Shown: in pieces, positions 1 through 64,000 of the stretch
How positions within the stretch are numbered: the stretch's first letter is position 1
How the letters are laid out: each line of letters begins with the position of its first letter
IMG/VR virus record: IMGVR_UViG_3300033182_000674
Coordinates: 1 to 64,000 of that record
Length of the DNA: 64,000 nucleotides
Strand: one strand, 5' to 3'
The notes under the pieces: model-generated
The model's database searches: none
The model's input: the letters and a program-made list of their open reading frames with translations, nothing else
What the model was told of the DNA's origin: nothing
Position numbers and translations under genes: made by a program

Positions 1-1
1 A

Positions 2-787
2 GAAGCATTAAAAGAATTGGCTAAGGTGCCAAGTAATGCAATGGATGCTATTAATGATTTCCCTTGGTTAAGAGCAACTGCATTTGTTGCAGCTGGTGGA
101 TCAATGGAAGTAAGTGGTGCTAAAGTATATGCTAAGAGTAATGATGCGCCACCAAGTGCAGAAAAAACAGTTACAAAAGCAGAAGCAGTTAAACAAATTG
201 CAGCTAAGACACCAAGTGGTTCAACCGAATGGACACCAATGTCTCATAAAGATCCTAATTATAAAGGACCTCAAAAAGCTACTATTTTAGGTAAAGGTGC
301 TTTAACAAAAGAACAAATTCGTGAAGGTATTAAAGACGGATCTATAAAAAGATCACTTGGTAATAAAGCGCTTAAAGTAATTGATATGAAAGAAAAAGCG
401 CATAAGGTTGCTGTTGCACAAGCTGCAAAAGGTGAAAAAGGTCCAGTGAAAGCAACACTACAAGGTGGCGAAGTTACTGAAGTTAAAACTCTACCTGAAA
501 AAGGTCCAGTTGATGTAACAAATAAACCTAGCGTTTTGGATACCTTTATTAAGACTGCCGAAGATAGTAATTTAGATATTGCTAGAATTAAAGATACCAG
601 AAGAGCTGATTTTATGCAAGCTCGTAATATAGAAAATCAGGAGATGAATAGACCATCATCTCCTGTTCTCAATCATGTAATGTCTGGCGGGAATACCACC
701 AATAATACCAGTAATACAACTGTTCTTAATCAGGGTGGTACTCCTAGCGCCAGTGATACAAGCGATAAGCCTTACTTTGTTTGGTAA
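2..787 (+). CDS. 3' part of a large structural protein, possibly baseplate hub/tail-length type; 5'-truncated by the window
   Basis: Frame is open from position 2; low-complexity N/T/S-rich C-terminus; converges on gp32. Function inferred from context only. Confidence 0.35.
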   Translation, partial: EALKELAKVPSNAMDAINDFPWLRATAFVAAGGSMEVSGAKVYAKSNDAPPSAEKTVTKAEAVKQIAAKTPSGSTEWTPMSHKDPNYKGPQKATILGKGALTKEQIREGIKDGSIKRSLGNKALKVIDMKEKAHKVAVAQAAKGEKGPVKATLQGGEVTEVKTLPEKGPVDVTNKPSVLDTFIKTAEDSNLDIARIKDTRRADFMQARNIENQEMNRPSSPVLNHVMSGGNTTNNTSNTTVLNQGGTPSASDTSDKPYFVW

Positions 788-1717
788 TTAATCGTCATTA
801 ACCAATTTAGCAAAGTAGCTCATTGTATCATCTTCGGTTTCATCAACCATTGATGCTGCTTCTGCAGTACGCTCTTCAGCAGTAAAAGGTGCTGGTTCAG
901 CTGCTTTAAAATCATTAGCAGGCATTTCATCAGTCATCTTTACTTCTTCACGAAGAGATGGTGCACCAGCATTAGCTTCTTCACCAAGAACACTTACCAA
1001 TTTAGCTTTAAGCTCATCATATGATTTATAGTTCTTAGGATCAGTGAAGTCACGTAGATCATGCATAGAGTTATAGATCTTCTCCAACTCTTCATCGCTT
1101 TGTGATACTGCTGATACTTCCGCAAATTCAGATTTATCATAGTTACGATAACCTTCCACATCACGAATCTTCAACTTGAAGTTAGCACCTTCCCAGAAAT
1201 CAAATGGATTTACTGGAGTTTCATCATCAAACTCTGGTTGCATAGCATCCATCAACTTATCAAAGATCTTTTTACCATACTGATAAAGGAATACTTTACC
1301 TTCATTAGCAGGATTACCTGGATCATTAACAACCATTATATTCGAAACATAATGTAGACGACGCTTTTGAACACGTGCTTTTTGTTTATCAGATTCTAGA
1401 CCTGTATTCCACAAACGGCTGTTTAATTCACCAACTGGATCATTTTGACCAATAGAAGTCAATGAACGTTCAATGTACCATTTACCGGTAGGACCTTTAA
1501 AACCATGATCCCAATAACGATTCCACGGTAGATCTGAACCTTCTGAGGCGGGGAGGAAACGGATAACGGCATAACCGTTGTTAGACTTATCTACGGTTGG
1601 TTTCCAGAATCGGTCATCACCGTAGCTTTGTTTGTTTTGGTTGCCACCAACAGATTCTGCTGCTTGAACCAACTTACTGATTTGATCGCGATTGCGCTTA
1701 AGATTAGCAAAAGACAT
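788..1717 (-). CDS. 32: T4-like single-stranded DNA-binding protein gp32
   Basis: DDRFWKPTVDK, GYAVIRFLPA, HGFKGPTGKWYIE, FDFWEGANFKLKIR, NYDKSEF motifs and acidic C-terminal tail. Confidence 0.97.
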   Translation of the reverse strand: MSFANLKRNRDQISKLVQAAESVGGNQNKQSYGDDRFWKPTVDKSNNGYAVIRFLPASEGSDLPWNRYWDHGFKGPTGKWYIERSLTSIGQNDPVGELNSRLWNTGLESDKQKARVQKRRLHYVSNIMVVNDPGNPANEGKVFLYQYGKKIFDKLMDAMQPEFDDETPVNPFDFWEGANFKLKIRDVEGYRNYDKSEFAEVSAVSQSDEELEKIYNSMHDLRDFTDPKNYKSYDELKAKLVSVLGEEANAGAPSLREEVKMTDEMPANDFKAAEPAPFTAEERTAEAASMVDETEDDTMSYFAKLVNDD

Positions 1718-1787
1718 ATGTATTCTCCTTGTATTGCTGTATTGTTACTGAAATATTATACACCATATTAACTATAATGTACATAGT

Positions 1788-1795
1788 TATTTATA
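1788..1795 (-). promoter_or_regulatory. T4-type late promoter TATAAATA upstream of gp32
   Basis: tatttata on + strand in the gp33-gp32 spacer; matches the gp55 late promoter consensus. Confidence 0.7.
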
Positions 1796-1800
1796 GCGAT

Positions 1801-2058
1801 TTAATCAAAAAGTAGAGTATTTTGTTTCGGTAAGAAATTTAATTCTTGAGCTTCAACTTCTATTTTTTGTTTTATTGATGGCGAGATATATTTCTTTATA
1901 TCTGCTGGATCAATTTGAGTTTCCTCACACATATGAACAACTGCATCAATATAAGATAATCGAGTATCTCTTACACAGTTCTCAATGAGTTTGGTAAATT
2001 TAGCTTTAGTCATGAAATTAGCATCATCTTCTTTCTTTGGCTTTTCTTCTTCTGTCAT
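1801..2058 (-). CDS. 33: Late transcription coactivator gp33
   Basis: KFTKLIE...SYIDAVVHMCEE..ID....KYISPSIKQKIEVEAQELNFLPK pattern; next to gp32. Confidence 0.9.
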   Translation of the reverse strand: MTEEEKPKKEDDANFMTKAKFTKLIENCVRDTRLSYIDAVVHMCEETQIDPADIKKYISPSIKQKIEVEAQELNFLPKQNTLLFD

Positions 2059-3215
2059 TTGTCAACTACCCTTAATAAGATTGTATCTTCGTTAATTCGC
2101 CCATTAGCTACTGTTGTTTTTGTAGTAAGATTACTCCATTCCTTATTAATTTGCAATGGTGTTTTCTTTAATACAATTTTTAAGAAGTCTTCAGGCTTTC
2201 TAAGTTTAGTTGACCTACTTTGTTCTACATCAATGCCTTGAATAGTTGTACCTTTAACTTCAAGGCCATCTGCTTTAATTGTTACTAATTCAGATAATGT
2301 TCTATTCTTAGTATTGAATACATAGAGTCTAAATGATCCAGGTATCGACATTGGATCAATTGAAGCCAACTTGTATTCGTTATCTTCCTTCTTATATTTA
2401 AGTTTAGCAACTTGTTTATCTGCTGTACGTGGTTTCTTAACACGTGTTTTACGAGTTGCTTTCTTAGCATTAAGGAAGTTATCACAATCATTAATAATTT
2501 CTGTAATGAATGCTAGGAATTTCTTTTGTTGTGGTTTGGACATAAAGGAATAACCTTCAGCCAATTGAGATTGCATATCATCTTGCTGACTTGCAGTTGG
2601 TAGATCAACTAATTCTTGTAAATCAGCTTGTAATGGTGTATATACATCTTTAATGTTTCTTGCCATTTGTGCTGATGCTTCAACTTTTTTCAATTCATTA
2701 AACATTGAAAACTTACCATCATGCTTACCAGCAATAAAGTCATCAATAAGACCTTCTACATTTTCACCAAGATAATCATTTGTTTTCTCTTTTATGATTT
2801 CAGTTGGAGATTTCCGTACTACTTCTGGTGCGTCTTCATCAGAAGTTTCAACATAATTTTCTTCTGCTTTCTTTTTTAGATTTTCTACATACTCATCCCA
2901 AGCACGAGTAAAGTTCCAATTATCAGGTAATGGAAACTCTTTTTTTAACCATAAAATAGAAGAAGCAATCCAAACAGGATGATGGAACATCCACTCAGGA
3001 TTATGTGTGATAAGATATGATGCTTCATTTTTAGGAAAGATCTCCTTAATGTAGTTTTTAATTGTAGTAGAGATTTCTTTATTATCACATTCATTGCGAA
3101 TATAATAATTGAAGTCTTGAAAACTTGTAATAGGCGCTGTTGCCAGACCAGTCTTAGGACGTCTAGCAAAACGCTGTGTTTTCTTTTTCTTAGTTGATAT
3201 AGACTTCAATGACAT
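2055..3215 (-). CDS. Conserved T4-like phage protein of unknown function (386 aa)
   Basis: Long ORF translationally coupled to gp33; C-terminal VFNTKNRTL..KGTTIQG..KLRKPE..GRINEDTILL pattern recalled from marine T4-like phages. Confidence 0.6.
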   Translation of the reverse strand: MSLKSISTKKKKTQRFARRPKTGLATAPITSFQDFNYYIRNECDNKEISTTIKNYIKEIFPKNEASYLITHNPEWMFHHPVWIASSILWLKKEFPLPDNWNFTRAWDEYVENLKKKAEENYVETSDEDAPEVVRKSPTEIIKEKTNDYLGENVEGLIDDFIAGKHDGKFSMFNELKKVEASAQMARNIKDVYTPLQADLQELVDLPTASQQDDMQSQLAEGYSFMSKPQQKKFLAFITEIINDCDNFLNAKKATRKTRVKKPRTADKQVAKLKYKKEDNEYKLASIDPMSIPGSFRLYVFNTKNRTLSELVTIKADGLEVKGTTIQGIDVEQSRSTKLRKPEDFLKIVLKKTPLQINKEWSNLTTKTTVANGRINEDTILLRVVDK

Positions 3216-3275
3216 AAGTATAACTCCACATTCAAAGATATATTATAATATAGTTTCATAACAAAGTAAACAGTT

Positions 3276-3497
3276 TTATACTATTTCGTCTACAATATTT
3301 TCTCGTGACTTAATAATATTAGCATTTTTATCATATAACTCATACTTAGCAGAAGACAATGGCGTAACAATGTGGCCTTTTCCAGTCACATTGGTATGCT
3401 TATGTAATTCCATCTGATTTGTTATGGGATTAATCTTAGTGTATTGACTCAAAACTTGCATATTATATAGATCTGCTGTATTTACATTATCGGTCAT
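3276..3497 (-). CDS. Hypothetical protein (73 aa)
   Basis: ORF in co-oriented gene string, overlaps the upstream gene. Confidence 0.5.
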   Translation of the reverse strand: MTDNVNTADLYNMQVLSQYTKINPITNQMELHKHTNVTGKGHIVTPLSSAKYELYDKNANIIKSRENIVDEIV

Positions 3498-3690
3498 ATT
3501 CGTTTAGTTTAATCAGTTCAACTTCACCGTCCATGTTGATTTGATGTTTAACATATCCTTCATCAATTAACCAATCAATAACGTTACCGATTTTTTCTTC
3601 GTCATTCTTTCGACCGAGATGATAACCGCAAAAGACGAGAACGCCACCATAAATTAGTGTTGAGAATAAAGTATCTAATGGTAAATCCAT
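3487..3690 (-). CDS. Small membrane protein
   Basis: GGAG RBS; one N-terminal hydrophobic helix. Confidence 0.6.
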   Translation of the reverse strand: MDLPLDTLFSTLIYGGVLVFCGYHLGRKNDEEKIGNVIDWLIDEGYVKHQINMDGEVELIKLNEYDR

Positions 3691-3723
3691 GATGAGTTCT
3701 CCTTTTATAGTTATTTTAATTAT

Positions 3724-3999
3724 TTATACAGAATCAGCAATTACTTTTACATCATTAATGCTTGATAATGCAAAACTACGCCAACCTTCTTTTTCTATAT
3801 CCCATACTGGTAGAACATTAACATTAACAACACGGTCTTTGCTTTCTTCTTTTAATGCTTGAGCAACTTTTTCAGGCATACGATTAGTATCCAAAGTACA
3901 ACGCATTACACGTTCAGTACCATCTTTCTTTTGAAAGTTAACTTCCAAAATATTTTCACGAGCCAAGTCAGCTATAAATTCGCGATTAAACTTCATCAT
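3724..3999 (-). CDS. WYL_2/SH3-like small phage protein
   Basis: VNFQKKDGTERVMRCTL ... VWDIEKEGWRSF signature. Confidence 0.75.
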   Translation of the reverse strand: MMKFNREFIADLARENILEVNFQKKDGTERVMRCTLDTNRMPEKVAQALKEESKDRVVNVNVLPVWDIEKEGWRSFALSSINDVKVIADSV

Positions 4000-4339
4000 A
4001 TAATTTATCTCCAATTAACCAATCAATTTCTAAAATGTTTTCTGGCATTTCACATAAACATTGTAATGTACCACTAGAGTTTTCAACATAATCGTTTAAT
4101 ACTCCACCAGCATATGAACCAAGTTCTCCATAACCTTTTTTATGACATGAATACACTGATCCAGATGTGCCTTTAAATAGATAGTTATCACCTTCTAATT
4201 TGACACTTACAATACCAGAATTCATACGCCATGAATCACCGTCAACAAAACTACCACGCCATGAACCAAAAACTCTATAATGTGGATCAGTACCTGTTAT
4301 CTTAACTAGTACCCAACCATCAGGATTATATTCATTCAT
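3986..4339 (-). CDS. Conserved phage hypothetical protein
   Basis: YNPDGWVLVKI..YRVFGSWRG.F.DGDSWRMNSGI motif; start refined to MNEYNPD. Confidence 0.65.
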   Translation of the reverse strand: MNEYNPDGWVLVKITGTDPHYRVFGSWRGSFVDGDSWRMNSGIVSVKLEGDNYLFKGTSGSVYSCHKKGYGELGSYAGGVLNDYVENSSGTLQCLCEMPENILEIDWLIGDKLYDEV

Positions 4340-4529
4340 TATAACCAATCCTCTTTGATAATACTTTATCGATTGAAATAAGTTGATCTTGACCAAGTGA
4401 CTTTGCAACTTTAGCCATTATACCACTAGTTTCTGTAGATGGTAATGCATCAATTAAAGCTTTGATTGTAACTCTACATGCAGCTAGTTCTCCACGTGCT
4501 TCTGAACATTCAAAAAAATAATCGTCCAT
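4332..4529 (-). CDS. Hypothetical protein (65 aa)
   Basis: GAGG RBS; fits the operon. Confidence 0.55.
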   Translation of the reverse strand: MDDYFFECSEARGELAACRVTIKALIDALPSTETSGIMAKVAKSLGQDQLISIDKVLSKRIGYNE

Positions 4530-4530
4530 A

Positions 4531-4926
4531 TTAACCTCTTCTCATTTTAGAAATTTCTTCAGCTTGTTCTTGATTAATAACAGGTACTGCATTTGATTTG
4601 TGCATTGTCGCAATACCTGTTACTAATGTGCCAGTATATTTACTTGATTCAACTTTACCAGTACAACAACCACCTGCGTCTAAGCTAGGATAATTTGGTG
4701 TTTCTCTACGATAGACACTAGCTGGTTTATAATCATTTGTCTTTGGCTGTGTAGTTTTTACTTTACCATGACAATAATCAATATATTCTTGAAGAGTCAA
4801 TCGTTCATTATGACGATGTTGTTGCTTTAATCGTTTATTAAATTTACGATGCTCAACAATATACTTATCAAGTTGTACTTTAGTTATTTTCATTAAACAA
4901 TAATACCTGTCACTGCTTGACGCCAA
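4531..4926 (-). CDS. Conserved T4-like hypothetical protein
   Basis: C-terminal YTGTLVTGIATMHKSNAVPV motif; true start probably MKITKV. Confidence 0.7.
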   Translation of the reverse strand: MASSSDRYYCLMKITKVQLDKYIVEHRKFNKRLKQQHRHNERLTLQEYIDYCHGKVKTTQPKTNDYKPASVYRRETPNYPSLDAGGCCTGKVESSKYTGTLVTGIATMHKSNAVPVINQEQAEEISKMRRG

Positions 4927-5159
4927 GCTGATTCTACGTCATCATTAGTCTTTACCATAAAGACCACTGAACGGAATGCAACCTCACTAGGATTATTTTT
5001 ACCAGTAAGTGCTACACCATTTGCAAAACCCATACCTTGTTCGTTTTGAACTAGCATACGAGGATCTTCTAAGACAACAACACTGTCATTATCTTCTTTA
5101 AGTTTACCAACAAATTCACCTGAAATTGTTAGTACCGTTACGACATCACCTTTTTCCAT
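4893..5159 (-). CDS. Sm-like-fold small protein
   Basis: GDVVTVLTISGEFVGKL...LEDPRML beta-rich pattern; GGAG RBS. Confidence 0.55.
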   Translation of the reverse strand: MEKGDVVTVLTISGEFVGKLKEDNDSVVVLEDPRMLVQNEQGMGFANGVALTGKNNPSEVAFRSVVFMVKTNDDVESAWRQAVTGIIV

Positions 5160-5333
5160 TTTAAGCTCCTATTAAGTTTGTAAGATAAACGACCAAAAAG
5201 ACAAGGAATACAATAGGAGCTAACTTCCATAAAACTTTAACTGTAGCAGCTGCCACACCAAAGAAAAATCCAATTAACAAACCTAGGATACCTAATCCTA
5301 AAATAGCACTATATAATACTTCAAATTCTTGCA

Positions 5334-5732
5334 TTATTTTTCCATTAAAACATCATATATTGGTTTAATAAAGTCTTGCTTATCTGCATTAATATCTTCT
5401 TTTTGTGCAGCAATCCAAGCTTTACGATCTAACGCTTGCAAACCCATCAATTCCTGTTCTAAGTAATCTGCTGCATCACGCAAATCATTTACAATATTAA
5501 ATGTTTTTTTAATATCATCTTTATCATCAAATGGCACGATGTCTGTGTTTGGAACAACTTGCATTTCAATTTCTTCTTTTGCAAGGTCTTCCCAAGTTAA
5601 TAACATCTCTTCGCCATCGTCTTCATCATGAGTCCATACATGAAGATGAATACCTTTATCACTAACAAAAGGCATGAATTCTAATCTATGGTTAACTCTA
5701 AGTTTAAATGTACTTGACATAATTAATCCCAT
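5334..5732 (-). CDS. Hypothetical acidic protein
   Basis: ORF in operon; start probably MSSTFK. Confidence 0.55.
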   Translation of the reverse strand: MGLIMSSTFKLRVNHRLEFMPFVSDKGIHLHVWTHDEDDGEEMLLTWEDLAKEEIEMQVVPNTDIVPFDDKDDIKKTFNIVNDLRDAADYLEQELMGLQALDRKAWIAAQKEDINADKQDFIKPIYDVLMEK

Positions 5733-6007
5733 TCGTTATCAAAACGAGTTGTTTCACGATAAACTTCGCCATAATGCTTTTCAGCATATTTTTCAGAATC
5801 AGTCCAAGCATTGATATTAGTATAATCATCTGCTGGAATATCTTTTTCATATTTAGATTCAACAGTATCTGTCCAACGTTGAGCTCGACGTCCAGCAACT
5901 TTAACTTTATTACTTGCTTTTTTAATAGCTTGTAATTTTTGCTGACGCTGTGCAATGTGTTTGATCATATTGTAACGAGCTTCTTTTTGTTCAGGAGTCA
6001 TATTCAT
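5723..6007 (-). CDS. Hypothetical protein (94 aa)
   Basis: AAGG RBS; C-terminal YGEVYRETTRFDNEWD. Confidence 0.6.
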   Translation of the reverse strand: MNMTPEQKEARYNMIKHIAQRQQKLQAIKKASNKVKVAGRRAQRWTDTVESKYEKDIPADDYTNINAWTDSEKYAEKHYGEVYRETTRFDNEWD

Positions 6008-6043
6008 ACCTTTTTCATTAATGAAGATTAATTATAAACTAGT

Positions 6044-6544
6044 TTACTTGATTTGTAAACCTTTTTGTTTGTTAATTTTGAGACAATTTTCGACTTTGTA
6101 ATTGCAGTATTTGAAACCACGTGTTGACATATAAGAATCACTTAATTCTTTTTCTAAGCGATGAGCTTCTGTTTCCCAAGGACGATTCTTATAAGACATA
6201 TTAGTATAATACTTTTTAGTACGAAAACGAGTGGTTGAAGGATCACGTGCATATTCATATAATTCTTTACGTGCGTATTGACGTACATGAACCATTTCAT
6301 GGCAAAGTGTTGCAACAAATTCTGACATTTTGATATTAGGATCAATACGAATAGTAAATGTACGATCGTCAATATGTTCACAATCGCCAAAGACACCTTC
6401 TTTGTAGAGTAGTCCTGGAACCAACTCGAGGGTCAGATCGAGGTTATTCATGCGAGGGAATAGGTTATCCTTAGTAAAAGAACAAATATCCTCTGCGAGG
6501 TTTCTGACCTTTTTGGTGGCACCTTTAGAATTAAAGAAAATCAT
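6044..6544 (-). CDS. Zincin-like metallopeptidase (HExxH)
   Basis: TLCHEMVHVRQY plus downstream PWETEA; directly downstream of a promoter cassette. Confidence 0.75.
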   Translation of the reverse strand: MIFFNSKGATKKVRNLAEDICSFTKDNLFPRMNNLDLTLELVPGLLYKEGVFGDCEHIDDRTFTIRIDPNIKMSEFVATLCHEMVHVRQYARKELYEYARDPSTTRFRTKKYYTNMSYKNRPWETEAHRLEKELSDSYMSTRGFKYCNYKVENCLKINKQKGLQIK

Positions 6545-6561
6545 TTAAGAGAAACTCCGGC

Positions 6562-6676
6562 TTTTCCAATTTATAGTGCTATTCTACCACAGTTTTCCGG
6601 AAATGTACACTGTTTTTTTCATTATTTTTTCCTTATAAATCAATGGCTTAGAGCACATTTTCGTAAGCCATTGATT
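6562..6676 (-). repeat. Promoter/stem-loop cassette copy 1 (PeSL-like)
   Basis: 13-bp perfect inverted repeat AATCAATGGCTTA (6638-6650)/TAAGCCATTGATT (6664-6676); -35 TGTACA, 17 nt, -10 TAGAAT on minus strand. Confidence 0.85.
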
Positions 6677-6719
6677 CTAAAGGGTTTTTTCTTTATAAAA
6701 GTTTTTTATAGAGATATAA

Positions 6720-7013
6720 TTATTTGTTATAAATGCCTTGGAGGAAGGTCTCAAACTGCTCAACCTTAGCCAACCTATTAGGCCAATGGATATAGTCCTT
6801 CTCAGGGTTCTTCTTGAGGTTATTCAGCAACGGAATGATGGCATTATATAGATTATCCACCTTGTCCTGTAGAGAGGCTGCAGAGGCCTGAGATGCCTCA
6901 GCCTGAGTGGTAATCTCCTGAATCTTTTCAAGCTCATCTTCAGTTACTGCCGTAAATCCAAAATCAAATAAATCGTCTGACATAATTACTCCTTGGCTTT
7001 TGCCGTTCTCCAT
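6720..7013 (-). CDS. Conserved T4-like hypothetical protein
   Basis: MSDDLFDFGFTAV...IIPLLNNLKKNPEKDYIHWPNR; start probably MSDDL. Confidence 0.65.
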   Translation of the reverse strand: MENGKSQGVIMSDDLFDFGFTAVTEDELEKIQEITTQAEASQASAASLQDKVDNLYNAIIPLLNNLKKNPEKDYIHWPNRLAKVEQFETFLQGIYNK

Positions 7014-7150
7014 TTTTCATATTGAAATAAATTCCAGTGATATTTTACCACATTTGGATGATGTTGTATATAGGGAATTTTCATTCCATATTTTTCAGCG
7101 AACTCTAATAAGAGCTCATCATTTGCTTTTGATATATCTATAAAGTTCAT
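6986..7150 (-). CDS. Small hypothetical protein
   Basis: AAGGA RBS immediately after the last propeller gene; MNFIDISK start. Confidence 0.5.
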   Translation of the reverse strand: MNFIDISKANDELLLEFAEKYGMKIPYIQHHPNVVKYHWNLFQYEKWRTAKAKE

Positions 7151-7157
7151 ATATTCC

Positions 7158-8561
7158 TTAGTATTGCATGCCGCCAGAACCATGTCTGCCTGAGGTTAGA
7201 TTGCCTACATTGACTCCATTTGCATCTGATGCAAATGGAAACTTTTCTACAACGCTTGTTGTGCCTGAACCATTTTGGCCACCACTAACATATCCATGTG
7301 TAGTCGACGATTGTCCAGAACACCCTTCTCTTCCCGTTGGTAAACTAAGAACATTTACAGCAGTTCCGACTGATGCAAATGGAAATTTAGTAACTAAACT
7401 CTGAAAACCTGGATTTCCAGCTGATGTATAGCCATAAGTATCAGATTGATTTCCAGCGGCGTAATGTTGATTCACGCCGGTATCACCAACATTAGTTGCG
7501 TTACCATCTGACGAATACGAGAATTGATCAATAACATTTGTGCCATAACCGCTTGTTGAATAACCATTATTAGTTGATGATACTCCGTTTAATAGTCTTC
7601 GTGCAACAGTTAAATCACCTATATCATATCTTCCAGTGTTATTTACAAAGCCAACTTTCTCAATATCACTGTTTACTGGATTACCTCCAGTTGCATAACC
7701 ATAGTATTCAGATGAATGGCCAGCTGCTTGAACTTTATTTGTTAATCCACTTGCTGAAAATACACCAAATGATTCTGAAGGAAAATGGAATTGTATATAG
7801 GCATTAGAATATAATATTGCACCCCATTCCGGAGCTGACATGCCAACAGCAGGATAACTAATCGATGACCAAGTTGATCCAATTAGTGCCGCATTACCGT
7901 CTGAAGCAAATGAAAATCTATCAAGTGTAGAGCCAGATGCTCCCACACCTGGGTTAGATGATCCTCCTGAAACATAACCACTAACAGTTCCTTGCGCTGT
8001 AAAAGGTATGAAAAATGCTATCGTAAATTCTGACAAAGCAGTTGCTAGATTAGCGCCATCAGATGCTCTAAATGTTATACTAAATATACCACCAGAAGAA
8101 TCATAACCTGCTGATAAAATATCTTCAAGTGACTTAGCGATAATGGTGAATGTACCATTTGAATCATTACTTACTGTAGCAAGATCATTACCAGAATCCG
8201 TAATCGAATAACCCCACTGAATTGGTAGTCCATCTGGATCGGTAGCGGATAGTGTAATACTAGTTGCTATGCCACCAATAGAATCTAGTTCATATTCTGC
8301 ATCTGGCTGACCACCTGAATCCCATGTTGGTGTTTGATTAATTAATGCAATATTATACCAACTAGTGCCAGTCCAAATATAAAGACTATTTGTTTCAGCG
8401 ACATAAGCTTGATCACCAACTTGATTATTAGTCGTCGACAAATCATTTACTTCTGAATAATCTTCAGTGCCTAAAGGAACATCTGATGATATTTTTTCCT
8501 TAGTTAGCTTTTCGTTATCACCTAACAAATTTGCTAAATTTCTACCATTTGATTGAGCCAT
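7158..8561 (-). CDS. Array A paralog 5: anchor/cadherin-like N-module plus degenerate kelch-like propeller
   Basis: Shared PLGTEDY..GDQAYV..LYIWTG..WYNIALIN.TPTWDS module; GY.SGG..KFPFASD repeats; ends GMQY. Confidence 0.8.
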   Translation of the reverse strand: MAQSNGRNLANLLGDNEKLTKEKISSDVPLGTEDYSEVNDLSTTNNQVGDQAYVAETNSLYIWTGTSWYNIALINQTPTWDSGGQPDAEYELDSIGGIATSITLSATDPDGLPIQWGYSITDSGNDLATVSNDSNGTFTIIAKSLEDILSAGYDSSGGIFSITFRASDGANLATALSEFTIAFFIPFTAQGTVSGYVSGGSSNPGVGASGSTLDRFSFASDGNAALIGSTWSSISYPAVGMSAPEWGAILYSNAYIQFHFPSESFGVFSASGLTNKVQAAGHSSEYYGYATGGNPVNSDIEKVGFVNNTGRYDIGDLTVARRLLNGVSSTNNGYSTSGYGTNVIDQFSYSSDGNATNVGDTGVNQHYAAGNQSDTYGYTSAGNPGFQSLVTKFPFASVGTAVNVLSLPTGREGCSGQSSTTHGYVSGGQNGSGTTSVVEKFPFASDANGVNVGNLTSGRHGSGGMQY

Positions 8562-8570
8562 TATTATTCC

Positions 8571-9962
8571 TTAGTATTGTTGTCCAGTACCACTCATAGC
8601 GTATGTCAAATCACCAACATCTGTTGCATTAGCATCTGATGCGAATGGAAACTTATCAATAACGTTTGATGCTCCAGCAGGTGTACCACCACCAGAAGTA
8701 TATCCATAATCAGTAGATGATTGTCCTGCTGGAGAACCTCTATCTACAGACAAAGTTCCGACAGATGTTGCGTTAGCATCTGATGCGAATGAGAACTTGT
8801 CGATGGGATCACCACCAGCAGTATATCCATAGTTAGCAGAGTTTTGTCCTGTTGCTCCAAGTTTACCAACTGTTAGATCTCCGACATCTGTTGAGTTCGC
8901 ATTAGTTGCAAATGGAAACTTTTCGATAACATTTTGAATTGGATGACCAGCACCAGCGAATCCGCCTGTATTATATCCATAATCAGCAGATGATTGTCCT
9001 GCTACGCCGTATTTAGCAGAAGTTAGATCACCAACATCTGTTGCGTTCGAATTAGTTGCAAATGGAAACTTGTCGATGATGTTTGTTACTCCATCACCTC
9101 CAGAAGTATATCCATAATCAGTAGATGATTGTCCTGCTGCATCACGTCTATCAAGAGTTAATTCACCAACACCTGTTGCTGTACCGTCTGCTGCGAATGG
9201 GAATTTATCAATCTTTACATACCATACATTGTAAGTATTACCACCAGAGTTATATCCATATTCAGAAGATGATTGGCCTGCTGTTTCTCCTCTAGCAAGT
9301 GATAATGAACCAACATTTGTTGCATTAGTATCTGATGTTAATGAGAACTTACTAATTATGTTTTGGTTTGAAGTATATCCAAAGTTAGATCCCTGTGCGT
9401 GAGTGCTTGATGCTTTAAATGCTATCGTAAATTCTGACAAAGCTGTTGCAAGGTTTACACCATCAGATGCTCTGAAAGTAACATCAAAAGTACCACCAGA
9501 AGAATCATAACCGGCTGATAAAATATCATCAAGCGACTTAGCGGTAATTGTAAACGTACCGTTTGAATCATTACTTATTGTTGCTAAGTCGTTACCAGAA
9601 TCGGTAATCGAATAAGTCCATTCAATTGGTAGGCCATCTGGATCAGTTGCTGATAGTACGATTGAAGTAGCAGTGCCACCAATTGAATCTAAATCATATG
9701 CAGCTTCTGGTAAACCACCTGAATCCCATGTTGGTGTTTCATTAATCAATGCGATATTATACCAACTTACACCAGTCCAAATATAAAGACGATTCGTTGC
9801 TTCAATATAAACTTGATCGCCCACTTGGTTGTTAGTTGCTGGTAAATCATTTACAGTTGAAATATCTTTAGTACCTAAAGGAACATCCGATGATACACTT
9901 TCTGTAGTTAACTTTTCGTTATCACCTAACAAATTTGCTAAATTTCTACCATTTGACGCCAT
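8571..9962 (-). CDS. Array A paralog 4: N-module plus kelch-like propeller
   Basis: Same N-module; ~46-50 aa repeats GYTSGG..IDKFPFA.D.NATDVGDLT..GQSS; ends GQQY. Confidence 0.85.
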   Translation of the reverse strand: MASNGRNLANLLGDNEKLTTESVSSDVPLGTKDISTVNDLPATNNQVGDQVYIEATNRLYIWTGVSWYNIALINETPTWDSGGLPEAAYDLDSIGGTATSIVLSATDPDGLPIEWTYSITDSGNDLATISNDSNGTFTITAKSLDDILSAGYDSSGGTFDVTFRASDGVNLATALSEFTIAFKASSTHAQGSNFGYTSNQNIISKFSLTSDTNATNVGSLSLARGETAGQSSSEYGYNSGGNTYNVWYVKIDKFPFAADGTATGVGELTLDRRDAAGQSSTDYGYTSGGDGVTNIIDKFPFATNSNATDVGDLTSAKYGVAGQSSADYGYNTGGFAGAGHPIQNVIEKFPFATNANSTDVGDLTVGKLGATGQNSANYGYTAGGDPIDKFSFASDANATSVGTLSVDRGSPAGQSSTDYGYTSGGGTPAGASNVIDKFPFASDANATDVGDLTYAMSGTGQQY

Positions 9963-9967
9963 TTTAA

Positions 9968-11044
9968 TTATCCGATAACTATATTTTGATTTGCTGCTAA
10001 TGTAAATGGATCATATGTCCAAAGTGAAGAATTTGTTACAATATGTCCTGGTTGTACATCAGCACTCGATCCATCAGATCTACATAAATAATATGTTCCT
10101 GCTGTTGCGGTATAAGATGAAATATATATTCCATCAAACCAATAATAAACTTCACCTGTTGCAGTATTAAATAACATTGATTGTGTTCTGCCACCAATGT
10201 TATCCCATTCTTTTATGTGATCAGCAGCTGATCCTAAATGGTTAGGCGATAAATATGTGCTTGTTAAACCAAACCCTAAAGTTCCCCAAGGACCAGAACT
10301 CGTTGGTTGAAACTCTACATAGTACCATGCTGGATCACCACTTCCCATTGTATAACCAACACTACTGAACCCTAATGTTCCTAATTGTGGTGTTTGTGTT
10401 ACAGTATAACCATAACTACTAAAAGAACCAGCCCAAGAACTACTAAGAGCAAAATTAGTAGTTGTAGATCCAAGATCAATTGGTATTAATTCTGGACCAG
10501 TTATATAACTAATTTCAAATGATGAAGTCGTTGATATTAAGTTAACTCCATCTGTTGCTTTAAAGATTATATCAAATGTACCGCCTTGTGAATCATATCC
10601 AGCAGCAATAATATCATTTAATGATTTTGTAGTAATTGTCATTAATGATGAATCTTGTGTAATATCAACAAAAGATTGTGCAGAATCAGAAGCAGTATAA
10701 CTATATGTAACAGGTAAACTTTCTGGATCAAAAGCAGAAAATGATATTGTTAATGGATTACCACCATTTGAATCTAAAATATAACTTTCATTTGGCGCGC
10801 TATCCCAACTTGGTGGATCATTAATTACAGCAATACTATACCAACCTTGGCCAGTCCACATAAATAAACGACTTGTTTCTTCAACAAATGCTTTTGCACC
10901 AACTGCATTATTAGCTGCAGGCAAACTCGCAGCATTAGAATATGATTTAGTACCTAATGGAAAATCAGCTACTAAATCATCTGCTGATATAGTAGTTTCA
11001 GTTCCTAATAAATTAGCTAGATTTCTGGCATTTGATTGAGCCAT
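9968..11044 (-). CDS. Array A paralog 3: N-module plus unrelated beta-rich C-terminal domain
   Basis: N-module recognisable; C-terminal ~175 aa lacks propeller repeats (WYYVEF..GTLGFGLT, possibly SPRY/ConA-like). Confidence 0.75.
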   Translation of the reverse strand: MAQSNARNLANLLGTETTISADDLVADFPLGTKSYSNAASLPAANNAVGAKAFVEETSRLFMWTGQGWYSIAVINDPPSWDSAPNESYILDSNGGNPLTISFSAFDPESLPVTYSYTASDSAQSFVDITQDSSLMTITTKSLNDIIAAGYDSQGGTFDIIFKATDGVNLISTTSSFEISYITGPELIPIDLGSTTTNFALSSSWAGSFSSYGYTVTQTPQLGTLGFSSVGYTMGSGDPAWYYVEFQPTSSGPWGTLGFGLTSTYLSPNHLGSAADHIKEWDNIGGRTQSMLFNTATGEVYYWFDGIYISSYTATAGTYYLCRSDGSSADVQPGHIVTNSSLWTYDPFTLAANQNIVIG

Positions 11045-11054
11045 TTATTATTCC

Positions 11055-12518
11055 TTAGTATTGTTGTCCAGATGCATTAAATCTTTTAACTGTTAAATCG
11101 CCAATACTTGTTGCACTAGCATCTGCCGCAAATGGATATTTGTCAATTGTAGTTCTACCAAATGGCGCCAAACCATATCCGCCATCGATAGGGAAGAAAT
11201 ATAAACCGCCAGAAGAATATCCATAACCATCAGAAGATTGGCCAGCACCAAGTTGTCTATTTTGTGTTAATGTACCAACAGATGTTGCAGTACCACCCGA
11301 CGCAAATGGGAATTTATCAATTACATTTGTTGCCCCAGCGTTTGAACCACCAGCAATATAACCATGTGTAGCAGATGAACTTGTAGCAAGGCCTTGTCTA
11401 GCAACTGATAAAGTGGCTGCTGAAGATGCATTAGTATCTGATGCAAATGGGAACTTATCAATCGTATCAAAGTATGTAGTACCAGGACTAGTACCACCAC
11501 TTGAAAAGCCTTCTTCGGCAGATGAATGACCATCAAGGTTTTGTCTTGCTATAGAAAGGTCTGCAGTATAAGATGAATTTCCATCAACAGCAAATGGGAA
11601 TTTATCAATTCTAGAAGTTACGCCTGGAGTCCAACCACCAGCAGCATAGCCATTTTCTGTTGAACTGTGACCAGCTATATTTTGTCTTGCATCTGTTAAA
11701 CTACCAATTTGAGATGCATTACCATCACTAGAAAAAGCAAACTTATCCATTACCGCACTCCATGATGGAGTTACACCACCGGTATCATATCCGTTTTCTG
11801 CAGAAGATTGACCAGCACCACCTTGTCTTACTTGCGTAAGATTACCAACATCAGTTGCGTTTGCATCGGATGCAAATGGAAACTTGTCGATAACATTGAA
11901 AGTTGCATCTACTGGATTTTCATCATAGCCGCCAGATGTATATCCATAGTTTGTTCCACCAAAACCAGCGATTTTAAATGAAATAGAAAATTCAGACAAA
12001 GCGGTTGCTAGATTAACACCATCAGATGCTCTGAAAGTAACATCAAAAGTACCACCAGATGAATCATAACCTGCATTTAATATATCAGTAAGGGACTTAG
12101 CGGTAATAGTGAATGTTCCGTTCGAATCATTTGTAATAGTAGCGAGGTCGTTGCCCGAATCTGCAATCGAATAAGTCCATTGAACTGCTAGTCCATCTGG
12201 ATCTGTTGCTGCGAGTGTAATAGTAGTTGCAGTTCCACCAATAGAATCCAGTTCGTATGCAGCTTCTGGTAAACCACCAGAATCCCAAGTAGGTGTTTGA
12301 TTAATCAATGCAATATTATACCAACCTTGACCTGTCCAAATGTATAAACGATTTGTCTCTGTTACAAATACTTGATCACCTACACTTGCTGTTCCTGGTA
12401 AAGATGCTGCTGTTGCATATTCTTCGGTACCTAATGGAATATCTGATGATAAACTTTCAGCTGGTATAGTAGCACTAGGACCTAAAAGTTTTGCTAAATT
12501 AACTGCGTTTGTTGTCAT
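11055..12518 (-). CDS. Array A paralog 2: N-module plus six-repeat propeller
   Basis: Six DK(F/Y).F repeats; ends GQQY. Confidence 0.85.
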   Translation of the reverse strand: MTTNAVNLAKLLGPSATIPAESLSSDIPLGTEEYATAASLPGTASVGDQVFVTETNRLYIWTGQGWYNIALINQTPTWDSGGLPEAAYELDSIGGTATTITLAATDPDGLAVQWTYSIADSGNDLATITNDSNGTFTITAKSLTDILNAGYDSSGGTFDVTFRASDGVNLATALSEFSISFKIAGFGGTNYGYTSGGYDENPVDATFNVIDKFPFASDANATDVGNLTQVRQGGAGQSSAENGYDTGGVTPSWSAVMDKFAFSSDGNASQIGSLTDARQNIAGHSSTENGYAAGGWTPGVTSRIDKFPFAVDGNSSYTADLSIARQNLDGHSSAEEGFSSGGTSPGTTYFDTIDKFPFASDTNASSAATLSVARQGLATSSSATHGYIAGGSNAGATNVIDKFPFASGGTATSVGTLTQNRQLGAGQSSDGYGYSSGGLYFFPIDGGYGLAPFGRTTIDKYPFAADASATSIGDLTVKRFNASGQQY

Positions 12519-12528
12519 TTCTTATTCC

Positions 12529-13965
12529 TTAGTGTTGTTGTCCTGCTGCACCATGTCTAGCAACGGTTATATCGCCGACGTCAGTCGCATTACCGTCTGC
12601 TGCAAATGGGAACTTATCAATTACATTAGAAACTCCTGGTAAAAAACCACCAGAAGCATATCCATAATCAGTAGATGATTGTCCGACAGCCCATAATCTA
12701 GCAACTGTTAGATTACCAACGTCTGTTGCATTAGCGTCAGTTGCGAATGGAAACTTGTCGATTACATTTGTTGGACCTGGAAATCCACCAGAAGCGTATC
12801 CATATTCAGAAGATGATTGACCTGCTAGAGCATTTTTAACACCAGTTAGATCACCAACATCTGTTGCGTTGCCATCAGATGTAAATGAGAACTTGTCGAT
12901 AACATTCGAATATGCAGTTCCATAACCGCCTGCAGAATATCCGTTTTCAGATGATGATTGTCCTGTTACTCTATATCTAGCAACGGTTAGATCTCCGATA
13001 TCTGTTGCGTTAGTGTCTGTTGCGAACGGGAACTTGTCGATGACGTTGGATGGACCTCCACCACCAGAAGCATACCCATAGTCAGAAGAAGATTGTCCTG
13101 CAGGTGTGTTATTCCTAGCAACGGTTAGATCACCAACATCTGTTGCATTAGCATCGGTTGCGAATGGAAACTTGTCGATAACGTCTGATATTCCTGCATC
13201 ATAACCAGCAGAAGTATATCCAGATTCAGATGATGATTGTCCTGCTGCAGAATATCTAGCACTCGTTAAATCACCAACATCTGTTGCGTTGCCATCAGAT
13301 GTAAATGAGAATTTATCAATTACATTTACAACAGCAGGATCTTGGCCACCAGTAGCATATCCATAGTTAGAACCTTGGAAAGAATACGGTAAAGCAAATG
13401 CTATTGTAAATTCAGATATGGCTGTAGCGATATTGATATCATCGGTTGCTTTAAAGGTAACATCAAATACACCACCATTAGAATCATAACCTGCTGCAAT
13501 AATATCTGCAAGGGATTTTGCAGTAATAGTGAATGTACCATTTGAATCATTAGTAATAGTCGCAAGGTCATTTGCAGAATCTGTAACAGAATATGTCCAC
13601 TTAATAGGTAAACCTTCAGGATCTGTTGCAGATAATTGAATTACTGTAGCAGTACCGCCAATTGAATCTAGTTCGTATGCAGCTTCTGGTAAACCGCCAG
13701 AATCCCACGTTGGGCTTTCATTAACAATTGCAATATTATACCAGCCTGCGCCAGTCCAAATGTATAAACGATTTGTTGCTTGAACAAATGCTTGATCACC
13801 AATTTGATTTCCTGATGCGGGTAAATCATTAGCAGTTGAATAATCTTCAGTACCTAATGGAATATCTGCTGATAATTGAGATGCATCGATTGTACCAATG
13901 GATGAACTGGTGACCGTACCATCGTTATTAATGAGTTTACCTAATAATAGACTTTTTGTTGGCAT
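12529..13965 (-). CDS. Array A paralog 1: N-module plus six-repeat kelch-like propeller
   Basis: Six highly regular VIDKF(P/S)F..D.NATD(V/I)G(D/N)(L/I)T repeats; ends GQQH. Confidence 0.88.
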   Translation of the reverse strand: MPTKSLLLGKLINNDGTVTSSSIGTIDASQLSADIPLGTEDYSTANDLPASGNQIGDQAFVQATNRLYIWTGAGWYNIAIVNESPTWDSGGLPEAAYELDSIGGTATVIQLSATDPEGLPIKWTYSVTDSANDLATITNDSNGTFTITAKSLADIIAAGYDSNGGVFDVTFKATDDINIATAISEFTIAFALPYSFQGSNYGYATGGQDPAVVNVIDKFSFTSDGNATDVGDLTSARYSAAGQSSSESGYTSAGYDAGISDVIDKFPFATDANATDVGDLTVARNNTPAGQSSSDYGYASGGGGPSNVIDKFPFATDTNATDIGDLTVARYRVTGQSSSENGYSAGGYGTAYSNVIDKFSFTSDGNATDVGDLTGVKNALAGQSSSEYGYASGGFPGPTNVIDKFPFATDANATDVGNLTVARLWAVGQSSTDYGYASGGFLPGVSNVIDKFPFAADGNATDVGDITVARHGAAGQQH

Positions 13966-13999
13966 TTAAAATAGCTCCGAACATTTTTCGATATAAAGC

Positions 14000-14007
14000 T
14001 ATTTATA
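14000..14007 (-). promoter_or_regulatory. Late promoter upstream of array A
   Basis: TATAAATA ~35 nt upstream of the 13965 start codon. Confidence 0.8.
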
Positions 14008-14013
14008 TATTTT

Positions 14014-14217
14014 TCACCAACTACCGTCGTCGAATACAAACAATACTCTTAGAAACAAGAGTTGAAAATCTAATTTGTACATATTAGGATTTAAATCATC
14101 TGGTTTTATAACTTCCCAATCAAAACGCCAATGGAAAGGATTAACAATTATATGGATCCATATACCAGAATAATATATCCATTTAAAAATTTTATTCACT
14201 AATGATTCTTGGTTCAT
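14014..14217 (-). CDS. Hypothetical protein (67 aa)
   Basis: YSGIWI.I.VNPFHW..W motif; aromatic-rich. Confidence 0.55.
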   Translation of the reverse strand: MNQESLVNKIFKWIYYSGIWIHIIVNPFHWRFDWEVIKPDDLNPNMYKLDFQLLFLRVLFVFDDGSW

Positions 14218-14328
14218 TTAATAATTTTCCAAAAGTTAAGAAGTAACCTTTTGCTTGTAAATAGTTATCAGCACGCGTAGTTAATACTGTTGGTATTCCC
14301 TTTAGATCAACTTTGCATTCCCACAATT

Positions 14329-14706
14329 TCATGTTATTAACCAATCATCTTCATTTTGTAATACAACAGTTTCCATACCATCAAATTCAGAAATACGAAA
14401 AAGAGTTCCAATTGGAATCCATTTAATTTCAAGTTCTTCAGCACCACCAAGATATTTAAATTCTTTATTAGGGTAATCTTTTAAATAATCTTCAATATTA
14501 TCTAACCAATCCATAAATGAATTATTTGTGGTACTTTTCTTTAGTTCTTCAAGCATATAAATTAAGCTTGGATCATATAGTAACTCTTCTACTTTATGCC
14601 ATGAATACCACCCATAACCATAAGTAGGTTTGTAAATAACACCAACTTTACCATCACGAATTTCTTTTTTCATTTTACTGCTCTCAGTGCCGGAAACCAT
14701 TGCCAT
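14329..14706 (-). CDS. Conserved phage hypothetical protein
   Basis: KVGVIYKP.YG.GWYSW...LLYDP...W.P.GT.FRI.EFDG.E motif; start probably MKKEIRDG. Confidence 0.7.
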   Translation of the reverse strand: MAMVSGTESSKMKKEIRDGKVGVIYKPTYGYGWYSWHKVEELLYDPSLIYMLEELKKSTTNNSFMDWLDNIEDYLKDYPNKEFKYLGGAEELEIKWIPIGTLFRISEFDGMETVVLQNEDDWLIT

Positions 14707-14891
14707 TCTTCATCACCTTGTAATTCATGAGGATATGCAAATCGCATAACCATTTTTTTATCATCCCATATTTCCATACAATCAATAGGACGCATCCATT
14801 CACGAAACTCTAATCCTAATTCCATCAATGGAATCATATCTCCACTATGACCATATAAATTATTATTGATTCTTAGATAATACATTTTCAA
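14670..14891 (-). CDS. Hypothetical protein (73 aa)
   Basis: ORF in operon overlapping its neighbours. Confidence 0.5.
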   Translation of the reverse strand: MKMYYLRINNNLYGHSGDMIPLMELGLEFREWMRPIDCMEIWDDKKMVMRFAYPHELQGDEEWQWFPALRAVK

Positions 14892-15213
14892 GTTCCATTA
14901 TACGTTTCTTTAATGTATATATTTCAGCTTCTTGCTTGCGTATAATATTTACAAGATCATGCTTTTCTTGTTGTTCCATATTTGCACGTCTACCGTTTTT
15001 CCAATTACCACAAGTCGCTTTAACAGCATCAAGATATTCTATTTGTTTATCTGTTGTAGCATCTTCCCATTGCTTTGGATAAAGTATTTTAATCTCATCA
15101 CAATCAACCATACCCGCATCATCTAAATGCAAGTTACCATTACGAATATGTTGCTTAAGCTCTTTAGGTTTTAATCCTAAAAGTTTAGCGACTTTGTGAA
15201 GATATAGAACCAT
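14863..15213 (-). CDS. Putative HTH DNA-binding protein with C-terminal coiled coil
   Basis: LHKVAKLLGLKPKELKQHIRNGNL resembles excisionase/MerR-type HTH; GGAAG RBS before MVLYL. Confidence 0.55.
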   Translation of the reverse strand: MVLYLHKVAKLLGLKPKELKQHIRNGNLHLDDAGMVDCDEIKILYPKQWEDATTDKQIEYLDAVKATCGNWKNGRRANMEQQEKHDLVNIIRKQEAEIYTLKKRIMELENVLSKNQ

Positions 15214-15696
15214 TGTTCTTCCTGTGTGTAGGTGGACGGAAGTGTTTATCGTAACGTTGTAAATGTAAGCAACTAGTTTGTTCAAATGAAAGAGCATATT
15301 GTTCTTGATAAACTTCACACGACTCACGTGTTGGTAATTCCATAATAGGAATCATTCCTCCATGAGTGCTAATGAATAATACAAATACATCAATCATTGG
15401 TATGACCTTTAAACAATTTATGTTCACCAGGCGGAGCAAACTCATCCATCGTACAAATTGCATCTTCCTTACGTCTGAAATACATGCAAACACCAAGTGG
15501 AGTACAAATATACCACATATTTACTTTTTCATCATATTTAATATCTGACTCTTTCATTTTGTTACTGCCATAAACAAACCAATATTAGAGAAAGCATAAC
15601 CAAGATAAGCTAATCCCATGCCGGTATTACCTTTTATAAACTGATCAACGAACACATAGGTATAGATAACACCTGTTACTGCAATTAAATGTCCAC

Positions 15697-15933
15697 TCAT
15701 GCTATAAACCACCTATAAATTCCCCATAAATCTATAAAGATAAAGAAGAAGTTTTGTATAAACATTGGTACATCTTTATGTTTTATAAACAAATAAGATA
15801 ATGCGATATGACCACTCAAGAATATAAAGAAACCATATCGACTAATTTCAATATTAGAAGATAGTAATAGTGCTGCAGTTAAAAAACATGCAGTACCAAA
15901 CCATTTTAAAAATTCTATTCTTTTTTCACTCAT
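15697..15933 (-). CDS. Small multi-pass membrane protein
   Basis: Three hydrophobic segments; KWFGT..FL..A.LL and QN.FF..ID.WGIYRW pattern. Confidence 0.65.
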   Translation of the reverse strand: MSEKRIEFLKWFGTACFLTAALLLSSNIEISRYGFFIFLSGHIALSYLFIKHKDVPMFIQNFFFIFIDLWGIYRWFIA

Positions 15934-16385
15934 TTATAAAACTTCACAGTGCGTGATTGACCTTGATCATCAGTAAATGTAATTGTTGAATGACTATACA
16001 CTCGTTCTTCTCGACGAGAATGTCGTGTTACTTCTGAGCAAGTTTCTTCTTGACGATAACCAACTACACCACCTTCACGTTTAGCACCTTGTCTAGCACC
16101 AATGATAGCGCCTAATGCGGTCATTGCATCTTTACCACTACCACTACCAAATTGATGTCCAATAGCACCACCAATAATTGTACCTGTAATAGCACCAGCT
16201 ACATCATCATTTCGAGTTTGACCATAAATTGGAACCTCTACCGTTCGACATTCATGATGTGTTTGTGGTACTAATGTGGTTACCATTTTATAATGATCAG
16301 TTACATAACCATTCGCGACAGCGCCTTCTGCATTAGCTAATCCAGAAGTTAATGCCAATGCCATTACAATACTAATCTTTTTCAT
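15930..16385 (-). CDS. Glycine-zipper 2TM (YcfJ-like) envelope protein
   Basis: Signal peptide; GAITGTIIGGAIGHQFGSGSGKDAMTALGAIIGA glycine zipper; C...EVPIY and C.EV Cys pair. Confidence 0.85.
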   Translation of the reverse strand: MKKISIVMALALTSGLANAEGAVANGYVTDHYKMVTTLVPQTHHECRTVEVPIYGQTRNDDVAGAITGTIIGGAIGHQFGSGSGKDAMTALGAIIGARQGAKREGGVVGYRQEETCSEVTRHSRREERVYSHSTITFTDDQGQSRTVKFYK

Positions 16386-17007
16386 TAATCTTCTCTCTCA
16401 TTTTTTGCATTTTAACATATGATTCATACCATTCAGATGGAGTCATCATTTCAGTTTTACGATATCCCATCTTTAATCCAACTTCACGATATGATTTCTT
16501 TAATATCTTAGCAGCTTTAGTGCCAAGGAATCGTGATACTAGTTTAATATGAGTTAGTCTAAATGGTAAACCATGATGAGCATTACCAGCTGAATGAGCC
16601 AACTCATGAAGCAGTGTATCCATTTTAAGACCATACCTAGGACACAACTGAATCTTGTTATGCCATGCTAGTCCAGCAGTGCCGCTTCTATAACCCATAT
16701 CTTTCTTTTCTAAGATTTCAACTTCATGACCAGCAATGTCTTTCCAAAGTTTAGATTTAAGAATACGTTTAGTTACCTTACGTGCTTCTTTATAATCCTC
16801 AAACTTTAGAATCTTAATGCCTTCTTCAATCCATTTAGAACGAGCAATACGTTCAGCTTTATAAACCTTGCTTTGTTCTGAATCTTTAAAAGCAGTTCGA
16901 CCTTTACGACGTTGCTTCATAGTATGCTTATGACAATAGTCAGCATACTTATTCGCTAACTCAGTTGAACCAAGAATGTCAGCCCATTTGTCAAATTCAT
17001 ACAACAT
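16372..17007 (-). CDS. Putative zincin metallopeptidase
   Basis: TLLHELAH followed by HG..F motif. Confidence 0.65.
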   Translation of the reverse strand: MLYEFDKWADILGSTELANKYADYCHKHTMKQRRKGRTAFKDSEQSKVYKAERIARSKWIEEGIKILKFEDYKEARKVTKRILKSKLWKDIAGHEVEILEKKDMGYRSGTAGLAWHNKIQLCPRYGLKMDTLLHELAHSAGNAHHGLPFRLTHIKLVSRFLGTKAAKILKKSYREVGLKMGYRKTEMMTPSEWYESYVKMQKMREKINEKD

Positions 17008-17008
17008 G

Positions 17009-17287
17009 TTAAGCAGCTTTAAGAAGTGAAGCAGTTACATTCCATGTGCCATCGAATTCAGTAATAACAACGATGTTTTTAGGATTGACCTTTTTAATAA
17101 TACCTGACATTTTGCCATTCTTACCAGTCCATTTGACTTTATCACCAACTGAAAATTTAGCAGCAGCTTTACGTGAATTCATTTTAGTTTGATAATTGAA
17201 TTGATCAGCAATCAAATTCATATCTGATGCTGATGCTTTAGCGAAAAGATCTGCAATGGTTTTTAATTCGTTTGAAGTAAGACTCAT
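17009..17287 (-). CDS. Small protein with SH3/KOW-like C-terminus
   Basis: FSVGDKVKW.GKNG...G.IKKVN.K.IVV..WNV; first gene after promoter cassette 2. Confidence 0.65.
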   Translation of the reverse strand: MSLTSNELKTIADLFAKASASDMNLIADQFNYQTKMNSRKAAAKFSVGDKVKWTGKNGKMSGIIKKVNPKNIVVITEFDGTWNVTASLLKAA

Positions 17288-17289
17288 AG

Positions 17290-17417
17290 TTTCTATCCTT
17301 TTTCCAATTTATGGTTATATTCTACCATGATTCTTCTCAAATGTACACCTTTTTGTGAAAAAAGTTTTTCCTTTAAAATCAATGGCTTAGGAGATAGTGT
17401 GACGTAAGCCATTGATT
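17290..17417 (-). repeat. Promoter/stem-loop cassette copy 2 (PeSL-like)
   Basis: IR arms 17377-17389 and 17405-17417; TGTACA-17-TAGAAT; leader CCATAAATTGGAAAAAGGATAGAAA with SD. Confidence 0.9.
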
Positions 17418-17477
17418 CTATTAACTATTTTATTTTTTAATAGGGGTATAAATCTTAATTAATTTCTTTAATAATGG

Positions 17478-17687
17478 TCAAATATTCCATTCTTTTTGCT
17501 CATCAATAGCTATCCGAGCACATTGGATATAATCTTTGTCTTCTTCTGACATGACACTCCAGAATTTAGTGACGCTATCAATAACTTCATTGACTACTTC
17601 TGGATTCTTTAAGTGATAGTTACCTTCCATCCAATGTTGTATTGCGTTCATTCGATCGTTAATTTTATCGTAAATATTTGCCATCAC
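17478..17687 (-). CDS. Conserved T4-like hypothetical protein
   Basis: WMEGNYHL..PE.V...I.SV.KFWSV.SEEDKDYIQCA. Confidence 0.65.
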   Translation of the reverse strand: MMANIYDKINDRMNAIQHWMEGNYHLKNPEVVNEVIDSVTKFWSVMSEEDKDYIQCARIAIDEQKEWNI

Positions 17688-17816
17688 TTATCTCCTTAAA
17701 TAAAGTCCAGTTACCGGATCTGGAGTGACCATATCGTTGCCACGGCTCAATGTCATCATAATAATCACGCATGATCTATCGTGTCATGTAACGCTCAGCT
17801 CTCACGGAGAGGCGAG

Positions 17817-18845
17817 TTATAGAGTATATTCATCTAGCTTTTCATTAAGTAAACGAATAGATTTTGCTCCATTTTCTGTTGGACGTCTCATTTCTTGTTC
17901 CAACGTATTTGCTAATTCGAGAATTAACATTTGATAATGTTTTTTCTCATTCCATTCTTCGCTATTATTATATATTCTAGCAAAGCGAGATTTTAAATCA
18001 CAAAATGTGTATGCTAAATCTTCAGCTTCTTCACCAATTTGTTCAATCACTTCTTCACGAGTAATATCTAATTTTCCATCAAAGAATTCAGTACCATAAA
18101 CTGAATGATATAGTGCAGCCTTTACAACTTCAGGACCAACCTGTTTACCACTTTCAGCAATCAACGCAGTACGATGTAAATGTTCAAATAGTGTAATACC
18201 TGAATGTGGAATCTCATCTGTACGGTCTTTAATCCATTTTACAAATGATTGATTATATTCAGGGCCGGCAGTTTTAAATACTAATACTGATCTAAATACT
18301 GGACACGCTCTTGTAAGACCACGTGCTGAATGCCAGATATCTGAATTGAAGATTACACCACGATTTCGTTTAGGAAAAGCTGCACCCTTAAAATTATCAT
18401 TATCATCTAAGAATGTTGTTTCACCACCCCAATCACGATCCCATTCTTCTTCATTCATATAAATCAAAATAGTTTCTGATACTGCGTCAGGACCATATTC
18501 GTCTTTAATCCAAATATCATCTTTGTGATAATAAGCATCAGTGCCATAGGTATAACCATTTACATATGCTCTTACTAATACACGATCTCCAATTACTTTT
18601 TGGATTTGATCCCAAAGCTCTTGAATTTTTGGATGTGCATTAATATAAGGAAGTTCATTATGGTCATAACCTACAACACGGCTACTCTTTAAAAGCATAT
18701 TATTCCAATGGCCATAGTCATATGTGCGGCGTGGATTTGATTTCCAGCCATATGACATACCACGACCATTTGAAATATAGAGATCTCTAATCTCGTCAAT
18801 TAATGGCTCTAAACCATCTAAATTGAATATGCCAATTTCGTCCAT
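17817..18845 (-). CDS. 2OG-Fe(II) oxygenase fused to an HD-like (DUF6817-type) domain
   Basis: YYHKD..WGGET..WHSAR...RSVLVFK oxygenase motifs, then LFEHL...ALYHSVYGTEFF. Confidence 0.75.
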   Translation of the reverse strand: MDEIGIFNLDGLEPLIDEIRDLYISNGRGMSYGWKSNPRRTYDYGHWNNMLLKSSRVVGYDHNELPYINAHPKIQELWDQIQKVIGDRVLVRAYVNGYTYGTDAYYHKDDIWIKDEYGPDAVSETILIYMNEEEWDRDWGGETTFLDDNDNFKGAAFPKRNRGVIFNSDIWHSARGLTRACPVFRSVLVFKTAGPEYNQSFVKWIKDRTDEIPHSGITLFEHLHRTALIAESGKQVGPEVVKAALYHSVYGTEFFDGKLDITREEVIEQIGEEAEDLAYTFCDLKSRFARIYNNSEEWNEKKHYQMLILELANTLEQEMRRPTENGAKSIRLLNEKLDEYTL

Positions 18846-19114
18846 TATGCTACCTCTACTAGATAACCTTCATCTGTTGTAGAGATACGAACAATCTCAC
18901 GATCATCAACTTTAGTGCCAAGAGCAATATAAGGACCGCCAGAAGGATCGAACATCCCTAAGTCGTTCAAATCCAAACCGTCTTGACCTTCTTTACCGCC
19001 TACACGACCATAGCCAAAATCTTCAATAATAAACTTATAGGTATTATCTGTTATAGCATTAAAACTATATTCTTTATTAGAACGGTTTTTATATGTTGTA
19101 TTACTTTCGTACAT
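18845..19114 (-). CDS. Conserved phage hypothetical protein
   Basis: R.G..EG...D.NDLGMFDPSGGPYIA.G motif. Confidence 0.6.
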   Translation of the reverse strand: MYESNTTYKNRSNKEYSFNAITDNTYKFIIEDFGYGRVGGKEGQDGLDLNDLGMFDPSGGPYIALGTKVDDREIVRISTTDEGYLVEVA

Positions 19115-19638
19115 TATAGACCTTCTCCACCAACAATACGATTAGCACCACAAAGCATACCATAATCACCTTTTTGAGTTGAATCAAGTACACGTAGAAC
19201 TTCTGATGCATTACGACCAACATTCAAACCATGCATTGAAACATGTTTGATTACACCATTTGGATCAACAATATAAGTTACACGATATGGAACGTTAGCT
19301 TCTTCAGAAACAATACCCATCATTGTAGCAAGCTTATTACCAGAATCTGCAACCAAAGTATGCTTAAGGTCTTTTAAATCTGGATGTGAATCGCGCCAAC
19401 CTAAATGACAGTATTCATTATCAGGAGATACACCATAAACGGTTGCATCTAATTCAGCAAACTGATCAACATGATTATCAAAGTCTACAATTTCAGTAGG
19501 ACAAACAAAAGTAAAATCTTTTGGATAGAAATAAATTACTTTCCATCCTTCAGCTTTAGCCATATCGACTTTTTCAAATTGACGATCTGCTGTCAATGCT
19601 TCTAATTCCAATTCAGGAAATGGTTTATCTAAATACAT
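19114..19638 (-). CDS. ahpC: Peroxiredoxin (AhpC/TSA family)
   Basis: FYPKDFTFVCPTEI peroxidatic motif; GRNASEVLRVLD; C-terminal LCGANR. Confidence 0.93.
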   Translation of the reverse strand: MYLDKPFPELELEALTADRQFEKVDMAKAEGWKVIYFYPKDFTFVCPTEIVDFDNHVDQFAELDATVYGVSPDNEYCHLGWRDSHPDLKDLKHTLVADSGNKLATMMGIVSEEANVPYRVTYIVDPNGVIKHVSMHGLNVGRNASEVLRVLDSTQKGDYGMLCGANRIVGGEGL

Positions 19639-19660
19639 ATATCACCTATATAAGTTAAAA

Positions 19661-19737
19661 TGGTCTCGGTGGCTGGATTCGAACCAACGACCCCGTGGTC
19701 CCAAACCACGTATTCTACCAGACTGAACTACACCGAG
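19661..19737 (-). tRNA. tRNA-Pro(TGG)
   Basis: Cloverleaf: CTCGGTG/CACCGAG acceptor, CGTGG-TTTGGGA-CCACG anticodon arm, GTTCGAATC, encoded CCA. Confidence 0.96.
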
Positions 19738-19742
19738 TAGAT

Positions 19743-19816
19743 TGGAGCGGGTAGCGAGAATCGAACTCGCAGCATCAGCTTGGAAGGCTGAGGTATTACC
19801 ATTATACGATACCCGC
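19743..19816 (-). tRNA. tRNA-Gly(TCC)
   Basis: GCGGGTA/TACCCGC acceptor, TCAGC-CTTCCAA-GCTGA, encoded CCA. Confidence 0.96.
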
Positions 19817-19817
19817 A

Positions 19818-20363
19818 TTATATTAAGTATGTACAATTCTTATCAGATTTATGATTATAATACATTTGACCTTCATTGTACATAGATTTTTTAATAAATT
19901 TTTTAAAGTCTTTTTCTACTTTAGTAATTAACATCCATGAAACACTATATGTATTATCTACATTATTGATTGTTTCGTAATCACCTACGATAAGTTGCTC
20001 AACATAATCGATGTTTTTCAAAAAAGTCGACACATTTTCAGGTTTATCCCAAGAATACCAACGAACATCTGGCTTACTAAGAAACTTCATACGCTTGACT
20101 TCAGTTCGTTTACCATTCCACATCACATCCCATGCGTAAGTACTACGATCTTTTTCATCAAATTTAGAAGGATTCTTTGTAGCGCCTTGACGCTTTAAGG
20201 CCAGTTCAAGAATAACACCCGCTTTAACAGAGTTATAAACTTGAGCATATCCTCTATTTCGATTACGCTTAGGACAGGCATGAATGTCTTTAGCCATTGT
20301 TTCTATGAAGTCTAACTCTTCGTCAGACATTTTAAAAGTAATATTCTTAAGCTTCATAATCAA
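19818..20363 (-). CDS. Hypothetical protein, possible PD-(D/E)xK nuclease fold, inside the tRNA cluster
   Basis: G..LE helix, then WDV..and TEVKR spaced like a PD-(D/E)xK core; stop abuts tRNA-Gly. Confidence 0.45.
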   Translation of the reverse strand: MIMKLKNITFKMSDEELDFIETMAKDIHACPKRNRNRGYAQVYNSVKAGVILELALKRQGATKNPSKFDEKDRSTYAWDVMWNGKRTEVKRMKFLSKPDVRWYSWDKPENVSTFLKNIDYVEQLIVGDYETINNVDNTYSVSWMLITKVEKDFKKFIKKSMYNEGQMYYNHKSDKNCTYLI

Positions 20364-20373
20364 CTCTAAAAAT

Positions 20374-20449
20374 TGGAGCCAGTGATAGGAATCGAACCTA
20401 CGACATCCACATTACAAGTGTGGTGCTCTGCCTGCTGAGCTACACTGGC
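20374..20449 (-). tRNA. tRNA-Thr(TGT)
   Basis: GCCAGTG/CACTGGC acceptor, CCACA-CTTGTAA-TGTGG, CCA. Confidence 0.96.
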
Positions 20450-20531
20450 AAATTAGACAGTTTCTTAACTTGTCTAGGTTAGCCCAGATGGTGCACCACT
20501 CATTCAATTATGTGGAATGAGACACAAAATT
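20450..20531 (-). ncRNA. Candidate small structured RNA between tRNA-Leu and tRNA-Thr
   Basis: Stems TAGACA/TGTCTA and CTCATTC/GAATGAG plus palindrome TGGTGCACCA cover most of the 82-nt spacer. Confidence 0.3.
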
Positions 20532-20619
20532 TGGTACCAGCGGGCGGACTCGAACCGCCATGACCATTACAGTCGAGGGATTTTAAGTCCCTTGTGTCTA
20601 CCAATTTCACCACGCTGGC
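20532..20619 (-). tRNA. tRNA-Leu(TAA)
   Basis: GCCAGCG/CGCTGGT acceptor, AGGGA-CTTAAAA-TCCCT, long variable arm, CCA. Confidence 0.96.
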
Positions 20620-20657
20620 AAAGCAGCCTCCCCATAAGGAGAGGCCTGTGCATTTAT

Positions 20658-20903
20658 TTATGCAGCGCCATTAGCAGCGTAGTATGCTGCAACCATAGCA
20701 CGAGTAGGAGTGCCAAGACGATAGAAATTCTTGGTTTCACCTTTGCTATTAGTACGAGCATTAGAATAAACGGCGTAACCTTTCATGCGAAGCTGACGAA
20801 CAGCCTCATGTGGGTTACCAACTTTGAAACGAGCAGCGATTTGCTTCGCAGTCATCTCTTCGCCAGCTTTAAATGCTTCTAGTACACGTGCAGTTTTTGA
20901 CAT
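20658..20903 (-). CDS. Winged-helix DNA-binding protein
   Basis: VLEAFKAGEEMTAKQIAARF...VRQLRMKGYAVY...YRLGTPTRAMVAA; GGAG RBS. Confidence 0.75.
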   Translation of the reverse strand: MSKTARVLEAFKAGEEMTAKQIAARFKVGNPHEAVRQLRMKGYAVYSNARTNSKGETKNFYRLGTPTRAMVAAYYAANGAA

Positions 20904-20969
20904 AATAAATTACTCCATTTTGAGTTTAAGTTAAAATTGCATTATAATTTATAATGCGTTATCAGCTCA

Positions 20970-21158
20970 TTATTGAGCAGATTCATCTGAAGGCTTTTTA
21001 AGTTCACCTTCTAATTCCATTAGCATTTCAAAGACACCTTCGAAATGGTTATATGTATCAAGACCATCAGGTAAACCTAAATAGATTTCAACCTGATTGA
21101 TAATTTCATTAAGTAAGTTTTCAGCTCTAACAGTCATCATTAACAAATGCTCCATCAA
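20970..21158 (-). CDS. Hypothetical protein (62 aa)
   Basis: ORF in small-gene string. Confidence 0.45.
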   Translation of the reverse strand: MMEHLLMMTVRAENLLNEIINQVEIYLGLPDGLDTYNHFEGVFEMLMELEGELKKPSDESAQ

Positions 21159-21309
21159 TATAACCTGCGATATATTCTTCAGACACAGGACCTATAGTTG
21201 ATTGCAGCATTGGACGTACATGTTCTTTTTGAAAGTCTGAAGGAATCCAATCTTTTGCTCGATCATCTTGACCAGCACTAACACCTTTAAAATAATCCAT
21301 AAAATTCAT
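21127..21309 (-). CDS. Hypothetical protein
   Basis: GGAG RBS before MNFMDY. Confidence 0.5.
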   Translation of the reverse strand: MNFMDYFKGVSAGQDDRAKDWIPSDFQKEHVRPMLQSTIGPVSEEYIAGYIDGAFVNDDC

Positions 21310-21669
21310 AGTAACTCCTAATCGCAATTATCTGCCATATAATTAGAAACGCTATCATAAATTTGTTTTAAGAAATTTTCTGGAACCATTGAAAGAACGG
21401 TTTCAACATCAATTTCACCAGTATTAACCATACCAGCTAAAAGTTCTTGATAATTTTTATCCATTGAATTTGTCCTCGTAAAGATATATTATAACACAGT
21501 TTTCTGAGAAAGTAAACACTTTATTCAAATTCAATTCGCAAACGTTGCTCATCAATTTGTTTAACCATTTCAGGTGTAACATCTGTCATATCAGCAATTT
21601 GCTCATATGTGTTATAAGGAAACTCGGCAAGAAGTTCACTAATTTCTAAAACTTTATTACCCATTTTAC

Positions 21670-21891
21670 TCATTTTGTACCTTCCTTTTCAAACATATCC
21701 AAAACATAATCCCAACCAAGATCTTTCACTGCAGCATTCACCAACTCTTCATCATTGATGTTGGCTTCCATATATGAAGGTGAATAACCCATGCCACTCA
21801 TAATCATTTGCAAGCGAAAACGCATTACATTATTAAGACCACAAGTACGAACATATGTCATTGTTTCAACTATATCAGATGCTGATACCAT
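21670..21891 (-). CDS. Hypothetical protein (73 aa)
   Basis: GGAG RBS; small-gene string. Confidence 0.5.
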   Translation of the reverse strand: MVSASDIVETMTYVRTCGLNNVMRFRLQMIMSGMGYSPSYMEANINDEELVNAAVKDLGWDYVLDMFEKEGTK

Positions 21892-22166
21892 TAAAATACT
21901 CCAAGAGAAATTAATAAATCACGAGAAAAATGCATTACCAATGCAATAGCAAGTAGAGTTAAACCAATCACTTGAGAACGATTCATATTAACCTTCCATC
22001 CGTTTAATGTATTCTTGATAGACAGGTTCGAACTCTGGATTAGATTTTACTGCTTCTCGAATTGCTTTAGATTCAGCTTCACCTTTAGTATAAACACGAT
22101 GATCATCTGAATAAGAATACCAGAAGTCATGACGCGAAAGCATTGTTTCAAATTCTTCTAAAGTCA

Positions 22167-22349
22167 TTATACATACTCCACAGTGCGATCATATTCAGCA
22201 CGTTTAGCAACATACTCTGCTTGCAATTTTTTAATATGCTCATCAGTGCAGCCATCATTCATATAGATTTCGTGAGTGATACGCCGTGATAGTTTACTCA
22301 TCTCGTCCATCAATAAACGAATTTGCCAAGTTAGTTTAATCTTTTTCAT
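22167..22349 (-). CDS. Hypothetical protein (60 aa)
   Basis: AAGGAG RBS. Confidence 0.55.
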   Translation of the reverse strand: MKKIKLTWQIRLLMDEMSKLSRRITHEIYMNDGCTDEHIKKLQAEYVAKRAEYDRTVEYV

Positions 22350-22360
22350 AATATATCTCC

Positions 22361-22717
22361 TTAGGTGTAGAAAGTTTCACCAGTGAAAACATTAACAACC
22401 TGTTCACCAGGTCCTAATGCTGCACGAGCTTCTAAACGTTCTTCCTCAATTTGTTCAGGTGTACGATTTTTGCGAGCTTCAATATATTTGGCAATCGCTT
22501 CAGCATCTTGTTTATCTTTATAAGAAAGAGTGCGGCGAACATCAATAAATGAAATGAAACCAGCTTCACAAAAATCAGTTAACATATCTTCAAATGGACA
22601 ACGGTCATTTGACTTCCAAAAGATTACACCATCAGACATATAAGTACGTTCATAGTTTTCAGCAATTGTTTTTGCATCATAACCAGTGAAGGTGTTTGTT
22701 AATTTTGATCTAATCAT
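22361..22717 (-). CDS. Conserved phage hypothetical protein
   Basis: WKSNDRCPFEDML...E.RLEARAALGPG.QVVNVFTGE; first gene after cassette 3. Confidence 0.7.
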   Translation of the reverse strand: MIRSKLTNTFTGYDAKTIAENYERTYMSDGVIFWKSNDRCPFEDMLTDFCEAGFISFIDVRRTLSYKDKQDAEAIAKYIEARKNRTPEQIEEERLEARAALGPGEQVVNVFTGETFYT

Positions 22718-22719
22718 GT

Positions 22720-22847
22720 TTTCTATCCTTTTTCCAATTTATGGTTATATTCTACCATGATTCTTCTCAAATGTACACTTTTTTGCGAAAATAATTTTTC
22801 CTTATAAATCAATGGCTTACGCAAAACTCGGCTCTAAGCCATTGATT
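22720..22847 (-). repeat. Promoter/stem-loop cassette copy 3 (PeSL-like)
   Basis: 22720-22778 identical to 17290-17348; IR arms 22807-22819 and 22835-22847. Confidence 0.9.
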
Positions 22848-22888
22848 TTATTAATTATTTTATTTTTTAATAATGGTATAAATTTTCT

Positions 22889-23200
22889 TTATTTTGCTTT
22901 AGATTTACTGATTTCTGTGATTTTTCCATTAGAAACCTTAATATAGACGTCTTGCCACTGTCCAGTGTCTTTATCTGTGTCATAGAAATGGATATCTCCA
23001 CTAATATCTTCTCGAAATACCCAATCCCAGAAGACTTCTTTTATACGTCTGCCATCTTTGACATCCTGCATCCAATCTCTATCGACTTTCTTAAACCATA
23101 ATTCATCCTTTCGAATTTCATATAATTCAAGACATTGTTCAGGTGTATCTTTTGTTTGATACAATTTACCATTATAGTTTATATAATCAAACATACCCAT
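22889..23200 (-). CDS. Conserved phage hypothetical protein
   Basis: MGMFDYI..YQTKD...Y.IRKDELW motif. Confidence 0.65.
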   Translation of the reverse strand: MGMFDYINYNGKLYQTKDTPEQCLELYEIRKDELWFKKVDRDWMQDVKDGRRIKEVFWDWVFREDISGDIHFYDTDKDTGQWQDVYIKVSNGKITEISKSKAK

Positions 23201-23379
23201 TATTTCTTTTCATCAAAATATAATTGATTCCATGCTATAGAATAAGTTCCTTTATTAGTGACTAATTGCCAACCATTAAAGGATTCGATTTTTTCATTTG
23301 TATTTTTTTCTAGGTATTCTCTAAACTGAATTAGTGTATCCCATTTACGGTCAAAAATCGATTTTTCTTTTTTCAAGAT

Positions 23380-23967
23380 TTATTCTCCAGTTATGATATT
23401 ATAGATTTCTTTCCAATTGTTTACACGAATTACTTCGTCTTTTACTTCAACATCTTTGTTATGATCGTGATTCATTAGAATACTTTCTAATCCCATCTTA
23501 ACACCAACATCAGCGTTTTCTGGTTTATCTTCAATCCACCAACAACCTGTATCGGCATAGTGTGATAGCGCTTCATCTTTATCTGCACCAGTGTCTAAGT
23601 AGATATACTTTTCAAAGACAGATGGTCCAAACATTTCAATAAGGTTTTTAGTACGTAGACGTTGGCTATATTCATCATCACTTAATGAACTAATTATGTG
23701 GAAAACATAACCGTGTTCTTCATGTAGTTTTTTAATAAATTTAATTGCATCTTTATATGGTGGAAGTTTACGAATCCATGCAGACTCATTAAACATCCTT
23801 GCATACATTTTACCTTCATGGCGTGGAAGACCATAACGATCAGCGACTTTGTAGATATCGCGACCAACTATATTTTTGCCATGACGTTTCATCCAACCAT
23901 CAAATGCGTATAACCAGTCAAATAGTACACCATCAGCATCGGTTAGAATTACTTTTTCATTGATCAT
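23380..23967 (-). CDS. HAD-superfamily nucleotidase-like protein
   Basis: ILTDADGVLFDW (DxD), IISSL, WWIEDKPENA motifs. Confidence 0.85.
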   Translation of the reverse strand: MINEKVILTDADGVLFDWLYAFDGWMKRHGKNIVGRDIYKVADRYGLPRHEGKMYARMFNESAWIRKLPPYKDAIKFIKKLHEEHGYVFHIISSLSDDEYSQRLRTKNLIEMFGPSVFEKYIYLDTGADKDEALSHYADTGCWWIEDKPENADVGVKMGLESILMNHDHNKDVEVKDEVIRVNNWKEIYNIITGE

Positions 23968-24149
23968 TTATCAGCTTTTCCTTTTTCATACATTTCATTA
24001 CTATAATTAAACAACCAGGTTATAAAGTCGTCTATGTCCATCTTATCAAAAAAGATTTGTTCATAAACGGCGCCAGCCATTTGGCCAAACTCCCGGTCAT
24101 TCTTAGGCTTATTTTCATTGCTCATAAGAACCTCCATAATTTTACTAAT

Positions 24150-24222
24150 ATATTATATAACAGTCTTTTGGAAATGTACACTCTTTTGTGAAATTAAAAT
24201 TGCTTTAAAATCAATGGCTTAG
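24150..24222 (-). repeat. Partial promoter/stem-loop cassette copy 4
   Basis: aaatgtacac plus aatcaatggcttag present; the second IR arm is absent, its place taken by the end of the upstream gene. Confidence 0.7.
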
Positions 24223-24225
24223 AAA

Positions 24226-24555
24226 TTATTTTATTGGAAGGTTAGAAAAAACCTTAAGTTTATCTCTTTTTTGCTGCTTTCTAGACTCTAAATGTTTATC
24301 CATTAATAGATATGGATCAATTGCTTCATATTCTTTCATTAAATCAATGATGCATAACATGTCGCCAATCTCAGCAGCGAGGTGATGTTGATTAGTACTT
24401 GAATCGCCAAAGCGAATAATCTTAGAACATTGCTGTTGGATTTCAGCACATTCTTCCATAAGAATAGTTAGAAGTTCTTGTTGTTGTTCTAAATTTTGTA
24501 AGTCTTTACTTTTAGGCGTATAGTCCAAATTCATTTTAATACCTTTCACAATCAT
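24226..24555 (-). CDS. MazG-like NTP pyrophosphohydrolase
   Basis: LMEECAEIQQQCSKIIRFG...LAAEIGDML. Confidence 0.75.
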   Translation of the reverse strand: MIVKGIKMNLDYTPKSKDLQNLEQQQELLTILMEECAEIQQQCSKIIRFGDSSTNQHHLAAEIGDMLCIIDLMKEYEAIDPYLLMDKHLESRKQQKRDKLKVFSNLPIK

Positions 24556-24745
24556 TACAAGATGATGATGTACAACCAGTACAGTGTGTTGCTAATTCTC
24601 TGTTTATATATCCAATTCTTAACATTGCTACTTCTAATGTACTTGGATATGAGATTATATGGTGTCCGTCGTGTATCTTATAATTATAGTTTACATCATC
24701 ATAAAAGATCGTATATTGACCTTTTCTAATTACTTCTTGATACAC
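24536..24745 (-). CDS. Small protein with Cys-rich tail
   Basis: GGAG RBS; ends HCTGCTSSSCNDC. Confidence 0.5.
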   Translation of the reverse strand: MYQEVIRKGQYTIFYDDVNYNYKIHDGHHIISYPSTLEVAMLRIGYINRELATHCTGCTSSSCNDCERY

Positions 24746-24823
24746 TTGGCATTTCTCCTATCATAACTAGCAATTTTATTTATAAATATTATAACCTATA
24801 AACCAATAAAAGTACACACAATA

Positions 24824-25279
24824 ATGATAAAATTAATAAGTGTAGGTGTCTTGGTTTTCTTTATATATGGCTGTGAAAACTTTAATAGTGTCTTTACTTA
24901 CTCTGAAACTGGAGTAAAATATGGAATTGAAAATAAACCAAATGCTGAACAAATCTCTAATGGAAAGAGATTATTTAAAAATATACTTGAGCCAATTAGT
25001 AATCAATATGGCGGCTTAGTAGTAACTAGTGCTTTTCGTAATGAAAGGATTAATAAACTAGTAGGTGGATCATTAAACTCTCAACACATGACTGGTGAAG
25101 CATTAGACTTTCGTGTACCAGGAAAATCTCATAAAGAAGTTGCGAGATGGATTATTGATAACTTAGAGTTTGATCAATTAATATTAGAACCGACATGGAT
25201 TCATATATCTTATTCTGATAAAAATAGAAATGAAGTTTTAACTTATAAGAATAATAGATTTTATAGGGGTATAAAATAA
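24824..25279 (+). CDS. Peptidase M15A (zinc D-Ala-D-Ala carboxypeptidase-like), probable endolysin
   Basis: VTSAFRNERINKLVGGSLNSQHMTGEALDF...DQLILE..WIHISY; TATAAATA at 24781-24788; N-terminal hydrophobic segment ending IYGC. Confidence 0.88.
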   Translation: MIKLISVGVLVFFIYGCENFNSVFTYSETGVKYGIENKPNAEQISNGKRLFKNILEPISNQYGGLVVTSAFRNERINKLVGGSLNSQHMTGEALDFRVPGKSHKEVARWIIDNLEFDQLILEPTWIHISYSDKNRNEVLTYKNNRFYRGIK

Positions 25280-25281
25280 AA

Positions 25282-25301
25282 AAGGACTCCGAAGAGTCCT
25301 T
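25282..25301. terminator. Intrinsic terminator between convergent M15A and pstS
   Basis: AAGGACTC-CGAA-GAGTCCTT stem with A-tract on the left (U-tract and UUCG loop on minus strand). Confidence 0.8.
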
Positions 25302-25354
25302 ATGTATAGATGCTAGTTACTTATCCCACTGTACGCCACTAGCAAAGCGAGTTC

Positions 25355-26302
25355 TTACTTGTCGATTGTTATTAATCCAAGTTCTTCAAGTTTTCCTTCT
25401 GGTTCTGCCATACGCTTGAACAAGTCATCATATGCTTCGATTCCTGGAATCTTACCAATATGCTCTTTCTTCATATAGTAGTAAAGAGGACGTGAGATTG
25501 GATACGAACCATCCGCAATCGTTTCAAAGTCTATATCAACACCATTGATTGAAGCACCTTGTACCTTATCACGATTGTTATCTAAGAATGAGAAACCAAA
25601 GATACCAAAACGATTCTTTTCGGCAGTTAGTTTCATAATAACAACATTATCATTCTCACCAACTTCAGTTACATGACCATCTTCACGTAATGATGAGCAT
25701 ACTGCTTTATATCCATCTGGACCTTTTTTACCCATTTTGTAATCTTTCTTACAAGTCTTATGCATTACCAATTCAACAAATGCATCACGAGTACCAGATG
25801 TTGGTGGAGGAGAAAGAATATCAATCTTTATATTAGGTAAATCTGGATTAATTTGATTCCATGTTGTATATGGATTTTTAACCCACTTACCGTCAATTAA
25901 TACTATTTTAGAAATTGCTTTGAATAATTCTTCTTTTGTTACAGAGATCTTTTCACCATCTTTACTATTAGCAAATGCAATACCATCAAAACCAATTAAT
26001 CTTTCAATTGGAGTAACACCATTCTTCTTACATGTATCGATTTCTGATTGTTTGATTTGACGTGATGAGTTTGTAACGTCTGGAGTATCAACACCAATGC
26101 CTTTACAGAACAACTTCATGCCACCGCCTGAACCTGTTGATTCAATAACTGGTGCTTTGTATGTACCATATTTTCCGAGAGTTTCTGCCACGACTGTAGC
26201 GAATGGATAAACTGTAGATGAACCTACAATTTGAATTTGATCACGAGCTAATGCTGATGTAGTTATTAATAAAGCGCCTATCGCTAAAAGAGTTTTTTTC
26301 AT
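25355..26302 (-). CDS. pstS: Phosphate ABC transporter substrate-binding protein
   Basis: Signal peptide; IVGSSTVYPF, STGSGGGMKLFC, SGTRDAFVEL, YPISRPLYYY. Confidence 0.95.
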   Translation of the reverse strand: MKKTLLAIGALLITTSALARDQIQIVGSSTVYPFATVVAETLGKYGTYKAPVIESTGSGGGMKLFCKGIGVDTPDVTNSSRQIKQSEIDTCKKNGVTPIERLIGFDGIAFANSKDGEKISVTKEELFKAISKIVLIDGKWVKNPYTTWNQINPDLPNIKIDILSPPPTSGTRDAFVELVMHKTCKKDYKMGKKGPDGYKAVCSSLREDGHVTEVGENDNVVIMKLTAEKNRFGIFGFSFLDNNRDKVQGASINGVDIDFETIADGSYPISRPLYYYMKKEHIGKIPGIEAYDDLFKRMAEPEGKLEELGLITIDK

Positions 26303-26387
26303 TTTTTCTTTTCCTATTAAACATAGTACTACGTGGTACAATACTATCTATTGTTAACATCTAGAAAAATGAAAGTTAATTAACAAT

Positions 26388-26405
26388 CTGTAATATAGCT
26401 GTAAT
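26388..26405. promoter_or_regulatory. Pho-box-like 11-bp-period direct repeat upstream of pstS
   Basis: CTGTAAT-ATAG-CTGTAAT versus the PhoB consensus CTGTCAT-N4-CTGTCAT; lies on the non-coding strand. Confidence 0.45.
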
Positions 26406-26430
26406 AAAAAAGCACCCGAAGGTGCTTTAG
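26406..26430 (-). terminator. Intrinsic terminator after the sulfur-relay operon
   Basis: AAAGCACC-TTCG-GGTGCTTT followed by T-tract on minus strand. Confidence 0.88.
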
Positions 26431-26455
26431 AGTGGTAATATATCAAATACTATTG

Positions 26456-26563
26456 TGGGATATGTTGTAGCAAGATGTGCTACACATTGTAGAGCAAGTT
26501 CATAAGTGGCATATACTCGATCAATAGTAGTGCCTGAACTAGTATGTACTACAACATATCCCA
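26456..26563 (-). ncRNA. Candidate structured RNA in the 3' UTR of the dsrC-like operon
   Basis: Perfect 15-bp closing stem (26456-26470/26549-26563) with nested stems; a 45-codon ORF also overlaps. Confidence 0.4.
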
Positions 26564-26569
26564 TAGCAT

Positions 26570-26911
26570 TTAATAACCGCCTTTACGAGCAACGTATGGC
26601 AATCCTGCAATACGGTTACCCTGCTTTGATGGAGCACCTGGGAACAATTGGTACAAGTCTTTAGAACTTAACTTCTTATTCCAAATCTTACTCATACCTT
26701 TGTTAATAACACGTTCCATTGGTTGCTCATTGTGATCAAAGTACTGCTCACGCAAGTACTCAATCACATCAAAGTGTTCGGTTGTAAGTTCACTCATTGT
26801 GTCATCAGCTGCCGCCATTGCGTGTGCAACTTCTTCTGTCCAATCAGCGATATTAACCAAGTTACCATGCTCGTCAGTTTCGATGGTAACACCATTTACT
26901 TCTAATGCCAT
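26570..26911 (-). CDS. DsrC/TusE-family protein lacking both C-terminal cysteines
   Basis: IETDEHGNLVNIADWTEEVA..LT.EHFDVIEYLRE..LYQLFPGAPSKQGNRIAGLP; ends YVARKGGY with no Cys; AAGGAGG RBS. Confidence 0.85.
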   Translation of the reverse strand: MALEVNGVTIETDEHGNLVNIADWTEEVAHAMAAADDTMSELTTEHFDVIEYLREQYFDHNEQPMERVINKGMSKIWNKKLSSKDLYQLFPGAPSKQGNRIAGLPYVARKGGY

Positions 26912-26921
26912 GATAACCTCC

Positions 26922-27233
26922 TTAGATACAACCAGTCGGCTTTGGTAGTCCTGCAATCTTACAGCCTTGCTTACCAGGACCATATGGGAATAGTTCGTAC
27001 AAGTATTTGTTTGTACCATACTGTTTACCAAACTTCTTACCTACTGCTTTTGTTAATACACGAACTGCTGGAGCAATTTGAAACTCCTCATAGTATTCGC
27101 GTAGGAAGTTAATAATATCCCAGTGACGATCGGTTAATTCGATCTCTTCGTCTTTTGCTAGTTCTTCGGCAATTGCTGGAGTCCAGTCATTAATGTTTGC
27201 CAAGTAACCTTCTTCATCTACATCGTAACTCAT
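26922..27233 (-). CDS. dsrC: DsrC with both conserved cysteines (CX10C)
   Basis: DEEGYL..INDWTP.IA..LA..LYELFPYGPGKQGCKIAGLPKPTGCI. Confidence 0.92.
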   Translation of the reverse strand: MSYDVDEEGYLANINDWTPAIAEELAKDEEIELTDRHWDIINFLREYYEEFQIAPAVRVLTKAVGKKFGKQYGTNKYLYELFPYGPGKQGCKIAGLPKPTGCI

Positions 27234-27249
27234 TGTACATACCTCTTCA

Positions 27250-27333
27250 TTATTTGCCAATCTGTTTCTTCACGAATCGGATTGCTTTCGGAACGGGACA
27301 CTTGTCCCACCATAGTTGGAAGATTGTGTTCAT
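27250..27333 (-). CDS. Unannotated 27-aa peptide MNTIFQLWWDKCPVPKAIRFVKKQIGK
   Basis: Strong AAGGAG RBS; fills the tusA-dsrC spacer; below the ORF-track cutoff. Confidence 0.55.
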   Translation of the reverse strand: MNTIFQLWWDKCPVPKAIRFVKKQIGK

Positions 27334-27343
27334 TTCTTACTCC

Positions 27344-27571
27344 TTAAGTTTTTCTAATAGTAAATTTAAACTGGCCATTTAAATGCCCTGTGCTTTCAAG
27401 TACATCACCAGTTTGATTACAGAACGCTTCAAAATCCTTTACACTACCAGGATCTGTTGCGATAATTTCCAAGATCTGACCGCTTTCCATGCCTTTAAGA
27501 CTTTTCTTTGCGCGTAAGATAGGTAATGGACAATTTAGACCAGTGGCGTCTAATAATACTACATCTGCCAT
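27344..27571 (-). CDS. tusA: TusA sulfurtransferase
   Basis: LDATGLNCPLPILRAKKSL..GQILEIIATDPGSVKDF. Confidence 0.95.
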   Translation of the reverse strand: MADVVLLDATGLNCPLPILRAKKSLKGMESGQILEIIATDPGSVKDFEAFCNQTGDVLESTGHLNGQFKFTIRKT

Positions 27572-27587
27572 ATCTTATACTCCTATG

Positions 27588-27617
27588 GTAAAAAAAGGGG
27601 AGCCCAATTGCTCCCCC
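27588..27617 (-). terminator. Intrinsic terminator after the porin gene
   Basis: GGGGAGC/GCTCCCC stem with T-tract on minus strand. Confidence 0.8.
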
Positions 27618-27653
27618 CATTATTTTATTTATATAGAATTATATTATAAATTC

Positions 27654-28508
27654 TTAAAATACCATGCGCATACCAACAATAGTAGTTGGATCTGTTGCAT
27701 CGTTATCATCAGTGCTATAGTTTACATATGCAGCAGTTGACTTAGAGAAGTTATGTGCCAACTCAGCAATATAAGTTTGATCACCATTCTCTACATCTTC
27801 GATACCACCACGAAGAGTGTTATTGCCAAAATCAGTTGCAGCAACTGCAGTAACAGTTACAGTATCATCATTAGCAATTTCATAAGTAGCACCTACAGAT
27901 AATGCACCAACGTTAGTTGTAGCACCAAATTGCTTAGTTGTTGCTGAAGTAGCTTTGTCTTCAGTATATACACCAGAAACACCTACAGCACCAAAGTCGT
28001 GTGAGATAGCAACTTCATAAGAATCAATCTTATCTTCACCACCATTGTCTTGAACTGTAGCAATAGAAACATCACCAACAGAAATAGCAACTACTGAATC
28101 AGCACGAGTACCACCGTCTGCACCAAATGAAGCGCCTTCAAAGATGTCAACAGTTGAGCTAGTAACTTGCTTAGTTAGATTTGACATACGACCAGCCATA
28201 ACAGTAAAGTCTACCATATCCAATGCAACATATGCATCACGTGTAGCAGAAGAACCTTGGTCAGTATTTTCAGTATCAAGATCTAAAGAAATGTTAGCAG
28301 TAGCTGATGCGCCATTACCCAAATCTTCAGATACAGTAAAACCTACGTATGCATCATCTGCTGATGCGTCAGTGGCGCCATTGCTCATAGTGATTTGCTG
28401 ATCAAGCTGGCCATAAACAACTGCACCTGCTGCTTTTGCATCCTTCTCTGGTGCGCAAGCTGCGATTAATGTTGCTGCTACAGCAACTGCTAATAAAGAC
28501 TTTTTCAT
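27654..28508 (-). CDS. Gram-negative outer-membrane porin (Porin_4-like)
   Basis: Signal peptide; VYGQLD, GFTVSEDLGNG, RDAYVAL..TVMAGR, HNFSKSTAAYVNY; C-terminal Phe (GMRMVF). Confidence 0.88.
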   Translation of the reverse strand: MKKSLLAVAVAATLIAACAPEKDAKAAGAVVYGQLDQQITMSNGATDASADDAYVGFTVSEDLGNGASATANISLDLDTENTDQGSSATRDAYVALDMVDFTVMAGRMSNLTKQVTSSTVDIFEGASFGADGGTRADSVVAISVGDVSIATVQDNGGEDKIDSYEVAISHDFGAVGVSGVYTEDKATSATTKQFGATTNVGALSVGATYEIANDDTVTVTAVAATDFGNNTLRGGIEDVENGDQTYIAELAHNFSKSTAAYVNYSTDDNDATDPTTIVGMRMVF

Positions 28509-28537
28509 ATTAACTCCTTAAGTTTTTAAAAAAGAAA

Positions 28538-28586
28538 CTGTATCATAAAATATACAAATGACACAGCTGTATCATAAAATATACAG
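28538..28586. promoter_or_regulatory. Tandem duplicated dyad-symmetric site upstream of the porin
   Basis: CTGTATCATAAAATATACA at 28538-28556 and 28567-28585; second copy is CTGTAT-N8-ATACAG. Confidence 0.55.
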
Positions 28587-28680
28587 TATTATGTATATCT
28601 TTTTTTCCTAATATATTAGTATAATTACTAATATTCCTATTCAGATTTTTTATAATGGATAAAAATTTTTTATAGGATAT

Positions 28681-28704
28681 AAAAAACCCCTCATGAAGAG
28701 GGGC
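28681..28704 (-). terminator. Intrinsic terminator
   Basis: CCCCTC/GAGGGG stem with T-tract on minus strand. Confidence 0.75.
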
Positions 28705-28732
28705 TGGAATTTATAGCAGAATTGTATAAAGG

Positions 28733-29191
28733 TTATGACTTACCTAGATAGAATGCTCCTGCTGCAAGAATGGATGTTTTTAACCATTCAAAATGTACAA
28801 CTGCATTTTCTAATCTAATAAACTCTGTTTGAGTTTTTGTTGTATCAATTAGACCAAGTAAATTAAAACCTGTAGTACGTTCAACTGGTACGACAACATC
28901 GAGTCCAGTTAAACCTGCTATCATTGCCCAAGCTCCCATACCAAGCATGGATAACACAAAAATTCTACGTGTTAATTTTGCAAATGGGTCATTACCAACT
29001 CGAGCTGCTGCAGCATCAGATGCTTTTGTTGCTCTTTTAGAAGCTTTATCAGCTTCCTCAGATTTAGCTTTCATCATGCCAATCATCATTTCTTGTTGGG
29101 CTTGTTTGGCTTTTTGTGCCTGATCCATGAATTTAAACAGGCCACCCATAGCTGCGCCACCAGCCATTGTTATGAGTTCCATAGGTATCAT
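28733..29191 (-). CDS. Membrane protein, holin-like
   Basis: N-terminal hydrophobic helix, coiled coil, TM after RRIFVL, hydrophobic C-terminus (GAFYLGKS). Confidence 0.45.
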   Translation of the reverse strand: MIPMELITMAGGAAMGGLFKFMDQAQKAKQAQQEMMIGMMKAKSEEADKASKRATKASDAAAARVGNDPFAKLTRRIFVLSMLGMGAWAMIAGLTGLDVVVPVERTTGFNLLGLIDTTKTQTEFIRLENAVVHFEWLKTSILAAGAFYLGKS

Positions 29192-29538
29192 TGTTTTGTT
29201 CTCCTATTTATTATATGGTGCCTAATTTTATTTATAATAAAGAGGATTCCAGATATCAATGGAATAATTACAATAAACCAAGGGAATTCGCGAACGGCTT
29301 CAATTGATTTATTAGGATCAAATTTTATATCAGGCGTTGGAATAGGTAATGGCTCACCATTTTCATCGTGAGTTTTTACACTATCTATTTCTACATTAGG
29401 ATCTTCAATTTCATCTTTTTGAGTATCATCAAAAAATAATGATGATTCACCTTTTAGCGCTTTACCTACTGGCAAAAAGGATAAAGTATTACATCCAACT
29501 AACGTAATACTTAACATCATAATAAAGATCAGTTTCAT
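29188..29538 (-). CDS. Lipoprotein with C-terminal TM helix (u-spanin-like topology)
   Basis: Lipobox LVGC at residues 13-16; Pro-rich linker; TM WFIVIIPLISGILFII; basic tail. Confidence 0.5.
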   Translation of the reverse strand: MKLIFIMMLSITLVGCNTLSFLPVGKALKGESSLFFDDTQKDEIEDPNVEIDSVKTHDENGEPLPIPTPDIKFDPNKSIEAVREFPWFIVIIPLISGILFIINKIRHHIINRRTKQ

Positions 29539-29539
29539 A

Positions 29540-29986
29540 TCATGCTTTTTGAACTACCATAAAAGATTTAAACATCCATCTTAATTTTCTATGATAGTCA
29601 AGTCTTTCTTCCAGAAAGTTCACTAGTCCAAATTGTTGTGCTTCATCAGCCATATTGCGTGTTTCCAAGATTAAAGCTAATAGCTTATCATTATCTTGAT
29701 TAATACGATCAATCATAACTCTTGAAGCTGGAATAGTTGTTTCATCTTCAATGATGCTTAGTTCACTAAATCTACCAAGTGAACCAGGCGCAAATGAATC
29801 TAATGCACGAATTTGTTCTGCATACTTATCTACAGAATTCCAAACGTCTTCATAAATATCACCAAAGAAATCGTGGAATTCATAAAAATCTGAACCTACA
29901 ACATTCCAATGGTAATAGTGCGTTTTTAGATAGAATGCAAAGGTTGTAGCCAATGATTCTTTCATTTTATCAAGTAACTCTTCCAT
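29540..29986 (-). CDS. dps: Dps/ferritin-like DNA-protection protein
   Basis: HYYHWNVVGSDFYEFHDFF..IYE...D.YAEQIRAL; late promoter at 30018-30025. Confidence 0.92.
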   Translation of the reverse strand: MEELLDKMKESLATTFAFYLKTHYYHWNVVGSDFYEFHDFFGDIYEDVWNSVDKYAEQIRALDSFAPGSLGRFSELSIIEDETTIPASRVMIDRINQDNDKLLALILETRNMADEAQQFGLVNFLEERLDYHRKLRWMFKSFMVVQKA

Positions 29987-30025
29987 TTAAATTTCCTTTC
30001 TCGTTGGAATACATTACTATTTATA

Positions 30026-30283
30026 TCACTTTTGCACGGTGTTAATCATTTCTTCGTACAAAATTTCAACTTCATCCATTTCATTACGAACTTCAGATAA
30101 GTTTTGTTTGTGATAAATGTTTGCAATCTTACGGACATATTTCTTTTCAACATCCAATTCTTCTGAGATGTCATTAATAATATCACGTTGAAGATCTTTT
30201 TCAGAGTCAACTCTTGTCATAGAGTTAGACATTTCAACGACTGCATTATATAGTTTCTTGCGATCTTCAGGACTAGATAGCAT
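30026..30283 (-). CDS. dsbA: T4-like dsDNA-binding protein DsbA
   Basis: VEMSNSMTRVDSEKDL..DI......E...KKYVRKIANIYHKQN. Confidence 0.75.
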   Translation of the reverse strand: MLSSPEDRKKLYNAVVEMSNSMTRVDSEKDLQRDIINDISEELDVEKKYVRKIANIYHKQNLSEVRNEMDEVEILYEEMINTVQK

Positions 30284-30462
30284 TTTTTTCTCCTTTTAAA
30301 GATTGAGGCTTTTGCCGATTGTACGATCTAACTCTTCGAGAGTAACCATATCTTGTTGTTTTTCAAGAACAGTTCTCTTTGGATTTAGATTGAATTTCTT
30401 TTCGAACCAAAAGTTAATAGTATCAAACTGATCTATTAACCATCTAAAAATTTTACGTTTCA

Positions 30463-30837
30463 TTAAAATAATTCTTTTTCAGTTAATACTTTAAATTCAT
30501 ATGATTGTTGATTACACCATTCTTGTGCATACTTCCATTTAGCCTTATTGATATCCCATCGCTTTTGATAATAAGGTTTAATTTCAACTATTATTTTTCT
30601 ATTGTCATATGTTTTAATCACAAAGTCTGGATAATAGTTATGCCACTTTTTATCCTTAGGTGAAACATATGGGATATGTAATTCTTCTGAACTCCATTCA
30701 AGTACTTTAGGACTACGATCACAATATAACATAAATCGTCTTTCCCATAGACTTCTATATGTTATACGATTGATATTACCAGAATATTTTTCTTTATTCT
30801 TTGGTTTATATCTTCCACGAATTGCTGTATTCTTCAT
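30463..30837 (-). CDS. 4: Head completion nuclease gp4 (TnsA-N-like)
   Basis: GRYKPKNKEKY.G....ITYRSLWERRFM.YCD....V.EWSSEE..IPY.SP...HNYYPDF..VEIKP; start refined past the tRNA remnant. Confidence 0.9.
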   Translation of the reverse strand: MKNTAIRGRYKPKNKEKYSGNINRITYRSLWERRFMLYCDRSPKVLEWSSEELHIPYVSPKDKKWHNYYPDFVIKTYDNRKIIVEIKPYYQKRWDINKAKWKYAQEWCNQQSYEFKVLTEKELF

Positions 30838-30841
30838 AATT

Positions 30842-30865
30842 TGGTGGGCCCACAAGGACTTGAAC
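30842..30865 (-). pseudogene. 3' remnant of a split tRNA (T-loop, acceptor 3' strand, ACCA)
   Basis: GTTCAAGTCCTTGTGGGCCCACCA; TGGGCCC pairs with GGGCCTA of the remnant at 31606-31640. Confidence 0.85.
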
Positions 30866-30873
30866 TTAAAAAA

Positions 30874-30950
30874 TGGTGCGCCGTGTCCGATTCGAACGGA
30901 CGACCCCTCCGTTATGAGCGGAACGCTACTGACCACTGAGCTAACGGCGC
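30874..30950 (-). tRNA. tRNA with CAT anticodon, probably Ile2 (lysidine type) rather than Met
   Basis: GCGCCGT/ACGGCGC acceptor, TTCCG-CTCATAA-CGGAG, CCA; C4:G69 and C5:G68 match E. coli TilS determinants. Confidence 0.88.
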
Positions 30951-31561
30951 AATAAATCTTCTATAGTCATATCATCTAACTTGTTTATCAATTTGGAGTC
31001 TATAACTATAAGTGTTTCTGTAAAGTGAGACCATTTTGCTTCATCACGATCCGTTTTGTATCCTTTTACTTCAATATATACATCTTCTTGCGGCAAATAG
31101 AAATCTGGGAAATAAGTTCTTTCGCTGCCATTCCATGTATAAGAGAATCCTTTCGGTTCATTATACCACTTTATATTTTGTTCGTCAAACCATTTAGCAA
31201 CAGTTAATTCCCATTGACCTTTAAGTTTGCAACCGCTATACTCAACGATTTTTACTCTACCACACACATTATTCTTTGTATAAGATTCCGGATGTTTTTT
31301 AACTGCCTTCTGCATTGCTAAAGAATGACAGGCTCGCCTTTCATCATCCCAAGATTGGTTCTTACTCGCTTCAGAAATCTTCTTACGGGTTTCTTCAGAC
31401 ATTTCAGCACCGTATGTATATTGGTTACTACCTTTCTTACCCTTCATTCCATACGAAGGTTTTTTAATCTTCCTGTTTGGATTTGAATGACAGTATACTT
31501 CATGTGCTACATTGCTAGTCTTGGTCTTTGCTTCTCTTCTACAATATTGACAAATAAACAT
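30941..31561 (-). CDS. Free-standing homing-type endonuclease (Zn-finger, NUMOD3-like, PD-(D/E)xK)
   Basis: CxxC..HxxxC N-terminus; MSEETRKKISEA; KGQWE..YFPDFYLP..YIEVKG; GGAGG RBS; stop codon lies inside the tRNA 5' end. Confidence 0.85.
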   Translation of the reverse strand: MFICQYCRREAKTKTSNVAHEVYCHSNPNRKIKKPSYGMKGKKGSNQYTYGAEMSEETRKKISEASKNQSWDDERRACHSLAMQKAVKKHPESYTKNNVCGRVKIVEYSGCKLKGQWELTVAKWFDEQNIKWYNEPKGFSYTWNGSERTYFPDFYLPQEDVYIEVKGYKTDRDEAKWSHFTETLIVIDSKLINKLDDMTIEDLLRR

Positions 31562-31578
31562 ATTAACACCTCCATGTT

Positions 31579-31586
31579 TATTTATA
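31579..31586 (-). promoter_or_regulatory. Late promoter carried by the endonuclease cassette
   Basis: TATAAATA between the tRNA 5' remnant and the endonuclease RBS. Confidence 0.75.
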
Positions 31587-31605
31587 TGCTTATTTATCAT
31601 TTCCA

Positions 31606-31640
31606 GAGTCCACTGCTCTAACCAACTGAGCTATAGGCCC
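31606..31640 (-). pseudogene. 5' remnant of tRNA-Ile2-like gene broken at the anticodon
   Basis: GGGCCTA-TA-GCTC-AGTTGGTTA-GAGC-A-GTGGA-CT-C, then unrelated sequence. Confidence 0.88.
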
Positions 31641-31892
31641 TTAATAGATTCCGTAAACTGATTCTTCTGAAATCAATGCTGCTTGTGAATTATCAACACT
31701 GACTGCTAAAGCATCTCCCCATTTAACCGCAACTTTATCTCCAACTTGTACATCCTTTACATCAGGTCCAATCGCTAAAACAATTCCTGGTTTAGAACCT
31801 GTTTCTGCAGATCCTGTTAATACAATACCAGATTCTGTTGTGGTCTCTGATTTACCTTCTGCTAATAAGATATAGTCTTTTAATGGTTTCAT
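31641..31892 (-). CDS. groES: GroES-type co-chaperonin
   Basis: MKPLKDYILL..ETTTESGIVL...GIVLAIGPDV..V.VGDKV...ISEESVYGI. Confidence 0.88.
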   Translation of the reverse strand: MKPLKDYILLAEGKSETTTESGIVLTGSAETGSKPGIVLAIGPDVKDVQVGDKVAVKWGDALAVSVDNSQAALISEESVYGIY

Positions 31893-32566
31893 AATGTTTC
31901 CTTAAATTGTTCCTTAAATTGGCGTCCCGTAGGACAAAACTTTTTACATTGTTCTATAGATTCTATTATAACAATATTTTTATATTGTGTCAATAGTCTA
32001 TCTAACTTTTTCTTTTGAACTTTTACTGCTTGAGGATTTTTTGGATCTAAAAATAAATCGTAATCTTCAAGATAAAAGTCAGGAAAATAATTGTGTGTTA
32101 CACCTTCTTCATCTATCCAAGGTATAGGATCTGGTCTTACCCACTTAATTTTTAATTCATCTAATCTTTTAGCTAATTCTAATTCCCAAGACGAATCTAA
32201 TAGAATTCCTTTATACTCAACTGTTCCCTTTTTCAATCTTCTATGAGGAGATGCTAATGCTTTTTCTCTTAGAAGTTGTTTTGTCTCTTTAGTGTGCTTT
32301 TTACCTAAAAATGTTCCTGGTTTACCTTTCATTGGTGATTCAGGAACTTCTTTACCATCTAACCTAGCAACGGTATATTGATTTGTTCGGCCAGATTGTC
32401 GTCTGGCTTCATTCATCGCCTCAACATTATTTCTTCCCAAAGCATCAGCATATTCTTTTCTTTTAGGATTTTTATCGCACCATCTAGAATGGTTCGCCAT
32501 CCAGCCGCTTGGTTTATCGGAAATATCAAATTCAGTTTTACAATGTTTGCACTTTCTTATATTCAT
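31889..32566 (-). CDS. Second homing-type endonuclease (Zn-finger, NUMOD3-like, PD-(D)xK)
   Basis: CKHC..H..WC; GKKHTKETKQLLREKAL; DSSWELELAK..YFPDFYL..FLDPKN. Confidence 0.85.
   Translation of the reverse strand: MNIRKCKHCKTEFDISDKPSGWMANHSRWCDKNPKRKEYADALGRNNVEAMNEARRQSGRTNQYTVARLDGKEVPESPMKGKPGTFLGKKHTKETKQLLREKALASPHRRLKKGTVEYKGILLDSSWELELAKRLDELKIKWVRPDPIPWIDEEGVTHNYFPDFYLEDYDLFLDPKNPQAVKVQKKKLDRLLTQYKNIVIIESIEQCKKFCPTGRQFKEQFKETL
31920..31935 (-). pseudogene. Probable decayed tRNA 3' remnant (GTCCTACGGGACGCCA) now read through by the endonuclease ORF
   Basis: Ends GCCA (G discriminator, Arg-like); two nt short of a full T-stem plus acceptor strand. Confidence 0.45.
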
Positions 32567-32585
32567 AATAGTAACCTTTAGTAAT

Positions 32586-32660
32586 TGGCGGGCATACCAG
32601 GATTCGAACCTGGAACGAGGGTTTAGAAGACCCTTGTGATATCCCTTTCACCATATGCCC
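32586..32660 (-). tRNA. tRNA-Arg(TCT)
   Basis: GGGCATA/TATGCCC acceptor, AGGGT-CTTCTAA-ACCCT, CCAGG-TTCGAAT-CCTGG, GCCA. Confidence 0.95.
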
Positions 32661-32670
32661 TTGTTACTAC

Positions 32671-32678
32671 TATTTATA
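32671..32678 (-). promoter_or_regulatory. Late promoter upstream of tRNA-Arg and the endonuclease
   Basis: TATAAATA between the tRNA 5' remnant and the intact tRNA. Confidence 0.75.
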
Positions 32679-32691
32679 TAAACTAAGTTTT

Positions 32692-32719
32692 CTGCTCTAT
32701 CCTACTGAGCTACTGCGAG
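32692..32719 (-). pseudogene. 5' remnant of an Arg-type tRNA
   Basis: CTCGCAG-TA-GCTC-AGTAGGATA-GAGC-AG: complete D-arm with GGA(20), then sequence diverges. Confidence 0.7.
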
Positions 32720-32760
32720 ATTATGATTAATATTATAATACAGAAAATTGTAAATGTAAA

Positions 32761-33381
32761 CTACTTTTTGCCTTTTTTATTCAAAACAACTTCAACATTA
32801 TCTGGTAGTGGTACATGTGAATGACCAGAAGCTGAAGTACTATATAGTACAAATTTTCTATCTTTGAACTCGTTAAACATACCTTTCCAAATAGGTCTCC
32901 AACGAGATGTGAGTCTCTCAGTATTTAAATTATCACGAGAGGATTTCATATATGAATCAGACGAACTGGTAATATCAAATGCAAATATAGAATCAAATCC
33001 ATACATATGAATTTCATCAGCTTTAAGCTTATTCATGATATAATGTGTAGCCATATGACCGCAGTTAAAGTCAGTATAGTTTGGTGCATACTTAGGTAAT
33101 ACAGTATAGAATTCTTTAATTTGATGAGCATGCTTCATGTAAAATGGTGCACGCATTTCCATATACTTCTTAGGTCTAGCTCCAAGTGTCCAATCACCTG
33201 GTACTTCAATAACGCCATCATCAATAGCTTTCATCATTTTAAAATCAACTAGAACAGATGTGTATAATCCTGGAATAGCAAAAGGAGGAATATTACATGC
33301 AACCTTTAATCCTTTCTTTTCACCTTTTAGAAACATTCCCGCTGATTTACCATTTCCAATTAAATGTACAGTCTTAGCCAT
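32761..33381 (-). CDS. Putative glycosyltransferase of the sialyltransferase/Maf-like fold
   Basis: VHLIGNGKS near the N-terminus; GHMATHY...ADEIHMYGFD. Confidence 0.5.
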   Translation of the reverse strand: MAKTVHLIGNGKSAGMFLKGEKKGLKVACNIPPFAIPGLYTSVLVDFKMMKAIDDGVIEVPGDWTLGARPKKYMEMRAPFYMKHAHQIKEFYTVLPKYAPNYTDFNCGHMATHYIMNKLKADEIHMYGFDSIFAFDITSSSDSYMKSSRDNLNTERLTSRWRPIWKGMFNEFKDRKFVLYSTSASGHSHVPLPDNVEVVLNKKGKK

Positions 33382-33386
33382 TTATT

Positions 33387-33935
33387 TTATTCCTTATGTG
33401 TATACCAAATATTATCTGGTCCAATGTTATATCCTAAAATACTTATACCTGACAAATGAGTACTACCAAACTCTTCATCTATTGCCTTTTTAACTTCTGG
33501 CATATCAATATCATGTCCAGATACTAAACCACCTTTTTTAACTTTTGGATACCATGCATGAATATCCTTTTTAACTCCAGCATAACTATGATCAGCGTCA
33601 ATAAATACAAAGTCTAATGAATTATCTTCGATATCATTTGCTGCTAATGCTGTAAAATTTCTAACTATTTTTGCTCTAGGTTTATAATTGTCAGCAAACT
33701 CTAATAAATCTTTATACCAAGGTGCTGGCTCTTTTTCTAATAGTTTTTCTGTAGTAGTGATTCCTTCTGCTTTCCAAATTCTATCATTAAAGAATACATC
33801 TACGCCATATAGTGTTAAATTAGGACAATTTTCAATAAGATGTTTAAATGTTGGTCCACGTAATACACCAAGTTCAGCACCTATTTTATAATCATTATCT
33901 TTTATAATTTTCTCAAGCCATAATTTTCTATTCAC
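33387..33935 (-). CDS. Class I SAM methyltransferase (Methyltransf_24-like)
   Basis: GAELGVLRG, LYGVD, SLDFVFIDADHSY..VKKDI..W..KVKKGG.VSGHD. Confidence 0.88.
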   Translation of the reverse strand: MNRKLWLEKIIKDNDYKIGAELGVLRGPTFKHLIENCPNLTLYGVDVFFNDRIWKAEGITTTEKLLEKEPAPWYKDLLEFADNYKPRAKIVRNFTALAANDIEDNSLDFVFIDADHSYAGVKKDIHAWYPKVKKGGLVSGHDIDMPEVKKAIDEEFGSTHLSGISILGYNIGPDNIWYTHKE

Positions 33936-34594
33936 AATTTGCTCCTAATATATTCTTTACCTTTTGGTCCAGTCCAATGCACTGCTTTCTTCTTATTGCT
34001 GTCTTGACCATCTAATAATTGAATACGTAACCAATTATATTCGTTTGGTACATCATTAATATACATTAATCTTGTTAGAGGATTATTCATCATTGAGTGT
34101 AGAACCTCTTGATCTCCAACCTGTGGATTTTGTTCTACATTATAAGCCCATTGATGTAAAATCTGTGGTGAATCTTTAAAAGCCACAACTCCTGAATTAT
34201 GCCATGTCATACCACGACGTTTAGTCCAAGGCTTATCTTCCACCATTGCTAACTTATTATCTATACAATAATTAAAAACACCTGAGATATCATCCAATAC
34301 TTCGATATCAGTATCTATCCAACATGTATAATTAGCTTTTTTAGAAGCAGTAATCATTGACTTTGGTTTTTTAAACCAACCTTGTTCAGTTAAATGTGAT
34401 AGATCAATTACTTCTGATACTTTAGATTTTTCTAATTTATTTAATGCTTCTTTTGACATACCAAAGTTAGCAACAATCATTGGTGTATCATTATGTTTAA
34501 AATAACCATCTAAAAACCATTCTAGCATCCATTCAGTATTTGTATCGCATCCTGTTAAGAATACTTTATCATACGATGTCATAACCAGTTCCAC
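33932..34594 (-). CDS. GT-A glycosyltransferase (GT8/GT77-like)
   Basis: WFKKP, CWIDTD (DxD), HNSGVV, GDQEVL, YNWLR, HWTG.KGK. Confidence 0.75.
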   Translation of the reverse strand: MELVMTSYDKVFLTGCDTNTEWMLEWFLDGYFKHNDTPMIVANFGMSKEALNKLEKSKVSEVIDLSHLTEQGWFKKPKSMITASKKANYTCWIDTDIEVLDDISGVFNYCIDNKLAMVEDKPWTKRRGMTWHNSGVVAFKDSPQILHQWAYNVEQNPQVGDQEVLHSMMNNPLTRLMYINDVPNEYNWLRIQLLDGQDSNKKKAVHWTGPKGKEYIRSKL

Positions 34595-35219
34595 CTTTCC
34601 AATTGTGTTTTGCTAAACAACCTTCTTCTTTTTGAATTGTAGTAAATGTATCTCTAGCTTCTACTGCCCAAGGATAATATTCTTCAAGCCAAGGGAAATT
34701 ACTTGTATTTAGAAATACATCTGTTGGTCTAGCATCAGTCTTTGCTTTTTCAATAATAGCTTTTGCGCCTAATCTATTTAGCATATAAGCATGAGCACCA
34801 GGTAAATATGGTTTAGACGTTAAAGGATTAACACCAAACATATTAGGTGTATTATATTTACCATATGATGGGTGACCAAATGAAATAAGTTTATTATAAA
34901 CTACAATTTTTGGAATAGGTCCAACAAAATATGCATCATGCTCTAGTATAAGATAATCATCATTATCTTTTGCTGCCATTTCCCATAATGAATAATGAGA
35001 TAAAAATGCTGCAACACAATTTTCTAAACGAGAATACTTCTCATTGAATCCATCTACGGGAATTCCTTTTTCTTCTAATAGCTTTAATGGATTATCTGAT
35101 GGTGTAATAGCTTTAAATATTTGAACATCAATATCATAAGTCTTAGCTGTATCAATACATCTATTTGCAGCCTTCATAGATAATTCATTATCTTCTATAG
35201 CAATAACAAAAGCTTTCAT
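34569..35219 (-). CDS. Glycosyltransferase family 25
   Basis: FKAITP, AAFLSHYSLWE, LILEHDA, GAHAYML. Confidence 0.85.
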   Translation of the reverse strand: MKAFVIAIEDNELSMKAANRCIDTAKTYDIDVQIFKAITPSDNPLKLLEEKGIPVDGFNEKYSRLENCVAAFLSHYSLWEMAAKDNDDYLILEHDAYFVGPIPKIVVYNKLISFGHPSYGKYNTPNMFGVNPLTSKPYLPGAHAYMLNRLGAKAIIEKAKTDARPTDVFLNTSNFPWLEEYYPWAVEARDTFTTIQKEEGCLAKHNWKGGTGYDIV

Positions 35220-35228
35220 TTCAAAACC

Positions 35229-35924
35229 TCATTCGGTCGTGGTCGATTTTAATTTTTGTGTATCAGTGTAATATGTTTTAGTTACACCTAATTCACCTGG
35301 CATTAATTGTTTACACATTATAGCATCATTAGGCCATAACCCAAATTGATTAACCAACTCTATTAGATGCTTAGCTGCACTAGGTTTAATTATATATGCA
35401 GAGTTTCCAGCCAAACCTTGTGGTACGTTATCAGAATCTATTGATGGTACTGGTTGAAAATCATTATCTTTACTTTGAATTTTACTATCAAACAAATGAG
35501 CTTTACGAGTATTACCAATAGGATTGTTGATACCTATTATACCATATTTTGTATCAGTCGTGTTAAAATTTATTTTCTTTTTAAAAATTGCATCATGTTC
35601 TAATATAAGAATTGGCTCATCATCTTCAACACATTTCTTCCATAGATTATAATGACTCATAGCACAAGCAATTCTACTATCTGGATTCTTTGTAGGATAT
35701 GCTTTCTTTAGTAAGCCAGAAGCCATATCAAGCCCACCACCAGTCCAAGGATAATTCCATTTAACACCATTAATGGCCATATCTTTATTTACATTAATAG
35801 GTGTGATTGCATCAAATCTTTCAATTTGAAAATCATTACTAACTTTTTCAGAGCTTTCTACTAATTTAGAATAAGCAGACTCAGATAATTCGTTATCTTT
35901 TATTACTATACAATATGCTTTCAT
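35229..35924 (-). CDS. Glycosyltransferase family 25
   Basis: RFDAITP, IACAMSHYNLWKK, ILILEHDA, GNSAYIIKP.AAK.L, PND. Confidence 0.88.
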   Translation of the reverse strand: MKAYCIVIKDNELSESAYSKLVESSEKVSNDFQIERFDAITPINVNKDMAINGVKWNYPWTGGGLDMASGLLKKAYPTKNPDSRIACAMSHYNLWKKCVEDDEPILILEHDAIFKKKINFNTTDTKYGIIGINNPIGNTRKAHLFDSKIQSKDNDFQPVPSIDSDNVPQGLAGNSAYIIKPSAAKHLIELVNQFGLWPNDAIMCKQLMPGELGVTKTYYTDTQKLKSTTTE

Positions 35925-36598
35925 ATTTTCTTAGATGAAGAATTTAATTCTTTTTCCTTTATATATTTTACTGGAGATGGATGAATATAATACAAAGAGA
36001 ATAATTCATCGTCAAACAATAAATCGTTTTGTGTCCAGCCGTTTGTTTTACACCAATCAACAATAATTTTACACGCTTCTGGTGTTAGAATATACCCAGT
36101 ACCGCCTGCAAAATATTTTTTACCGTGAGGATGTACATAAAACACTTTATGTAATCCATCACCATTTATATTTAATTGTGTTGTATTCTTTAAATTATTA
36201 TAATGCTTTAAGGCAATAAGCATACTATCAGTTGTTAATTGTATACCTAATGGAGTATTCATATTAAAATTATTTGGAATATTTAAATCACCACAACAAA
36301 CTGTATCATGTTCAACAATAGCAATAGGTTCATTTAATTCTATACATTTTACCCATAATTCATAATGTGAATAGAAACAAGCTTTCTTTGTTAATGCTAA
36401 TTTTTGATTACTATATTTTTTAGTTAATTCACCAGTCTTAATATTATACTTTTTATCGTAATCATTTAATATTGAAGGATAACATCCATCATGTAATTGT
36501 GGTTCCCATCCTTTATATTTTAAAAAGGTATCATAAGATTCTTTGGCAATCTTTTCAGATTGATCATATATTGAATTATATACTATAAATGTTTTCAT
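35921..36598 (-). CDS. Glycosyltransferase family 25
   Basis: ACFYSHYELW.KC...IAIVEHD, GTGYILTPEAC..I. Confidence 0.82.
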   Translation of the reverse strand: MKTFIVYNSIYDQSEKIAKESYDTFLKYKGWEPQLHDGCYPSILNDYDKKYNIKTGELTKKYSNQKLALTKKACFYSHYELWVKCIELNEPIAIVEHDTVCCGDLNIPNNFNMNTPLGIQLTTDSMLIALKHYNNLKNTTQLNINGDGLHKVFYVHPHGKKYFAGGTGYILTPEACKIIVDWCKTNGWTQNDLLFDDELFSLYYIHPSPVKYIKEKELNSSSKKI

Positions 36599-36600
36599 AA

Positions 36601-37263
36601 TTAAAAATCGTAATTAAATGCTTCAATATCTCTTTTATACAAATTAGCAATTAAATCTTTACTCTCGGTTGAAAATAATTCTTTATAAGCTTTATTATTA
36701 TTTTTAGACGGATTAGTCCTTTTGTCAAAAGACTTGTCTTTAAAAAATGGTATTTGTTGCATATCATCTTTTAAATTTTCAATTTTACAAATTTTGTCGA
36801 ATATTGATACATCTTTTATCCATGTCATTTGATCATGTGCTAAGCTAAACCAAGTATTATTCCAAGGGAGGTTAACATTAATGTGTAACCATTCATTAAA
36901 ATCTTTTTCCATTAAATTAAGTTCATTTAATAAAATAGTATCTGGTACTCTTTTAAACTTTCTAATTCGACTAGTTGTTTTTTTATATAATGAATTTGCT
37001 AATATTTCTTTTCTAAAAAAATACCAACTGCATACTCTATCCCAAGGATTTCTAACAACAGTAAACTTATAATATGAATTAAAATCAGGAATTTGTTTTT
37101 GACACATATCAATTGTAGAATGATAATTACCATCTGTTGTTTTATTATTAGTTACTTCATAGATATCTTTATTAATTCTGCCCATTGCAACTCTAACTGA
37201 TTTACCAGCAGTTTTAGGAATATGAACAAAGAGTAATTTTTCTTTTGGTGAATATACACTCAT
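36601..37263 (-). CDS. Sulfotransferase family 2
   Basis: FVHIPKTAGKS (5'-PAPS loop), FTVVRNPWDRVCSWY, YKRDIEAFNYDF. Confidence 0.9.
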   Translation of the reverse strand: MSVYSPKEKLLFVHIPKTAGKSVRVAMGRINKDIYEVTNNKTTDGNYHSTIDMCQKQIPDFNSYYKFTVVRNPWDRVCSWYFFRKEILANSLYKKTTSRIRKFKRVPDTILLNELNLMEKDFNEWLHINVNLPWNNTWFSLAHDQMTWIKDVSIFDKICKIENLKDDMQQIPFFKDKSFDKRTNPSKNNNKAYKELFSTESKDLIANLYKRDIEAFNYDF

Positions 37264-37904
37264 TAAGTAATATCCTTAGTAAAAATAATATTATATTGAT
37301 TAGTATATTCTTCATCTCTAAAAGATGAAGTAAAACCTTGAGAATGTAAAAAGTCTATAATCTTATTATCTATAACCTGATCTTTCCAGAATTGTTTGCT
37401 TTCTACTTCTATCTTTATCAAAGATGTTTTTTCTAAAATTGATTTAGCACCAACTAATACTTCGTAGCCAACACCTTCAACGTCTATCCACATTGCAATA
37501 TTATTATATTCATTAGAAAACATATGATCGATTTTATCTACAGAAACTGTAACATGTTCATAATGAACATTACTTTCTGTTCTTTCAAGTATAGAATTAT
37601 TCTTTTTGGTTTTAGGCATGATTCTGCCATTATTAGTCAATTGAACATAAAATGTAGTTTTACCAACATAATCTGATATTGCTAAATTATTAAATTCAAT
37701 ATTAGAAGGAAGTGTATCTTTAAACATATCATAATTATAAGGATTAGCTTCGTATGCAATTACTCTACATTCAGGAACTAATTTTTTTACTTTACAACTT
37801 GTTTGTGCATTAAATGAACCAATTTCTAAAAATAAGTCAGGTTTAGTATCAGAAATTAAAGAATAAAATTTCTGATCTAACTCATTTACATCTAATGTTT
37901 TCAT
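37263..37904 (-). CDS. FkbM-family methyltransferase
   Basis: FLEIGSFNA, IAYEANP, NLAISD, MWIDVEG.GYEVL.GA. Confidence 0.88.
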   Translation of the reverse strand: MKTLDVNELDQKFYSLISDTKPDLFLEIGSFNAQTSCKVKKLVPECRVIAYEANPYNYDMFKDTLPSNIEFNNLAISDYVGKTTFYVQLTNNGRIMPKTKKNNSILERTESNVHYEHVTVSVDKIDHMFSNEYNNIAMWIDVEGVGYEVLVGAKSILEKTSLIKIEVESKQFWKDQVIDNKIIDFLHSQGFTSSFRDEEYTNQYNIIFTKDIT

Positions 37905-38686
37905 AATATAACCTTTTTTAATTGTTCTATGTTATTACCACGATCTAGTAGTTTATCTCTTAAGAAGAAATGAACAAAGTATGCTTCCTTAATCTTATCA
38001 TCAATAACACCTTTATACAAAGCATTCCATTTCCAATCCATGTTTTTTACTTTCATCTTTTCTCTCTTAACCCATGTATTTAAAAGAGTCTGATCTGTAG
38101 ACCATTTCCACGCACCGATGCCATCAACAAAATCTTTAAATTCTGGACGGCGAATAAATTGTTCTGGCGTATCACCTCTTAGGTAAGTATCTATACTTTT
38201 ATTAAAGACCATTAATCCCATATTAAAGAATTCAGCACCAAGACTATTCCACTTCCAATCAACATCTTTTAATGAATCATATTGCATTCTAGAATAATTA
38301 ATAATCTTTCTTTTATAGTCTTCAGTTAATGGCATTTCACGTTCTACAACTCCGCCAAAATCGTAACTCGAATCCAAATCATCAAAAATATTAGGTGCTG
38401 TATCACGTATATAGATGTCAGCGTCCACAATAGAAATTTGATCGTATTGCCCCAAATAACCAAAAGCATTTTCTTTTTCATAGATTGGCAAAAAGCCTCC
38501 ATGTTTTTCATAAGACTCTTTACTACGATTAGTAGCAAATACATCAGGCTTAATTGCAAGAATAGGATGTCGTTGTACAATATGATCTATATCGTATTTC
38601 TTACAATACGCTGCAACTGATTCTACACAAAAATCATATAGTTTATTTCGTTGGCCAACATAGACCTGATAGATTAATCGTTTCAC
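37901..38686 (-). CDS. GT-A glycosyltransferase (GT8-like)
   Basis: IVDADIYI (DxD), FFNMGLMV, TDQTLLN, KWNAL, FVHFF. Confidence 0.8.
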   Translation of the reverse strand: MKRLIYQVYVGQRNKLYDFCVESVAAYCKKYDIDHIVQRHPILAIKPDVFATNRSKESYEKHGGFLPIYEKENAFGYLGQYDQISIVDADIYIRDTAPNIFDDLDSSYDFGGVVEREMPLTEDYKRKIINYSRMQYDSLKDVDWKWNSLGAEFFNMGLMVFNKSIDTYLRGDTPEQFIRRPEFKDFVDGIGAWKWSTDQTLLNTWVKREKMKVKNMDWKWNALYKGVIDDKIKEAYFVHFFLRDKLLDRGNNIEQLKKVIL

Positions 38687-39522
38687 TTCAATACCTCTGG
38701 ATAAAATGCTTCATAGAACCATTTATTACTATTAATAATATGATTATGAAATCCATCACTTAATTTTCTATTTGGTTCTTTCCACGGTAATAATTGTGGT
38801 TTAGTTACATGTTCTGTTTTTTCTGCGAAGTAAGCATTATCATGTTCAAACATTTCTGATTGAGTAATATTATTTAGATCATGTTTATATGGTTTAAGCT
38901 CTAAGAATTCATATACCTTTTCTATGATATATATTGGATCTTTAAGGAAGTCTTCGTAACGAAGAAACTGAATTCTTTCTGGTTGTTCATTCCACAGGTA
39001 CATAAGCTTTCTAACTTCTTTATTTAAGCCTTCATGTAAACTTGTTTCTTTAAAATCTAAATAATAAGATAGCTTTTCATTTTCTGTCATAGAATTATAA
39101 GGCGTATCATTTTGACCAAGAGTATCATATGCAGCAAAAGAAGAATTTAATTTATCAAAGCTTTCTATTACATCTCGTAGATCACGAATAGTAACAAGTA
39201 TCTTTGACTTTGGAAAGAGGTGATGTAAATCACTCCAGTTTCTGGCTTTTGATATAACACTTGGTTTATTAGTTAAACCTGAATACCAGCCTTGAGCACC
39301 ATAAGTAATTAATCCATGATAAGCCGCATCAGCTTGTCTAACAGACATTGCTTGGACTTGTTCATTATAGCGTGAACGAGTTAATATCTTCTTATGAAGA
39401 ATAAAAGGAAGCGGATCAGTTGTAGTGGTAAATACTTCTGGATTCTGTTGAAGTATATTCATCAATACTGTAGATCCAGAACGTGGTAAACCACTACATA
39501 AATGTAAATTTTTCATATTCAT
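38683..39522 (-). CDS. Sulfotransferase (P-loop type)
   Basis: SGLPRSGSTVL..IL.QNP, KILVTIRDLRDVIES, LRYEDFL.DP. Confidence 0.9.
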   Translation of the reverse strand: MNMKNLHLCSGLPRSGSTVLMNILQQNPEVFTTTTDPLPFILHKKILTRSRYNEQVQAMSVRQADAAYHGLITYGAQGWYSGLTNKPSVISKARNWSDLHHLFPKSKILVTIRDLRDVIESFDKLNSSFAAYDTLGQNDTPYNSMTENEKLSYYLDFKETSLHEGLNKEVRKLMYLWNEQPERIQFLRYEDFLKDPIYIIEKVYEFLELKPYKHDLNNITQSEMFEHDNAYFAEKTEHVTKPQLLPWKEPNRKLSDGFHNHIINSNKWFYEAFYPEVLK

Positions 39523-39565
39523 AGTATATATTATATCACAAAATAATGTTAATGTAAATTATTCT

Positions 39566-40984
39566 TTAGTATTGTTGTCCTGCTGACCTATATCTACCAG
39601 AGGTTATATCACCTACATCTGTTGCATTAGCATCTGATGCGAATGGGAACTTATCTATAACATTAACATAGCCATCAGTTGCATTAAAGCCACCAGATGA
39701 ATAACCATCTGATGTAGATGATTGACCTGTTACACCCCATCTAGAATGAGTCAGATCACCAACATCGGTTGCATTGCCATCGGTTGCAAATGAAAACTTG
39801 TCGATGATCGTCTGAACCGAACCGGCGTCGCCACCAGAAGTATAACCATGCTCAGAAGAAGATTGACCTGCTGCACCATATCTAGTAACGGTTATATCAC
39901 CGACATCTGTTGCATTAGCATCAGTTGCGAATGGGAATTTGTCTATAACATTGCCACCATAATTTAGTCCACCTGAAGTATAACCATGCTCAGAAGAAGA
40001 TTGTCCTGCTGAATAACCTCTAGCAATGGTTAGATCGCCGACATCAGTCGCATTTCCATTTGTTGCAAACGGGAATTTGTCAATTACATTTATATTATAA
40101 GCACCAGAATTGTATCCATACTCAGTTGATGATTGGCCTGATAAATAATATCTACCAACGGTTAGATTACCGACATCTGTTGCATTAGCATCAACTGCGA
40201 ATGGGAATTTGTCTATAACATTTCCAACTGCTGGTACGGGTGAACCACCAGAAGTATATCCATTTTCTGCAGAAGATTGACCTGCTGGATAACTTCGGTT
40301 TGTAGTACTTAAATTAGCAACAAATATTGAGTTCGCATCAGATGCAAATGGGAACTTTTCAATGAGAGTTTCACCACCGGCACCACCACTATTGTATCCA
40401 TAATTAGAACCTTGAGCTTGAGTGCCACCTGCAGCAAATGATATAGTAAATTCAGACAACGCAGTAGCAAGGTTATTACCATCAGATGCTCTGAAAGTAA
40501 CATCAAAAGTACCGCCTTCTGAATCATAACCAGCACTTAATATATCTGCAAGGGACTTAGCAGTAATCGTAAACGTACCATTAGAATCGTTCGTAATAGT
40601 CGCAAGATCATTACCCGAATCTGTTACTAAGTAAGACCATTGAATTGGAAATCCATCTGGATCTGTCGCGGCCAATGTAATAGTAGTTGCAATTCCACCA
40701 ATAGAGTCTAGATCATAAGCAGCTTCTGGTAAACCACCAGAATCCCAAGTAGGAGTAGCATTAATTAAAGCAATACTATACCAACCAGATCCATTCCAGA
40801 TGTATAGTTTATTATTTGATGCTACAAATGCTTGATCACCAATTTGATTGCCGGTTGCTGGTAAATTATCAATAGTAGCATAATCTTCAGTGCCTAAAGG
40901 AACATCTGCTGAAATAGCAGTTTCACCAATTTTACCATCTTGGCCGATGATTTTTGTTAGATAAAAAGATTTAGTAATTGCCAT
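39566..40984 (-). CDS. Array B paralog 4: N-module plus six-repeat propeller
   Basis: Same N-module and IDKFPFA.DANATDVGD repeats as 12529-13965; ends GQQY. Confidence 0.88.
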   Translation of the reverse strand: MAITKSFYLTKIIGQDGKIGETAISADVPLGTEDYATIDNLPATGNQIGDQAFVASNNKLYIWNGSGWYSIALINATPTWDSGGLPEAAYDLDSIGGIATTITLAATDPDGFPIQWSYLVTDSGNDLATITNDSNGTFTITAKSLADILSAGYDSEGGTFDVTFRASDGNNLATALSEFTISFAAGGTQAQGSNYGYNSGGAGGETLIEKFPFASDANSIFVANLSTTNRSYPAGQSSAENGYTSGGSPVPAVGNVIDKFPFAVDANATDVGNLTVGRYYLSGQSSTEYGYNSGAYNINVIDKFPFATNGNATDVGDLTIARGYSAGQSSSEHGYTSGGLNYGGNVIDKFPFATDANATDVGDITVTRYGAAGQSSSEHGYTSGGDAGSVQTIIDKFSFATDGNATDVGDLTHSRWGVTGQSSTSDGYSSGGFNATDGYVNVIDKFPFASDANATDVGDITSGRYRSAGQQY

Positions 40985-40996
40985 TTCTTTTATTCC

Positions 40997-42451
40997 TTAA
41001 ATTTGATAACCACCGGTATGTTCTGGTCCGCCAGTCATTGATAAAACTGATTGTGAAGTAATTTCATTTGCATAAGCAAATTTTATTTTCTGACTGCTGC
41101 TGCCGGTGCTTACATATGCACTTGTTAATTCACATGAAGAAGCGCCATATTGATTACTTTGTGATAAATCTCCAACATTTGAAGTATTCCCTTCATTGGC
41201 AAATGGCATTTTTCTTAATGTTGCGTAGTAAGTACCAAATATTAAATCTCGGCCGCCATATGCATAACCATCAGTTGCACTAGCAGCACCCACAGGACCA
41301 TTACGAGCTCCATCTATGTTACCTATATTACCTAAAGAACCATTACTTGCAAAACTATATTTTTGTATATTACTCAATGCCGCTTGAGATGGGGGAAAAT
41401 ACTGGCCGCCAGCAACATAACCATTCTCTACACCGTTCATTGGTGCTTGATCTACTGATTTTTGTGTTAAACTACCACTGTTTATTGGTGTTTCGGATGC
41501 AAAAGGATATCGTTTAACTGCAGCTTGAACTGGTGGATTCCATGAATATGGGTTATAACCGCCCATTCTATAACCATCTGTTTCGGAAGACATTCCAGCT
41601 CCACCATATAGATTGTAAGCAAAACTACTTTCTATTGAGGTTGTTGGAAAAGTAACAGTTGAGCCACCTGCTGCAAATGGAAATTTTGCAACGTTATTAT
41701 TATTTCCATTTGGTACTCCTGGATAAGTATAACCACTAAATACATATCCAGCTTCTTTTGATGACATACCTACATGATAGCCTCGTACACTTGGCGCTCC
41801 ATTAATTGGGTGATATGCTTCAGTTGTAATAGTTTCAGAAGCATATGGAAATCTTAGTATTTGATTAGCAGTTGTATAATAACCAGTAGTTGATCCTTGA
41901 AATACATATGGAATATATAAACTAATTGTAAATTCAGACAAAGCTGAGGCAATATTAATTCCATCTGTTGCTCTAAAAGTAACATTAAACGTTCCACCTG
42001 TTGAATCATATGATTCAATTTGAGATGTTGGTAATGCTGTAATAGTAAATACACTTGAATCTTGTTGAATAGTTGCCAAATATTGAGCAGAATCAGATGC
42101 TGAATAATCCCACGTAATAGGTAATCCTTCAGGATCAGATGCTGATAATTGTATAATAGTTGAACCAACATTATACGAATCTAATTCGTATTCTGCTGCA
42201 GGTTGACCACCAGAATCCCATGTGGGACTCTGATTGATTAAAGCGATATTATACCAACCGGCTCCAGTCCAAATGTATAAACGATTTGTCGCTTGTACAA
42301 ATGCTTGATCACCTACTTGATTACCAGTTGCAGGTAAGTCATTTGCTGTAGTATAATCTTCAGTACCTAATGGAACATCGGCACTCAACTTTTCAGTATT
42401 AATTGTAGTTGAGGTATTTAATAGTTTTGATAAATTAACTGAATTAGACAT
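40997..42451 (-). CDS. Array B paralog 3: N-module plus divergent propeller
   Basis: N-module intact; repeats diverged (RFPYASE, KFPFAAG, RYPFASE, KYSFASN, KMPFANE). Confidence 0.8.
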   Translation of the reverse strand: MSNSVNLSKLLNTSTTINTEKLSADVPLGTEDYTTANDLPATGNQVGDQAFVQATNRLYIWTGAGWYNIALINQSPTWDSGGQPAAEYELDSYNVGSTIIQLSASDPEGLPITWDYSASDSAQYLATIQQDSSVFTITALPTSQIESYDSTGGTFNVTFRATDGINIASALSEFTISLYIPYVFQGSTTGYYTTANQILRFPYASETITTEAYHPINGAPSVRGYHVGMSSKEAGYVFSGYTYPGVPNGNNNNVAKFPFAAGGSTVTFPTTSIESSFAYNLYGGAGMSSETDGYRMGGYNPYSWNPPVQAAVKRYPFASETPINSGSLTQKSVDQAPMNGVENGYVAGGQYFPPSQAALSNIQKYSFASNGSLGNIGNIDGARNGPVGAASATDGYAYGGRDLIFGTYYATLRKMPFANEGNTSNVGDLSQSNQYGASSCELTSAYVSTGSSSQKIKFAYANEITSQSVLSMTGGPEHTGGYQI

Positions 42452-42461
42452 TTTTTATTTC

Positions 42462-43556
42462 CTATACCGTTATGATACTGCCTTCTGTTATGTTTGACCA
42501 TGTAGGATTACCATTTGTTTGATTTGATCTCAATGTCGCAAAGGTTACCCAATTTGCTGCATCATAAGTACCGTTTAAATTTCCAGTGTAATATTGTAAT
42601 AATGTTTCTTGTGGGCATCTATTAGGTCGTGCACCAATAAATGTTCTCAAATTTAATGAACCACCTTCCATTGCAGTGTATTCAATTGGATCATGTAAAT
42701 ACCATGCGATCCAATGTCCTGTTCCAGATGACCAAGATGTTCTTGCACCATTAAACATATTACCAGGACCAGCATCCCAACCACCATTATACGTTGTTTG
42801 TGTAAATGGATCACTGGCGTTTGAAGTATATATGCCATATTTTCCAGGAACTGGTATTTGCCCATATGTTGCGGACATAGCAGTTCCAGATGTTCCTGAC
42901 GTTGATAATCTAGTACCATCGCCTAAATAAATTCCTCCAGCATTATCAATATCCCAGAGATAATAACTTGGACCAACACTAGCATATAATCTCCACAATT
43001 GGAAAGTATTTGGCGCCCAACCTAATGTAAAGTTTGAACTTGCTGTTGCTGTATTTACTCCATCAGATGCTTTAAATGTAATATCAAATGAACCACCACT
43101 TGAATCATATCCAGCATCTAAAATATTTTGTAATGACTTTGGTGCAATTATAAACGTTCCATTTGAATCATTTGTAACTGTAACAAAATCATCACCTGAA
43201 TCCATTTCGTAAGTCCAATTTAAGACTTGCTCTTCTGGATCAGTTGCGATCAAATTAATTGTTGTTGAAGCAACAGAATCTAATACATACGCTGCTTCAG
43301 GTAATCCTGCAGAATCCCATATTGGAGATTCATTTACTAATGATATATTGTACCAACCTTGTCCATTCCAAAGATATAATCTATTTGTAGAAGCAACATA
43401 GGCTGTATCACCAGTATCATTACCACTTAATGGTAAATCATTTGGCGTTGCATAATCTTCAGTACCTAATGGTACTTCATCGGAAATAGCAGTTTGAACA
43501 ATCTTACCATTATCTCCAATTATTAAACCAAGATTAAAAGACTTTGAAACGGCCAT
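42462..43556 (-). CDS. Array B paralog 2: N-module plus unrelated C-terminal domain (possibly discoidin-like)
   Basis: N-module, then NMFNG..SW..WIAWY..PNRCP..LQY..NWV pattern. Confidence 0.72.
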   Translation of the reverse strand: MAVSKSFNLGLIIGDNGKIVQTAISDEVPLGTEDYATPNDLPLSGNDTGDTAYVASTNRLYLWNGQGWYNISLVNESPIWDSAGLPEAAYVLDSVASTTINLIATDPEEQVLNWTYEMDSGDDFVTVTNDSNGTFIIAPKSLQNILDAGYDSSGGSFDITFKASDGVNTATASSNFTLGWAPNTFQLWRLYASVGPSYYLWDIDNAGGIYLGDGTRLSTSGTSGTAMSATYGQIPVPGKYGIYTSNASDPFTQTTYNGGWDAGPGNMFNGARTSWSSGTGHWIAWYLHDPIEYTAMEGGSLNLRTFIGARPNRCPQETLLQYYTGNLNGTYDAANWVTFATLRSNQTNGNPTWSNITEGSIITV

Positions 43557-43559
43557 ATA

Positions 43560-44714
43560 TTAATCCATTGTTAATGTATCAATATAATCATTAGCATCCA
43601 TCATACGAACAGATGGTGTAGTGCCAGATCTTCTATTACAGCTAGCACCAATGTATGTTACACCACTAACTGTACCATCACCAATTTTAACCCAGTTATT
43701 ACTAGTATGACTAGATTGTCTATACCACCAACGTGATACGCCATTTGCAACTCTTACAGCAAACCACCAATCAGTACAAGTAGAACCTTGATATGCATTA
43801 TATGTAGTGTCAATACCAGTAAAACCAAAGCCATTCGAATCAGTATCATTACTTAATCGACTAACACCTTCAACAACTTGATTACTTGCGTTGTATAAGT
43901 ACATACCACCACCACCTCTATTACTGAAGCTGGTCGCATAACCAGAGAAATAATATACTGCTAAGTATTCATCACCTAATTCCATTGTCCTTGGTTGAAC
44001 ATGCATACCATCAAACATTTTGGTTGTACTTGTAAGAGTCCATGTCCCAGTGTTAGCATCGTATGAATCAGTCCATGTACCACCATCACTATACGCATCT
44101 AATAAAACACGAGTTGAATTAGCCCAAGCATCTCCTTGAGTATCTAAGTTAACTGCAACACCATTGGAAAAGGTAATTGTAAATTCTGATACAGCACCAA
44201 TGATATTAATACCATCAGTCGCTCTAAATGTTACAGCAGCAGTACCACCTGCAGAATCATATCCAGCTGCTAGAATATCTTCAAGTGTTTTCGCAGTAAT
44301 TGTAAACTCATCATTGTTTTGAGAAATTGTAAATAGATCTGCAGCAGAATCAGCTGCTTCATATGTCCATTGTATAGGTAAACCTTCTGGATCAGATGCA
44401 GCCAATTGAATTACAATAGGTGTTCCACTATTTGAATCCAGTTCATATGCAGCTTGAGGTTGGCCATTGGAGTCCCATATTGGACTTTCATTAATTAAAG
44501 CAATATTATACCAGCCAGCTCCAGTCCAGACATAAAGACGATTTGTTTCAGCGACATAAGCTTGATCACCAACTTGATTACCAGTAGATGGTAATTGCGT
44601 GGCTGTACTATAGTCTTCGGTTCCTAGTGGAATATCTTCAGACAAAGCTTGTGTTGATATCTTGTTATCTTGTCCAAGAATTAAGCCTAAATTAAAAGAC
44701 TTAGATACAGCCAT
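43560..44714 (-). CDS. Array B paralog 1: N-module plus unrelated beta-sandwich-like C-terminus
   Basis: N-module, then Trp/Tyr-rich strands (WWFAVRV..VSRWWYR..WVKIG). Confidence 0.72.
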   Translation of the reverse strand: MAVSKSFNLGLILGQDNKISTQALSEDIPLGTEDYSTATQLPSTGNQVGDQAYVAETNRLYVWTGAGWYNIALINESPIWDSNGQPQAAYELDSNSGTPIVIQLAASDPEGLPIQWTYEAADSAADLFTISQNNDEFTITAKTLEDILAAGYDSAGGTAAVTFRATDGINIIGAVSEFTITFSNGVAVNLDTQGDAWANSTRVLLDAYSDGGTWTDSYDANTGTWTLTSTTKMFDGMHVQPRTMELGDEYLAVYYFSGYATSFSNRGGGGMYLYNASNQVVEGVSRLSNDTDSNGFGFTGIDTTYNAYQGSTCTDWWFAVRVANGVSRWWYRQSSHTSNNWVKIGDGTVSGVTYIGASCNRRSGTTPSVRMMDANDYIDTLTMD

Positions 44715-44726
44715 GATTGTTTCCTA

Positions 44727-45668
44727 TTAGTTATCAGTTGTTTCTTCGGTTGGTTCTTTATAACCAATCATCTTATCATAACTAATACCTTCTGTGATAC
44801 CATTCTTGAATCCCATCGTATTCATACGAATTTCATCAACTTTCACCACATCAATCAATTCATTGACTACTGTATCTACGAATTCATGTAGACCACTAGT
44901 GTCCCAGCTACCAGTAGATAACTCTTGCTGAATATAAGCTTTAATTGTTACCAACATTTTAGTTGGATTAACGCCTATTTGCTCAAGGTATTCCTGTTCG
45001 CCTTTGGTAATAGAACCATATTGTCTTACGTCACGAATACATTGAACAACACTTCTTTTCAGATGAGCTTTTGACTCTTGTTTCTCAATGTCTTCTTCAT
45101 TAAATTCGCCCATATTTTCTTGTAATTGTTCATACAAGTCAGTAAGAGCTAGAATGTCTTTCATAGCACCTTCAATATATGTTGTGCCACTTGCCATTCC
45201 TTCTTTTAATTCGAGAAGTTTTACTTTAAGATCAACTTCTCTCCAGTATTCGATTTCAGGATTAGAAAGTTCTTCTTCTATCTTTTTAATCTTAACTTCG
45301 TTTTTAACTTGTCGCCACTTAGCTTCATTCAAAGCTGATTTCTTACTAGAAATCTCAGCAGCAATTTGTCTCATATTCTTTTCAGGACTATGGTAAGATA
45401 AATTAATATGTTTCCACATCCATTGTGTATGGCTTCTATTCCAAATGTTTTGAAGATCTTGAGTCTTCGCTAACGCTTGGTCAACCATAACACTATTCTC
45501 TACAAGACTTCTACCACCAAATGATTCAGTCTTTGCGAGTGTACCATGTCCAAATACTTTTGATACAGGTACATTATATTCAGATCCGTCGGTTACAATT
45601 AAATCTTGTCTAATCTCTTCAAATAGAGTTAATTCAGTATTTAATTCTTTAGTGTCTGTTTCAGCCAT
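44727..45668 (-). CDS. Coiled-coil-rich protein heading array B (313 aa)
   Basis: WNRSHTQWMWK..NMRQIAAEI..KK.AL.E motif; co-transcribed with the array. Confidence 0.65.
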   Translation of the reverse strand: MAETDTKELNTELTLFEEIRQDLIVTDGSEYNVPVSKVFGHGTLAKTESFGGRSLVENSVMVDQALAKTQDLQNIWNRSHTQWMWKHINLSYHSPEKNMRQIAAEISSKKSALNEAKWRQVKNEVKIKKIEEELSNPEIEYWREVDLKVKLLELKEGMASGTTYIEGAMKDILALTDLYEQLQENMGEFNEEDIEKQESKAHLKRSVVQCIRDVRQYGSITKGEQEYLEQIGVNPTKMLVTIKAYIQQELSTGSWDTSGLHEFVDTVVNELIDVVKVDEIRMNTMGFKNGITEGISYDKMIGYKEPTEETTDN

Positions 45669-45811
45669 TATATTTTATCCTCAACTAATTCCTTAAGAAG
45701 ATCATAAGCATCTTTTTCTTGCATGCTTAAAGTTCTTAGGATTTCACTTAGTTCAATTGTTGTTAAATCTAATATAGATTCTGCTAGTTGCATTTCCATA
45801 GTTCTTTCCTA

Positions 45812-45819
45812 TATTTATA
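45812..45819 (-). promoter_or_regulatory. Late promoter upstream of array B
   Basis: TATAAATA just before the AGGAAAG RBS of a 43-aa ORF that precedes the 313-aa gene. Confidence 0.75.
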
Positions 45820-47151
45820 TCATTTAAACCTATCAGGCCCATGAATCCATATAACAAGTGTCCATCTTTCACCTTTTGTTACAGGATGTACTTTGTGTAA
45901 ACAGAATGATGGGAAGGTTGTAATTGCACCACGTTCCATAATTGCATCAACAAGATTACCATTATTATTCACTTCAAGTTTACCACCTTCATATGATGAA
46001 GGATCTGATAATTGAATAACAACAGATAATTTACGAGTAGCAGATTGACCAGCTCCAGCATCAATATGCCAGTCATAATGACCACCTTCTTTATAATGTA
46101 ATAGCTGAAGACTATGAGTAATACCTAATAGATCAAACTTATAAAGCTCTTTATTTAGATGCTCTGCCGCAGCAGCAATCTTAGTATAAATCCATTTATA
46201 TTTCTCTTCTAAAGGAATATTATAAACATCTACTGTTCTTGTTTCAGCAGCATATGTACCTTCGTAATCACCAGCTCCAACAGTACCTTTGACTTCATAA
46301 AGATCATCTTTAGATTCAATAATCGATTGGCATTCTTCTGGTGTTAACATTGCTGATGGCATATTATGAGAACCTAGAGTGGCAATTCCTGGGAAAGTAT
46401 CATCACATCGGCGTATCATAATACCGTCTTCAATAATATTTTTATTCATACCAAAATCAAATGGTTCACGTTCTTGCTCTTCAGGTTGAGGTGCACGCTC
46501 TGGAAAATCTTCCATTTGTGGTATTTCACGCGGTGGAATAACAAATGTTGGTCGTTTAATTTCTTGTACATTAGGAGTAGTTTCTCCTTTAATACGAACT
46601 AAATCACCAGCATGACCAGCATTCTGACCTTCTGCATCTACAAAATGAAAGAATACTTGTGTTTGCCATTTTCCTTTATATGTTGTACGCCAATGTGGTA
46701 ATTCTTCACCACGATACATAACCATATCACCAACATCAATTTGAACTTGTTCACCAATTCTATCATCCATATCTTTACCAAAATAAATTGGCCAAATACG
46801 AGATTCTTCTGCGTGTCCAAGAGTTAATGTACCAGAAATTTCGCATGCTGGTCGATCAGTATGCCATTCTAATGTTTCACCTGGTTTATAAATTCTAGAG
46901 TAACAATAAGCAGGCAAAAGCTTTATACCCAATTGATCGGATAATGGTTCTGCAAGATTGTTTAGAATTTGTTTTAAATAGACATCATTATAAATGCTTT
47001 CAGATAAAGGACACTGATCGTCTTGTTCAAGTTTACCTTCTTTAGAAAGTTCAAATAAATGGTTGGTCAAATCAGAACATGCTTGTTTATCAAGAACACC
47101 ACTAAGATATACCCAACCTTTATCTTTAAAGGCATCTGCCACTGGATTCAT
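45820..47151 (-). CDS. Tandem two-domain 2OG-Fe(II) oxygenase
   Basis: Domain 1 WHTDRPACEISGTL..HWR..VFFHF; domain 2 YDWHID..RKLSVVIQLSDP..GGKL..HKV.PVTKGER.TLV.W. Confidence 0.88.
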   Translation of the reverse strand: MNPVADAFKDKGWVYLSGVLDKQACSDLTNHLFELSKEGKLEQDDQCPLSESIYNDVYLKQILNNLAEPLSDQLGIKLLPAYCYSRIYKPGETLEWHTDRPACEISGTLTLGHAEESRIWPIYFGKDMDDRIGEQVQIDVGDMVMYRGEELPHWRTTYKGKWQTQVFFHFVDAEGQNAGHAGDLVRIKGETTPNVQEIKRPTFVIPPREIPQMEDFPERAPQPEEQEREPFDFGMNKNIIEDGIMIRRCDDTFPGIATLGSHNMPSAMLTPEECQSIIESKDDLYEVKGTVGAGDYEGTYAAETRTVDVYNIPLEEKYKWIYTKIAAAAEHLNKELYKFDLLGITHSLQLLHYKEGGHYDWHIDAGAGQSATRKLSVVIQLSDPSSYEGGKLEVNNNGNLVDAIMERGAITTFPSFCLHKVHPVTKGERWTLVIWIHGPDRFK

Positions 47152-47174
47152 AATCTACTCCAATTATGTAATAA

Positions 47175-47393
47175 TTATTCTGCTGCTTCTTCGATTTCCT
47201 CGTTAGCAACTTCTTGTGCTTCTTTTTGCTTAGCCATAAAATCTTCTACGATTACATTAAGCTTATCAAATACAGCACCAACAGTAGAAAGATCTTCTGC
47301 TTTAAAAATGCCGGCACGGCTTGATACATCTACAATTTGACGCAATACAACCAAATCATTCATATTAATTTCAATATTTGCGTTTTCAGTCAT
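47175..47393 (-). CDS. Small hypothetical protein
   Basis: GGAG RBS; DL..LRQIVD..SRAG.FKAEDL..VG.VFDKL; late promoter at 47437-47444. Confidence 0.65.
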   Translation of the reverse strand: MTENANIEINMNDLVVLRQIVDVSSRAGIFKAEDLSTVGAVFDKLNVIVEDFMAKQKEAQEVANEEIEEAAE

Positions 47394-47780
47394 TATTATC
47401 TCCTATGATAATTTCAAGTAAAAAGGGTTACTTCTCTATTTATATAGATAAACAGAGACATTAATTAAAAAATTATGATATAATATAGACTTAACTTAAT
47501 TATAGAAGTATTCGTCTTCCGAAGATGAGTTTATATCATCAATCGTGTAATTCGTTTTCGATCGTTTCTTAGTATCGATATCATGAATTTTAGAATCTCT
47601 GTTTAGACGATAATTAGTTTTATTTCGATTCTGTTTCTTATTTCTAGGATCAAATCGTGTATACTTAGCCATAATTCCTTCTTATGAGTTATTGTTTAAA
47701 TCAAATAGTGGTATACTCCATCCGGGGTAACCATCTATAATATTATACACCAAAAAAATGGTTTTGTAAACAGTTAATTA

Positions 47781-47788
47781 TATAAATA
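47781..47788 (+). promoter_or_regulatory. Late promoter for the plus-strand envelope operon
   Basis: TATAAATA ~77 nt upstream of 47865. Confidence 0.65.
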
Positions 47789-47864
47789 GTATCATATACA
47801 TTGCTTACAAATATATGTATACTTGATTGATTTTTGACATAATCAATAATATGGAGAATAAAAG

Positions 47865-48461
47865 ATGTTTAGAAAATTAACTACTTTGCTGGTTTGCAGC
47901 ATTTTATCATTTTCTGTTATAGCAGAAGAAGCTGCAACTGATGCGCCAGTGTTGACCGGTGCAGGTACTTTAACAGATCCAATTACTACGCACTCAACTG
48001 GTAATAGCACTGTAACCACAAACGGAAGTATGACCACTAAAGTAGAGTCTCCTCCTCCTTCAGCTATTTCACCGCAATTTAGTGCAGGTAGTAATAGTGA
48101 TTTATGTACAGTTGGAGTTGCTGGTGCAGTACAAACACAAATTTTAGGTATCTCAGCTGGTACAACTTTCACTGAAGATAACTGTATTAGATTAAAGAAT
48201 GCAAAAACATTATATGATATGGGCATGAAGGTTGCTGCAGTATCAGTAATGTGTGGTGACCCCAAAGTATTTGATGCTATGATGATGGCTGGTACGCCAT
48301 GCCCTTATGATGGTATGATTGGAGTTGAAGCTAAAACAGCTTGGGAGAATGATCCTGAGCGTGATCCACGTTTCTTAAAGGAGAAAGAGGATGATGATAT
48401 ACGTAAGACCTTTAGCGCTAGCAGCGTGCTCGGTGCTTTGGGCTGGTTACTCATATTCTGA
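47865..48461 (+). CDS. Secreted Cys-containing protein with C-terminal membrane anchor
   Basis: Signal peptide; PPPSAISP..DLC..DNCIRLK..MC..TPCP; hydrophobic C-terminus. Confidence 0.75.
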   Translation: MFRKLTTLLVCSILSFSVIAEEAATDAPVLTGAGTLTDPITTHSTGNSTVTTNGSMTTKVESPPPSAISPQFSAGSNSDLCTVGVAGAVQTQILGISAGTTFTEDNCIRLKNAKTLYDMGMKVAAVSVMCGDPKVFDAMMMAGTPCPYDGMIGVEAKTAWENDPERDPRFLKEKEDDDIRKTFSASSVLGALGWLLIF

Positions 48462-49281
48462 TCCAGGATATACGTATGGATATACCCCTAACGCTGTTAC
48501 CAACGGTTATAGTTGGTCTATGGATAATGTTTTACCTTCTGCTCCAGGGCTAGATATTAATGGTGTTATTTACAGATATAGAACAGTAAAAGATCCAGAT
48601 GATCCAATGAAAGTTCATGTGCAGAATGAAAATGCAAATGGAAATGGTTATATCTTTAGAGAAACAGATGATTGGTCGGGAGTTCCTGGCAATTCAATCA
48701 ACAAATTAGTTTCAATTGATAATATTCCCAGATCAAACTGGGGTGATGGATCAATTGAAATAGAAGGCATTGGTACTATTGAAGAACCAAGTGTGATTTA
48801 TACTTATAGAGTAGATCCATGTTTTAATCCTCAATTGGATCCAGCGTGTGAAGGCTATATTCCACCACCAGAACCAACTCAACTTACTGTTGATGTGAAT
48901 GATTTATATAATGCTTTAGATGATGATGCAGTAAAAAATGCAATGAAGGAATACGACGACGGTGAGATCTACGACGAAGAAGAAAAAGAAAACAATAAAG
49001 AAGATAATGAAAAAGAAAAAAGTAAAAATCGTTTAGAAAAAGCAATGTCGGCCGTTGATAATAATCAAATGATGGCAGATGCTTTTGCTCAAGCGCAAAT
49101 GTTACAAGCTATGAATAATGTCATACCAATGAACTCTTATTATGTTGGCACTATTGATGGCGGAACATATAGTGAGACTGTCACATTAGATGGCGGTCAA
49201 ATACAGGATAATCCTGCTGGACGTAGAAATAATATGGCTCAGCAGAAACTGCATAAAGATATGGTTGATATGCAATACTAA
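48391..49281 (+). CDS. Secreted protein with beta-rich N-domain, Cys pair and acidic linker
   Basis: Signal peptide ending YSYS-DP; DPCFNPQLDPACEGY; QQKLHKDMVDMQY end. Confidence 0.72.
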   Translation: MMIYVRPLALAACSVLWAGYSYSDPGYTYGYTPNAVTNGYSWSMDNVLPSAPGLDINGVIYRYRTVKDPDDPMKVHVQNENANGNGYIFRETDDWSGVPGNSINKLVSIDNIPRSNWGDGSIEIEGIGTIEEPSVIYTYRVDPCFNPQLDPACEGYIPPPEPTQLTVDVNDLYNALDDDAVKNAMKEYDDGEIYDEEEKENNKEDNEKEKSKNRLEKAMSAVDNNQMMADAFAQAQMLQAMNNVIPMNSYYVGTIDGGTYSETVTLDGGQIQDNPAGRRNNMAQQKLHKDMVDMQY

Positions 49282-49334
49282 TTATTATGTTGTTATTATG
49301 GTAAAAACTAAAACACAACTAGGAGAAATTACAA

Positions 49335-49835
49335 ATGTTTAAGAAAACATTGTTAATCGCTGCTTTAAGTTTTTGTACTGGTTCGGCTTTAGCTGAAGAA
49401 GTACCTATTATTGGAAATGTACAATCTAAGTGTGTCATTAATATTGATACAATTGGTGTATATGGAAACCCTACTGCAGATAAACTAAGTACAACAAGAG
49501 CCGATGGCGGTATTGAACCAATCATTCGTTATGACGTATCTCTTGCTGATGCTTATAAAGCTAAAGTTACACATCCAAATAGCTTTTCAACTTCACCATC
49601 ATTAGATGATAATGTTACATGGGCTGGATCTACTTCTGTTGCTGATACTTCAGATGCAGGAATGTCTGGTTATGATGCAGCAAAAGTAGAATATGATAAT
49701 GTAACTGAATTTGATTTAACTGTTGCTGGATCTACTTGGTTTAAAGTATCATCTACTGCTACATATGGTTATGGTAAAGCATTACCAAGCGGTGAGTATC
49801 GTTCAATTGTACAAGCGGAGTGTATTGCAAAATAA
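49335..49835 (+). CDS. Secreted pilin-like (Csu/SCPU-like) protein
   Basis: Signal ALA-EEVP; GNVQSKCVI start strand and LPSGEYRSIVQAEC end strand recall chaperone-usher pilins; AGGAG RBS. Confidence 0.5.
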   Translation: MFKKTLLIAALSFCTGSALAEEVPIIGNVQSKCVINIDTIGVYGNPTADKLSTTRADGGIEPIIRYDVSLADAYKAKVTHPNSFSTSPSLDDNVTWAGSTSVADTSDAGMSGYDAAKVEYDNVTEFDLTVAGSTWFKVSSTATYGYGKALPSGEYRSIVQAECIAK

Positions 49836-49845
49836 GGTATAAATT

Positions 49846-50220
49846 ATGCGCTATATGATGTTAGCTTTGATGTTGGTTGTCAGTAGTTCTTATGCACATG
49901 AGATGACGCCAACATACCCTAAATTAACACCATCACACGTTGACGGAGTATCTGTAACTACAATGCAGATGTTCAATAAACGAAAAGATGTTGAATATTA
50001 TGAAATTGCTGTATTTGATTCAGAATGGAATCCTATTCCATTTGTTACATCATATAATGTAATTAAGATTAATTATCTCGGTCATGTTACGTTTGATATT
50101 TACATTCGTAATAAAGACCGAGATAAAGCAACATATATTTGTTCTAGATCTAAATTAAAGAGCGATGATTCTGCAGCAACATTAGTATCATCTAAAATAT
50201 GTTCTAAATTGAAGAAATGA
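49846..50220 (+). CDS. Secreted Ig-like protein, possible PapD-like chaperone domain
   Basis: Signal SYA-HEMTP; MFNKR..YYEI.VFD.EW.PIPF; ICSRSK...ICSK Cys pair. Confidence 0.45.
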   Translation: MRYMMLALMLVVSSSYAHEMTPTYPKLTPSHVDGVSVTTMQMFNKRKDVEYYEIAVFDSEWNPIPFVTSYNVIKINYLGHVTFDIYIRNKDRDKATYICSRSKLKSDDSAATLVSSKICSKLKK

Positions 50221-50222
50221 AT

Positions 50223-50627
50223 ATGAAAAAAATTGTTATTATATTATCGTTGCTTAGTGCAACTGCGATGGCTGAGACCAGTTCGTTAAATTTGGCATTA
50301 CCAAATATGGGTTCAACCTATGGATCTGATTCTATCAGAGCAGGCGATTTAGATTGTAAAAACTCTATCGGTGGCGCAACTAATTTAGAGTTTGGTGTAA
50401 CTGGTATTATTGATAATGCTGTAGGTCCTTTTGATAATGAGGATCCATTGAATCCACAATCTAAGGATATAGGCCTCTATGCAAGGATTACAATCCCTCT
50501 GGATGCGCCTAAGGAAAGAATTAACTGCAATACATTATATCAATTAGAACTACAAAAGAAAAGACTAGAAGTAATGAAACTTCAACAAGAATTAAGAAGA
50601 TTGCGTCAAATGCAATTTGAGAACTAA
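50223..50627 (+). CDS. Secreted protein with Cys pair and C-terminal coiled coil
   Basis: Signal AMA-ETSS; LDCKNSIGG..LEFG..GLYARITIPL..RINC..LELQKK. Confidence 0.7.
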   Translation: MKKIVIILSLLSATAMAETSSLNLALPNMGSTYGSDSIRAGDLDCKNSIGGATNLEFGVTGIIDNAVGPFDNEDPLNPQSKDIGLYARITIPLDAPKERINCNTLYQLELQKKRLEVMKLQQELRRLRQMQFEN

Positions 50628-50641
50628 ACCTGGAGCGATAT

Positions 50642-51091
50642 ATGGCAAAGGATCTCGGCGACGAATTAGAAAACATCGAAGAAGGTGTTGAAAATTTAAA
50701 GAACAAAGAATTCGAACTATTTGGTATTAAAATGACACCTATGACGATTGGTGCTGCTTTTGCTGCGCTATCAACAGTTGTTGGTGCATTATATGGTGGA
50801 TTTGTTATGTACCAAAAAGTTGAAGAGATTGCTAGCTTAGATCTAGGTTCATATGAACAACAAATGGTTGAAACCAGCAACCAAATAGAAATTCAAGGTA
50901 AATTGTTAGAATCTATTGAACAGAATCTACGTGATACTAAACAATTAACTTATGATATTGAAAAACGTGTCAACGACAAAGTCGTATATTTTGAAAATAA
51001 AATGGATAAATTTGAAAATAAAGTGGAAAACACGAAAACAGAATTAGAAGAAAAACTTCAAAAAGCTTTAGATAATCCATTGGCTAATTAA
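50642..51091 (+). CDS. Single-pass membrane protein with long coiled coil
   Basis: TM IGAAFAALSTVVGALYGGFVMY; heptad region; ends ALDNPLAN. Confidence 0.7.
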   Translation: MAKDLGDELENIEEGVENLKNKEFELFGIKMTPMTIGAAFAALSTVVGALYGGFVMYQKVEEIASLDLGSYEQQMVETSNQIEIQGKLLESIEQNLRDTKQLTYDIEKRVNDKVVYFENKMDKFENKVENTKTELEEKLQKALDNPLAN

Positions 51092-51104
51092 GGAGACACA
51101 ACTG

Positions 51105-51461
51105 ATGGTAGCAAAAGATGTATTAGATGAAATTGATATCGATGGTGATGGTTCAATTTCAGAACAAGAGATGCAAATCTATCTTGAAGCAAAACGCAGG
51201 GAGATGGAAGATGAAGATGCTAAAAGAGATCAACAACGTAAAATGGTTTGGTTCGCTCTTTTTGGTATGTTGCTTTATCCTTTGTTTGTATTTGGAACTG
51301 AAGCTTTGGGCTTCACTAATGCTTCTGGAGTAATTGGTGATATGGCACCAACTTATTTCATGTCTGTATCATTAGTAGTTGGCGCATTCTTTGGTGCTGA
51401 TGCTTATGTAAAAGGCAAAGACAAAAAAGGTGATAAGAATGATAAAAAAGATAAGAAATAA
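51105..51461 (+). CDS. Two-TM holin-like protein with an EF-hand-like loop
   Basis: DIDGDGSISEQE loop; two TM segments; basic C-terminal tail. Confidence 0.6.
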   Translation: MVAKDVLDEIDIDGDGSISEQEMQIYLEAKRREMEDEDAKRDQQRKMVWFALFGMLLYPLFVFGTEALGFTNASGVIGDMAPTYFMSVSLVVGAFFGADAYVKGKDKKGDKNDKKDKK

Positions 51462-51465
51462 AATT

Positions 51466-51837
51466 ATGTTGGTTGCATTAATCGCTAGTGCTTCTATAGC
51501 ACTAGCACAACCAGACATTCCTGAAATTCCACAGCCACAGCCTGAAAATCATAAGGGTATGGCATTGCCAATGATCCTTAGATGTTTTGATTATCCAGCT
51601 GATGAAGGCTTAAAGAATAGTTTTGGTGAGCTACCATTTGTTGAAGGCAATGGTGATATTGAGTTTACTAATTCTAAAGGATCTGTTCCTATTAAGATGA
51701 AGTTGTATGTTAATCCAGATACTCGCTCATGGACAACTGTATTCATCTTAAGTCCTACACTTAATTGTGTTGCTAGTGGTGGTGGTGCTGATTCATTTGG
51801 GCCAGCGAATGTAGCTGAAGAAGGAATCAGAATGTGA
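51466..51837 (+). CDS. Secreted hypothetical protein
   Basis: Signal MLVALIASASIALA-QPD; LYVNPDTRSWT...C motif. Confidence 0.6.
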   Translation: MLVALIASASIALAQPDIPEIPQPQPENHKGMALPMILRCFDYPADEGLKNSFGELPFVEGNGDIEFTNSKGSVPIKMKLYVNPDTRSWTTVFILSPTLNCVASGGGADSFGPANVAEEGIRM

Positions 51838-52747
51838 AATGGGTATTAATCTATATTACGCTACAAGGTGACTTTGGTAAAATGGCATCTTACGGTGAAT
51901 ATGATACAATGGACGGGTGCTTCGATGCTCGTGATAAATTAATCGAAGTGGTGGGTCGACCGATAGTAAACTATCAAGCTATTTGTGTAATAAAAGATGA
52001 GGAGCACTTTTAATGAGTGCAACAGAATTCGAAACTTTATCTCCTGAATTAAAAAAATTACAGTTAGATATGTTAGAAGGACATTGGTGCATCATAGCAT
52101 ATAATCCGTGGTATATTACATTGCGCAATCATACCACTGGTGAATTAAAGCAAGAAAGATATAGAGATTAACACCAACAACTATTTGGTTTACAGTCTTC
52201 TATTTTCTTTTTTCCAACACACATGTTATATACTGTTATTTTTAGATTTTGAGCATCAGTGGCAAAATCAACGCCACCACATTTAATATAGAGATTAATA
52301 CACTCTTTAAAACCTTTCATTGTTTCAAATTGTATAACCATTATAGATTATGCTCTTGAACAATTTCTCTAAGTTGACGTGCTATTTTATTATATTTGTA
52401 TTCCCAATTTTGTGATACTGCTAATTGATTTTCATACAAAGCTTTATAATCTACTTTCTTTGGAAAGAACTTATTAAATAAATTTTTAAACCACTCAATC
52501 ATTTCCAGTCATCCTCTGATAATCTTTGCTTTAACATATAATTCTCAGCCTCAAGGTGTCTGATTCTATTCAATAATTTCTTAGGATCAAGATTTTCAGT
52601 AGAATCAGAACCTTTTTGGCGAGAAGTTTCTTTTATTGCTTCACAATATTTTAGCATGTCTTTCGACATTATTCAGATATCCATTGAATAATAATCGATG
52701 TCATAAGACCTATAACGAAGCCAATACCAATATTAACAATATCCATT

Positions 52748-52903
52748 TTATAACTCCTCAAGTTCTCGAATAGTTTTCTTTAAGTTGCGTTTGATGATCT
52801 CTTTTGCAACTTCTTTCTTTTGTCCTTTTTGTTTACGGAGTGTTTCCCAAAGGTACGCAATCTTAGCAATCAGACCATTTACTTTTCCAAATACAAAAGG
52901 CAT
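52748..52903 (-). CDS. Small basic protein downstream of the TusE-like gene
   Basis: AAGGAG RBS before MPFVFG; Lys-rich. Confidence 0.5.
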   Translation of the reverse strand: MPFVFGKVNGLIAKIAYLWETLRKQKGQKKEVAKEIIKRNLKKTIRELEEL

Positions 52904-52913
52904 AATATTCTCC

Positions 52914-53210
52914 TTACACACACCCTGTTGGCTTTGGAAGACCACCATACTTAGCAATTTGTTTCATTGGTCCAGACTTCCAAATATCATAAAGTGCTTT
53001 TGCTTTACGATCCATACCAAGTGCTTTACCAAAGTCGCGTACACGAGGTACCATACCATCGTTTTCATACATCTCACGTGCTAAATTAATATGTTCTACC
53101 ATTTCTGGTTTTAAAACTACACCATCGGCGATTGCCATTTCATTCATTACTTCTGGAGTCCAATCATTCATATTGATTAAGAAACCATCACCATCACGTT
53201 CTAAACTCAT
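52914..53210 (-). CDS. tusE: DsrC/TusE-family protein with only the C-terminal cysteine
   Basis: ERDGDGFLINMNDWTPEV..MA..LYDIWKSGPMKQIAKYGGLPKPTGCV. Confidence 0.85.
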   Translation of the reverse strand: MSLERDGDGFLINMNDWTPEVMNEMAIADGVVLKPEMVEHINLAREMYENDGMVPRVRDFGKALGMDRKAKALYDIWKSGPMKQIAKYGGLPKPTGCV

Positions 53211-53513
53211 TTATTTTTCTCCTGTTGATATTTAAATTCACGCTTTAACCACCATTTATATTGGTTAAAGTATTCAGATAATGTGTCATACTTATCTTCT
53301 ATTCTCCATGCATCAGTTTCTAACTTATTGTCATGGAAAAGATTATTTACCCATAAACGAAAATTACTTGCTTTTTTCATGATACACTCTCCATTTAGTT
53401 ATACTAATTATATCATAAAATAGAATCATTGTAAATAGTTTTTTAAGTTTTTTTATCTCTTTGGATTTTATGAAAAACCTTAAGCCATTCTACATATGAT
53501 TTCTGGAAGTCGT

Positions 53514-53792
53514 TCATGGCATCATCATTCCCCAAGGACTCATACGACTACGCATACCACCTAAACGATTATTCATTTCCCACATACGTTTATCCATAGA
53601 ACGTACTGCTGAATCCATATTAGTAGTGTCCTTTTGCATTTTTTCTACAGATTCTGCCATAACTTCCCAGCTATACACCATTCTTTCCATGTGTTGATTT
53701 GCAAGATAGCCAACATATAGTACACAAGCGGCTACAGTTAATTGAGATAATGCAGTTATCCAACCACATATTTTCGTTGAATCACAGTTCAT
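53514..53792 (-). CDS. Single-TM Met-rich coiled-coil protein
   Basis: TM then M..SVE.M..D...MD.AV.SMD..M..M..R.GGMRSRMSPWGMMMP; late promoter at 53819-53826. Confidence 0.65.
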   Translation of the reverse strand: MNCDSTKICGWITALSQLTVAACVLYVGYLANQHMERMVYSWEVMAESVEKMQKDTTNMDSAVRSMDKRMWEMNNRLGGMRSRMSPWGMMMP

Positions 53793-53832
53793 ATGTTTTC
53801 CTTATACTGCCTAAAACATATTTATACAATAG

Positions 53833-53859
53833 AAAAAGGGAGCTTTGCGCTCCCTTTTG
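53833..53859. terminator. Intrinsic terminator
   Basis: AAAAAGGGAGC-TTTGC-GCTCCCTTTT. Confidence 0.82.
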
Positions 53860-53874
53860 TTTTAAACCGAGAAA

Positions 53875-54195
53875 TTATTTAAATAAAGATTTAAACTTAT
53901 CCCAGAGAGATTCCGAAGTTTCAACAACCGTATCGGTTGCTTCGGTAGTAGTTTCAACGATTGTGTCGACTACCTCTTCAGTTTTTTCTACTACAACATC
54001 AGTTGCCTCGGTAGTAGTTTCAACAACTGCATCAACTACAGTTTTTTCTTCTACAACAGGTTGAGCAGGGGATTGCTCAATTGTAGTAGTAACTTCCGTG
54101 TTTTGAGCAACTGATTGCTCAGTAGTAGTTTCTTGATCCTGCGCTAGAGCAGAAGTGGATGCAATAATCATCATTGCAATTAAAGTTTTTTTCAT
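53875..54195 (-). CDS. Secreted acidic T/E/V-rich repeat protein
   Basis: Signal ALA-QDQ; VVETTTEATDVVVE / IVETTTEATDTVVE repeat; amphipathic WDKFKSLFK end; late promoter at 54245-54252. Confidence 0.7.
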   Translation of the reverse strand: MKKTLIAMMIIASTSALAQDQETTTEQSVAQNTEVTTTIEQSPAQPVVEEKTVVDAVVETTTEATDVVVEKTEEVVDTIVETTTEATDTVVETSESLWDKFKSLFK

Positions 54196-54253
54196 TTTAT
54201 ATACCTCAGTTTAAAATTTGAAATGAGTTATAATAACTCACTTTTATTTATAC

Positions 54254-54553
54254 TCATTGTTCTTTAGGTTGATAATTACGGAAGATACGAATTTCGCTTA
54301 CATAAGGATCACATCCTTCGCCTTCGCCTTCCATTTTACCTCCCATCCACATCTGAAAAGAATCTTCATCATGGAATTGTTGAACAATATGTTGAGTTTC
54401 ATCTGGCAATTCACGAGTAATTTCTACTCGCACTTCCCCCGCAATTGCTTCAGATAATGCACTAAATAATACAATAAGTACCATTAGTAATCCAGCAGCA
54501 AGTGCTGGAATCCAACCTGGACAGTTTTTTTCATTACAGCTTGAGCCTATCAC
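54254..54553 (-). CDS. Single-TM hypothetical protein
   Basis: GGAG RBS; TM WIPALAAGLLMVLIVLF. Confidence 0.55.
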   Translation of the reverse strand: MIGSSCNEKNCPGWIPALAAGLLMVLIVLFSALSEAIAGEVRVEITRELPDETQHIVQQFHDEDSFQMWMGGKMEGEGEGCDPYVSEIRIFRNYQPKEQ

Positions 54554-54585
54554 TATAGATCTCCTAAAACCCCCCCTAAGTTAAA

Positions 54586-54606
54586 GAAACCCCTCCGAAG
54601 AGGGGT
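54586..54606 (-). terminator. Intrinsic terminator after the SGP-like gene
   Basis: CCCCTC-TTCG-GAGGGG-TTTCTT on minus strand. Confidence 0.78.
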
Positions 54607-54613
54607 GGTTTTA

Positions 54614-55060
54614 TTATTGTGCAGGTGCGTAGTAATATGGAGTTGAAACAGATGAGAATCCGTTGTTGTTATCCATGTTACCATTGCCTTTGAAGTCACC
54701 TGCAGCTTTACCGCGACCAGAGAAGTTGAAAGAGAACTTAGCAGAACCTGCTGCATCACCTTCACCACGTCCGTTAGCTGCTGCATCAGCAAGACCATTT
54801 ACACGACCATCGGTTGCATCATTGTCTGAAGCCAAACCATTTGCTGCGCCATTAGTAGTACCGTTACCAGTCAATTGACCAGCAGTTTTACCAGTACCTT
54901 CGAAAACCATACCAAAAGTTGCTTCACCTTCACCAGTTGCATTGCCAACTACGTCAGCGTTGCCGTTGTTAACGAAAGAACCTGAAGAGTTGCTGTCGTC
55001 AAAGAAAGCGAAAGTTTGAGTTGAAGCCAAGATTGCTGCGATTGCGATAATTTTTTTCAT
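54614..55060 (-). CDS. Secreted Gly/Asn-rich protein resembling sulfur globule envelope proteins
   Basis: Signal TFA-FFDD; duplicated GEG..F.(M/F).F.G.GK motif; PYYYAP end; SGP resemblance from memory, not from a search. Confidence 0.5.
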   Translation of the reverse strand: MKKIIAIAAILASTQTFAFFDDSNSSGSFVNNGNADVVGNATGEGEATFGMVFEGTGKTAGQLTGNGTTNGAANGLASDNDATDGRVNGLADAAANGRGEGDAAGSAKFSFNFSGRGKAAGDFKGNGNMDNNNGFSSVSTPYYYAPAQ

Positions 55061-55224
55061 GAGAATATCTCCTAATTTTAAATAAAAAGTTGTGGATGTA
55101 CTTATAACATTTTATTATATTATTAAATGTTAATATACTGTTTAATTTTATATATACGATTTTTACTGTAAAACCGTATATTTTGTATTAAAAGTTTTTT
55201 ATACCATATAAAGAAATTTTATGG

Positions 55225-55464
55225 CTAACATCCAGGTTCAAACGGATCAGGTTCGAATTCACGCATAACGATATGTTCTGCTGCTCGTTTAGCGTCTACT
55301 AGGTTTACATATTTTATGGCAGACTCGTCGCCATTAATCAAAACTCGCCATAACTCAACGTCAGTTTCATCTTCAGGATAATCTGGTTTATAAATTTCAC
55401 CAATATGATTATTACCATTATAGACTAAAAAACTCTGATTATGGAGTTTAGAAAATGTCAACAT
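55225..55464 (-). CDS. Hypothetical protein (79 aa)
   Basis: ORF coupled to the upstream gene. Confidence 0.55.
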   Translation of the reverse strand: MLTFSKLHNQSFLVYNGNNHIGEIYKPDYPEDETDVELWRVLINGDESAIKYVNLVDAKRAAEHIVMREFEPDPFEPGC

Positions 55465-55763
55465 TAAGCTACCTCCACATGAGAACCATCTTCATTGTAA
55501 ACTGGACGACCAATACGCTTGATATAATACTTATTCATTGTATCAATGTACCATTTCTTATTATCTTCTTTTAAGATACCAAGAGGTGATTCACCATTAG
55601 ATAAACGTTCAAAATAAGTATCAACATCATGATTCTTAATCAATTCACGCTTAAATTCAGCTTTAGTGATAGGACGACCAGATTTGAAACGACCTACAAA
55701 ACGATTGCCATACTTTAAATATTCGCCGTCGTTACGGAAGTTGTCTCTAATGAAGTTTTTCAT
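55464..55763 (-). CDS. Conserved phage hypothetical protein
   Basis: FVGRFKSGRPITKAEFKRELIKNH.V..YF; first gene after cassette 5. Confidence 0.65.
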   Translation of the reverse strand: MKNFIRDNFRNDGEYLKYGNRFVGRFKSGRPITKAEFKRELIKNHDVDTYFERLSNGESPLGILKEDNKKWYIDTMNKYYIKRIGRPVYNEDGSHVEVA

Positions 55764-55766
55764 TTT

Positions 55767-55926
55767 TTCTATCCTTTTTCCAATTTATGGATATATTATA
55801 AGCTAAGCTCACGAGAAAGTACAATTTAATTTTTTAATCATAAATGAAAAATGATTAATTTCTTTAATAATTCGAAAAAACCTTTATAAATCAATAACTT
55901 AGAGAGGACGGCCTAAGCCATTGATT
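55767..55926 (-). repeat. Promoter/stem-loop cassette copy 5 (PeSL-like)
   Basis: Same 25-nt leader; TGTACT-17-TATAAT; imperfect IR AATCAATAACTTAG/CTAAGCCATTGATT; extra spacer between hairpin and promoter. Confidence 0.82.
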
Positions 55927-55959
55927 TTAAAGGGAAAAACTGACCACCATCACTTTTTA

Positions 55960-56493
55960 TTACATATATAAACTTACCGGCATAGTCAATCTCATATTGC
56001 CATGAAATTCATCTACAGAATGGTACAGAAAGCTCGGAAAGATTAGAAAATCTCCTGTCTTTGGTTTAATAACCATTGGTTCAAACCATTCTCTGAAAGC
56101 ACTAGAGAGGCCTCTATTTGCGTTTACTCTAGGATCATATAGAGTAATTTCACCACCTTTATCTCTTTCTTCACAGAAGAGATAAAACACTCCAACTACG
56201 GATGATCCTAAATGATTGTGTGTTCTAATCTTGTGGTTCTTTTTAACACCAATCCTTAGATTCATATGAGCTGGTGTCTTTACACCACTTAATTCAAGGA
56301 AATCTGTAAATGCTGGAATAATTACATTACGCTTAAATTTTTGAATCTCTGAAATATCACTCATATCGTCATGAATTTCTTTATCGATTTTTTGTGTTAA
56401 AACAAAGTTAGTCACTTCATCTAAAAGCGCTCTTTTTTCACCGTACAATGTATCATATAAAATAGGTGTATTCCACCCTTGAATCAATTTCAT
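55960..56493 (-). CDS. 2OG-Fe(II) oxygenase (TIGR02466-like)
   Basis: HNHLGSSVVGVFYL..GGEITLYDPR..PKTGDFLIFPSFLYHSV..R. Confidence 0.82.
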   Translation of the reverse strand: MKLIQGWNTPILYDTLYGEKRALLDEVTNFVLTQKIDKEIHDDMSDISEIQKFKRNVIIPAFTDFLELSGVKTPAHMNLRIGVKKNHKIRTHNHLGSSVVGVFYLFCEERDKGGEITLYDPRVNANRGLSSAFREWFEPMVIKPKTGDFLIFPSFLYHSVDEFHGNMRLTMPVSLYM

Positions 56494-56495
56494 AA

Positions 56496-57827
56496 TTAAT
56501 ATAATTTACCAAATGGACCAAATTTAGGTCCTTTCTTTTGTGCCATAAAGAATAAATCTCTAATAAATTCTTTTCTTCTTTTTGCAGTCATTTTTGCTAT
56601 GATATATGCGAATGTAAAGATTTGTGATATAACCACATTATCTTTTGCTCTACCATTTGTATCCCAAGACTTTTCAAGATTACTCACAAACTTATTTAAA
56701 TCGCCATTAATATTAAAAATAGTTTTATTTGATTTAATTACTTTTAACTTACTTTCAAAATCTTTTTTATCAAATTTCATAAAGTGTGAATGTTCTGGCA
56801 TTTTTTGATTATCAGTAGATAATTCTAATTTGAGCATATCTTTTGGTACTTTACCAAGGAAAGCTGCTGCACCAGATCCAACAAACTCGTATGTGATATT
56901 ACCAATACTAGCTTGATTACTTTTAATACCCATTGAATATGTTCCACCATGATATTTAACAGATAATTTACTTGTAACCGAAGTAAACTTATTTGTATTG
57001 GTGTCAAATGGGATATTCAAATCAAATCCTAGAAATTCAACCTCTTCTTCTTTTGCGTTAGATTTAAGATTAACCAAATCATAATTAAGATTTTTACCAT
57101 TATTCTTTTTAAGAGATACACCAACAATATCATATTTGTTATATGCTGTTACTAATATAGCATTCACTTCTTGTATTGTTTGTGCATCATTTAATTTTTT
57201 CTGATACTTATCATACGTACTAGATTTAAGTAACCAAATATCTGCTGGATTCCAAGAGTCTTTCTTTGCTATTTCAAATTTAGAATTAACAAGTTTAGTT
57301 ATCCAATCCATAAAACCACCATCACGATTGAATACATCAAAGTTATTATTTGGTAGTTTAGTTATAGCAGATATCTTTTTAAATTGTAATGCAAATGAAT
57401 TATACCATGACTTTTCTTCTGTAATTCCAGGATATATCTTCATTAATGTTGGTAACATTTGTTCAAAGTTAGTATAATTCTGAGTAGAACTAGACAATAA
57501 CTCTTCAAATATTGCAAGTGTACAAAGCTCTTGTTGCTGAGTTGTAGGAGCATTACTTGTTGGTCTTGAACCATTACCAAACTTTAAAGCAATTCCAGGA
57601 TATTTCTTTTTATAAACTTCTATATCAAGTAATTGTTTAAAGTCATCTAATATTTTAACATTACCAAATCCGCTTGATCCAGTTTCAATCGTAATAAATT
57701 CTTCATATGAAGCACCATAATTTGCTTTCATATCTTTAAATAGTTGCAAAACCACCTTAGCTTTAGTGCTAGGTAGTTTCATTTTTGTAATGTCGGCTTG
57801 TTTTCTAGGACGATAGTTATATGCCAT
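56496..57827 (-). CDS. Large hypothetical protein, possible PD-(D/E)xK-like nuclease
   Basis: TQQQEL, KDSWNPADIWL, IVGVSLKK motifs; late promoter at 57855-57862. Confidence 0.45.
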   Translation of the reverse strand: MAYNYRPRKQADITKMKLPSTKAKVVLQLFKDMKANYGASYEEFITIETGSSGFGNVKILDDFKQLLDIEVYKKKYPGIALKFGNGSRPTSNAPTTQQQELCTLAIFEELLSSSTQNYTNFEQMLPTLMKIYPGITEEKSWYNSFALQFKKISAITKLPNNNFDVFNRDGGFMDWITKLVNSKFEIAKKDSWNPADIWLLKSSTYDKYQKKLNDAQTIQEVNAILVTAYNKYDIVGVSLKKNNGKNLNYDLVNLKSNAKEEEVEFLGFDLNIPFDTNTNKFTSVTSKLSVKYHGGTYSMGIKSNQASIGNITYEFVGSGAAAFLGKVPKDMLKLELSTDNQKMPEHSHFMKFDKKDFESKLKVIKSNKTIFNINGDLNKFVSNLEKSWDTNGRAKDNVVISQIFTFAYIIAKMTAKRRKEFIRDLFFMAQKKGPKFGPFGKLY

Positions 57828-57857
57828 TGTTATCCCTACAAATAGTGTTTTTACTAT

Positions 57858-58046
57858 TTATAGAGATTTTAGTTCTTTAAATTTACGGTTGCGACGATCA
57901 AAGAAGATTGGTTTAGAAAACATAATCTTTTCGGTTGTTCCTTCTTTTATATAACCAATGGCTTTAATTCCATTAATCATATAAATGTGATTAGGAACAC
58001 GATATTCACACTTCCAATTATCAGTAACTTCTTGTAGATATTTCAT
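57858..58046 (-). CDS. Conserved phage hypothetical protein
   Basis: LQEVT..W....PNHIY......GY....FDRRNRKF. Confidence 0.6.
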   Translation of the reverse strand: MKYLQEVTDNWKCEYRVPNHIYMINGIKAIGYIKEGTTEKIMFSKPIFFDRRNRKFKELKSL

Positions 58047-58395
58047 TATTAAGGCCTATAAGGTAACTTTCGTATCGCTTCAAGACACGCTAACTTAATT
58101 ATTTCTGCTTCTAAATCTCTAAGTGGAACACTAGGAACACTCATAATAATTCTCCTCTAATAGACAGAAACTGCCTGTCCATTCTCTATAAATTTCTTTG
58201 TAGCTACCTTCAATACGTAACCACTCTAGGCGACCAGCAACCATTCGCTCAACACAATACACAAAAGGTTTCATACAGTGCGAACCTCTTTTGCAAGTTC
58301 ATCAGCAGTCATCCCAAAGTGTTGAGCGACAGTGATTATATCATATGGGGTATTTGCTAACCAGTAAATTGCCAATTTCTTATCTTCAACACTCA

Positions 58396-58791
58396 TTACG
58401 CTACCTCCTCACGTTCATTACGAATAAATGGTAAGAATTCTTTTTCATATCCTTTATTATATGGTAGACCTAAACAATAACAAACGTAACCAGGATCCCA
58501 TTCAAATTCGAATTCATTAGCTTCGATTTGATAACGAATAGCTGTTGCACGATCACAACCCGCAGCTTTCATGGTTATAGCAAGACCATCTTCAAACTCT
58601 TTAACTGCTTGTGCTTCGCGACGCTCATTCTCTTTAATAGCATCCTCGAGGTCTTGGATAGCTACGTCCCACAACCACTGACGATGTTCGTCGGTCGTAT
58701 CCTCATCATAGAATGAACTATTGTGAGGACGGAAGCCATAAGCATCCTTATGAAGGTCAGAATAAAGATCATAATCAAAAGTGAATTCCAT
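58396..58791 (-). CDS. Conserved phage hypothetical protein
   Basis: LYSDLHKDAYGFRP...GCDRATAIR....Y.CY.LGLPY; AAGGAG RBS. Confidence 0.7.
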   Translation of the reverse strand: MEFTFDYDLYSDLHKDAYGFRPHNSSFYDEDTTDEHRQWLWDVAIQDLEDAIKENERREAQAVKEFEDGLAITMKAAGCDRATAIRYQIEANEFEFEWDPGYVCYCLGLPYNKGYEKEFLPFIRNEREEVA

Positions 58792-58971
58792 AATATTCTC
58801 CTTAAGGCTTTCTACCAGTTGTGATTTGTTTACGGCCTACATTCCATATTGAACCATATTCCATCTTAGGTTTTTTATTTCTTGCAGGTTTAAGAGTTTC
58901 AATTTTGCCGCCATTAGATAAGAAGGCTTTAATATCCGCATCGATATTTCTGCGTTCAATACTTCTATTCA

Positions 58972-59151
58972 TTATGCGTCTCCTTTTTTATTATCACAAT
59001 ATTGAGCAAATGCTTCGAACAACTCACTACGTTGATTACGATTGAAACCCCAAGCTTCACCAAAAGCACGAACTGCTTCCATTGGATGCCAACCATCAAC
59101 TTTGACTTTGTTGTAAATATCTTCTAAAAGTACTTTACTAAATTCCATAAT
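58972..59151 (-). CDS. Hypothetical protein
   Basis: GGAG RBS before MEFSKV. Confidence 0.5.
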   Translation of the reverse strand: MMEFSKVLLEDIYNKVKVDGWHPMEAVRAFGEAWGFNRNQRSELFEAFAQYCDNKKGDA

Positions 59152-59252
59152 AATCTCCAATTAAAATGACATGACAAATAACATGCCAAGACCTAAACCA
59201 ATACAAGTAAATGTGAATGTAGAAATAAATACTTTTACGTTATTGCTCATTT

Positions 59253-59376
59253 TTCTATCCTTTTTCCAATTTATGGATATATTATAAGCTAATTCTTCTC
59301 AAATGTACACAGTTTTTTTCATAAAAAAACCCTTTAGAATCAACCACTTAGTGAGGACAAATCTAAGCCATTGATT
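59253..59376 (-). repeat. Promoter/stem-loop cassette copy 6 (PeSL-like)
   Basis: Same leader; TGTACA-17-TATAAT; IR AATCAACCACTTAG/CTAAGCCATTGATT. Confidence 0.85.
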
Positions 59377-59572
59377 TTAAAGGGAAAAAACTATATAAAA
59401 GTTTTTAATTAAGGTGTAAATCTTAATTAATTTTGGTAATAATTAACGACCTTGACCCCGATATTTCTTAAAACTAGCCTTTTTTCCTTTATTCATAGAA
59501 GAAAATTTGACGTTTTTATGACCAATTGAAGTCTTCTTATTCACTGGATCTGGATGCCAAGATGTACCTGAT

Positions 59573-59755
59573 TTAATTGCCATTATTAAGCTCCTTTTGC
59601 ATTGCTTCTATTTTATCTTCAAGTGCTGTAATATAATCCATTATTATATCTCTATTACAACATTCACCACAGCATTTTTCTAGTTCGTCATGCGCAACTA
59701 AAACTATGCCACAAATACTTTTATCTTCCGAACAACTTCCTTTGTTTGTACTCAT
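59573..59755 (-). CDS. Small Cys-rich hypothetical protein
   Basis: MSTNKGSC...IC...CCGECC; GGAG RBS. Confidence 0.5.
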   Translation of the reverse strand: MSTNKGSCSEDKSICGIVLVAHDELEKCCGECCNRDIIMDYITALEDKIEAMQKELNNGN

Positions 59756-60395
59756 TAATAGTCTCCAGTAATTTACTAGTCCAATTGTCACGATGCTCAA
59801 TGAATACTTGAGGCTCTTCGTTATCTACTGCTATAATTGTAACCAATTGTGTTATAGGCATACCAGTGCGTTCTTCCCACATAATAGCATATGCCGATTC
59901 TTGTACAAAGTATCCTTCAATCCATTCTTTCTTTTTAAGTTTACGAGAAGTTTTAAAGTCTATAATACTAGGCTTACCATCGAAGACACCAACACAGTCA
60001 ACGCGGCCAGCCAAACCAAGATGATGAGAATACAAAGGTGCTTCTTGAGCGTACACATCACCAATCCTGTCGTCGAGGATCGGTCGCACGTTTTCAAAGC
60101 TTTCGATGATATGGGGCATAAAGCTTTCTTTAAAATTCTCTTCATTATCGATATACTTCTCTATGATTAAATGAACTGCGGTACCACGAGTAGATGCTTT
60201 ACGAGAAATCTTATTTGCTTCCTCTTCACCGACTCTTGCTCTCCAAGCTTGAATTGCTTCTTCGCTTAGAATAGATAATACTGTTGTAACTGAAGGATAT
60301 TTATCTCCTTCTGGAGTTACATATTTTCGGCCAGATTCATTTTGTTCTGTTGTTAGATCATCATAACCTAGATCAATATTCACATGATTAAACAT
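59721..60395 (-). CDS. Cas4-like/PD-(D/E)xK exonuclease of T4-like phages
   Basis: YPSVTTVL..W..RVGEEEA..RGT..H..AGRVDC..IIDFKTS..YF.Q..AYA.MWEE. Confidence 0.88.
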   Translation of the reverse strand: MFNHVNIDLGYDDLTTEQNESGRKYVTPEGDKYPSVTTVLSILSEEAIQAWRARVGEEEANKISRKASTRGTAVHLIIEKYIDNEENFKESFMPHIIESFENVRPILDDRIGDVYAQEAPLYSHHLGLAGRVDCVGVFDGKPSIIDFKTSRKLKKKEWIEGYFVQESAYAIMWEERTGMPITQLVTIIAVDNEEPQVFIEHRDNWTSKLLETINEYKQRKLFGR

Positions 60396-60396
60396 A

Positions 60397-60687
60397 TCAT
60401 AATACTCTTTCAGATTCCCATCGTATTTTCTTACCATACTCTGCTTCAAATAACATTATTAGAGAGTCATAGGGCATTACAGTTTCGCCCTTTAGTCTGT
60501 CGAGGAAGTTGCTTAGTGCATTCCAGTCTTCAGTATGCATTGGAGCGAGAGCGTATTCATCCCATCCATCGTATCCATCCTTACTTGAGTCACGAATGTC
60601 GATACGACCTGTAGACCAACAATCACCGTGTTCTTCAACCCACTTCTTATTGATTGGACCCATCCAGTTGATTGAGTAAGAGATCAT
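60397..60687 (-). CDS. Hypothetical protein (96 aa), full-length copy
   Basis: MISYSINWMGPINKKW..HGDCWS.GRIDIRD. Confidence 0.65.
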   Translation of the reverse strand: MISYSINWMGPINKKWVEEHGDCWSTGRIDIRDSSKDGYDGWDEYALAPMHTEDWNALSNFLDRLKGETVMPYDSLIMLFEAEYGKKIRWESERVL

Positions 60688-60845
60688 TTTTTTGTTAAAT
60701 CTTCCAAGTTTTTGTTAATATCAGATGGTTCTGCAGATTTTTTATTAACTGGTTACATATATGTGACCAGTAGTCGTCTCAAAGAACTTGCTTTGATATT
60801 TGATTGCTTCCAGATCCTGTTTGGTTTCTTTCACTTCATCTTTAT

Positions 60846-61127
60846 TCATTTTCGCTCTACCAGTTTAGGACCAGTGCAGTGATCATGCAAACATCCTGGG
60901 GTCATTGGACCGCCACCATCACAACAGATTTGTTCAACTCCCTTACCATGTGTTTTAATCCATTCTCGATACTCTTTTCCTGTTGTGTGGTATTTGATTA
61001 CTGTTAGTAAAGCATTTGCTAACTCTAGATCTCCTTCGAGACTATTATTCAATTCATAATCCAACTTCAGTTCACGCAGAACAATCTCATCAACTGCTTC
61101 ATCTGGAATATCAATTTCAACTTTCAT
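60846..61127 (-). CDS. Hypothetical protein
   Basis: Start refined to MKVEIDIP; Cys-rich tail. Confidence 0.5.
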   Translation of the reverse strand: MKVEIDIPDEAVDEIVLRELKLDYELNNSLEGDLELANALLTVIKYHTTGKEYREWIKTHGKGVEQICCDGGGPMTPGCLHDHCTGPKLVERK

Positions 61128-61302
61128 CTTCCACTTCCTCTTCCCACACTCTCCAACAAAAATACTTACCGTGTGCATCAATTACTTCTTGAGGATATCC
61201 TTGCTCTACAAACCAAGCATGGGAAATTTCTACACCTTCAGGCAAGACTCTAGGGAATCCAAACTTCCATCCCATTGGTGGATCAATCATTGTGACTTTC
61301 AT
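61117..61302 (-). CDS. Conserved phage hypothetical protein
   Basis: MIDPPMGWKFGFPR...W..EQGYP motif. Confidence 0.6.
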   Translation of the reverse strand: MKVTMIDPPMGWKFGFPRVLPEGVEISHAWFVEQGYPQEVIDAHGKYFCWRVWEEEVEDES

Positions 61303-61471
61303 TTCTCTCCTCACTACAATCTTTGCAATCGCATTCCAGTGCCTTTACATACTGTAAGCATTTTTTACAGACAAAGTCTGGTTCTAGCAACCGTTTTTTT
61401 AGATCGTCTGCACCTTCGTAATCACGGTCGCTTATTCGTCTACAACTACAAACAATCATTGTTACTTTCAT
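61283..61471 (-). CDS. Small Cys-rich protein ((2Fe-2S)-binding BFD-like N-terminus)
   Basis: MIVCSCRRISD..I/Y...C.KC pattern. Confidence 0.45.
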   Translation of the reverse strand: MKVTMIVCSCRRISDRDYEGADDLKKRLLEPDFVCKKCLQYVKALECDCKDCSEERNESHND

Positions 61472-61493
61472 TCATCTTCACTTACCGTATTTG

Positions 61494-61673
61494 TCATCCA
61501 TGCGTAGAATTTCTTTCAGTGTGCATTGGAGCAAGAGAATATTCATCCCACCCATCATATCCTTCTTTGCTTGAGTCACGAATGTCAATACGGCCTGCTG
61601 ACCAACATTCACCGTGTTCTTCGATCCACTTTTTGTTGATTGGTCCCATCCAGTTGGTGCTGTAGGTGATCAT
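61494..61673 (-). pseudogene. Truncated duplicate of the 60397-60687 gene
   Basis: MITYSTNWMGPINKKWIEEHGECWSAGRIDIRDSSKEGYDGWDEYSLAPMHTE, then divergence and stop after 59 aa. Confidence 0.8.
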
Positions 61674-61885
61674 TTATAATACTCCGCATTCCATTCTCCA
61701 AACACTGTTGGTGCTTGTTCACTTGCTAGTTCCATATCGTATGTGTGTGGATAGTGCTTCAAACATTGGTATGCTCGTTTTCTAATTTCTTTAGGTACAC
61801 GAGGTGTTGCTTTAGGATCCATTAAGTCTTTTAGAAACTGTTCTGTTCGCAGTACTGCTTGTTTTCTTTCAACTGGTAATGTCAT
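61670..61885 (-). CDS. Conserved phage hypothetical protein
   Basis: MTLP.ER..AV..T.QFL.DL.DP..TPRVP..IR.RA..CLKHYP. Confidence 0.75.
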   Translation of the reverse strand: MTLPVERKQAVLRTEQFLKDLMDPKATPRVPKEIRKRAYQCLKHYPHTYDMELASEQAPTVFGEWNAEYYK

Positions 61886-61887
61886 AA

Positions 61888-62124
61888 TTATTTTACTTTA
61901 ATAGTATTGCCTCGGCCTGAGCCAGATTTCATATTTCTAAGTACATCTCTAAAACCATCTGGTGTTCTAGATAATGTATCTTTTGTGCCTGATAGCAAAC
62001 CAGGCGCGCCATAGATTCGTTCATAGTTACTATTTTCATCTAATAGTTTCTTATAATCATCATACGAACAAAATACTTCAAATTCTTCTTCAGTATCTTT
62101 ATTTCTAATTCTATAAGTTGGCAT
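61888..62124 (-). CDS. FmdB-like small T4-type protein
   Basis: MPTY...N..T.EEFEV...DGFRDVL..MK..S.RGNTI; AGGAG RBS. Confidence 0.6.
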   Translation of the reverse strand: MPTYRIRNKDTEEEFEVFCSYDDYKKLLDENSNYERIYGAPGLLSGTKDTLSRTPDGFRDVLRNMKSGSGRGNTIKVK

Positions 62125-62662
62125 TATTGCTCCTAAACCATTCTGGCATTTCTGTGTAATTCCATTTAGCGAATAATTTCTTTTCGTTAATATAATAGTT
62201 ACGGTATGCTTTAATAGTATCATCACCCTTACAGTCATCTGGCATACACTGAGGTGGTTCTACAAATTTACCACAATCAATATTTTCTGGCTCTAATGCA
62301 AGAATATTACGTAACTTCTTATCTGTTTCATGTTTCTTACCATATCGTTTAGTGTATTCATCACAGGTAGCAACAAATAGTTTATATAAGTAATTATAGT
62401 TACCACATGATTTACGTGTCCAGACTGTATCTGGATGATTCACGTGTGCTGCTTTATATAGCTTTTCGTTACGAGCATCATCAATTTTCCACCGTTTAAT
62501 TCTACGATTATTGGCAGTTAATTCAATATATTCTTCACCATCAAGAATGCGATGTGCTGTAGAAAGCATTTGCGCATACTCGATAACCATTTTAACTACG
62601 TGCTTATCGCAATGTTGTGATGCACATACTACTGGATCTTTGTCTAGATAAAAAATATTCAT
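62111..62662 (-). CDS. denV: Pyrimidine-dimer DNA glycosylase/endonuclease V-like protein
   Basis: MNIFYLD.DP..CA..HCDKHVVKM..EYAQMLSTAHR; H.NHP..VW..NY; AYRNYY. Confidence 0.78.
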   Translation of the reverse strand: MNIFYLDKDPVVCASQHCDKHVVKMVIEYAQMLSTAHRILDGEEYIELTANNRRIKRWKIDDARNEKLYKAAHVNHPDTVWTRKSCGNYNYLYKLFVATCDEYTKRYGKKHETDKKLRNILALEPENIDCGKFVEPPQCMPDDCKGDDTIKAYRNYYINEKKLFAKWNYTEMPEWFRSNNANL

Positions 62663-62682
62663 AATGTATATTATACCACAGT

Positions 62683-63102
62683 TTACTCTTTAATTAAACC
62701 AGGAAATGCTTCTGATACCATATTTTTTGTTACATATGGAATCTTTTGTTTACTAATCATTGAAATAACTAAATCAGCATCTTTAGGGTGAATTGATTCC
62801 AATAAAGCAATATAGATCTTTTCTCTTTTTGCTTTCATCATCTTTTCACCTTGTCCACCTTTTACAAAATAAGTAAATTGTTTATTTTGTCGTAGCAATG
62901 AACTAGGACTATTGTGTCCTTCTGCTGGAGTGAATGGTGGTTTACCATTTGGAATCAACCATTGGATAGTATCATCATATGTTCCACGGAGAATATCTTT
63001 TAGAGCCCAGCTTTCATTCTCTCTTAGAATCTTAATTTTATCTTCTTTTAATCGTGCTTTACGTGCAGCATCAATAACTTCGAATACTTGTTTAGTAGAC
63101 AT
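62683..63102 (-). CDS. Conserved T4-like hypothetical protein
   Basis: K.KILRE...LK.IL...YD....W.IP.G.PP...RE.IYI.LLESIHPKDA.L. Confidence 0.75.
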   Translation of the reverse strand: MSTKQVFEVIDAARKARLKEDKIKILRENESWALKDILRGTYDDTIQWLIPNGKPPFTPAEGHNSPSSLLRQNKQFTYFVKGGQGEKMMKAKREKIYIALLESIHPKDADLVISMISKQKIPYVTKNMVSEAFPGLIKE

Positions 63103-63953
63103 TATAAAAACTCCTGTACATTTTCTAATAAAAGCTTACAGCGCTTTTGTACCAAATATGGAAAAACCTTTCCTTTATTAGGATATGGATCTTGACTTTC
63201 ATACATATTTAGGATCTTTTCTATAACTGGTTCTGGTGTTTCAGATAGATCAATTAGTTTCTTATTACGAATAAAGTTACGATATACATCAGCACCCATA
63301 GCTTTTTCCATATCTTCTGATGCTAACCAAGCTTCCATTTTCTTTTTGGTTACAGGTGTTTGACGACGTCCATCAACAAATACATTGTCATCAGACATAA
63401 CATTAGGTACACCATCACCAGCATCACCTTTAAAGATATGCTCCATTAGTGTTAAACGTGGATTATCTGATTTAACAAATTTCTTTGTCATTGGAGAGAA
63501 TTGTTTGATGTTATCGTATTTCTGTAGTTGTACAAAGTCTTTATCCGCAGAAACAATCATAACTTGTTCATGTTTACCAAACTCTTGTGTGCTTAATGCA
63601 ATATGAGCAATAGCATCATCGGCTTCACAACCATGAACTTGTAGAACATGATAAGGGAAGTTTTCTTTGATTTCTTCTCTAATCATATTAATAATACGGA
63701 AAGCTTCATCCCAATCAATAGGAGATTCTTCACGGCCTTCCTTACGTTTAAATTTATATTGAGGGAAATACTCTTTACGCCAGTTATCTTTGCCATCTGC
63801 AACAATAACTACTTCGCCATAGTCTTTATGAAACTTTTGACGATACATACGAATAGAGTTTAGAATCATATGTCGAAGAAGGTTTTCCTCGACTGCGAGC
63901 TTTTGCACCACTAGGTTGCCAACGGCAATACCGTTAAAATCAATTATAATCAT
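63102..63953 (-). CDS. rnh: T4-like RNase H (5'-3' exonuclease)
   Basis: IIDFNGI, LRHMILNSIR, WRK..FPQYK, EADDAI, IVSADKDFVQLQ, GDAGDGVPN. Confidence 0.95.
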   Translation of the reverse strand: MIIIDFNGIAVGNLVVQKLAVEENLLRHMILNSIRMYRQKFHKDYGEVVIVADGKDNWRKEYFPQYKFKRKEGREESPIDWDEAFRIINMIREEIKENFPYHVLQVHGCEADDAIAHIALSTQEFGKHEQVMIVSADKDFVQLQKYDNIKQFSPMTKKFVKSDNPRLTLMEHIFKGDAGDGVPNVMSDDNVFVDGRRQTPVTKKKMEAWLASEDMEKAMGADVYRNFIRNKKLIDLSETPEPVIEKILNMYESQDPYPNKGKVFPYLVQKRCKLLLENVQEFL

Positions 63954-64000
63954 AATATGTTCCTGTGTTAGTATACTAATTATATCACAGCCGAGTGAGA

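What the first reader, a model, noticed from the sequence alone, without database searches (positions are those of the whole stretch)
39566..44714. Array B: four more paralogs, two with unrelated lectin-like heads
The same N-module is fused to one canonical propeller, one strongly diverged propeller and two different non-repeat beta-rich domains. Across both arrays, nine genes give at least four distinct head types on a common adaptor. This implies a multi-valent attachment site on the particle that accepts interchangeable tips (inference).
Basis: partly seen in the sequence, partly recalled or inferred. Interest (0 to 1): 0.65.

Follow-up and report, generated by a model that had tools for sequence, protein, structure and literature searches.

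The report
Swappable-head phage fibre gene array
Four neighbouring genes of an uncultured 220-kb T4-like marine phage encode predicted trimeric fibre proteins with one shared N-terminal anchor-and-spacer module and different sugar-binding-type heads; they belong to an 18-gene family in this genome that most likely serves as a set of exchangeable host-recognition tips.

Summary
Four tightly packed minus-strand genes (39566-44714) share a ~188-aa N-module and carry four different C-terminal heads. B1 has six Kelch-like repeats. B2 has a strongly diverged version of the same repeat. B4 has a ConA/L-type-lectin-like jelly roll in my model. B3 has an unrelated beta-sandwich, probably galactose-binding/F5-8-C-like, which remains only a lead.

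The N-module consists of an N-terminal peptide, a small beta domain and a cadherin-like Ig domain. It is predicted to homotrimerise through residues 7-75 (ipSAE 0.77, best control 0.00).

T4-type late-promoter motifs precede arrays A, B and C. In related viral contigs, family members sit directly upstream of the neck genes gp13/gp14, in the published "host recognition cluster". A near-identical strain shows cassette replacement exactly at module boundaries.

Best reading: modular, virion-borne, glycan-binding fibres. The docking site is unknown, so the "multivalent attachment site" is untested. The 313-aa neighbour is linked to the propeller family, not to the N-module.

This is a new variant of a known kind, namely multi-RBP phages with a conserved anchor and variable tips.

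The parts
45812..45819 (-). TATAAATA, T4-type late-promoter motif heading the array B operon
   Evidence: Genome-wide, 28 of 44 such sites lie within 60 nt upstream of an ORF start on the same strand, including gp13-like and baseplate genes.
45668..45799 (-). 43-aa ORF. It starts 12 nt after the promoter motif, and its stop overlaps the ATG of the 313-aa gene.
   Evidence: Read from the sequence. An ORF of 43 aa is called at the same place in the sister contig L082.
44727..45668 (-). 313-aa conserved, mostly helical protein of unknown function; first large gene of the operon
   Evidence: No Pfam or PDB match. Not fibritin-like. 90 relatives on IMG/VR stretches. 46 of 80 loci hold Kelch-like propeller genes within 8 kb. 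99% identical in L082.
43560..44714 (-). B4, 384 aa: N-module (nt 44151-44714) plus ConA/L-type-lectin-like head (nt 43560-44150)
   Evidence: AF2 model, pLDDT 83.8. VIA Z 10-11.3 over residues 183-384 to the thrombospondin C-terminal lectin domain, PRYSPRY domains, legume lectin, ERGIC-53, CBM66 and phage J-1 Dit CBM2. The Atlas gives ConA-like matches at TM 0.63-0.69. Only 8 head relatives among 1.84 billion representatives; four of the five I checked carry the N-module.
42462..43556 (-). B3, 364 aa: N-module (nt 42993-43556) plus a ~177-aa beta-sandwich head (nt 42462-42992), possibly galactose-binding/F5-8-C-like
   Evidence: AF2 model, pLDDT 82.0, head all-beta. Atlas feature hits to F5/8 type C at 0.93-0.95 and TM 0.51-0.57. 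BFVD hits to phage F5/8-C proteins. No PDB or Pfam match. Eight sequence relatives, some on other N-termini.
40997..42451 (-). B2, 484 aa: N-module (nt 41897-42451) plus a strongly diverged six-unit Kelch-like head (nt 40997-41896)
   Evidence: Repeat HMM scores 62.7 bits against a shuffled maximum of 7.2, with units at residues 200-473. BLASTP to the other propeller heads, 1e-9 to 1e-20.
39566..40984 (-). B1, 472 aa: N-module (nt 40415-40984) plus a canonical six-unit Kelch-like propeller head (nt 39566-40414)
   Evidence: Six 44-49-aa units with a split terminal blade. The head profile hits only solved Kelch domains, with KLHL12 at E 1.5e-5. phrog_19111 at 1e-17.
7158..13965 (-). Array A: five further paralogs (four propeller heads, one non-repeat head at 9968-11044)
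14000..14007 (-). TATAAATA motif 35 nt upstream of the first gene of array A
33387..39522 (-). Adjacent downstream glycan-modification genes: two sulfotransferases, an FkbM methyltransferase, three GT25 glycosyltransferases and a Methyltransf_24. They are same-strand neighbours, and whether they belong to the system is not shown.
   Evidence: The same neighbours occur in L082. A sulfotransferase and a 2OG oxygenase recur beside propeller arrays in other viral contigs.

Best explanation
B1-B4 are late-expressed virion fibre or adhesin proteins of a T4-like myovirus. They are built on one plan.

- The first ~75 residues (an N-terminal peptide plus a four-stranded beta domain) intertwine into a homotrimer and anchor the protein to the particle. 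The trimer is predicted; the anchoring is inferred.
- A cadherin-like Ig domain (residues ~75-183) acts as a spacer. The fold comes from the models; the role is inferred.
- A C-terminal globular head binds a surface glycan of the host. The folds are Kelch-type six-bladed propellers in B1 and B2, a ConA/L-lectin-like jelly roll in B4, and another beta-sandwich in B3. Sugar binding is inferred from fold class only.

The 18 paralogs give the phage a repertoire of tips on a common stem. Recombination at the conserved module borders exchanges heads between paralogs and strains, and this tunes or hedges host recognition. The exchange is seen by comparison with a sister strain; its effect on host range is inferred.
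For: Genome type. T4-like myovirus: gp23-like capsid protein, gp18, gp17, gp15 and gp13/14 homologues.

N-module.
- The same fold plan appears in two independent models.
- The cadherin-like domain scores Z 9.2-9.6 at rmsd 2.0-2.7 A, and also matches phage SU10 tail and GP4 fibre domains.
- Homotrimer prediction: ipSAE 0.77 against a best control of 0.00, runs agree in >=87% of contacts, partner pLDDT >=83, interface at residues 7-75. The tool's calibration counts are 20 of 30 solved pairs and 1 of 23 single chains reaching the mark. They hold only roughly here, because I used my own alignment and three copies.
- The weak tblastn matches of residues 29-83 in cultured phages that are annotated with a function all fall in tail fibre proteins (PHROG tail-fibre hits in a paralog).

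Expression. TATAAATA motifs lie directly upstream of arrays A, B and C. They are strongly tied to ORF starts genome-wide, 28 of 44 within 60 nt.

Genomic position. In 26 related IMG/VR loci the carriers lie with the neck-gene module, in most immediately upstream of the gp13/gp14-like genes. This is the wac/gp12 slot of T4 and the 'host recognition cluster' described for pelagi- and cyanomyophages (PMC7029224).

Heads.
- Kelch profile match.
- ConA-like fold, Z 10-11.3.
- Other carriers hold three Laminin_G_3 domains, F5/8-C and Gly_rich_2.
- Metagenomic relatives carry FG-GAP_2, Kelch, BNR and Laminin_G_3 heads.

Evolution, from comparison with sister contig L082.
- Flanking genes are 98-99% identical in protein. 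The B1 N-module is 95.7% identical but its head only 59.4%. B2 is 45.7% identical overall.
- Nucleotide identity drops sharply at the module borders.
- Head dN/dS is 0.22-0.24, against 0.05-0.11 in N-modules and flanks.

Distribution. The N-module is virus-restricted: 141 IMG/VR stretches against one short MAG contig in 185,579 species genomes.
Against: - No protein of this family has been shown in a virion. The genome is an uncultured IMG/VR record, and the N-module is absent from cultured phages.
- No docking partner was found.
- There is no detectable homology to T4 wac, gp12 or gp10.
- In this genome the arrays lie far from the neck and baseplate modules.
- The trimer is a prediction with a self-made alignment, outside the tool's calibration.
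- Sugar binding is inferred from fold class. SPRY/B30.2 domains, which bind proteins, score as high as lectins for B4.
- The B3 head fold is unresolved, and the B1 and B2 heads were not folded.
Confidence: 0.62

Rival explanations
1. The proteins are Hoc-like decoration adhesins. They are virion-borne but sit on a many-copy site (capsid or sheath). They mediate loose adherence to particles, mucus or cell surfaces rather than forming the infection-triggering receptor-binding fibres.
For: - The Ig-like spacer plus lectin-like tip resembles surface adhesins such as SraP. SraP's cadherin-like module scores Z 9.3 and its L-lectin module Z 9.0 against B4.
- Eighteen paralogs sharing one anchor are easier to accommodate on a many-copy site.
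- In this genome the arrays lie outside the baseplate module.
Against: - The predicted trimeric N-terminus and the tail-fibre-type motif matches fit fibres better than monomeric Hoc-type decoration.
- Relatives lie in the neck/baseplate-proximal host recognition cluster.
- Strain-level head replacement is typical of host-range determinants.
Confidence: 0.2
2. The proteins are collar or whisker fibres, a functional analogue of fibritin. They attach to the gp13/gp14 neck, with environment-sensing or accessory adsorption roles.
For: - In most of the 26 related loci the carrier gene is the immediate upstream neighbour of the gp13/gp14-like genes. This is the position of wac in T4.
- Fibritins also have a conserved N-terminal anchor and swapped C-terminal domains (PMC3797505).
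Against: - There is no sequence-profile similarity to T4 wac (probability 0.3%).
- There is no coiled-coil shaft.
- T4 gp12 sits in the same neighbourhood, so position does not discriminate.
- This is a sub-case of the best explanation that differs only in the attachment site.
Confidence: 0.1
3. The proteins are not in the virion. They are lectin-like proteins made in the infected cell, working together with the adjacent sulfotransferase, glycosyltransferase and 2OG-oxygenase genes. They might bind or mask host envelope glycans (superinfection exclusion) or act as substrates or partners of those enzymes.
For: - Array B is flanked by glycan-modifying genes and a 2OG oxygenase.
- The same enzymes recur beside propeller arrays in other viral contigs.
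- PMC7029224 proposes that such glycosyltransferases alter the host surface.
Against: - There is no signal peptide or membrane segment at the N-termini (sequences).
- Late-promoter motifs precede the arrays.
- The N-terminus is predicted to be trimeric and fibre-like.
- The module is shared with 833-978-aa proteins that carry domains annotated as virion structural, baseplate or tail fibre in cyanophages.
Confidence: 0.08

Closest known systems
Multi-RBP 'branched' phages with a conserved N-terminal anchor and variable tips (CBA120 TSP1-4, G7C gp63.1/gp66, Klebsiella PhiK64-1, phi92). From my own knowledge; PMC13579863 and PMC3184105 appeared but were not read in depth.
   Same: Several paralogous receptor-binding proteins in one genome. 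Each has a conserved N-terminal part thought to dock on the particle and a variable C-terminal specificity domain. Tips are exchanged by recombination.
   Different: - The heads here are small lectin-, CBM- or propeller-type domains, not beta-helix depolymerases.
- The anchor has no detectable homology to those systems (no Pfam or PHROG hit).
- There are 18 paralogs, dispersed in five sites.
- The attachment hierarchy is unknown.
Host recognition cluster of pelagimyophages and cyanomyophages (Zaragoza-Solas et al. 2020, PMC7029224)
   Same: A hypervariable island next to neck gene gp14 that holds tail-fibre genes, carbohydrate-binding-domain proteins (ConA domains are named) and glycosyltransferases. 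Relatives of the N-module family sit exactly there.
   Different: The passages of that paper that I searched do not mention a shared N-module family or tandem arrays with swapped heads; I did not read the whole paper. In this genome the arrays lie away from gp14.
Staphylococcus phage phi11 Gp45 and related Gram-positive phage RBPs with a beta-propeller platform; lactococcal RBPs and 'evolved' Dit/BppA proteins with CBM heads. From my own knowledge, plus 5ly8.
   Same: Trimeric RBPs in which each chain carries its own globular propeller or beta-sandwich sugar-binding domain. The B4 head matches phage J-1 Dit CBM2 at Z 9.6.
   Different: - Those are siphovirus baseplate proteins of unrelated sequence.
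- The phi11 propeller has five blades and is not Kelch-like.
- No homology was detected.
T4 fibritin (wac)
   Same: A trimeric fibre with a conserved N-terminal anchor and a modularly swapped C-terminal domain. The gene lies immediately upstream of gp13, where many family members lie.
   Different: There is no coiled-coil shaft and no profile similarity. The heads are lectin-like rather than foldon-type.
SraP binding region of Staphylococcus aureus (PDB 4m00, 4m01, 4m03)
   Same: The same two building blocks as B4: a cadherin-like module (Z 9.3, rmsd 2.0 A) and an L-type lectin module (Z 9.0). It is an adhesin that binds a sugar.
   Different: It is a bacterial serine-rich repeat adhesin, the domains are in the opposite order, it has no trimeric anchor, and sequence identity is 12-15%.

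Membership tests
Kelch-type six-bladed beta-propeller (B1 and B2 heads) | Six tandem units of ~44-56 aa with a GG doublet and conserved aromatic residues, and ring closure by a blade split between the two ends | tested here: met
   B1 has six units of 44-49 aa. The head starts with a half unit (..GYNSGG) and ends with a truncated unit. B2 has six diverged units: 62.7 bits against a shuffled maximum of 7.2.
Kelch-type six-bladed beta-propeller (B1 and B2 heads) | Sequence-profile similarity to proven Kelch domains | tested here: met
   The profile of nine heads (A6) matches 13 PDB sequences, all Kelch domains: KLHL12 at 1.5e-5, KLHL17 at 1.3e-4, KLHL3 at 4.9e-4, KLHL20 at 1.3e-3.
Kelch-type six-bladed beta-propeller (B1 and B2 heads) | Match to Pfam Kelch models above the gathering score | tested here: not met
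   No Pfam family for B1 or B2. hhalign against two metagenomic carriers with Pfam Kelch or FG-GAP heads gave probability <0.1%. This is a divergent subfamily of its own (phrog_19111).
Kelch-type six-bladed beta-propeller (B1 and B2 heads) | Propeller fold in three dimensions | not tested
Concanavalin A-like lectin/glucanase fold (B4 head) | Curved two-sheet jelly roll that superposes on L-type lectins and CBMs | tested here: met
   VIA Z 9.6-11.3 with 147-181 aligned residues over model residues 180-384. Matches include 1ux6, 7exo, 1r1z, 4b1m and 5ly8. Atlas TM 0.63-0.69 to GH43_C2/DUF1349 clusters. SPRY domains score equally well, so the superfamily assignment is broad.
Concanavalin A-like lectin/glucanase fold (B4 head) | Sequence membership in a Pfam family (Laminin_G_3, Lectin_legB and others), and a sugar or metal site | tested here: not met
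   No Pfam or PDB sequence match. The sugar site was not examined. Paralogs C1_833 and D1_865 do carry three significant Laminin_G_3 domains each.
F5/8 type C / galactose-binding domain-like (B3 head) | Discoidin-type beta-sandwich with a sequence or structure match | tested here: inconclusive
   Atlas feature scores are 0.93-0.95 to F5_F8_type_C clusters, with TM 0.51-0.57. BFVD hits to phage F5/8-C proteins reach E 1.1e-5 and TMt 0.43. Against this, there is no Pfam hit, no PDB profile hit, the head never surfaced in the VIA lists, and there is no hhalign match to the F5/8-C head of paralog D4.
Cadherin-like / Ig-like domain (N-module residues ~75-183) | Seven-strand Greek-key sandwich that superposes on cadherin EC or bacterial CDHL modules | tested here: met
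   Z 9.2-9.6, rmsd 2.0-2.7 A, 88-97 aligned residues to SraP CDHL, cadherin-23, N-cadherin and intimin D00. Pfam Cadherin_5 is below threshold in paralogs: 22.6-23.5 bits against a cut-off of 26.5.
T4 fibritin (wac), gp12 and gp10 anchors | Sequence-profile homology of the N-terminal anchor | tested here: not met
   hhalign probabilities are 0.3%, 0.2% and 0.2%.
Phage tail fibre / receptor-binding protein (generic) | Homotrimer formed through the N-terminal part | tested here: met
   This is a prediction only: ipSAE 0.77 against a best control of 0.00, contact agreement >=87%, pLDDT >=83, interface at residues 7-75. The calibration counts (20 of 30 solved pairs, 1 of 23 single chains) hold only roughly, because I used my own alignment and three copies.
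Phage tail fibre / receptor-binding protein (generic) | Late expression and location in the morphogenetic or host-recognition module | tested here: met
   TATAAATA motifs precede arrays A, B and C. Carriers lie directly upstream of gp13/gp14 homologues in most of the 26 related loci.
Phage tail fibre / receptor-binding protein (generic) | Presence in the virion and binding to a host receptor | not testable with these tools
   The genome is an uncultured IMG/VR record, and no cultured phage carries the N-module.

The most novel reading that the evidence does not exclude
A single T4-like phage displays a combinatorial lectin repertoire. Up to 17 different glycan-binding tips, possibly mixed as heterotrimers, compete for one conserved docking site, so each particle carries a different sample of specificities. 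This would be a bet-hedging adsorption apparatus more diverse than any described multi-RBP phage. A conserved accessory cassette (313-aa protein, double 2OG-Fe(II) oxygenase, sulfotransferases) would assemble or post-translationally modify the Kelch-like tips.
Probability: 0.15. Interest if true: 0.8.

Novelty: new variant of a known kind. Interest (0 to 1): 0.58.

Why it matters
Host recognition is the least understood part of the abundant marine T4-like phages. Their tail fibres mostly cannot be annotated (PMC7029224).

This family gives a recognisable, virus-restricted anchor module. It flags candidate receptor-binding genes on at least 141 viral contig stretches and shows how their specificities are exchanged. 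The module has no Pfam family or solved relative, and PHROGs gives only one weak partial hit (E 0.009).

If the heads are indeed glycan binders, the arrays offer:
- a catalogue of natural lectin-like domains aimed at marine bacterial surfaces;
- a way to read host-range evolution from metagenomes;
- a natural plug-and-play scaffold for studying RBP modularity.

Tried and rejected
Sequence searches without result:
- Pfam and PHROG scans of B1-B4 gave nothing usable. The DNase_NucA_NucB hit is below threshold and was ignored.
- PDB sequence searches of B1, B3 and B4 gave nothing.
- blastn and tblastn of the region and of B4 against cultured phages gave no match.

B3 head:
- Four structure searches with the whole B3 model were swamped by the Ig domain and did not classify the head: Foldseek against PDB, VIA wide, VIA second look and the Atlas. 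The second look was wasted.
- A profile of the B3 head against the PDB gave no hits.
- hhalign of the B3 head against the F5/8-C head of paralog D4 aligned only the N-terminal parts.

Other homology tests:
- hhalign of the B1-type head against carriers with Pfam Kelch or FG-GAP heads gave nothing.
- The N-module shows no relation to T4 wac, gp12 or gp10.
- The 313-aa family shows no relation to wac, and a PDB search gave nothing.

Ideas rejected:
- Typical T4-like cyanophage: no psbA (Photo_RC) gene in a record that CheckV rates 100% complete.
- Recent duplication or concerted homogenisation of the N-modules: DNA identity between copies is only 62-84%.
- The 313-aa protein as a paralog-specific partner: it has no paralog in the genome, and arrays A and C lack one.

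Literature: searches for a prior description of the family, for the nearest cultured phage C48C1, or for Kelch-headed fibres found nothing relevant. Two 'Kelch' hits were an author's name.

Not used: the reads tools. No alternative genetic code was needed.

Full report
**What is there**

The window is the first 64 kb of a single 219,676-bp contig. It is an IMG/VR virus record that CheckV rates as complete.

PHROG scans show a T4-like myovirus. They find a gp23-type major head protein, scaffold, gp18 sheath, gp17 terminase, gp15 and gp13/14-type neck proteins. The capsid protein is closest to Phage C48C1 (69%), the OM43 phage Melnitz (63%) and the SAR11 phage HTVC008M (61%). There is no psbA, so this is not a typical T4-like cyanophage.

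The finding covers four minus-strand ORFs separated by 3-12 nt:
- B4: 43560-44714
- B3: 42462-43556
- B2: 40997-42451
- B1: 39566-40984

A TATAAATA motif at 45812-45819, a 43-aa ORF (45668-45799) and a 313-aa ORF (44727-45668) precede them. The stop of the 43-aa ORF overlaps the start of the 313-aa ORF.

**The observation**

An alignment with the five genes of array A shows a shared N-module of about 188 residues with 46 invariant columns, followed by unrelated sequence.

- B1 has six units of 44-49 aa. The head begins with a half unit and ends with a truncated one. This is the pattern expected when a terminal propeller blade is assembled from both ends.
- A unit HMM built from canonical repeats scores B1 at 429 bits and B2 at 62.7 bits in six units. 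The best of 200 shuffled B2 heads scores 7.2 bits. B3, B4 and A3 score at most 1.8 bits.
- The heads of B3, B4 and A3 are unrelated to each other by BLASTP and hhalign.

It is incomplete, however. An HMM of the N-module finds 18 carriers in the genome. The nine outside the window are:
- 212628-217968 (three genes)
- 71608-79015 (five genes)
- an internal copy in a 978-aa protein at 86924-89860

By BLASTP the heads fall into about ten classes. One carrier (78566-79015) is a headless deletion derivative. It joins N-module residues 1-133 directly to the propeller's C-terminal AGQQY.

**What the parts are**

The AlphaFold2 models of B4 (pLDDT 83.8) and B3 (pLDDT 82.0) give the same plan for the N-module:
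- a low-confidence N-terminal peptide with a short helix;
- a four-stranded beta domain (residues 32-73);
- an Ig-type sandwich (residues 75-183).

The sandwich superposes on cadherin-like modules at Z 9.2-9.6 and rmsd 2.0-2.7 A. The matches include SraP CDHL, cadherin-23, N-cadherin and intimin D00. It also matches domains of the phage SU10 tail and the phage GP4 fibre.

The B4 head (residues 183-384) is a ConA-like jelly roll, with Z 9.6-11.3. It matches the thrombospondin C-terminal lectin domain, legume-type lectins, ERGIC-53, VIP36, CBM66, the C-terminal domains of GH43 enzymes and the CBM2 of the 'evolved' Dit of phage J-1. PRYSPRY domains score as high. The ESM Atlas's own model agrees, at TM 0.63-0.69 to GH43_C2/DUF1349 clusters.

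The B3 head is all-beta in my model. I could classify it only by leads:
- Atlas feature scores of 0.93-0.95 and TM 0.51-0.57 to F5/8 type C clusters.
- BFVD matches to phage F5/8-C proteins.
- It never rose above the Ig matches in four other searches.
- It has no Pfam or PDB sequence relative.

A profile of nine B1-type heads matches only solved Kelch domains: KLHL12 at E 1.5e-5, then KLHL17, KLHL3, KLHL20 and KLHL2. No Pfam Kelch model reaches threshold.

Other carriers hold three significant Laminin_G_3 domains (the 833- and 865-aa proteins), Gly_rich_2, and a sub-threshold F5/8 type C domain. Metagenomic carriers add FG-GAP_2, Kelch, BNR_2, lactonase-type propellers and Laminin_G_3. No head matches an enzyme family.

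**Evidence for a virion fibre**

(i) Three copies of the N-module are predicted to form a trimer. The ipSAE is 0.77 against 0.00 for the best of three controls. The runs share at least 87% of contacts and pLDDT is at least 83. The interface lies at residues 7-75, with minor contacts at 108-113 and 168-169. The tool's calibration, 20 of 30 solved pairs and 1 of 23 single chains reaching the mark, holds only roughly, because I supplied my own alignment and three copies. This is a prediction, not a measurement.

(ii) The N-module finds no significant match in cultured phages. The few weak matches of residues 29-83 that are annotated with a function all fall in tail fibre proteins. A paralog hits tail-fibre PHROGs over the same motif.

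(iii) TATAAATA, the T4 late-promoter motif (established knowledge for T4-like phages), occurs 44 times in the genome. Of these, 28 lie within 60 nt upstream of an ORF start on the same strand, including the gp13-like gene and baseplate genes. It sits 35 nt upstream of array A, directly before the array B operon and 28 nt before the first gene of the 212-kb array.

(iv) The family occurs on 141 IMG/VR stretches, usually as tandem arrays of two to five. In 26 loci the carriers lie with the neck-gene module, and in most of them a carrier is the immediate upstream neighbour of the gp13/gp14 homologues. In T4 this slot holds gp12 and wac. In pelagi- and cyanomyophages it has been described as a hypervariable 'host recognition cluster' with tail fibres, ConA-domain proteins and glycosyltransferases (PMC7029224).

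(v) The module is virus-restricted. It appears on one short MAG contig among 185,579 species genomes.

**Evidence for exchangeable heads**

A contig from a sediment metagenome (L082) is syntenic and nearly identical. Flanking proteins are 98-99% identical, B4 95.8% and B3 97.0%. In contrast, B1 is 95.7% identical in the N-module and 59.4% in the head, and B2 is 45.7% identical overall.

Nucleotide identity along the operon:

| Segment | Window coordinates | Identity |
|---|---|---|
| 313-aa gene, B4, B3 and the first ~200 nt of B2 | down to ~42250 | 90-100% |
| Rest of B2 | ~42250 to 40997 | about 50% |
| B1 N-module | 40984 to ~40460 | 90-99% |
| B1 head | ~40460 to ~39600 | 54-79% |
| End of B1 and onward | from ~39600 | 90-100% |

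The breakpoints therefore fall at the conserved module borders.

Where orthology is kept, heads evolve faster: dN/dS is 0.22-0.24, against 0.05-0.11 in N-modules and flanks. The average still shows purifying selection.

The rare ConA-like head of B4 has only eight relatives in 1.84 billion representatives. Four of the five I checked carry the N-module. The B3 head also occurs behind other N-termini.

**The 313-aa neighbour**

This is a strongly conserved, widespread protein, with 90 IMG/VR stretches and 59% mean column identity. It has no Pfam, PDB or fibritin similarity and no paralog in the genome.

Within 8 kb of it, 46 of 80 loci hold B1-type propeller genes, against 4 of 75 N-module loci. 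Only one of those 163 propeller ORFs has the N-module. The rest use other adaptors of about 50-70 or about 120 residues, in arrays of up to eight.

A 2OG oxygenase and a sulfotransferase recur in the same neighbourhoods. They are present here at 45820-47151 and 38683-39522. The 313-aa protein is thus linked to the propeller family rather than to the N-module. Its role is open; assembly factor, modifier and platform are all possible. I did not test binding.

**Judgement**

The best-supported reading is a family of modular, late-expressed, trimeric virion fibres. Their lectin-, CBM- and propeller-type heads would recognise host surface glycans and are reshuffled at module borders (confidence about 0.6).

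What is shown: the module architecture, the fold classes of B4 and of the Ig spacer, the Kelch profile match, the promoter motifs, the synteny in relatives and the mosaic pattern.

What is predicted or inferred: trimerisation, virion location, sugar binding and the effect on host range.

The rival readings are adherence-only decoration, neck whiskers and non-virion lectins. They differ mainly in where and when the proteins act.

The principle is known from multi-RBP phages: a conserved anchor, variable tips and several RBPs per phage. What is new here:
- the anchor family, which has no Pfam family or solved relative, only one weak partial PHROG hit (E 0.009), and no significant match in cultured phages;
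- the Kelch-like and lectin-like tips in a T4-like phage;
- the scale of 18 paralogs.

I rate it a new variant of a known kind.

**Limits**

- Alignments for the head parts of the models were shallow, at 6-8 sequences.
- The B1 and B2 heads and the small N-terminal domain were not folded separately.
- The reads tools were not used.
- No step needed referral.

Noticed in passing
G000 outside the window: 212628-217968 (L003:12628-17968), 71608-79015 (L001:7608-15015), 86924-89860 (L002:2924-5860): There are nine further N-module carriers. They include two 833/865-aa proteins with three Laminin_G_3 domains each, a Gly_rich_2 head, a sub-threshold F5/8-C head, and an internal copy of the module at residues 627-775 of a 978-aa fibre-like protein.
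   Followed up: partly
G000 78566-79015 (L001:14566-15015): A 149-aa 'headless' paralog: N-module residues 1-133 are joined directly to the C-terminal ..AGQQY of the propeller type. This looks like an internal deletion derivative.
   Followed up: partly
window 33387-39522 and 45820-47151: Array B is flanked by a glycan-modification cluster and a two-domain 2OG-Fe(II) oxygenase. The cluster holds two sulfotransferases, an FkbM methyltransferase, three GT25 glycosyltransferases and a Methyltransf_24. The oxygenase and a sulfotransferase recur beside propeller arrays in many IMG/VR contigs, which hints at a conserved cassette.
   Followed up: partly
L099:7490-15148, L103:1756-9405, L102, L108 (IMG/VR contigs): There are tandem arrays of up to eight B1-type Kelch-like propeller genes downstream of the 313-aa homologue. 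They carry other, shorter N-terminal adaptors (about 50-70 aa, or about 120 aa and helical) instead of the N-module.
   Followed up: partly
NC_020851.1 (Synechococcus phage S-SKS1), e.g. L165:1-1226: S-SKS1 is the only cultured phage with the B1-type propeller. It has 13 matching places, all annotated hypothetical, next to a 2OG-Fe(II) oxygenase and tail-fibre or baseplate genes. It is a possible experimental model.
   Followed up: partly
whole genome; window sites e.g. 14000, 29229, 30018, 45812, 57855 (minus strand): TATAAATA behaves as a late promoter. Of 44 sites, 39 are on the minus strand and 28 lie within 60 nt upstream of an ORF start.
   Followed up: yes
window 17284-17465 and 22714-22895: A 182-nt direct repeat, 86% identical, 5.4 kb apart, in a region of small ORFs. 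Its nature is unknown.
   Followed up: no
window 19661-20619, 30874-30950, 32586-32660: There are six tRNA genes: Pro-TGG, Gly-TCC, Thr-TGT, Leu-TAA, Met-CAT and Arg-TCT. Two are interspersed with the ~220-aa genes downstream of array B.
   Followed up: no
window 30941-31600: A 219-aa ORF has weak NUMOD3 and endonuclease-type hits (E about 1e-3). It may be a homing-endonuclease-like gene at the edge of the glycan cluster.
   Followed up: no
BFVD hits A0A7S6C5B9 (Pelagibacter phage Eyrgjafa) and A0A4Y1NU64 (HTVC025P): The best viral structure matches of the whole B3 model are uncharacterised or Gly-rich proteins of pelagiphage podoviruses. Similar Ig-plus-head fibre architectures may therefore exist outside the myoviruses.
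   Followed up: no

Follow-up and report, generated by a model that had tools for sequence, protein, structure and literature searches.

The systems closest to the locus analysed here are of three kinds. In the archaic (sigma, Csu-type) and alternate (CS1/CFA-I) chaperone-usher pili, subunits of the SCPU, DUF4402 or CfaB type are served by PapD-like chaperones of two domains, along with an usher of about 800 aa (PF00577). The second kind is the phage lysis cassette, with its holin, endolysin and spanins. In the third, the Gram-positive WxL operons, WxL surface proteins occur together with a DUF916/WxLIP partner, and a sandwich protein is thus paired with a PapD-like one without any usher. To our knowledge, Ig-like chaperone-subunit pairs are present in no known lysis cassette.

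The operon described below comes from a marine, T4-like phage and lies in a window of 64,000 nucleotides (the whole stretch of DNA that was analysed). It has no usher, its chaperone-like protein consists of one domain, and related phages carry it within the block of cell-lysis genes; a new accessory to lysis or to the envelope is therefore the probable reading, and not a classical pilus system. We lean, with slightly less than even confidence, towards regarding its ten genes (g1 to g10) as the version, in this window, of an envelope cassette (g1-g7) that is mobile, transcribed late and part of the lysis block in marine phages.

The ten genes abut on the plus strand (47,865-52,171) with gaps of -71 to +53 nt, the longest product being that of g2 (296 aa). 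An exact match to the T4-type late promoter motif TATAAATA is found on the same strand at 47,781-47,788, in an intergenic position 77 nt 5' of the g1 ATG, which is served by a GGAG ribosome site. The window contains 16 copies of this motif against 12.8 ± 3.7 expected, which is no excess over chance; its reading as a promoter therefore comes from the positions of the copies and not from their number. Coding sequence takes up 91% of the window, yet 11 of the 16 lie between genes; 14 are on the minus strand, where most of the window's genes lie. The only two plus-strand copies, at 24,781 and 47,781, stand directly 5' of a plus-strand endolysin gene (24,824) and of the g1-g10 operon, respectively. 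The motif also occurs 37-50 nt upstream of g1 homologues in six of ten related loci, and the late promoter proposed by an initial annotation of this DNA is thus borne out. Across the window, the GC skew is positive only over 48-52 kb.

By inspection, signal-peptide-like N-termini with AxA-type cleavage sites were recognised in g1, g2, g3, g4, g5 and g8. The mature part of each carries two or four Cys, and those of g1-g5 are invariant in alignments of the homologues. No Cys is present in g6 or g7, which contain one hydrophobic span and several hydrophobic segments, respectively. The six exported products and the two membrane proteins, in both cases of the inner membrane, are as first annotated. 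It is predicted that the six are exported by the Sec pathway and that their disulfides form in the periplasm.

The first gene, g1 (47,865-48,461, plus strand; 198 aa), encodes an exported protein in which the signal peptide is followed by a Thr/Ser-rich linker, an SPPPSAISP motif, a helical-looking domain with four Cys (phrog_20531) and a C-terminal Gly-Gly/poly-Leu tail. Its family comprises 1641 clusters at 50% identity, with homologues in pelagiphages and roseophages, and a search for a partner Pfam domain found none. The longest open reading frame of g2 (48,391-49,281, plus strand) overlaps the tail of g1, and the g2 signal peptide is encoded within this overlap, which is also present in homologues. 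In the exported g2 protein, an acidic linker joins a beta-rich N-domain, which bears an invariant DDW motif and Cys144/Cys153, to a conserved C-terminal region; the protein has neither a Pfam match nor a PDB sequence match.

The likeness to chaperone-usher systems comes from g3 and g4. The product of g3 (49,335-49,835, plus strand; 166 aa) is an exported, Ig-like beta-sandwich with a Cys33-Cys163 pair joining its first and last strands and a conserved C-terminus (ECIA). The nearest named relatives of its fold model are SCPU, DUF4402 and CfaB pilins, but these are weak matches (E 1e-4 to 3e-4, TM 0.41-0.53), and the protein has no Pfam match to PF05229, PF14352 or PF04449. The beta-sandwich of the 'pilin-like' 166-aa product thus stands, while its likeness to pilins is faint and is seen in the fold and not in the sequence. 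The next gene, g4 (49,846-50,220, plus strand; 124 aa), encodes an exported protein whose mature form of about 107 residues is a single domain, starts with HExTPTYP and contains the invariant Cys99 and Cys119. It models as an Ig domain of the PapD-N/MSP type, with solved chaperone-usher chaperones dominating the matches, which agrees with the chaperone-like character that had been ascribed to it. The second, C-terminal domain of such chaperones (PapD_C) is missing from g4.

A complex between these two proteins is predicted. The modelled g3:g4 pair reached an ipSAE of 0.70 as against 0.00 for the best of three controls. Solved complexes attain this mark in 58 of 80 cases and mismatched pairs in 2 of 110, although the score may echo the model's memory of solved chaperone-subunit complexes. 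The interface, read as residue lists, involves residues 30-37, 40-43 and 156-166 of g3 and residues 18-24, 43-48 and 111-121 of g4, and the conserved basic residues of g4 lie at or beside it. The multimer prediction suggested with the initial annotation is thus in favour of binding through edge strands. In the model, the N-terminal segment and last strand of g4 would lie against the first and last strands of g3, an arrangement known from the donor-strand complementation of chaperone-usher pili.

The locus accordingly resembles a chaperone-usher system in having a gene for an exported, disulfide-bonded Ig-like subunit with one for a PapD-N-like Ig protein directly after it, in the predicted contact through the first and last strands of both partners, and in the conserved g3 C-terminus and g4 basic residues. 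It differs in several ways. The module has no usher, as first annotated, and PF00577 found no match at E <= 10 in the whole 219.7-kb genome; the profiles of PapD_N (PF00345), PF14352 and PF05229 likewise returned nothing from the genome at E <= 10. PapD_N has no Pfam match to g4, the g4 profile found nothing above chance in the 301 genomes of the class searched or in PDB sequences, and no sequence profile links g3 or g4 to any chaperone-usher family. Further, g4 has one domain where the known chaperones have two, g3 has no evident long N-terminal donor strand and bears a disulfide between its terminal strands, and it is in lytic phages, beside lysis genes and driven by a late promoter, that the module is found. 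Of the exported minimal pilus or surface-assembly system that was first envisaged, the chaperone- and subunit-like pair was retained; the usher, the second chaperone domain and any sequence match to chaperone-usher proteins were not found. The WxL operons share the usher-free pairing of a sandwich with a PapD-like protein, and WxL domains appear among the fold matches of g3, as do WxLIP and DUF916 among those of g4. This likeness is one of fold lists only, and the cell envelope is of a different type.

The absence of sequence homology to chaperone-usher families would also fit g3 and g4 being ordinary periplasmic Ig-like proteins, such as binders of carbohydrate, metal or peptidoglycan without any chaperone-subunit relation, in an operon that is late cargo beside the lysis genes. 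The mature g4 begins with an invariant His, as in the copper 'histidine brace' proteins; nevertheless, this residue is missing from the Vibrio phage homologue. Moreover, g3 and g4 are adjacent and co-inherited, two methods match each of them to one half of a single two-component system, and they are predicted to bind while the controls scored 0.00. We therefore hold a mere sharing of a common fold to be improbable.

The third member of a conserved g3-g4-g5 triad is g5 (50,217-50,627, plus strand; 136 aa; phrog_37374). This exported protein contains two amphipathic beta segments (NLEFGVTG and DIGLYARITIPL) and a heptad helix at its C-terminus, and its Cys47/Cys104 pair is invariant. Its family includes 3867 clusters at 90% identity, and homologues are present in 174 records of Vibrio T5-like phages. 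As the triad is retained in T4-like, T5-like and 62-kb phages, g5, with its putative beta hairpin and coiled coil, may work together with the g3-g4 pair.

The g5 gene also occupies the position of the usher gene in chaperone-usher operons, and this bears on a true phage-built fibre, the view taken by the initial annotation. Here, g3 freed from g4 would polymerise by donor-strand exchange and cross the outer membrane via an oligomeric pore made of g5 or via an usher hijacked from the host, forming a surface appendage for aggregation, exclusion or release. Such a fibre would draw on the subunit-like and chaperone-like folds, the chaperone-usher geometry of the predicted interface, the strongly amphipathic beta segments and oligomerising helix of g5, and the conserved segment directly before the first strand of g3, in which Gly27 is invariant. 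However, this segment has only about 9-12 residues, partly taken up in the predicted g4 interface, and the Cys33-Cys163 bond suggests a closed fold. With no usher in the genome, no second chaperone domain in g4 and no obvious use for a late-made fibre on a cell close to lysis, we consider the fibre unlikely.

Another possibility is that the exported proteins serve superinfection exclusion by blocking a host surface receptor or its assembly. A host chaperone-usher pilus might be capped, for instance, so that infected cells and lysis debris stop trapping phage. Receptor masking by phages is known from T5 (Llp) and provides a precedent. The products are directed to the periplasm or outer membrane, a subunit-like protein comes with its own chaperone, and the chaperone-bound terminator or inhibitor subunits FimI and PapH are among the structural matches. 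Against this, known exclusion genes are mostly early whereas the promoter here is late, and the occurrence of the module in T4-like, T5-like and 62-kb phages with very different tails argues against a single common receptor. We give this explanation little credence.

The two membrane proteins follow. The product of g6 (50,642-51,091, plus strand; 149 aa) is an inner-membrane protein of type II topology: about 32 acidic residues lie in the cytoplasm, a single span crosses the membrane, and the coiled coil on the periplasmic side ends in NPLAN. In related loci it always has g7 on one side and, on the other, g5 or an exported protein that replaces g5. Its topology is that of an i-spanin; unlike a two-component spanin, it has no partner lipoprotein gene, no lipobox ORF being found within or adjoining g6. 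The small membrane protein encoded by g7 (51,105-51,461, plus strand; 118 aa) has hydrophobic segments as well as an N-terminal EF-hand loop (E about 8e-5, under the Pfam cut-off). Its RDQQRKMVWF motif is invariant, its tail is rich in Lys, and 131 relatives are present in IMG/VR. No match to holin families was found for g7; by inspection it is holin-like in its small size, hydrophobic segments, charged C-terminus and the holin or endolysin neighbours it has in many loci. Where a recognised holin comes next, g7 may be a regulator instead of a holin.

The module is conserved as a unit. The order g1-g6 is kept in all 15 loci seeded with g3, and g1-g7 in dozens of viral contigs seeded with g7, which answers the synteny check proposed at the outset. 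The flanks of the module vary from phage to phage, and the whole of it is present in a 62-kb non-T4 phage with a Mu-like capsid gene, in which g7 and g5 are 82% and 74% identical to those of the window. The g3-g4-g5 triad recurs in T5-like Vibrio phages and is the part common to the T4-like, T5-like and 62-kb phages. The cassette thus moves between unrelated phage lineages.

In related phages, the module repeatedly adjoins holin and endolysin genes, and it shares late expression with lysis cassettes. An endolysin gene follows g7 in about 19 related loci, and a holin-like gene or endolysin is next in many. A GTA_holin_3TM holin and a Peptidase_M15 endolysin lie directly 3' of g7 in locus L087, and in L110 the order is g1-X-g6-g7-GH108. 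In L040, L041 and L012, an endolysin gene is directly upstream of g1, with or without a small 2-TM protein, and Vibrio phage Bennett encodes a T-holin and an endolysin 0.6 kb downstream of the triad. Even in phages without g2-g5, g7 heads holin-endolysin cassettes and g1 co-occurs with g7 and endolysin.

In the present genome, the module is apart from the lysis genes. The endolysin gene (24,824-25,279, plus strand; phrog_894, E 9e-28) encodes an M15-like SxH...D pattern, recognised by eye, and an N-terminal lipobox signal (IYGC), and its homologue is the one directly upstream of g1 in L040 and L041. A unimolecular-spanin candidate with a lipobox and a C-terminal membrane span (29,188-29,538, minus strand) is the only lipobox ORF of the genome that fits the spanin pattern; since this separate candidate exists, the module is not simply the spanin. 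Next to it, a 152-aa membrane protein (28,733-29,191, minus strand) has a homologue (P0123-like) after g7 in 28 related loci. The lysis set of this phage thus seems complete even without the module, which would therefore be an accessory at most. Late-expressed cargo is known to gather in hot spots beside lysis genes, the bor and stx genes of lambdoid phages being examples, and the adjacency seen here could also mark such a hot spot.

The neighbourhood of lysis genes nevertheless makes a role in lysis, or at the envelope during release, likelier than a free-standing pilus. In the envelope-cassette reading that we favour, g6 and the EF-hand protein g7 would link the periplasmic proteins to the inner-membrane lysis machinery, and the module would be active at about the time of holin firing, with the periplasm or the outer membrane as its site of action. 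It may act on the outer membrane, by destabilising or bridging it, or on the exported endolysin, by holding or guiding it. A bolder and rather doubtful proposal is that a new class of usher-free, donor-strand (chaperone-subunit) machinery, functioning in host lysis, is spread over at least three lineages of abundant marine phages. Such machinery could be a g3-g5-g6 assembly that is freed from g4 at holin firing and spans the periplasm or breaches the outer membrane, or alternatively a controller of exported endolysins; in either form it would be a lysis component without earlier description.

How pelagic T4-like phages lyse their marine Gram-negative hosts is poorly understood, and many such phages have no recognisable holins or spanins. 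The exported proteins described here form a family that is large, conserved and mobile, its clusters numbering in the thousands for g5 and exceeding 1600 for g1; being tied to holin-endolysin cassettes, this family is a concrete candidate for a missing or additional lysis step. A chaperone-subunit-like pair without an usher, in a virus, would also bear on the origins and further uses of donor-strand systems. The Vibrio T5-like phages bearing the triad can be cultured, and so the question is directly testable.

The 3' end of the operon is its less constant part. An exported protein with two Cys and a GTG start is encoded by g8 (51,430-51,837, plus strand; 135 aa), a variable member that follows g7 in only two of 80 related loci. 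It is succeeded by two small ORFs, g9 (51,834-52,013, plus strand; 59 aa) and g10 (52,013-52,171, plus strand; 52 aa), neither of which is conserved across related loci, and no family match was found for any of the three. The tight packing of eight genes and a small ORF that had been described up to 52,012 is confirmed, but the extent is not, as the tenth gene, g10, abuts g9 just beyond that end and carries the operon to 52,171.

Ten abutting genes (g1-g10, 47865-52171) form the longest plus-strand block of the window, in which nearly all other genes lie on the minus strand, and it is only over this block that the GC skew is positive. Upstream of g1, at position 47781 on the plus strand, lies a match to the T4-type late promoter motif, TATAAATA. 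The number of its copies in the window is not above chance (16 against 12.8 +/- 3.7 expected), and it is their position, not their count, that supports the promoter assignment. Eleven of the 16 are intergenic, although 91% of the window is coding, and most lie 28-77 nt 5' of a start codon on the same strand. Only two are on the plus strand, one before the plus-strand endolysin gene and the other before the g1-g10 operon. The same motif is found 37-50 nt 5' of the g1 homologue in six of ten related loci.

The ten genes adjoin or overlap one another. By inspection, the N-termini of g1, g2, g3, g4, g5 and g8 resemble signal peptides with AxA-type sites, so that export is predicted for these products; their mature parts contain two or four cysteines each, and the cysteines are invariant across the family alignments of g1-g5. 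In g6 and g7, there are hydrophobic spans and no cysteine. The initial annotation had described the operon correctly in all these respects (plus-strand block, promoter position, signal peptides, paired cysteines and two proteins with hydrophobic spans). It was also right about the tight packing, but it ended the operon at g9 and missed g10. The first two genes share 71 nt (48391-48461, plus strand), of which one frame encodes the C-terminal tail of g1 and the other the signal peptide of g2; the longest reading frames of g1 and g2 overlap in the homologues too. The g1 tail, with Gly-Gly plus poly-Leu in most homologues, is reminiscent of a sorting signal, minus the usual basic end.

Searches of Pfam, PHROGs and NCBIfam with all ten products returned only function-less PHROGs, a sub-threshold EF-hand in g7 and noise, and profile searches of PDB sequences, which covered the g2, g3, g4 and g5 alignments, returned nothing. 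A Shiga-toxin-B match was counted as noise, as it covers the signal peptide only (E 0.03). In 24 long relatives of g1, Pfam gave no partner domain, the matches being low-complexity or miscalled fusions, and across all members of the g5 alignment it gave nothing consistent.

The 124-aa product g4 had been thought to be Ig- or chaperone-like, and structure comparison agrees. Its AlphaFold2 model (pLDDT 80) finds at the top of the Foldseek PDB matches almost only chaperones of chaperone-usher systems, with E from 4e-4 (PapD, FaeE, DraB, SafB, Caf1M, FimC and SfaE). The ESM Atlas model shows TM 0.72-0.74 to PapD_N clusters, and a language-model search with g4 also leads to PapD_N; a fold search of BFVD gave nothing informative. 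A chaperone-like fold is thus a well supported prediction for g4. For the 166-aa product g3 (model pLDDT 85.6), pilin folds do rank first in Foldseek (CfaB, PapG pilin domain, FimG, AggA, CsuE, Caf1 and CsuA/B); their E values, however, are about 7e-3 to 4e-2 and their TM scores 0.35-0.5. Among the AlphaFold DB clusters, SCPU and DUF4402 proteins are matched at E 1e-4 to 3e-4, and the Atlas matches are SCPU, CS1 and DUF4402. The predicted pilin-like nature of g3 is a lead, which gains weight because g3 and g4 are adjacent and always co-inherited. A mere coincidence of folds among proteins with unrelated periplasmic functions seems improbable beside the g4 matches and the co-inheritance of the two genes.

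Binding between the two proteins is also predicted. For the complex of mature g3 with mature g4, the median score over three runs was 0.70, whereas the best of three controls reached 0.00. In the calibration, 58 of the 80 solved complexes reach this mark, as do 2 of the 110 pairs that were mismatched; these counts are only roughly valid with custom alignments, and the pass may reflect the model's memory of similar solved complexes. On g3, the confident interface comprises residues 30-37, 40-43 and 156-166, that is, the first and last strands with the Cys33/Cys163 pair. On g4, it takes in residues 18-24, which are the invariant N-terminus of the mature protein (HExTPTY); residues 43-48, with Asn44 and Arg46 invariant and Asp48 nearly so; and the last strand, residues 111-121. 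In the donor-strand complementation of Pap, Fim and Caf, the A1 and G1 strands of the chaperone lie against the A and F strands of the subunit. The predicted contact involves the same elements, as read from residue lists that fit groove filling and sheet extension alike. The mature g4 starts with an invariant histidine (49897-49920, residues 18-25; motif HExTPTYP in 11 of 11 sequences of the T4-like group), in the same segment that is used in the predicted g3 interface, and this recalls the copper 'histidine brace' proteins. A copper brace was considered for g4 and dropped, the mature N-terminal histidine being absent from the Vibrio phage homologue.

The operon had been proposed to be a minimal pilus or surface-assembly system without an usher. 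Indeed, no usher was found in the genome, and the Pfam models PapD_N, SCPU and DUF4402 have no match in it even at E <= 10. A g4 profile run against 301 genomes, from the class of a MAG with a module relative, gave six weak matches, consistent with chance. The chaperones of chaperone-usher systems have two domains, whereas g4 has one, and only about 9-12 residues precede the first strand of g3. A true fibre, to which the pilin folds heading the g3 ranking would lend themselves, is considered unlikely on these grounds.

The source contig (219,676 bp, 34% G+C, the window being its first 64 kb) carries the gene for a major capsid protein of the T4 type (Pfam Gp23, E 6e-151). By this protein, its closest cultured relative is Phage C48C1 (71% identity); next come two myophages of Methylophilales and Pelagibacter, Melnitz and HTVC008M (64%). 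Metagenomes of aquaculture, estuary, marine and seawater origin contain near-identical DNA; a near-identity DNA search of the phage collection gave no match.

Conservation of the gene order was borne out when IMG/VR was scanned with g3: all 15 loci found have the order g1-g2-g3-g4-g5-g6, at 35-70% identity. The flanking genes vary by locus, with counterparts at scattered sites in this genome, and therefore the g1-g6 block moves as a cassette. Relatives of g5 number 3867 at the 90%-cluster level, and g1 has 1641 when clustered at 50%. One g5 relative, 74% identical, comes from a contig of 62 kb. This contig, with its Terminase_6C and Mu-gpT-like capsid genes, does not belong to a T4-like phage; it holds the complete g1-g7, its g7 being 82% identical. 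Homologues of g5 are also present in 174 records of T5-like Vibrio phages. In one of these, Vibrio phage Bennett, gp148 and gp149 precede the g5-like gp150. The first is a member of phrog_25895, a family to which g3 has a weak match; the identity between gp148 and g3 is 25-31%, and their two cysteines align; gp149, a member of phrog_25455, aligns with g4, both cysteines included. Since it is found in the T4-like, 62-kb and T5-like Vibrio phages, the g3-g4-g5 triad is the part common to three unrelated lineages, and its presence in culturable Vibrio phages makes it testable by ordinary phage genetics. The annotated start of Bennett gp149 (4600-5067 region of its locus) is apparently too late, as the open frame runs upstream to MRSSVILLSLLISGWANA, a signal peptide; similarly, the annotated Leu start of gp150 lies inside a probably longer exported protein.

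A scan of bacterial genomes with the g3 alignment matched only short MAG contigs and found no host and no bacterial operon. The bins of module relatives are Rhodobacteraceae, 'Melainabacteria' and Pseudomonadales, one bin holding four different g4 copies. These contigs (L020-L028) have the look of phage DNA binned wrongly and do not point to a host.

The lysis context was surveyed with g7 (51105-51461). This protein combines an EF-hand loop with hydrophobic segments, a tail rich in Lys and an invariant motif, RDQQRKMVWF. In IMG/VR, 131 relatives were found; 80 of these loci were kept, and the operon and lysis proteins were mapped onto them. Many have the full order g1-g2-g3-g4-g5-g6-g7. The window's 152-aa membrane protein has a homologue after g7 in 28 loci, a T4-lysozyme-type endolysin comes after that homologue in six, and thirteen have g7 and an endolysin without g2-g5. 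Two loci, L040 and L041, have directly 5' of g1 a homologue of the window's own endolysin, with a 64-aa two-span protein between them in L040. In L087, the genes immediately after g7 are those of a GTA_holin_3TM holin (E 4e-23) and a Peptidase_M15 endolysin (E 3e-18); in L009, a signal-peptide Hydrolase_2 comes after g7. In L110, a small lipoprotein and a g1-like gene come first, then an exported protein of 280 aa, and then g6-like, g7 and a GH108 endolysin. A GH19-like lysin adjoins g1 in L012, a phage lysozyme lies 1.3 kb upstream in L015, and downstream of the triad Bennett has genes for a small lipoprotein, a T-holin (E 3e-49) and an endolysin. Because of these holin and endolysin neighbours, the cassette is placed in the lysis-gene block of at least three phage lineages. 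Within it, g1, g6 and g7 are the frame and g2-g5 a replaceable exported core.

Our preferred reading, held tentatively and at a little under even confidence, is that of a periplasmic module acting around holin triggering. The g1-g5 proteins would be made late, exported through Sec and disulfide-bonded in the periplasm, where the chaperone-subunit-like g4:g3 pair would work with g5 as the core. The inner-membrane protein g6, with its periplasmic coiled coil, and g7 would tie this core to the lysis machinery of the inner membrane, and the site of action may be the periplasm or the outer membrane. Proteins exported in this manner could instead serve exclusion or receptor masking; we hold this to be rather improbable. 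As for g7 itself, it may sense calcium as a holin, or it may regulate one. Searches of the literature library available found no report of phage-encoded SCPU/DUF4402-like or PapD-like proteins, of chaperone-usher systems or of a g1-g7 cassette; what appears to be new is such a chaperone-subunit-like pair, usher-free, carried by lytic phages and set within lysis cassettes.

The g7 family (L039-L118) is large, and in many marine phages it stands directly before holin and endolysin genes. Lipoprotein- or signal-bearing endolysins adjoin the module in L037, L009 and L041. A further envelope-directed gene, encoding a 110-aa 'cyanophage outer membrane protein-like beta-barrel' (Pfam Phage_OMP, E 1e-8), is directly 5' of g1 in L009 (4273-4602). 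The 83-aa lipoprotein of L110 (3857-4108), just 5' of the g1-like gene in a g1-X-g6-g7-endolysin cassette, resembles in its mature part the latter half of the Cys domain of g1 (E 2e-5); thus, the g1 domain exists in an outer-membrane-anchored form too.

In this genome, the lysis block is split. The endolysin (24824-25279, plus strand; phrog_894, E 9e-28, with an M15-like SxH...D pattern by eye) is preceded by the other plus-strand TATAAATA, at 24781. It has an N-terminal lipobox signal, MIKLISVGVLVFFIYGC, and is therefore itself exported, possibly as a lipid-anchored enzyme. On the minus strand (28733-29986), three genes are adjacent: a Dps/ferritin-like gene, so named by eye (29540-29986); a 116-aa unimolecular-spanin candidate (29188-29538), which has a lipobox at the N-terminus and a membrane span at the C-terminus; and the 152-aa membrane protein (28733-29191), a holin-like partner whose gene has a late promoter motif 38 nt 5' of it. 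The late promoter motifs here are at 30018 and 29229. T-holin, T4-lysozyme, GH19 and Hydrolase_2 were not found in this genome by family search. The lysis set of this phage thus appears complete without g1-g6, which argues that the module is an accessory and not the spanin itself. A canonical spanin made of g5 or g6 with a lipoprotein was rejected, as the AxA signal of g5 is cleavable in all homologues and g6 is without a lipoprotein partner.

Elsewhere on the minus strand, three runs of adjacent genes similar in size resemble tandem paralogues: five genes of about 360-490 aa (7158-13965), eleven of about 180-280 aa (32761-39522) and five of about 310-480 aa (39566-45668), the last five having no Pfam match. 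Two 2OG-Fe(II) oxygenase-domain proteins are also encoded on that strand, one immediately upstream of the operon (45820-47151) and the other, which also has DUF6817, at 17817-18845.

What the first reader, a model, noticed from the sequence alone, without database searches (positions are those of the whole stretch)
54614..55060. Possible phage-encoded sulfur globule envelope protein
The product is a secreted, Gly/Asn/Ala-rich, low-complexity protein starting FFDD after the signal, with a duplicated GEG..F.x.F.G.GK motif and a PYYYAP tail. This resembles sulfur globule proteins of gammaproteobacterial sulfur oxidisers as I recall them. It has its own RBS and UUCG terminator. With DsrC/TusA, it would let the phage act on both the periplasmic sulfur store and its cytoplasmic mobilisation.
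Basis: inference. Interest (0 to 1): 0.65.

Follow-up and report, generated by a model that had tools for sequence, protein, structure and literature searches.

The report
Phage-encoded two-unit sulfur globule protein
A 220-kb T4-like marine phage carries its own secreted homologue of the proteins that coat bacterial sulfur-storage globules, in a doubled form, so the phage probably tends its host's periplasmic sulfur store as well as the cytoplasmic sulfur relay (DsrC/TusA).

Summary
The ORF at 54614..55060 (-) encodes 148 aa. It has a Sec-type signal peptide, a mature end starting FFDD, two copies of a GEG...F.x.F.G.GK core and a PYYYAP tail. It has its own GGAGA ribosome-binding site and a UUCG-loop terminator.

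- It passes Pfam SGP (PF17228) at 43.1 bits, against a cut-off of 26.7.
- Each unit alone scores 51-60 bits against a profile of cellular sulfur globule family proteins. Shuffled copies reach at most 8 bits.
- The record is a complete T4-like phage: Gp23 at E 6e-151, with three DsrC-family genes and TusA.
- About 20 two-unit homologues exist. All those with genomic context lie on phage contigs, usually within a few kb of dsrC/tusA.
- They are under purifying selection (dN/dS 0.2-0.5).
- The main two-unit clade descends from one ancestral two-unit gene.

Cellular relatives are almost all single-unit and occur as 2-12 paralogues per genome.

I found no report of a phage sgp in the held literature, in 50,697 GenBank phage records or in PHROGs.

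Localisation to globules, the effect on them and the host are all untested. I rate this a new variant of a known kind, of moderate to high interest.

The parts
55114..55172 (-). Promoter-like region with two overlapping sigma-70-type candidates: TTTACA-16-TAAAAT (55172..55145), and TTAAAC-17-TAATAT (55145..55117). The second is positionally conserved in related phage loci.
   Evidence: and direct reading. There is no T4 late-promoter TATAAATA in 55061-55224. These are consensus matches only.
55068..55073 (-). Ribosome-binding site AGGAGA, 7 nt upstream of the ATG.
   Evidence: GGAGA is invariant in 7 aligned phage loci.
55007..55060 (-). Codons 1-18: Sec-type signal peptide, with predicted cleavage after T-F-A.
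   Evidence: It is near-identical to the signal peptides of cellular SGPs. No signal-peptide predictor was available.
54827..55006 (-). SGP unit 1 (residues 19-78). It has the FFDD start and the GEGEATF-G-M-V-F core. The basic/DFK half has diverged and there is no Tyr tail.
   Evidence: Pfam stretch 29-76 against profile positions 10-57. Scores 60 bits against the cellular SGP profile. Unit-1 clade 100/98.
54656..54826 (-). SGP unit 2 (residues 79-135). The core is GEGD..SAKFSFNFSGRGK..GDFKGNG. The N-terminal half has diverged and the C-terminal half is cell-like.
   Evidence: Second Pfam stretch at 54623-54796 against profile positions 14-71. Scores 51 bits against the cellular profile. Unit-2 clade 100/99.
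54614..54655 (-). C-terminal tail (residues 136-148) with PYYYAP, plus the stop codon.
   Evidence: P141, Y142 and Y143 are invariant. The tail is much shorter and poorer in Tyr than the YGY/AP-rich tails of cellular SGPs.
54589..54606 (-). Intrinsic terminator: 7-bp GC-rich stem, UUCG loop, T-rich tail.
54254..54553 (-). A 99-aa single-pass membrane protein with Cys-containing ends. It lies next downstream of sgp here and in relatives (order sgp, this gene, then dsrC-family gene). Function unknown; a possible partner.
52914..53210 (-). DsrC/TusE-family gene with the C-terminal Cys only, 1.4 kb downstream of sgp.
26597..27553 (-). Cytoplasmic sulfur-relay cluster: TusA (27350-27553, CPLP motif), DsrC with both conserved Cys (26925-27233), and a DsrC-like gene without Cys (26597-26902).

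Best explanation
The gene is a host-derived auxiliary gene of a T4-like phage that infects a sulfur-storing gammaproteobacterium. It encodes a sulfur globule protein (SGP family, PF17228) built from two complete SGP units in tandem behind a single Sec signal peptide. Shown here: family membership, the two-unit anatomy, phage origin, purifying selection and repeated linkage to dsrC/tusA. Inferred: it is transcribed from a sigma-70-like (early-type) promoter as a self-contained unit, exported to the periplasm and cleaved after A18. It would then join the protein coat of the host's periplasmic sulfur globules. The suggested contact is through long amphipathic beta-hairpins, with a Gly/Ala/Phe face towards sulfur and a polar, charged face towards water. 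Once phage infection shuts down host gene expression, the phage copy would keep coat protein available. Sulfide or thiosulfate oxidation could then continue to deposit sulfur, and the stored sulfur would stay accessible. Phage TusA and DsrC would serve the cytoplasmic half of the pathway (sulfur to sulfite through rDsr). Together these would keep electron flow and ATP available for phage replication.
For: Family membership: Pfam SGP at 43.1 bits against a 26.7 cut-off, in two stretches. The family finds nothing in 14 control genomes.
Not a composition effect: each unit scores 51-60 bits against a cellular SGP profile, while shuffles reach at most 8.
Cellular relatives: they are named 'sulfur globule family protein' and occur as 2-12 paralogues in genomes that also have DsrC. 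These include ODIII6, a close free-living relative of Ca. Thiobius; Thiobius has imaged sulphur vesicles, and ODIII6 is reported to form globules attached to the cell (PMC10952691).
Phage identity: Gp23 at E 6e-151, a 219,676-bp record rated complete.
Context of homologues: they lie on T4-like contigs carrying gp32, gp59 and PhoH.
Linkage: sgp lies within a few kb of dsrC/tusA in most phage loci, and in differing gene orders.
Selection: dN/dS is 0.19-0.56. The four best-supported population variants inside the gene are all synonymous.
Age of the architecture: unit 1 and unit 2 each form one clade, so the two-unit gene predates the diversification of these phage genes.
Structure: AF2 predicts two long hairpins at 37-76 and 86-125, with core pLDDT 65-85. 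Two-residue periodicity gives z = 4.2 for residues 86-114.
Background: Sgp coats are periplasmic and Sec-exported in A. vinosum (PMC10386293). The SUP05 isolate EF1 has four sgp genes and periplasmic globules that serve as an energy reserve (PMC6509183).
Against: There is no experimental or expression evidence; no RNA run holds the region.
The host is unidentified.
Against the Pfam model each unit alone is only borderline (26.2 and 25.1 bits), so the assignment leans on the closer cellular subfamily.
That subfamily is itself annotated by homology; I found no direct globule localisation for it.
The protein is not hydrophobic overall (GRAVY -0.57, pI 4.2), whereas A. vinosum SgpA-C are described as extremely hydrophobic.
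Tyr content (2.3%) and the tail are reduced compared with cellular relatives.
The AF2 model is of low overall confidence (pLDDT 61, pTM 0.25).
Periodicity is significant in only one of the four strands tested.
Confidence: 0.6

Rival explanations
1. The protein remodels or breaks the coat rather than maintaining it. The two-unit protein would enter the host globule coat and alter it, by cross-linking, capping or loosening. The result would be more and smaller globules, or an exposed surface, so stored sulfur is mobilised faster into the rDsr pathway that phage TusA/DsrC boost.
For: The phage form differs systematically from cellular SGPs. It has two units. Unit 1 has lost the basic and DFK half. 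The Tyr/AP-rich tail is shortened. Two-unit forms arose independently at least twice more, in L020 and P0053. The other sulfur genes of the phage act on the consumption side.
Against: Nothing distinguishes this from simple coat supply. Single-unit, cell-like sgp genes also occur on phage contigs (L018, L019). A divergent two-unit paralogue also exists in cellular genomes.
Confidence: 0.2
2. It is an envelope protein with a role unrelated to sulfur. The SGP-like secreted protein would have been recruited for a phage-specific periplasmic task such as superinfection exclusion, receptor masking or cell-envelope modification.
For: It sits in a run of small envelope-targeted genes: 92 aa with a TM segment, 106 aa secreted, and 99 aa with a TM segment. 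It has an early-type promoter. Its predicted long amphipathic hairpins resemble, in shape only, the stem hairpins of beta-pore-forming proteins (TM below 0.37).
Against: Homology to SGPs is specific and covers both units, the signal peptide and the tail. Linkage to dsrC/tusA recurs in different gene orders. The fold matches are generic and come from a low-confidence model.
Confidence: 0.1
3. It is a passenger gene. The host gene would have been captured recently and carried without benefit to the phage.
For: It is a self-contained cassette with its own promoter, RBS and terminator. One metagenome contig appears to join 54539 to 55102 without it (weak, with only 35 nt on one side). Gene GC is 44.5% against 34% for the genome, although Gly and Ala codons explain much of that.
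Against: It is conserved at 45-82% identity across diverged phages, with dN/dS of 0.2-0.5. The two-unit gene is old relative to these phage genes. The signal peptide, RBS and tail are invariant.
Confidence: 0.05

Closest known systems
Sulfur globule proteins SgpA/SgpB (CV1/CV2) of Allochromatium vinosum, Pfam PF17228
   Same: Passes the family model above its cut-off. Has an N-terminal Sec signal peptide. It is small, Gly-rich and repetitive. Carried alongside rDsr pathway components.
   Different: It has two units in one chain (mature 12.9 kDa). It is acidic and hydrophilic overall (GRAVY -0.57), not 'extremely hydrophobic'. It has few Tyr. It is encoded by a lytic-type T4-like phage. I did not compare it directly with the A. 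vinosum sequences.
Single-unit 'sulfur globule family proteins' of gammaproteobacterial sulfur oxidisers (MAGs labelled Sedimenticolaceae, strain Milos-ODIII6, scaly-foot snail symbiont CTD079)
   Same: The signal peptide is near-identical. Shares the F(F/W)D start, the GEGEATF-S-M-x-F core, GDFKGNG and the PYY tail. Identity is 45-62% over the shared parts.
   Different: The cellular proteins are 88-114 aa with one unit and long YGY- and AP-rich tails, and occur as 2-12 paralogues per genome, often in tandem. The phage protein is a tandem of two diverged units with a short tail.
Known phage sulfur auxiliary metabolic genes (dsrA, dsrC/tusE, soxC, soxD, soxYZ; Kieft et al. 2021, PMC8190135)
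   Same: A host-derived gene in a phage of sulfur oxidisers. It is co-located with dsrC/tusE and tusA. The presumed purpose is the same: sustaining energy from sulfur oxidation during infection.
   Different: It is neither an enzyme nor a sulfur carrier. It is a structural protein of a storage organelle, and it acts in the periplasm. It is not among the genes listed in that survey.
SgpC and SgpD of A. vinosum
   Same: They are secreted globule-associated proteins. SgpC influences globule expansion, which is the kind of effect a modified phage SGP might have.
   Different: No sequence relationship was tested or found here. SgpD is a larger protein for which a coiled-coil structure has been suggested.

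Membership tests
Sulfur globule protein family (Pfam PF17228, SgpA/SgpB type) | Sequence match to the family model above the curated cut-off | tested here: met
   43.1 bits against a cut-off of 26.7, E 8e-11, in two stretches. Each stretch alone scores 26.2 and 25.1 bits. Against a profile of close cellular members the units score 60 and 51 bits, with shuffles reaching at most 8. The family finds nothing in 14 control genomes.
Sulfur globule protein family (Pfam PF17228, SgpA/SgpB type) | Cleavable Sec signal peptide directing export to the periplasm | tested here: met
   Judged by sequence inspection only: KK, a hydrophobic core, then T-F-A before FFDD. A18 and F19 are invariant. The signal peptide is nearly identical to those of cellular SGPs. 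No predictor or experiment was used.
Sulfur globule protein family (Pfam PF17228, SgpA/SgpB type) | Small single-unit structural protein (mature about 7.5-10 kDa in the cellular relatives seen here) | tested here: not met
   The mature protein is 130 aa and 12.9 kDa, with two complete units. This is why it is filed as a variant rather than a typical member.
Sulfur globule protein family (Pfam PF17228, SgpA/SgpB type) | Gly- and Tyr-rich repetitive composition with a Tyr-rich C-terminal part | tested here: inconclusive
   Gly is 19%, as in relatives. Tyr is 2.3% against 5-8% in relatives, and only the PYYY motif is retained.
Sulfur globule protein family (Pfam PF17228, SgpA/SgpB type) | Physical presence in the envelope of sulfur globules | not testable with these tools
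   This needs a fusion-protein localisation or a globule proteome. No RNA or protein data were found.
Phage auxiliary metabolic gene (sulfur oxidation set) | Encoded inside a bona fide phage genome and flanked by phage genes | tested here: met
   Gp23 at E 6e-151; a 219,676-bp record rated 100% complete. Both flanks are shared with other T4-like contigs.
Phage auxiliary metabolic gene (sulfur oxidation set) | Host-derived, conserved among phages and under purifying selection | tested here: met
   Cellular homologues share 45-62% identity. About 20 two-unit homologues were found, and 8 IMG/VR loci carry a relative, two of them single-unit. dN/dS is 0.19-0.56.
Phage auxiliary metabolic gene (sulfur oxidation set) | Expressed during infection and alters host sulfur metabolism | not testable with these tools
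   No RNA-seq run holds the region. There is no cultured host.

The most novel reading that the evidence does not exclude
Phages of sulfur-storing bacteria may carry a structural protein of a bacterial storage organelle and have re-engineered it. On this reading, the tandem two-unit SGP evolved in phages as a coat modifier that changes the surface or size of globules. Together with the conserved 99-aa Cys-bearing membrane protein and the TusE-like gene that follow it in several phages, it would form a phage-borne module linking the periplasmic sulfur store to the cytoplasmic sulfur relay. How sulfur crosses between those two compartments is not settled, as far as I know.
Probability: 0.25. Interest if true: 0.8.

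Novelty: new variant of a known kind. Interest (0 to 1): 0.66.

Why it matters
The phage sulfur genes described so far are enzymes and carriers: dsrA, dsrC/tusE and sox genes. A phage-encoded coat protein of the sulfur globule would extend viral metabolic reprogramming to the storage organelle and to the periplasmic half of the pathway. Pipelines that look only for metabolic enzymes would miss it.

It also offers a natural experiment on how SGPs work. The phage versions keep the signal peptide, the Phe-alternating cores and the PYY tail. They discard the Tyr/AP-rich tail and half of the basic residues, which points to the features likely to be essential. For models of sulfur cycling in coastal and low-oxygen waters, it suggests that infection may change how much elemental sulfur cells hold.

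Tried and rejected
- **Other protein libraries and phage records.** NCBIfam and PHROGs gave no hit for the protein. tblastn against 50,697 GenBank phage records gave no match. Megablast of 24 kb of the window against the same collection also gave none.
- **Host naming.** All attempts failed. The search tool gives no kinship for genomes reached through loci. Phage DsrC is 71-76% identical to the DsrC of all five candidate genomes, so it does not discriminate. Homologues of the phage porin are all unnamed metagenomic proteins.
- **Fold search.** Foldseek against the PDB found only generic long amphipathic hairpins from pore-forming toxin stems and phage tail knobs. TM was at most 0.37 and the model is of low confidence. 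I do not treat this as evidence of relationship.
- **Complex prediction.** A prediction of mature phage SGP with a mature cellular SGP returned 'no answer'. This is neither support nor evidence against.
- **Two-unit architecture exclusive to phages.** Rejected as stated. A divergent 186-192-aa two-unit paralogue exists in two cellular genomes.
- **T4 late promoter.** None lies directly upstream.
- I reran it with references only.
- **Large representative-protein search.** Not used, because the family was identified without it.

Full report
**1. The observation**

The minus-strand ORF 54614..55060 is real and encodes 148 residues.
- A signal peptide: KK, a hydrophobic core, then T-F-A.
- A mature end starting FFDD.
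- The core motif twice, at residues 43-58 and 99-118.
- A PYYYAP tail.
- An AGGAGA ribosome-binding site 7 nt before the ATG.
- A terminator at 54606..54589 with a 7-bp stem, a UUCG loop and a T-rich tail.

The 164-bp AT-rich spacer upstream holds two overlapping sigma-70-like promoter candidates. One was found by the scan (55172..55145). The other is a TTAAAC-17-TAATAT block at 55145..55117, which aligns with TTGACA-17-TAATAT in a related phage. There is no T4 late-promoter box in the spacer. The gene therefore looks like a self-contained cassette with an early-type promoter. The promoter assignment rests on consensus matches only.

**2. What the protein is**

Pfam's SGP model (PF17228, sulphur globule protein) matches at E 8e-11 and 43.1 bits, against a curated cut-off of 26.7, in two stretches. 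Scanned on the DNA, the two stretches score 26.2 and 25.1 bits, and the family finds nothing in 14 control genomes.

The protein is Gly/Asn/Ala-rich, so I tested whether composition alone could explain the match. I built a profile from 25 non-redundant mature cellular relatives. It scores the mature phage protein at 100 bits, unit 1 at 60 and unit 2 at 51. Five hundred shuffles of each never exceed 8 bits. The match is therefore homology, and it applies to both units.

The cellular relatives are 88-114 aa, and NCBI names them 'sulfur globule family protein'. They share a nearly identical signal peptide, the F(F/W)D start, the GEGEATF-S-M-x-F core, GDFKGNG and a PYY tail.

They occur in several gammaproteobacterial genomes:
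- strain Milos-ODIII6, a close free-living relative of Ca. Thiobius. Thiobius has imaged sulphur vesicles, and ODIII6 is reported to form globules attached to the cell (PMC10952691);
- the scaly-foot snail symbiont CTD079;
- MAGs labelled Sedimenticolaceae or Sedimenticola.

These genomes carry 2-12 paralogues each, sometimes in tandem.

**3. It is a phage gene**

The window is the first 64 kb of a 219,676-bp IMG/VR record rated 100% complete. The record has a T4-type major capsid gene (Gp23, E 6e-151) and 34% GC.

Other genes in the window:

| Gene | Coordinates | Evidence |
|---|---|---|
| DsrC with both conserved cysteines | 26925-27233 | |
| DsrC-like, no cysteine | 26597-26902 | |
| TusE-like, terminal Cys only | 52917-53207 | |
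| TusA with CPLP | 27350-27553 | |
| Porin, PstS-like protein, ferritin | 25355-29986 | |
| Six tRNAs | 19661-32660 | |

**4. Relatives in other phages**

The word-index search found 62 relatives. About 20 are two-unit proteins of 141-176 aa with 45-78% identity, and all of those are metagenomic.

Every two-unit relative for which context could be fetched lies on a phage-like contig:
- L003/L004 carry three DsrC-family genes, a porin, NifU and IscA.
- L005 carries PhoH, gp59, gp32 and Cpn10.
- L053/L054 are syntenic with the window.
- Eight IMG/VR loci encode a relative.

By tblastn, these contigs share many other genes with this phage. The exceptions are L017, which shares nothing else, and L020, which is only distantly related.

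In most loci a dsrC-family gene or tusA lies within a few kb of sgp, and the gene order differs between them:
- sgp then dsrC;
- sgp, tusA, dsrC;
- sgp, the 99-aa membrane protein, dsrC;
- dsrC upstream of sgp.

The loci are related phages and so are not independent samples. Linkage that survives rearrangement still argues for a functional tie.

Pairwise dN/dS among seven phage genes is 0.19-0.56. The four best-supported variants within the gene in four metagenomes are all third-position synonymous changes.

**5. Anatomy and evolution**

The 33-residue core aligns without gaps across units. Unit 1 keeps the cell-like N-terminal half of the core but has lost the basic and DFK half. Unit 2 shows the reverse pattern. 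The sequence upstream of unit 2's core still resembles the mature N-terminal region of a cellular SGP (read). The repeat is therefore a whole SGP domain without its tail.

In a tree of units, all unit-1 copies form one clade (100/98) and all unit-2 copies another (100/99). One two-unit ancestor therefore precedes the diversification of these phage genes. Single-unit phage genes (L018, L019) group with unit 1 (94/84). The nearest cellular units are those of MAGs at 46-50% GC (84/81). The tree has only 33 columns, so deeper placement is unsafe. In particular, it cannot tell whether unit 2 arose by internal duplication or by fusion of two neighbouring paralogues.

Two other two-unit genes are independent duplications: L020, on a 147-kb viral contig, and P0053. 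One 91-aa protein (P0033) is a unit-1/unit-2 recombinant.

In a sample of 301 genomes from the order of one candidate host, 22 had matches. Nearly all covered only residues 1 to about 80, meaning a single unit. Two genomes, however, hold a divergent two-unit paralogue at 31-32% identity. The doubled architecture is therefore typical of the phage genes but not exclusive to them.

**6. How it may work**

AlphaFold2 with 24 sequences gives a low-confidence model overall (pLDDT 61, pTM 0.25). The core is better (pLDDT 65-85) and consists of two long beta-hairpins at 37-76 and 86-125, one per unit.

The sequence alternates strictly in these stretches. Odd positions are Gly, Ala, Phe or Met. Even positions are Asn, Thr, Glu, Asp, Lys, Arg or Ser. 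The two-residue hydrophobic moment is significant for residues 86-114 (z = 4.2, 1 in 2000 shuffles) and weaker elsewhere (z 1.0-1.9).

I infer a two-faced sheet able to sit at the sulfur-water interface. This is an inference, not a result. Foldseek finds only generic long amphipathic hairpins.

What is established elsewhere:
- The globule coat in A. vinosum consists of Sec-exported proteins in the periplasm. SgpA and SgpB can replace each other, and SgpC affects globule expansion (PMC10386293).
- In the SUP05 isolate EF1, periplasmic globules are an energy reserve that is used when reduced sulfur runs out, and the genome has four sgp genes (PMC6509183).

Combining these, the most likely role is supply of coat protein during infection. 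Sulfur deposition, and use of the store, would continue after host gene expression has been shut down by infection. Phage TusA and DsrC would serve the cytoplasmic steps. A coat-modifying role is the main rival, and these data cannot separate the two.

**7. Comparison and novelty**

By sequence the protein is a member of the SGP family. It departs from typical members in four ways: the two-unit chain, few Tyr, a short tail and overall hydrophilicity (GRAVY -0.57, pI 4.2).

I found no prior report of a phage-encoded sgp:
- None of the nine literature searches linked sgp to phages, and reading the candidate papers found nothing.
- PHROGs has no family for it.
- No GenBank phage record matches it.

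The held library omits many subscription journals, so 'not reported' means not found there.

**8. Limits**
- The host is unresolved. Sequencing runs that hold near-identical DNA are aquaculture, marine and estuary metagenomes.
- No RNA evidence exists.
- The complex prediction gave no answer.

Noticed in passing
window 54254-54553 (-): A 99-aa single-pass membrane protein with Cys-containing ends follows sgp here and in several related phages (order sgp, this gene, then a dsrC-family gene). It has over 100 unannotated metagenomic relatives and no Pfam hit. One relative lies in a MAG contig near a phage integrase.
   Followed up: partly
window 53875-54195 (-): A 106-aa secreted acidic protein made of Thr/Glu/Val-rich repeats lies two genes downstream of sgp. 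Its only hits are faint, to phasin PhaH and the Ag473 lipoprotein. It could be a second globule- or envelope-associated protein.
   Followed up: no
window 25355-29986 (-): A cluster of host-like genes: PstS-type phosphate-binding protein, DsrC-like without Cys, DsrC, TusA, a Gram-negative porin and a ferritin. A phage-borne porin next to the sulfur relay genes is unusual. All its homologues are unnamed metagenomic proteins.
   Followed up: partly
window 7158-13965 and 39566-44714 (-): Nine paralogues of 358-487 aa (38-63% identical to one another) lie in two arrays. Several match phrog_19111, of unknown function.
   Followed up: partly
window 45820-47151 (-): A 443-aa protein combines a ferrochelatase-like N-terminal part (PHROG hits) with a C-terminal 2OG-Fe(II) oxygenase domain. 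Another 2OG-Fe(II) oxygenase lies at 55960-56493.
   Followed up: no
window 54539-55102 and 54718-54915 (metagenome contigs): One contig seems to join the flanks without sgp, suggesting presence/absence of the cassette. Contigs in all four runs join unit 1 to unit 2 with a net loss of 60 codons, which corresponds to single-unit sgp genes. The 5' part of sgp collects far more depth than its flanks, so similar sgp genes are abundant in the same samples. The joint sides are short (20-35 nt), so this is weak evidence.
   Followed up: partly
L050 (G003:C2:914700-915900), ORF 250-828 (-): A cellular genome holds a divergent secreted two-unit SGP-like paralogue of 186-192 aa. It has Cys in each core and a long Tyr/Pro/Gln-rich tail.
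   Followed up: partly
L017 5989-6414 (+) and L020 5995-6453 (+): Two-unit SGP genes occur on two further viral contigs. L017 shares no other gene with this phage, and its sgp sits beside a large protein that I did not identify. L020, on a 147-kb contig, is an independent duplication rich in Tyr-Gly.
   Followed up: partly
window 19661-20619, 30874-30950, 32586-32660 (-): Six tRNA genes: Pro-TGG, Gly-TCC, Thr-TGT, Leu-TAA, Met-CAT and Arg-TCT.
   Followed up: no
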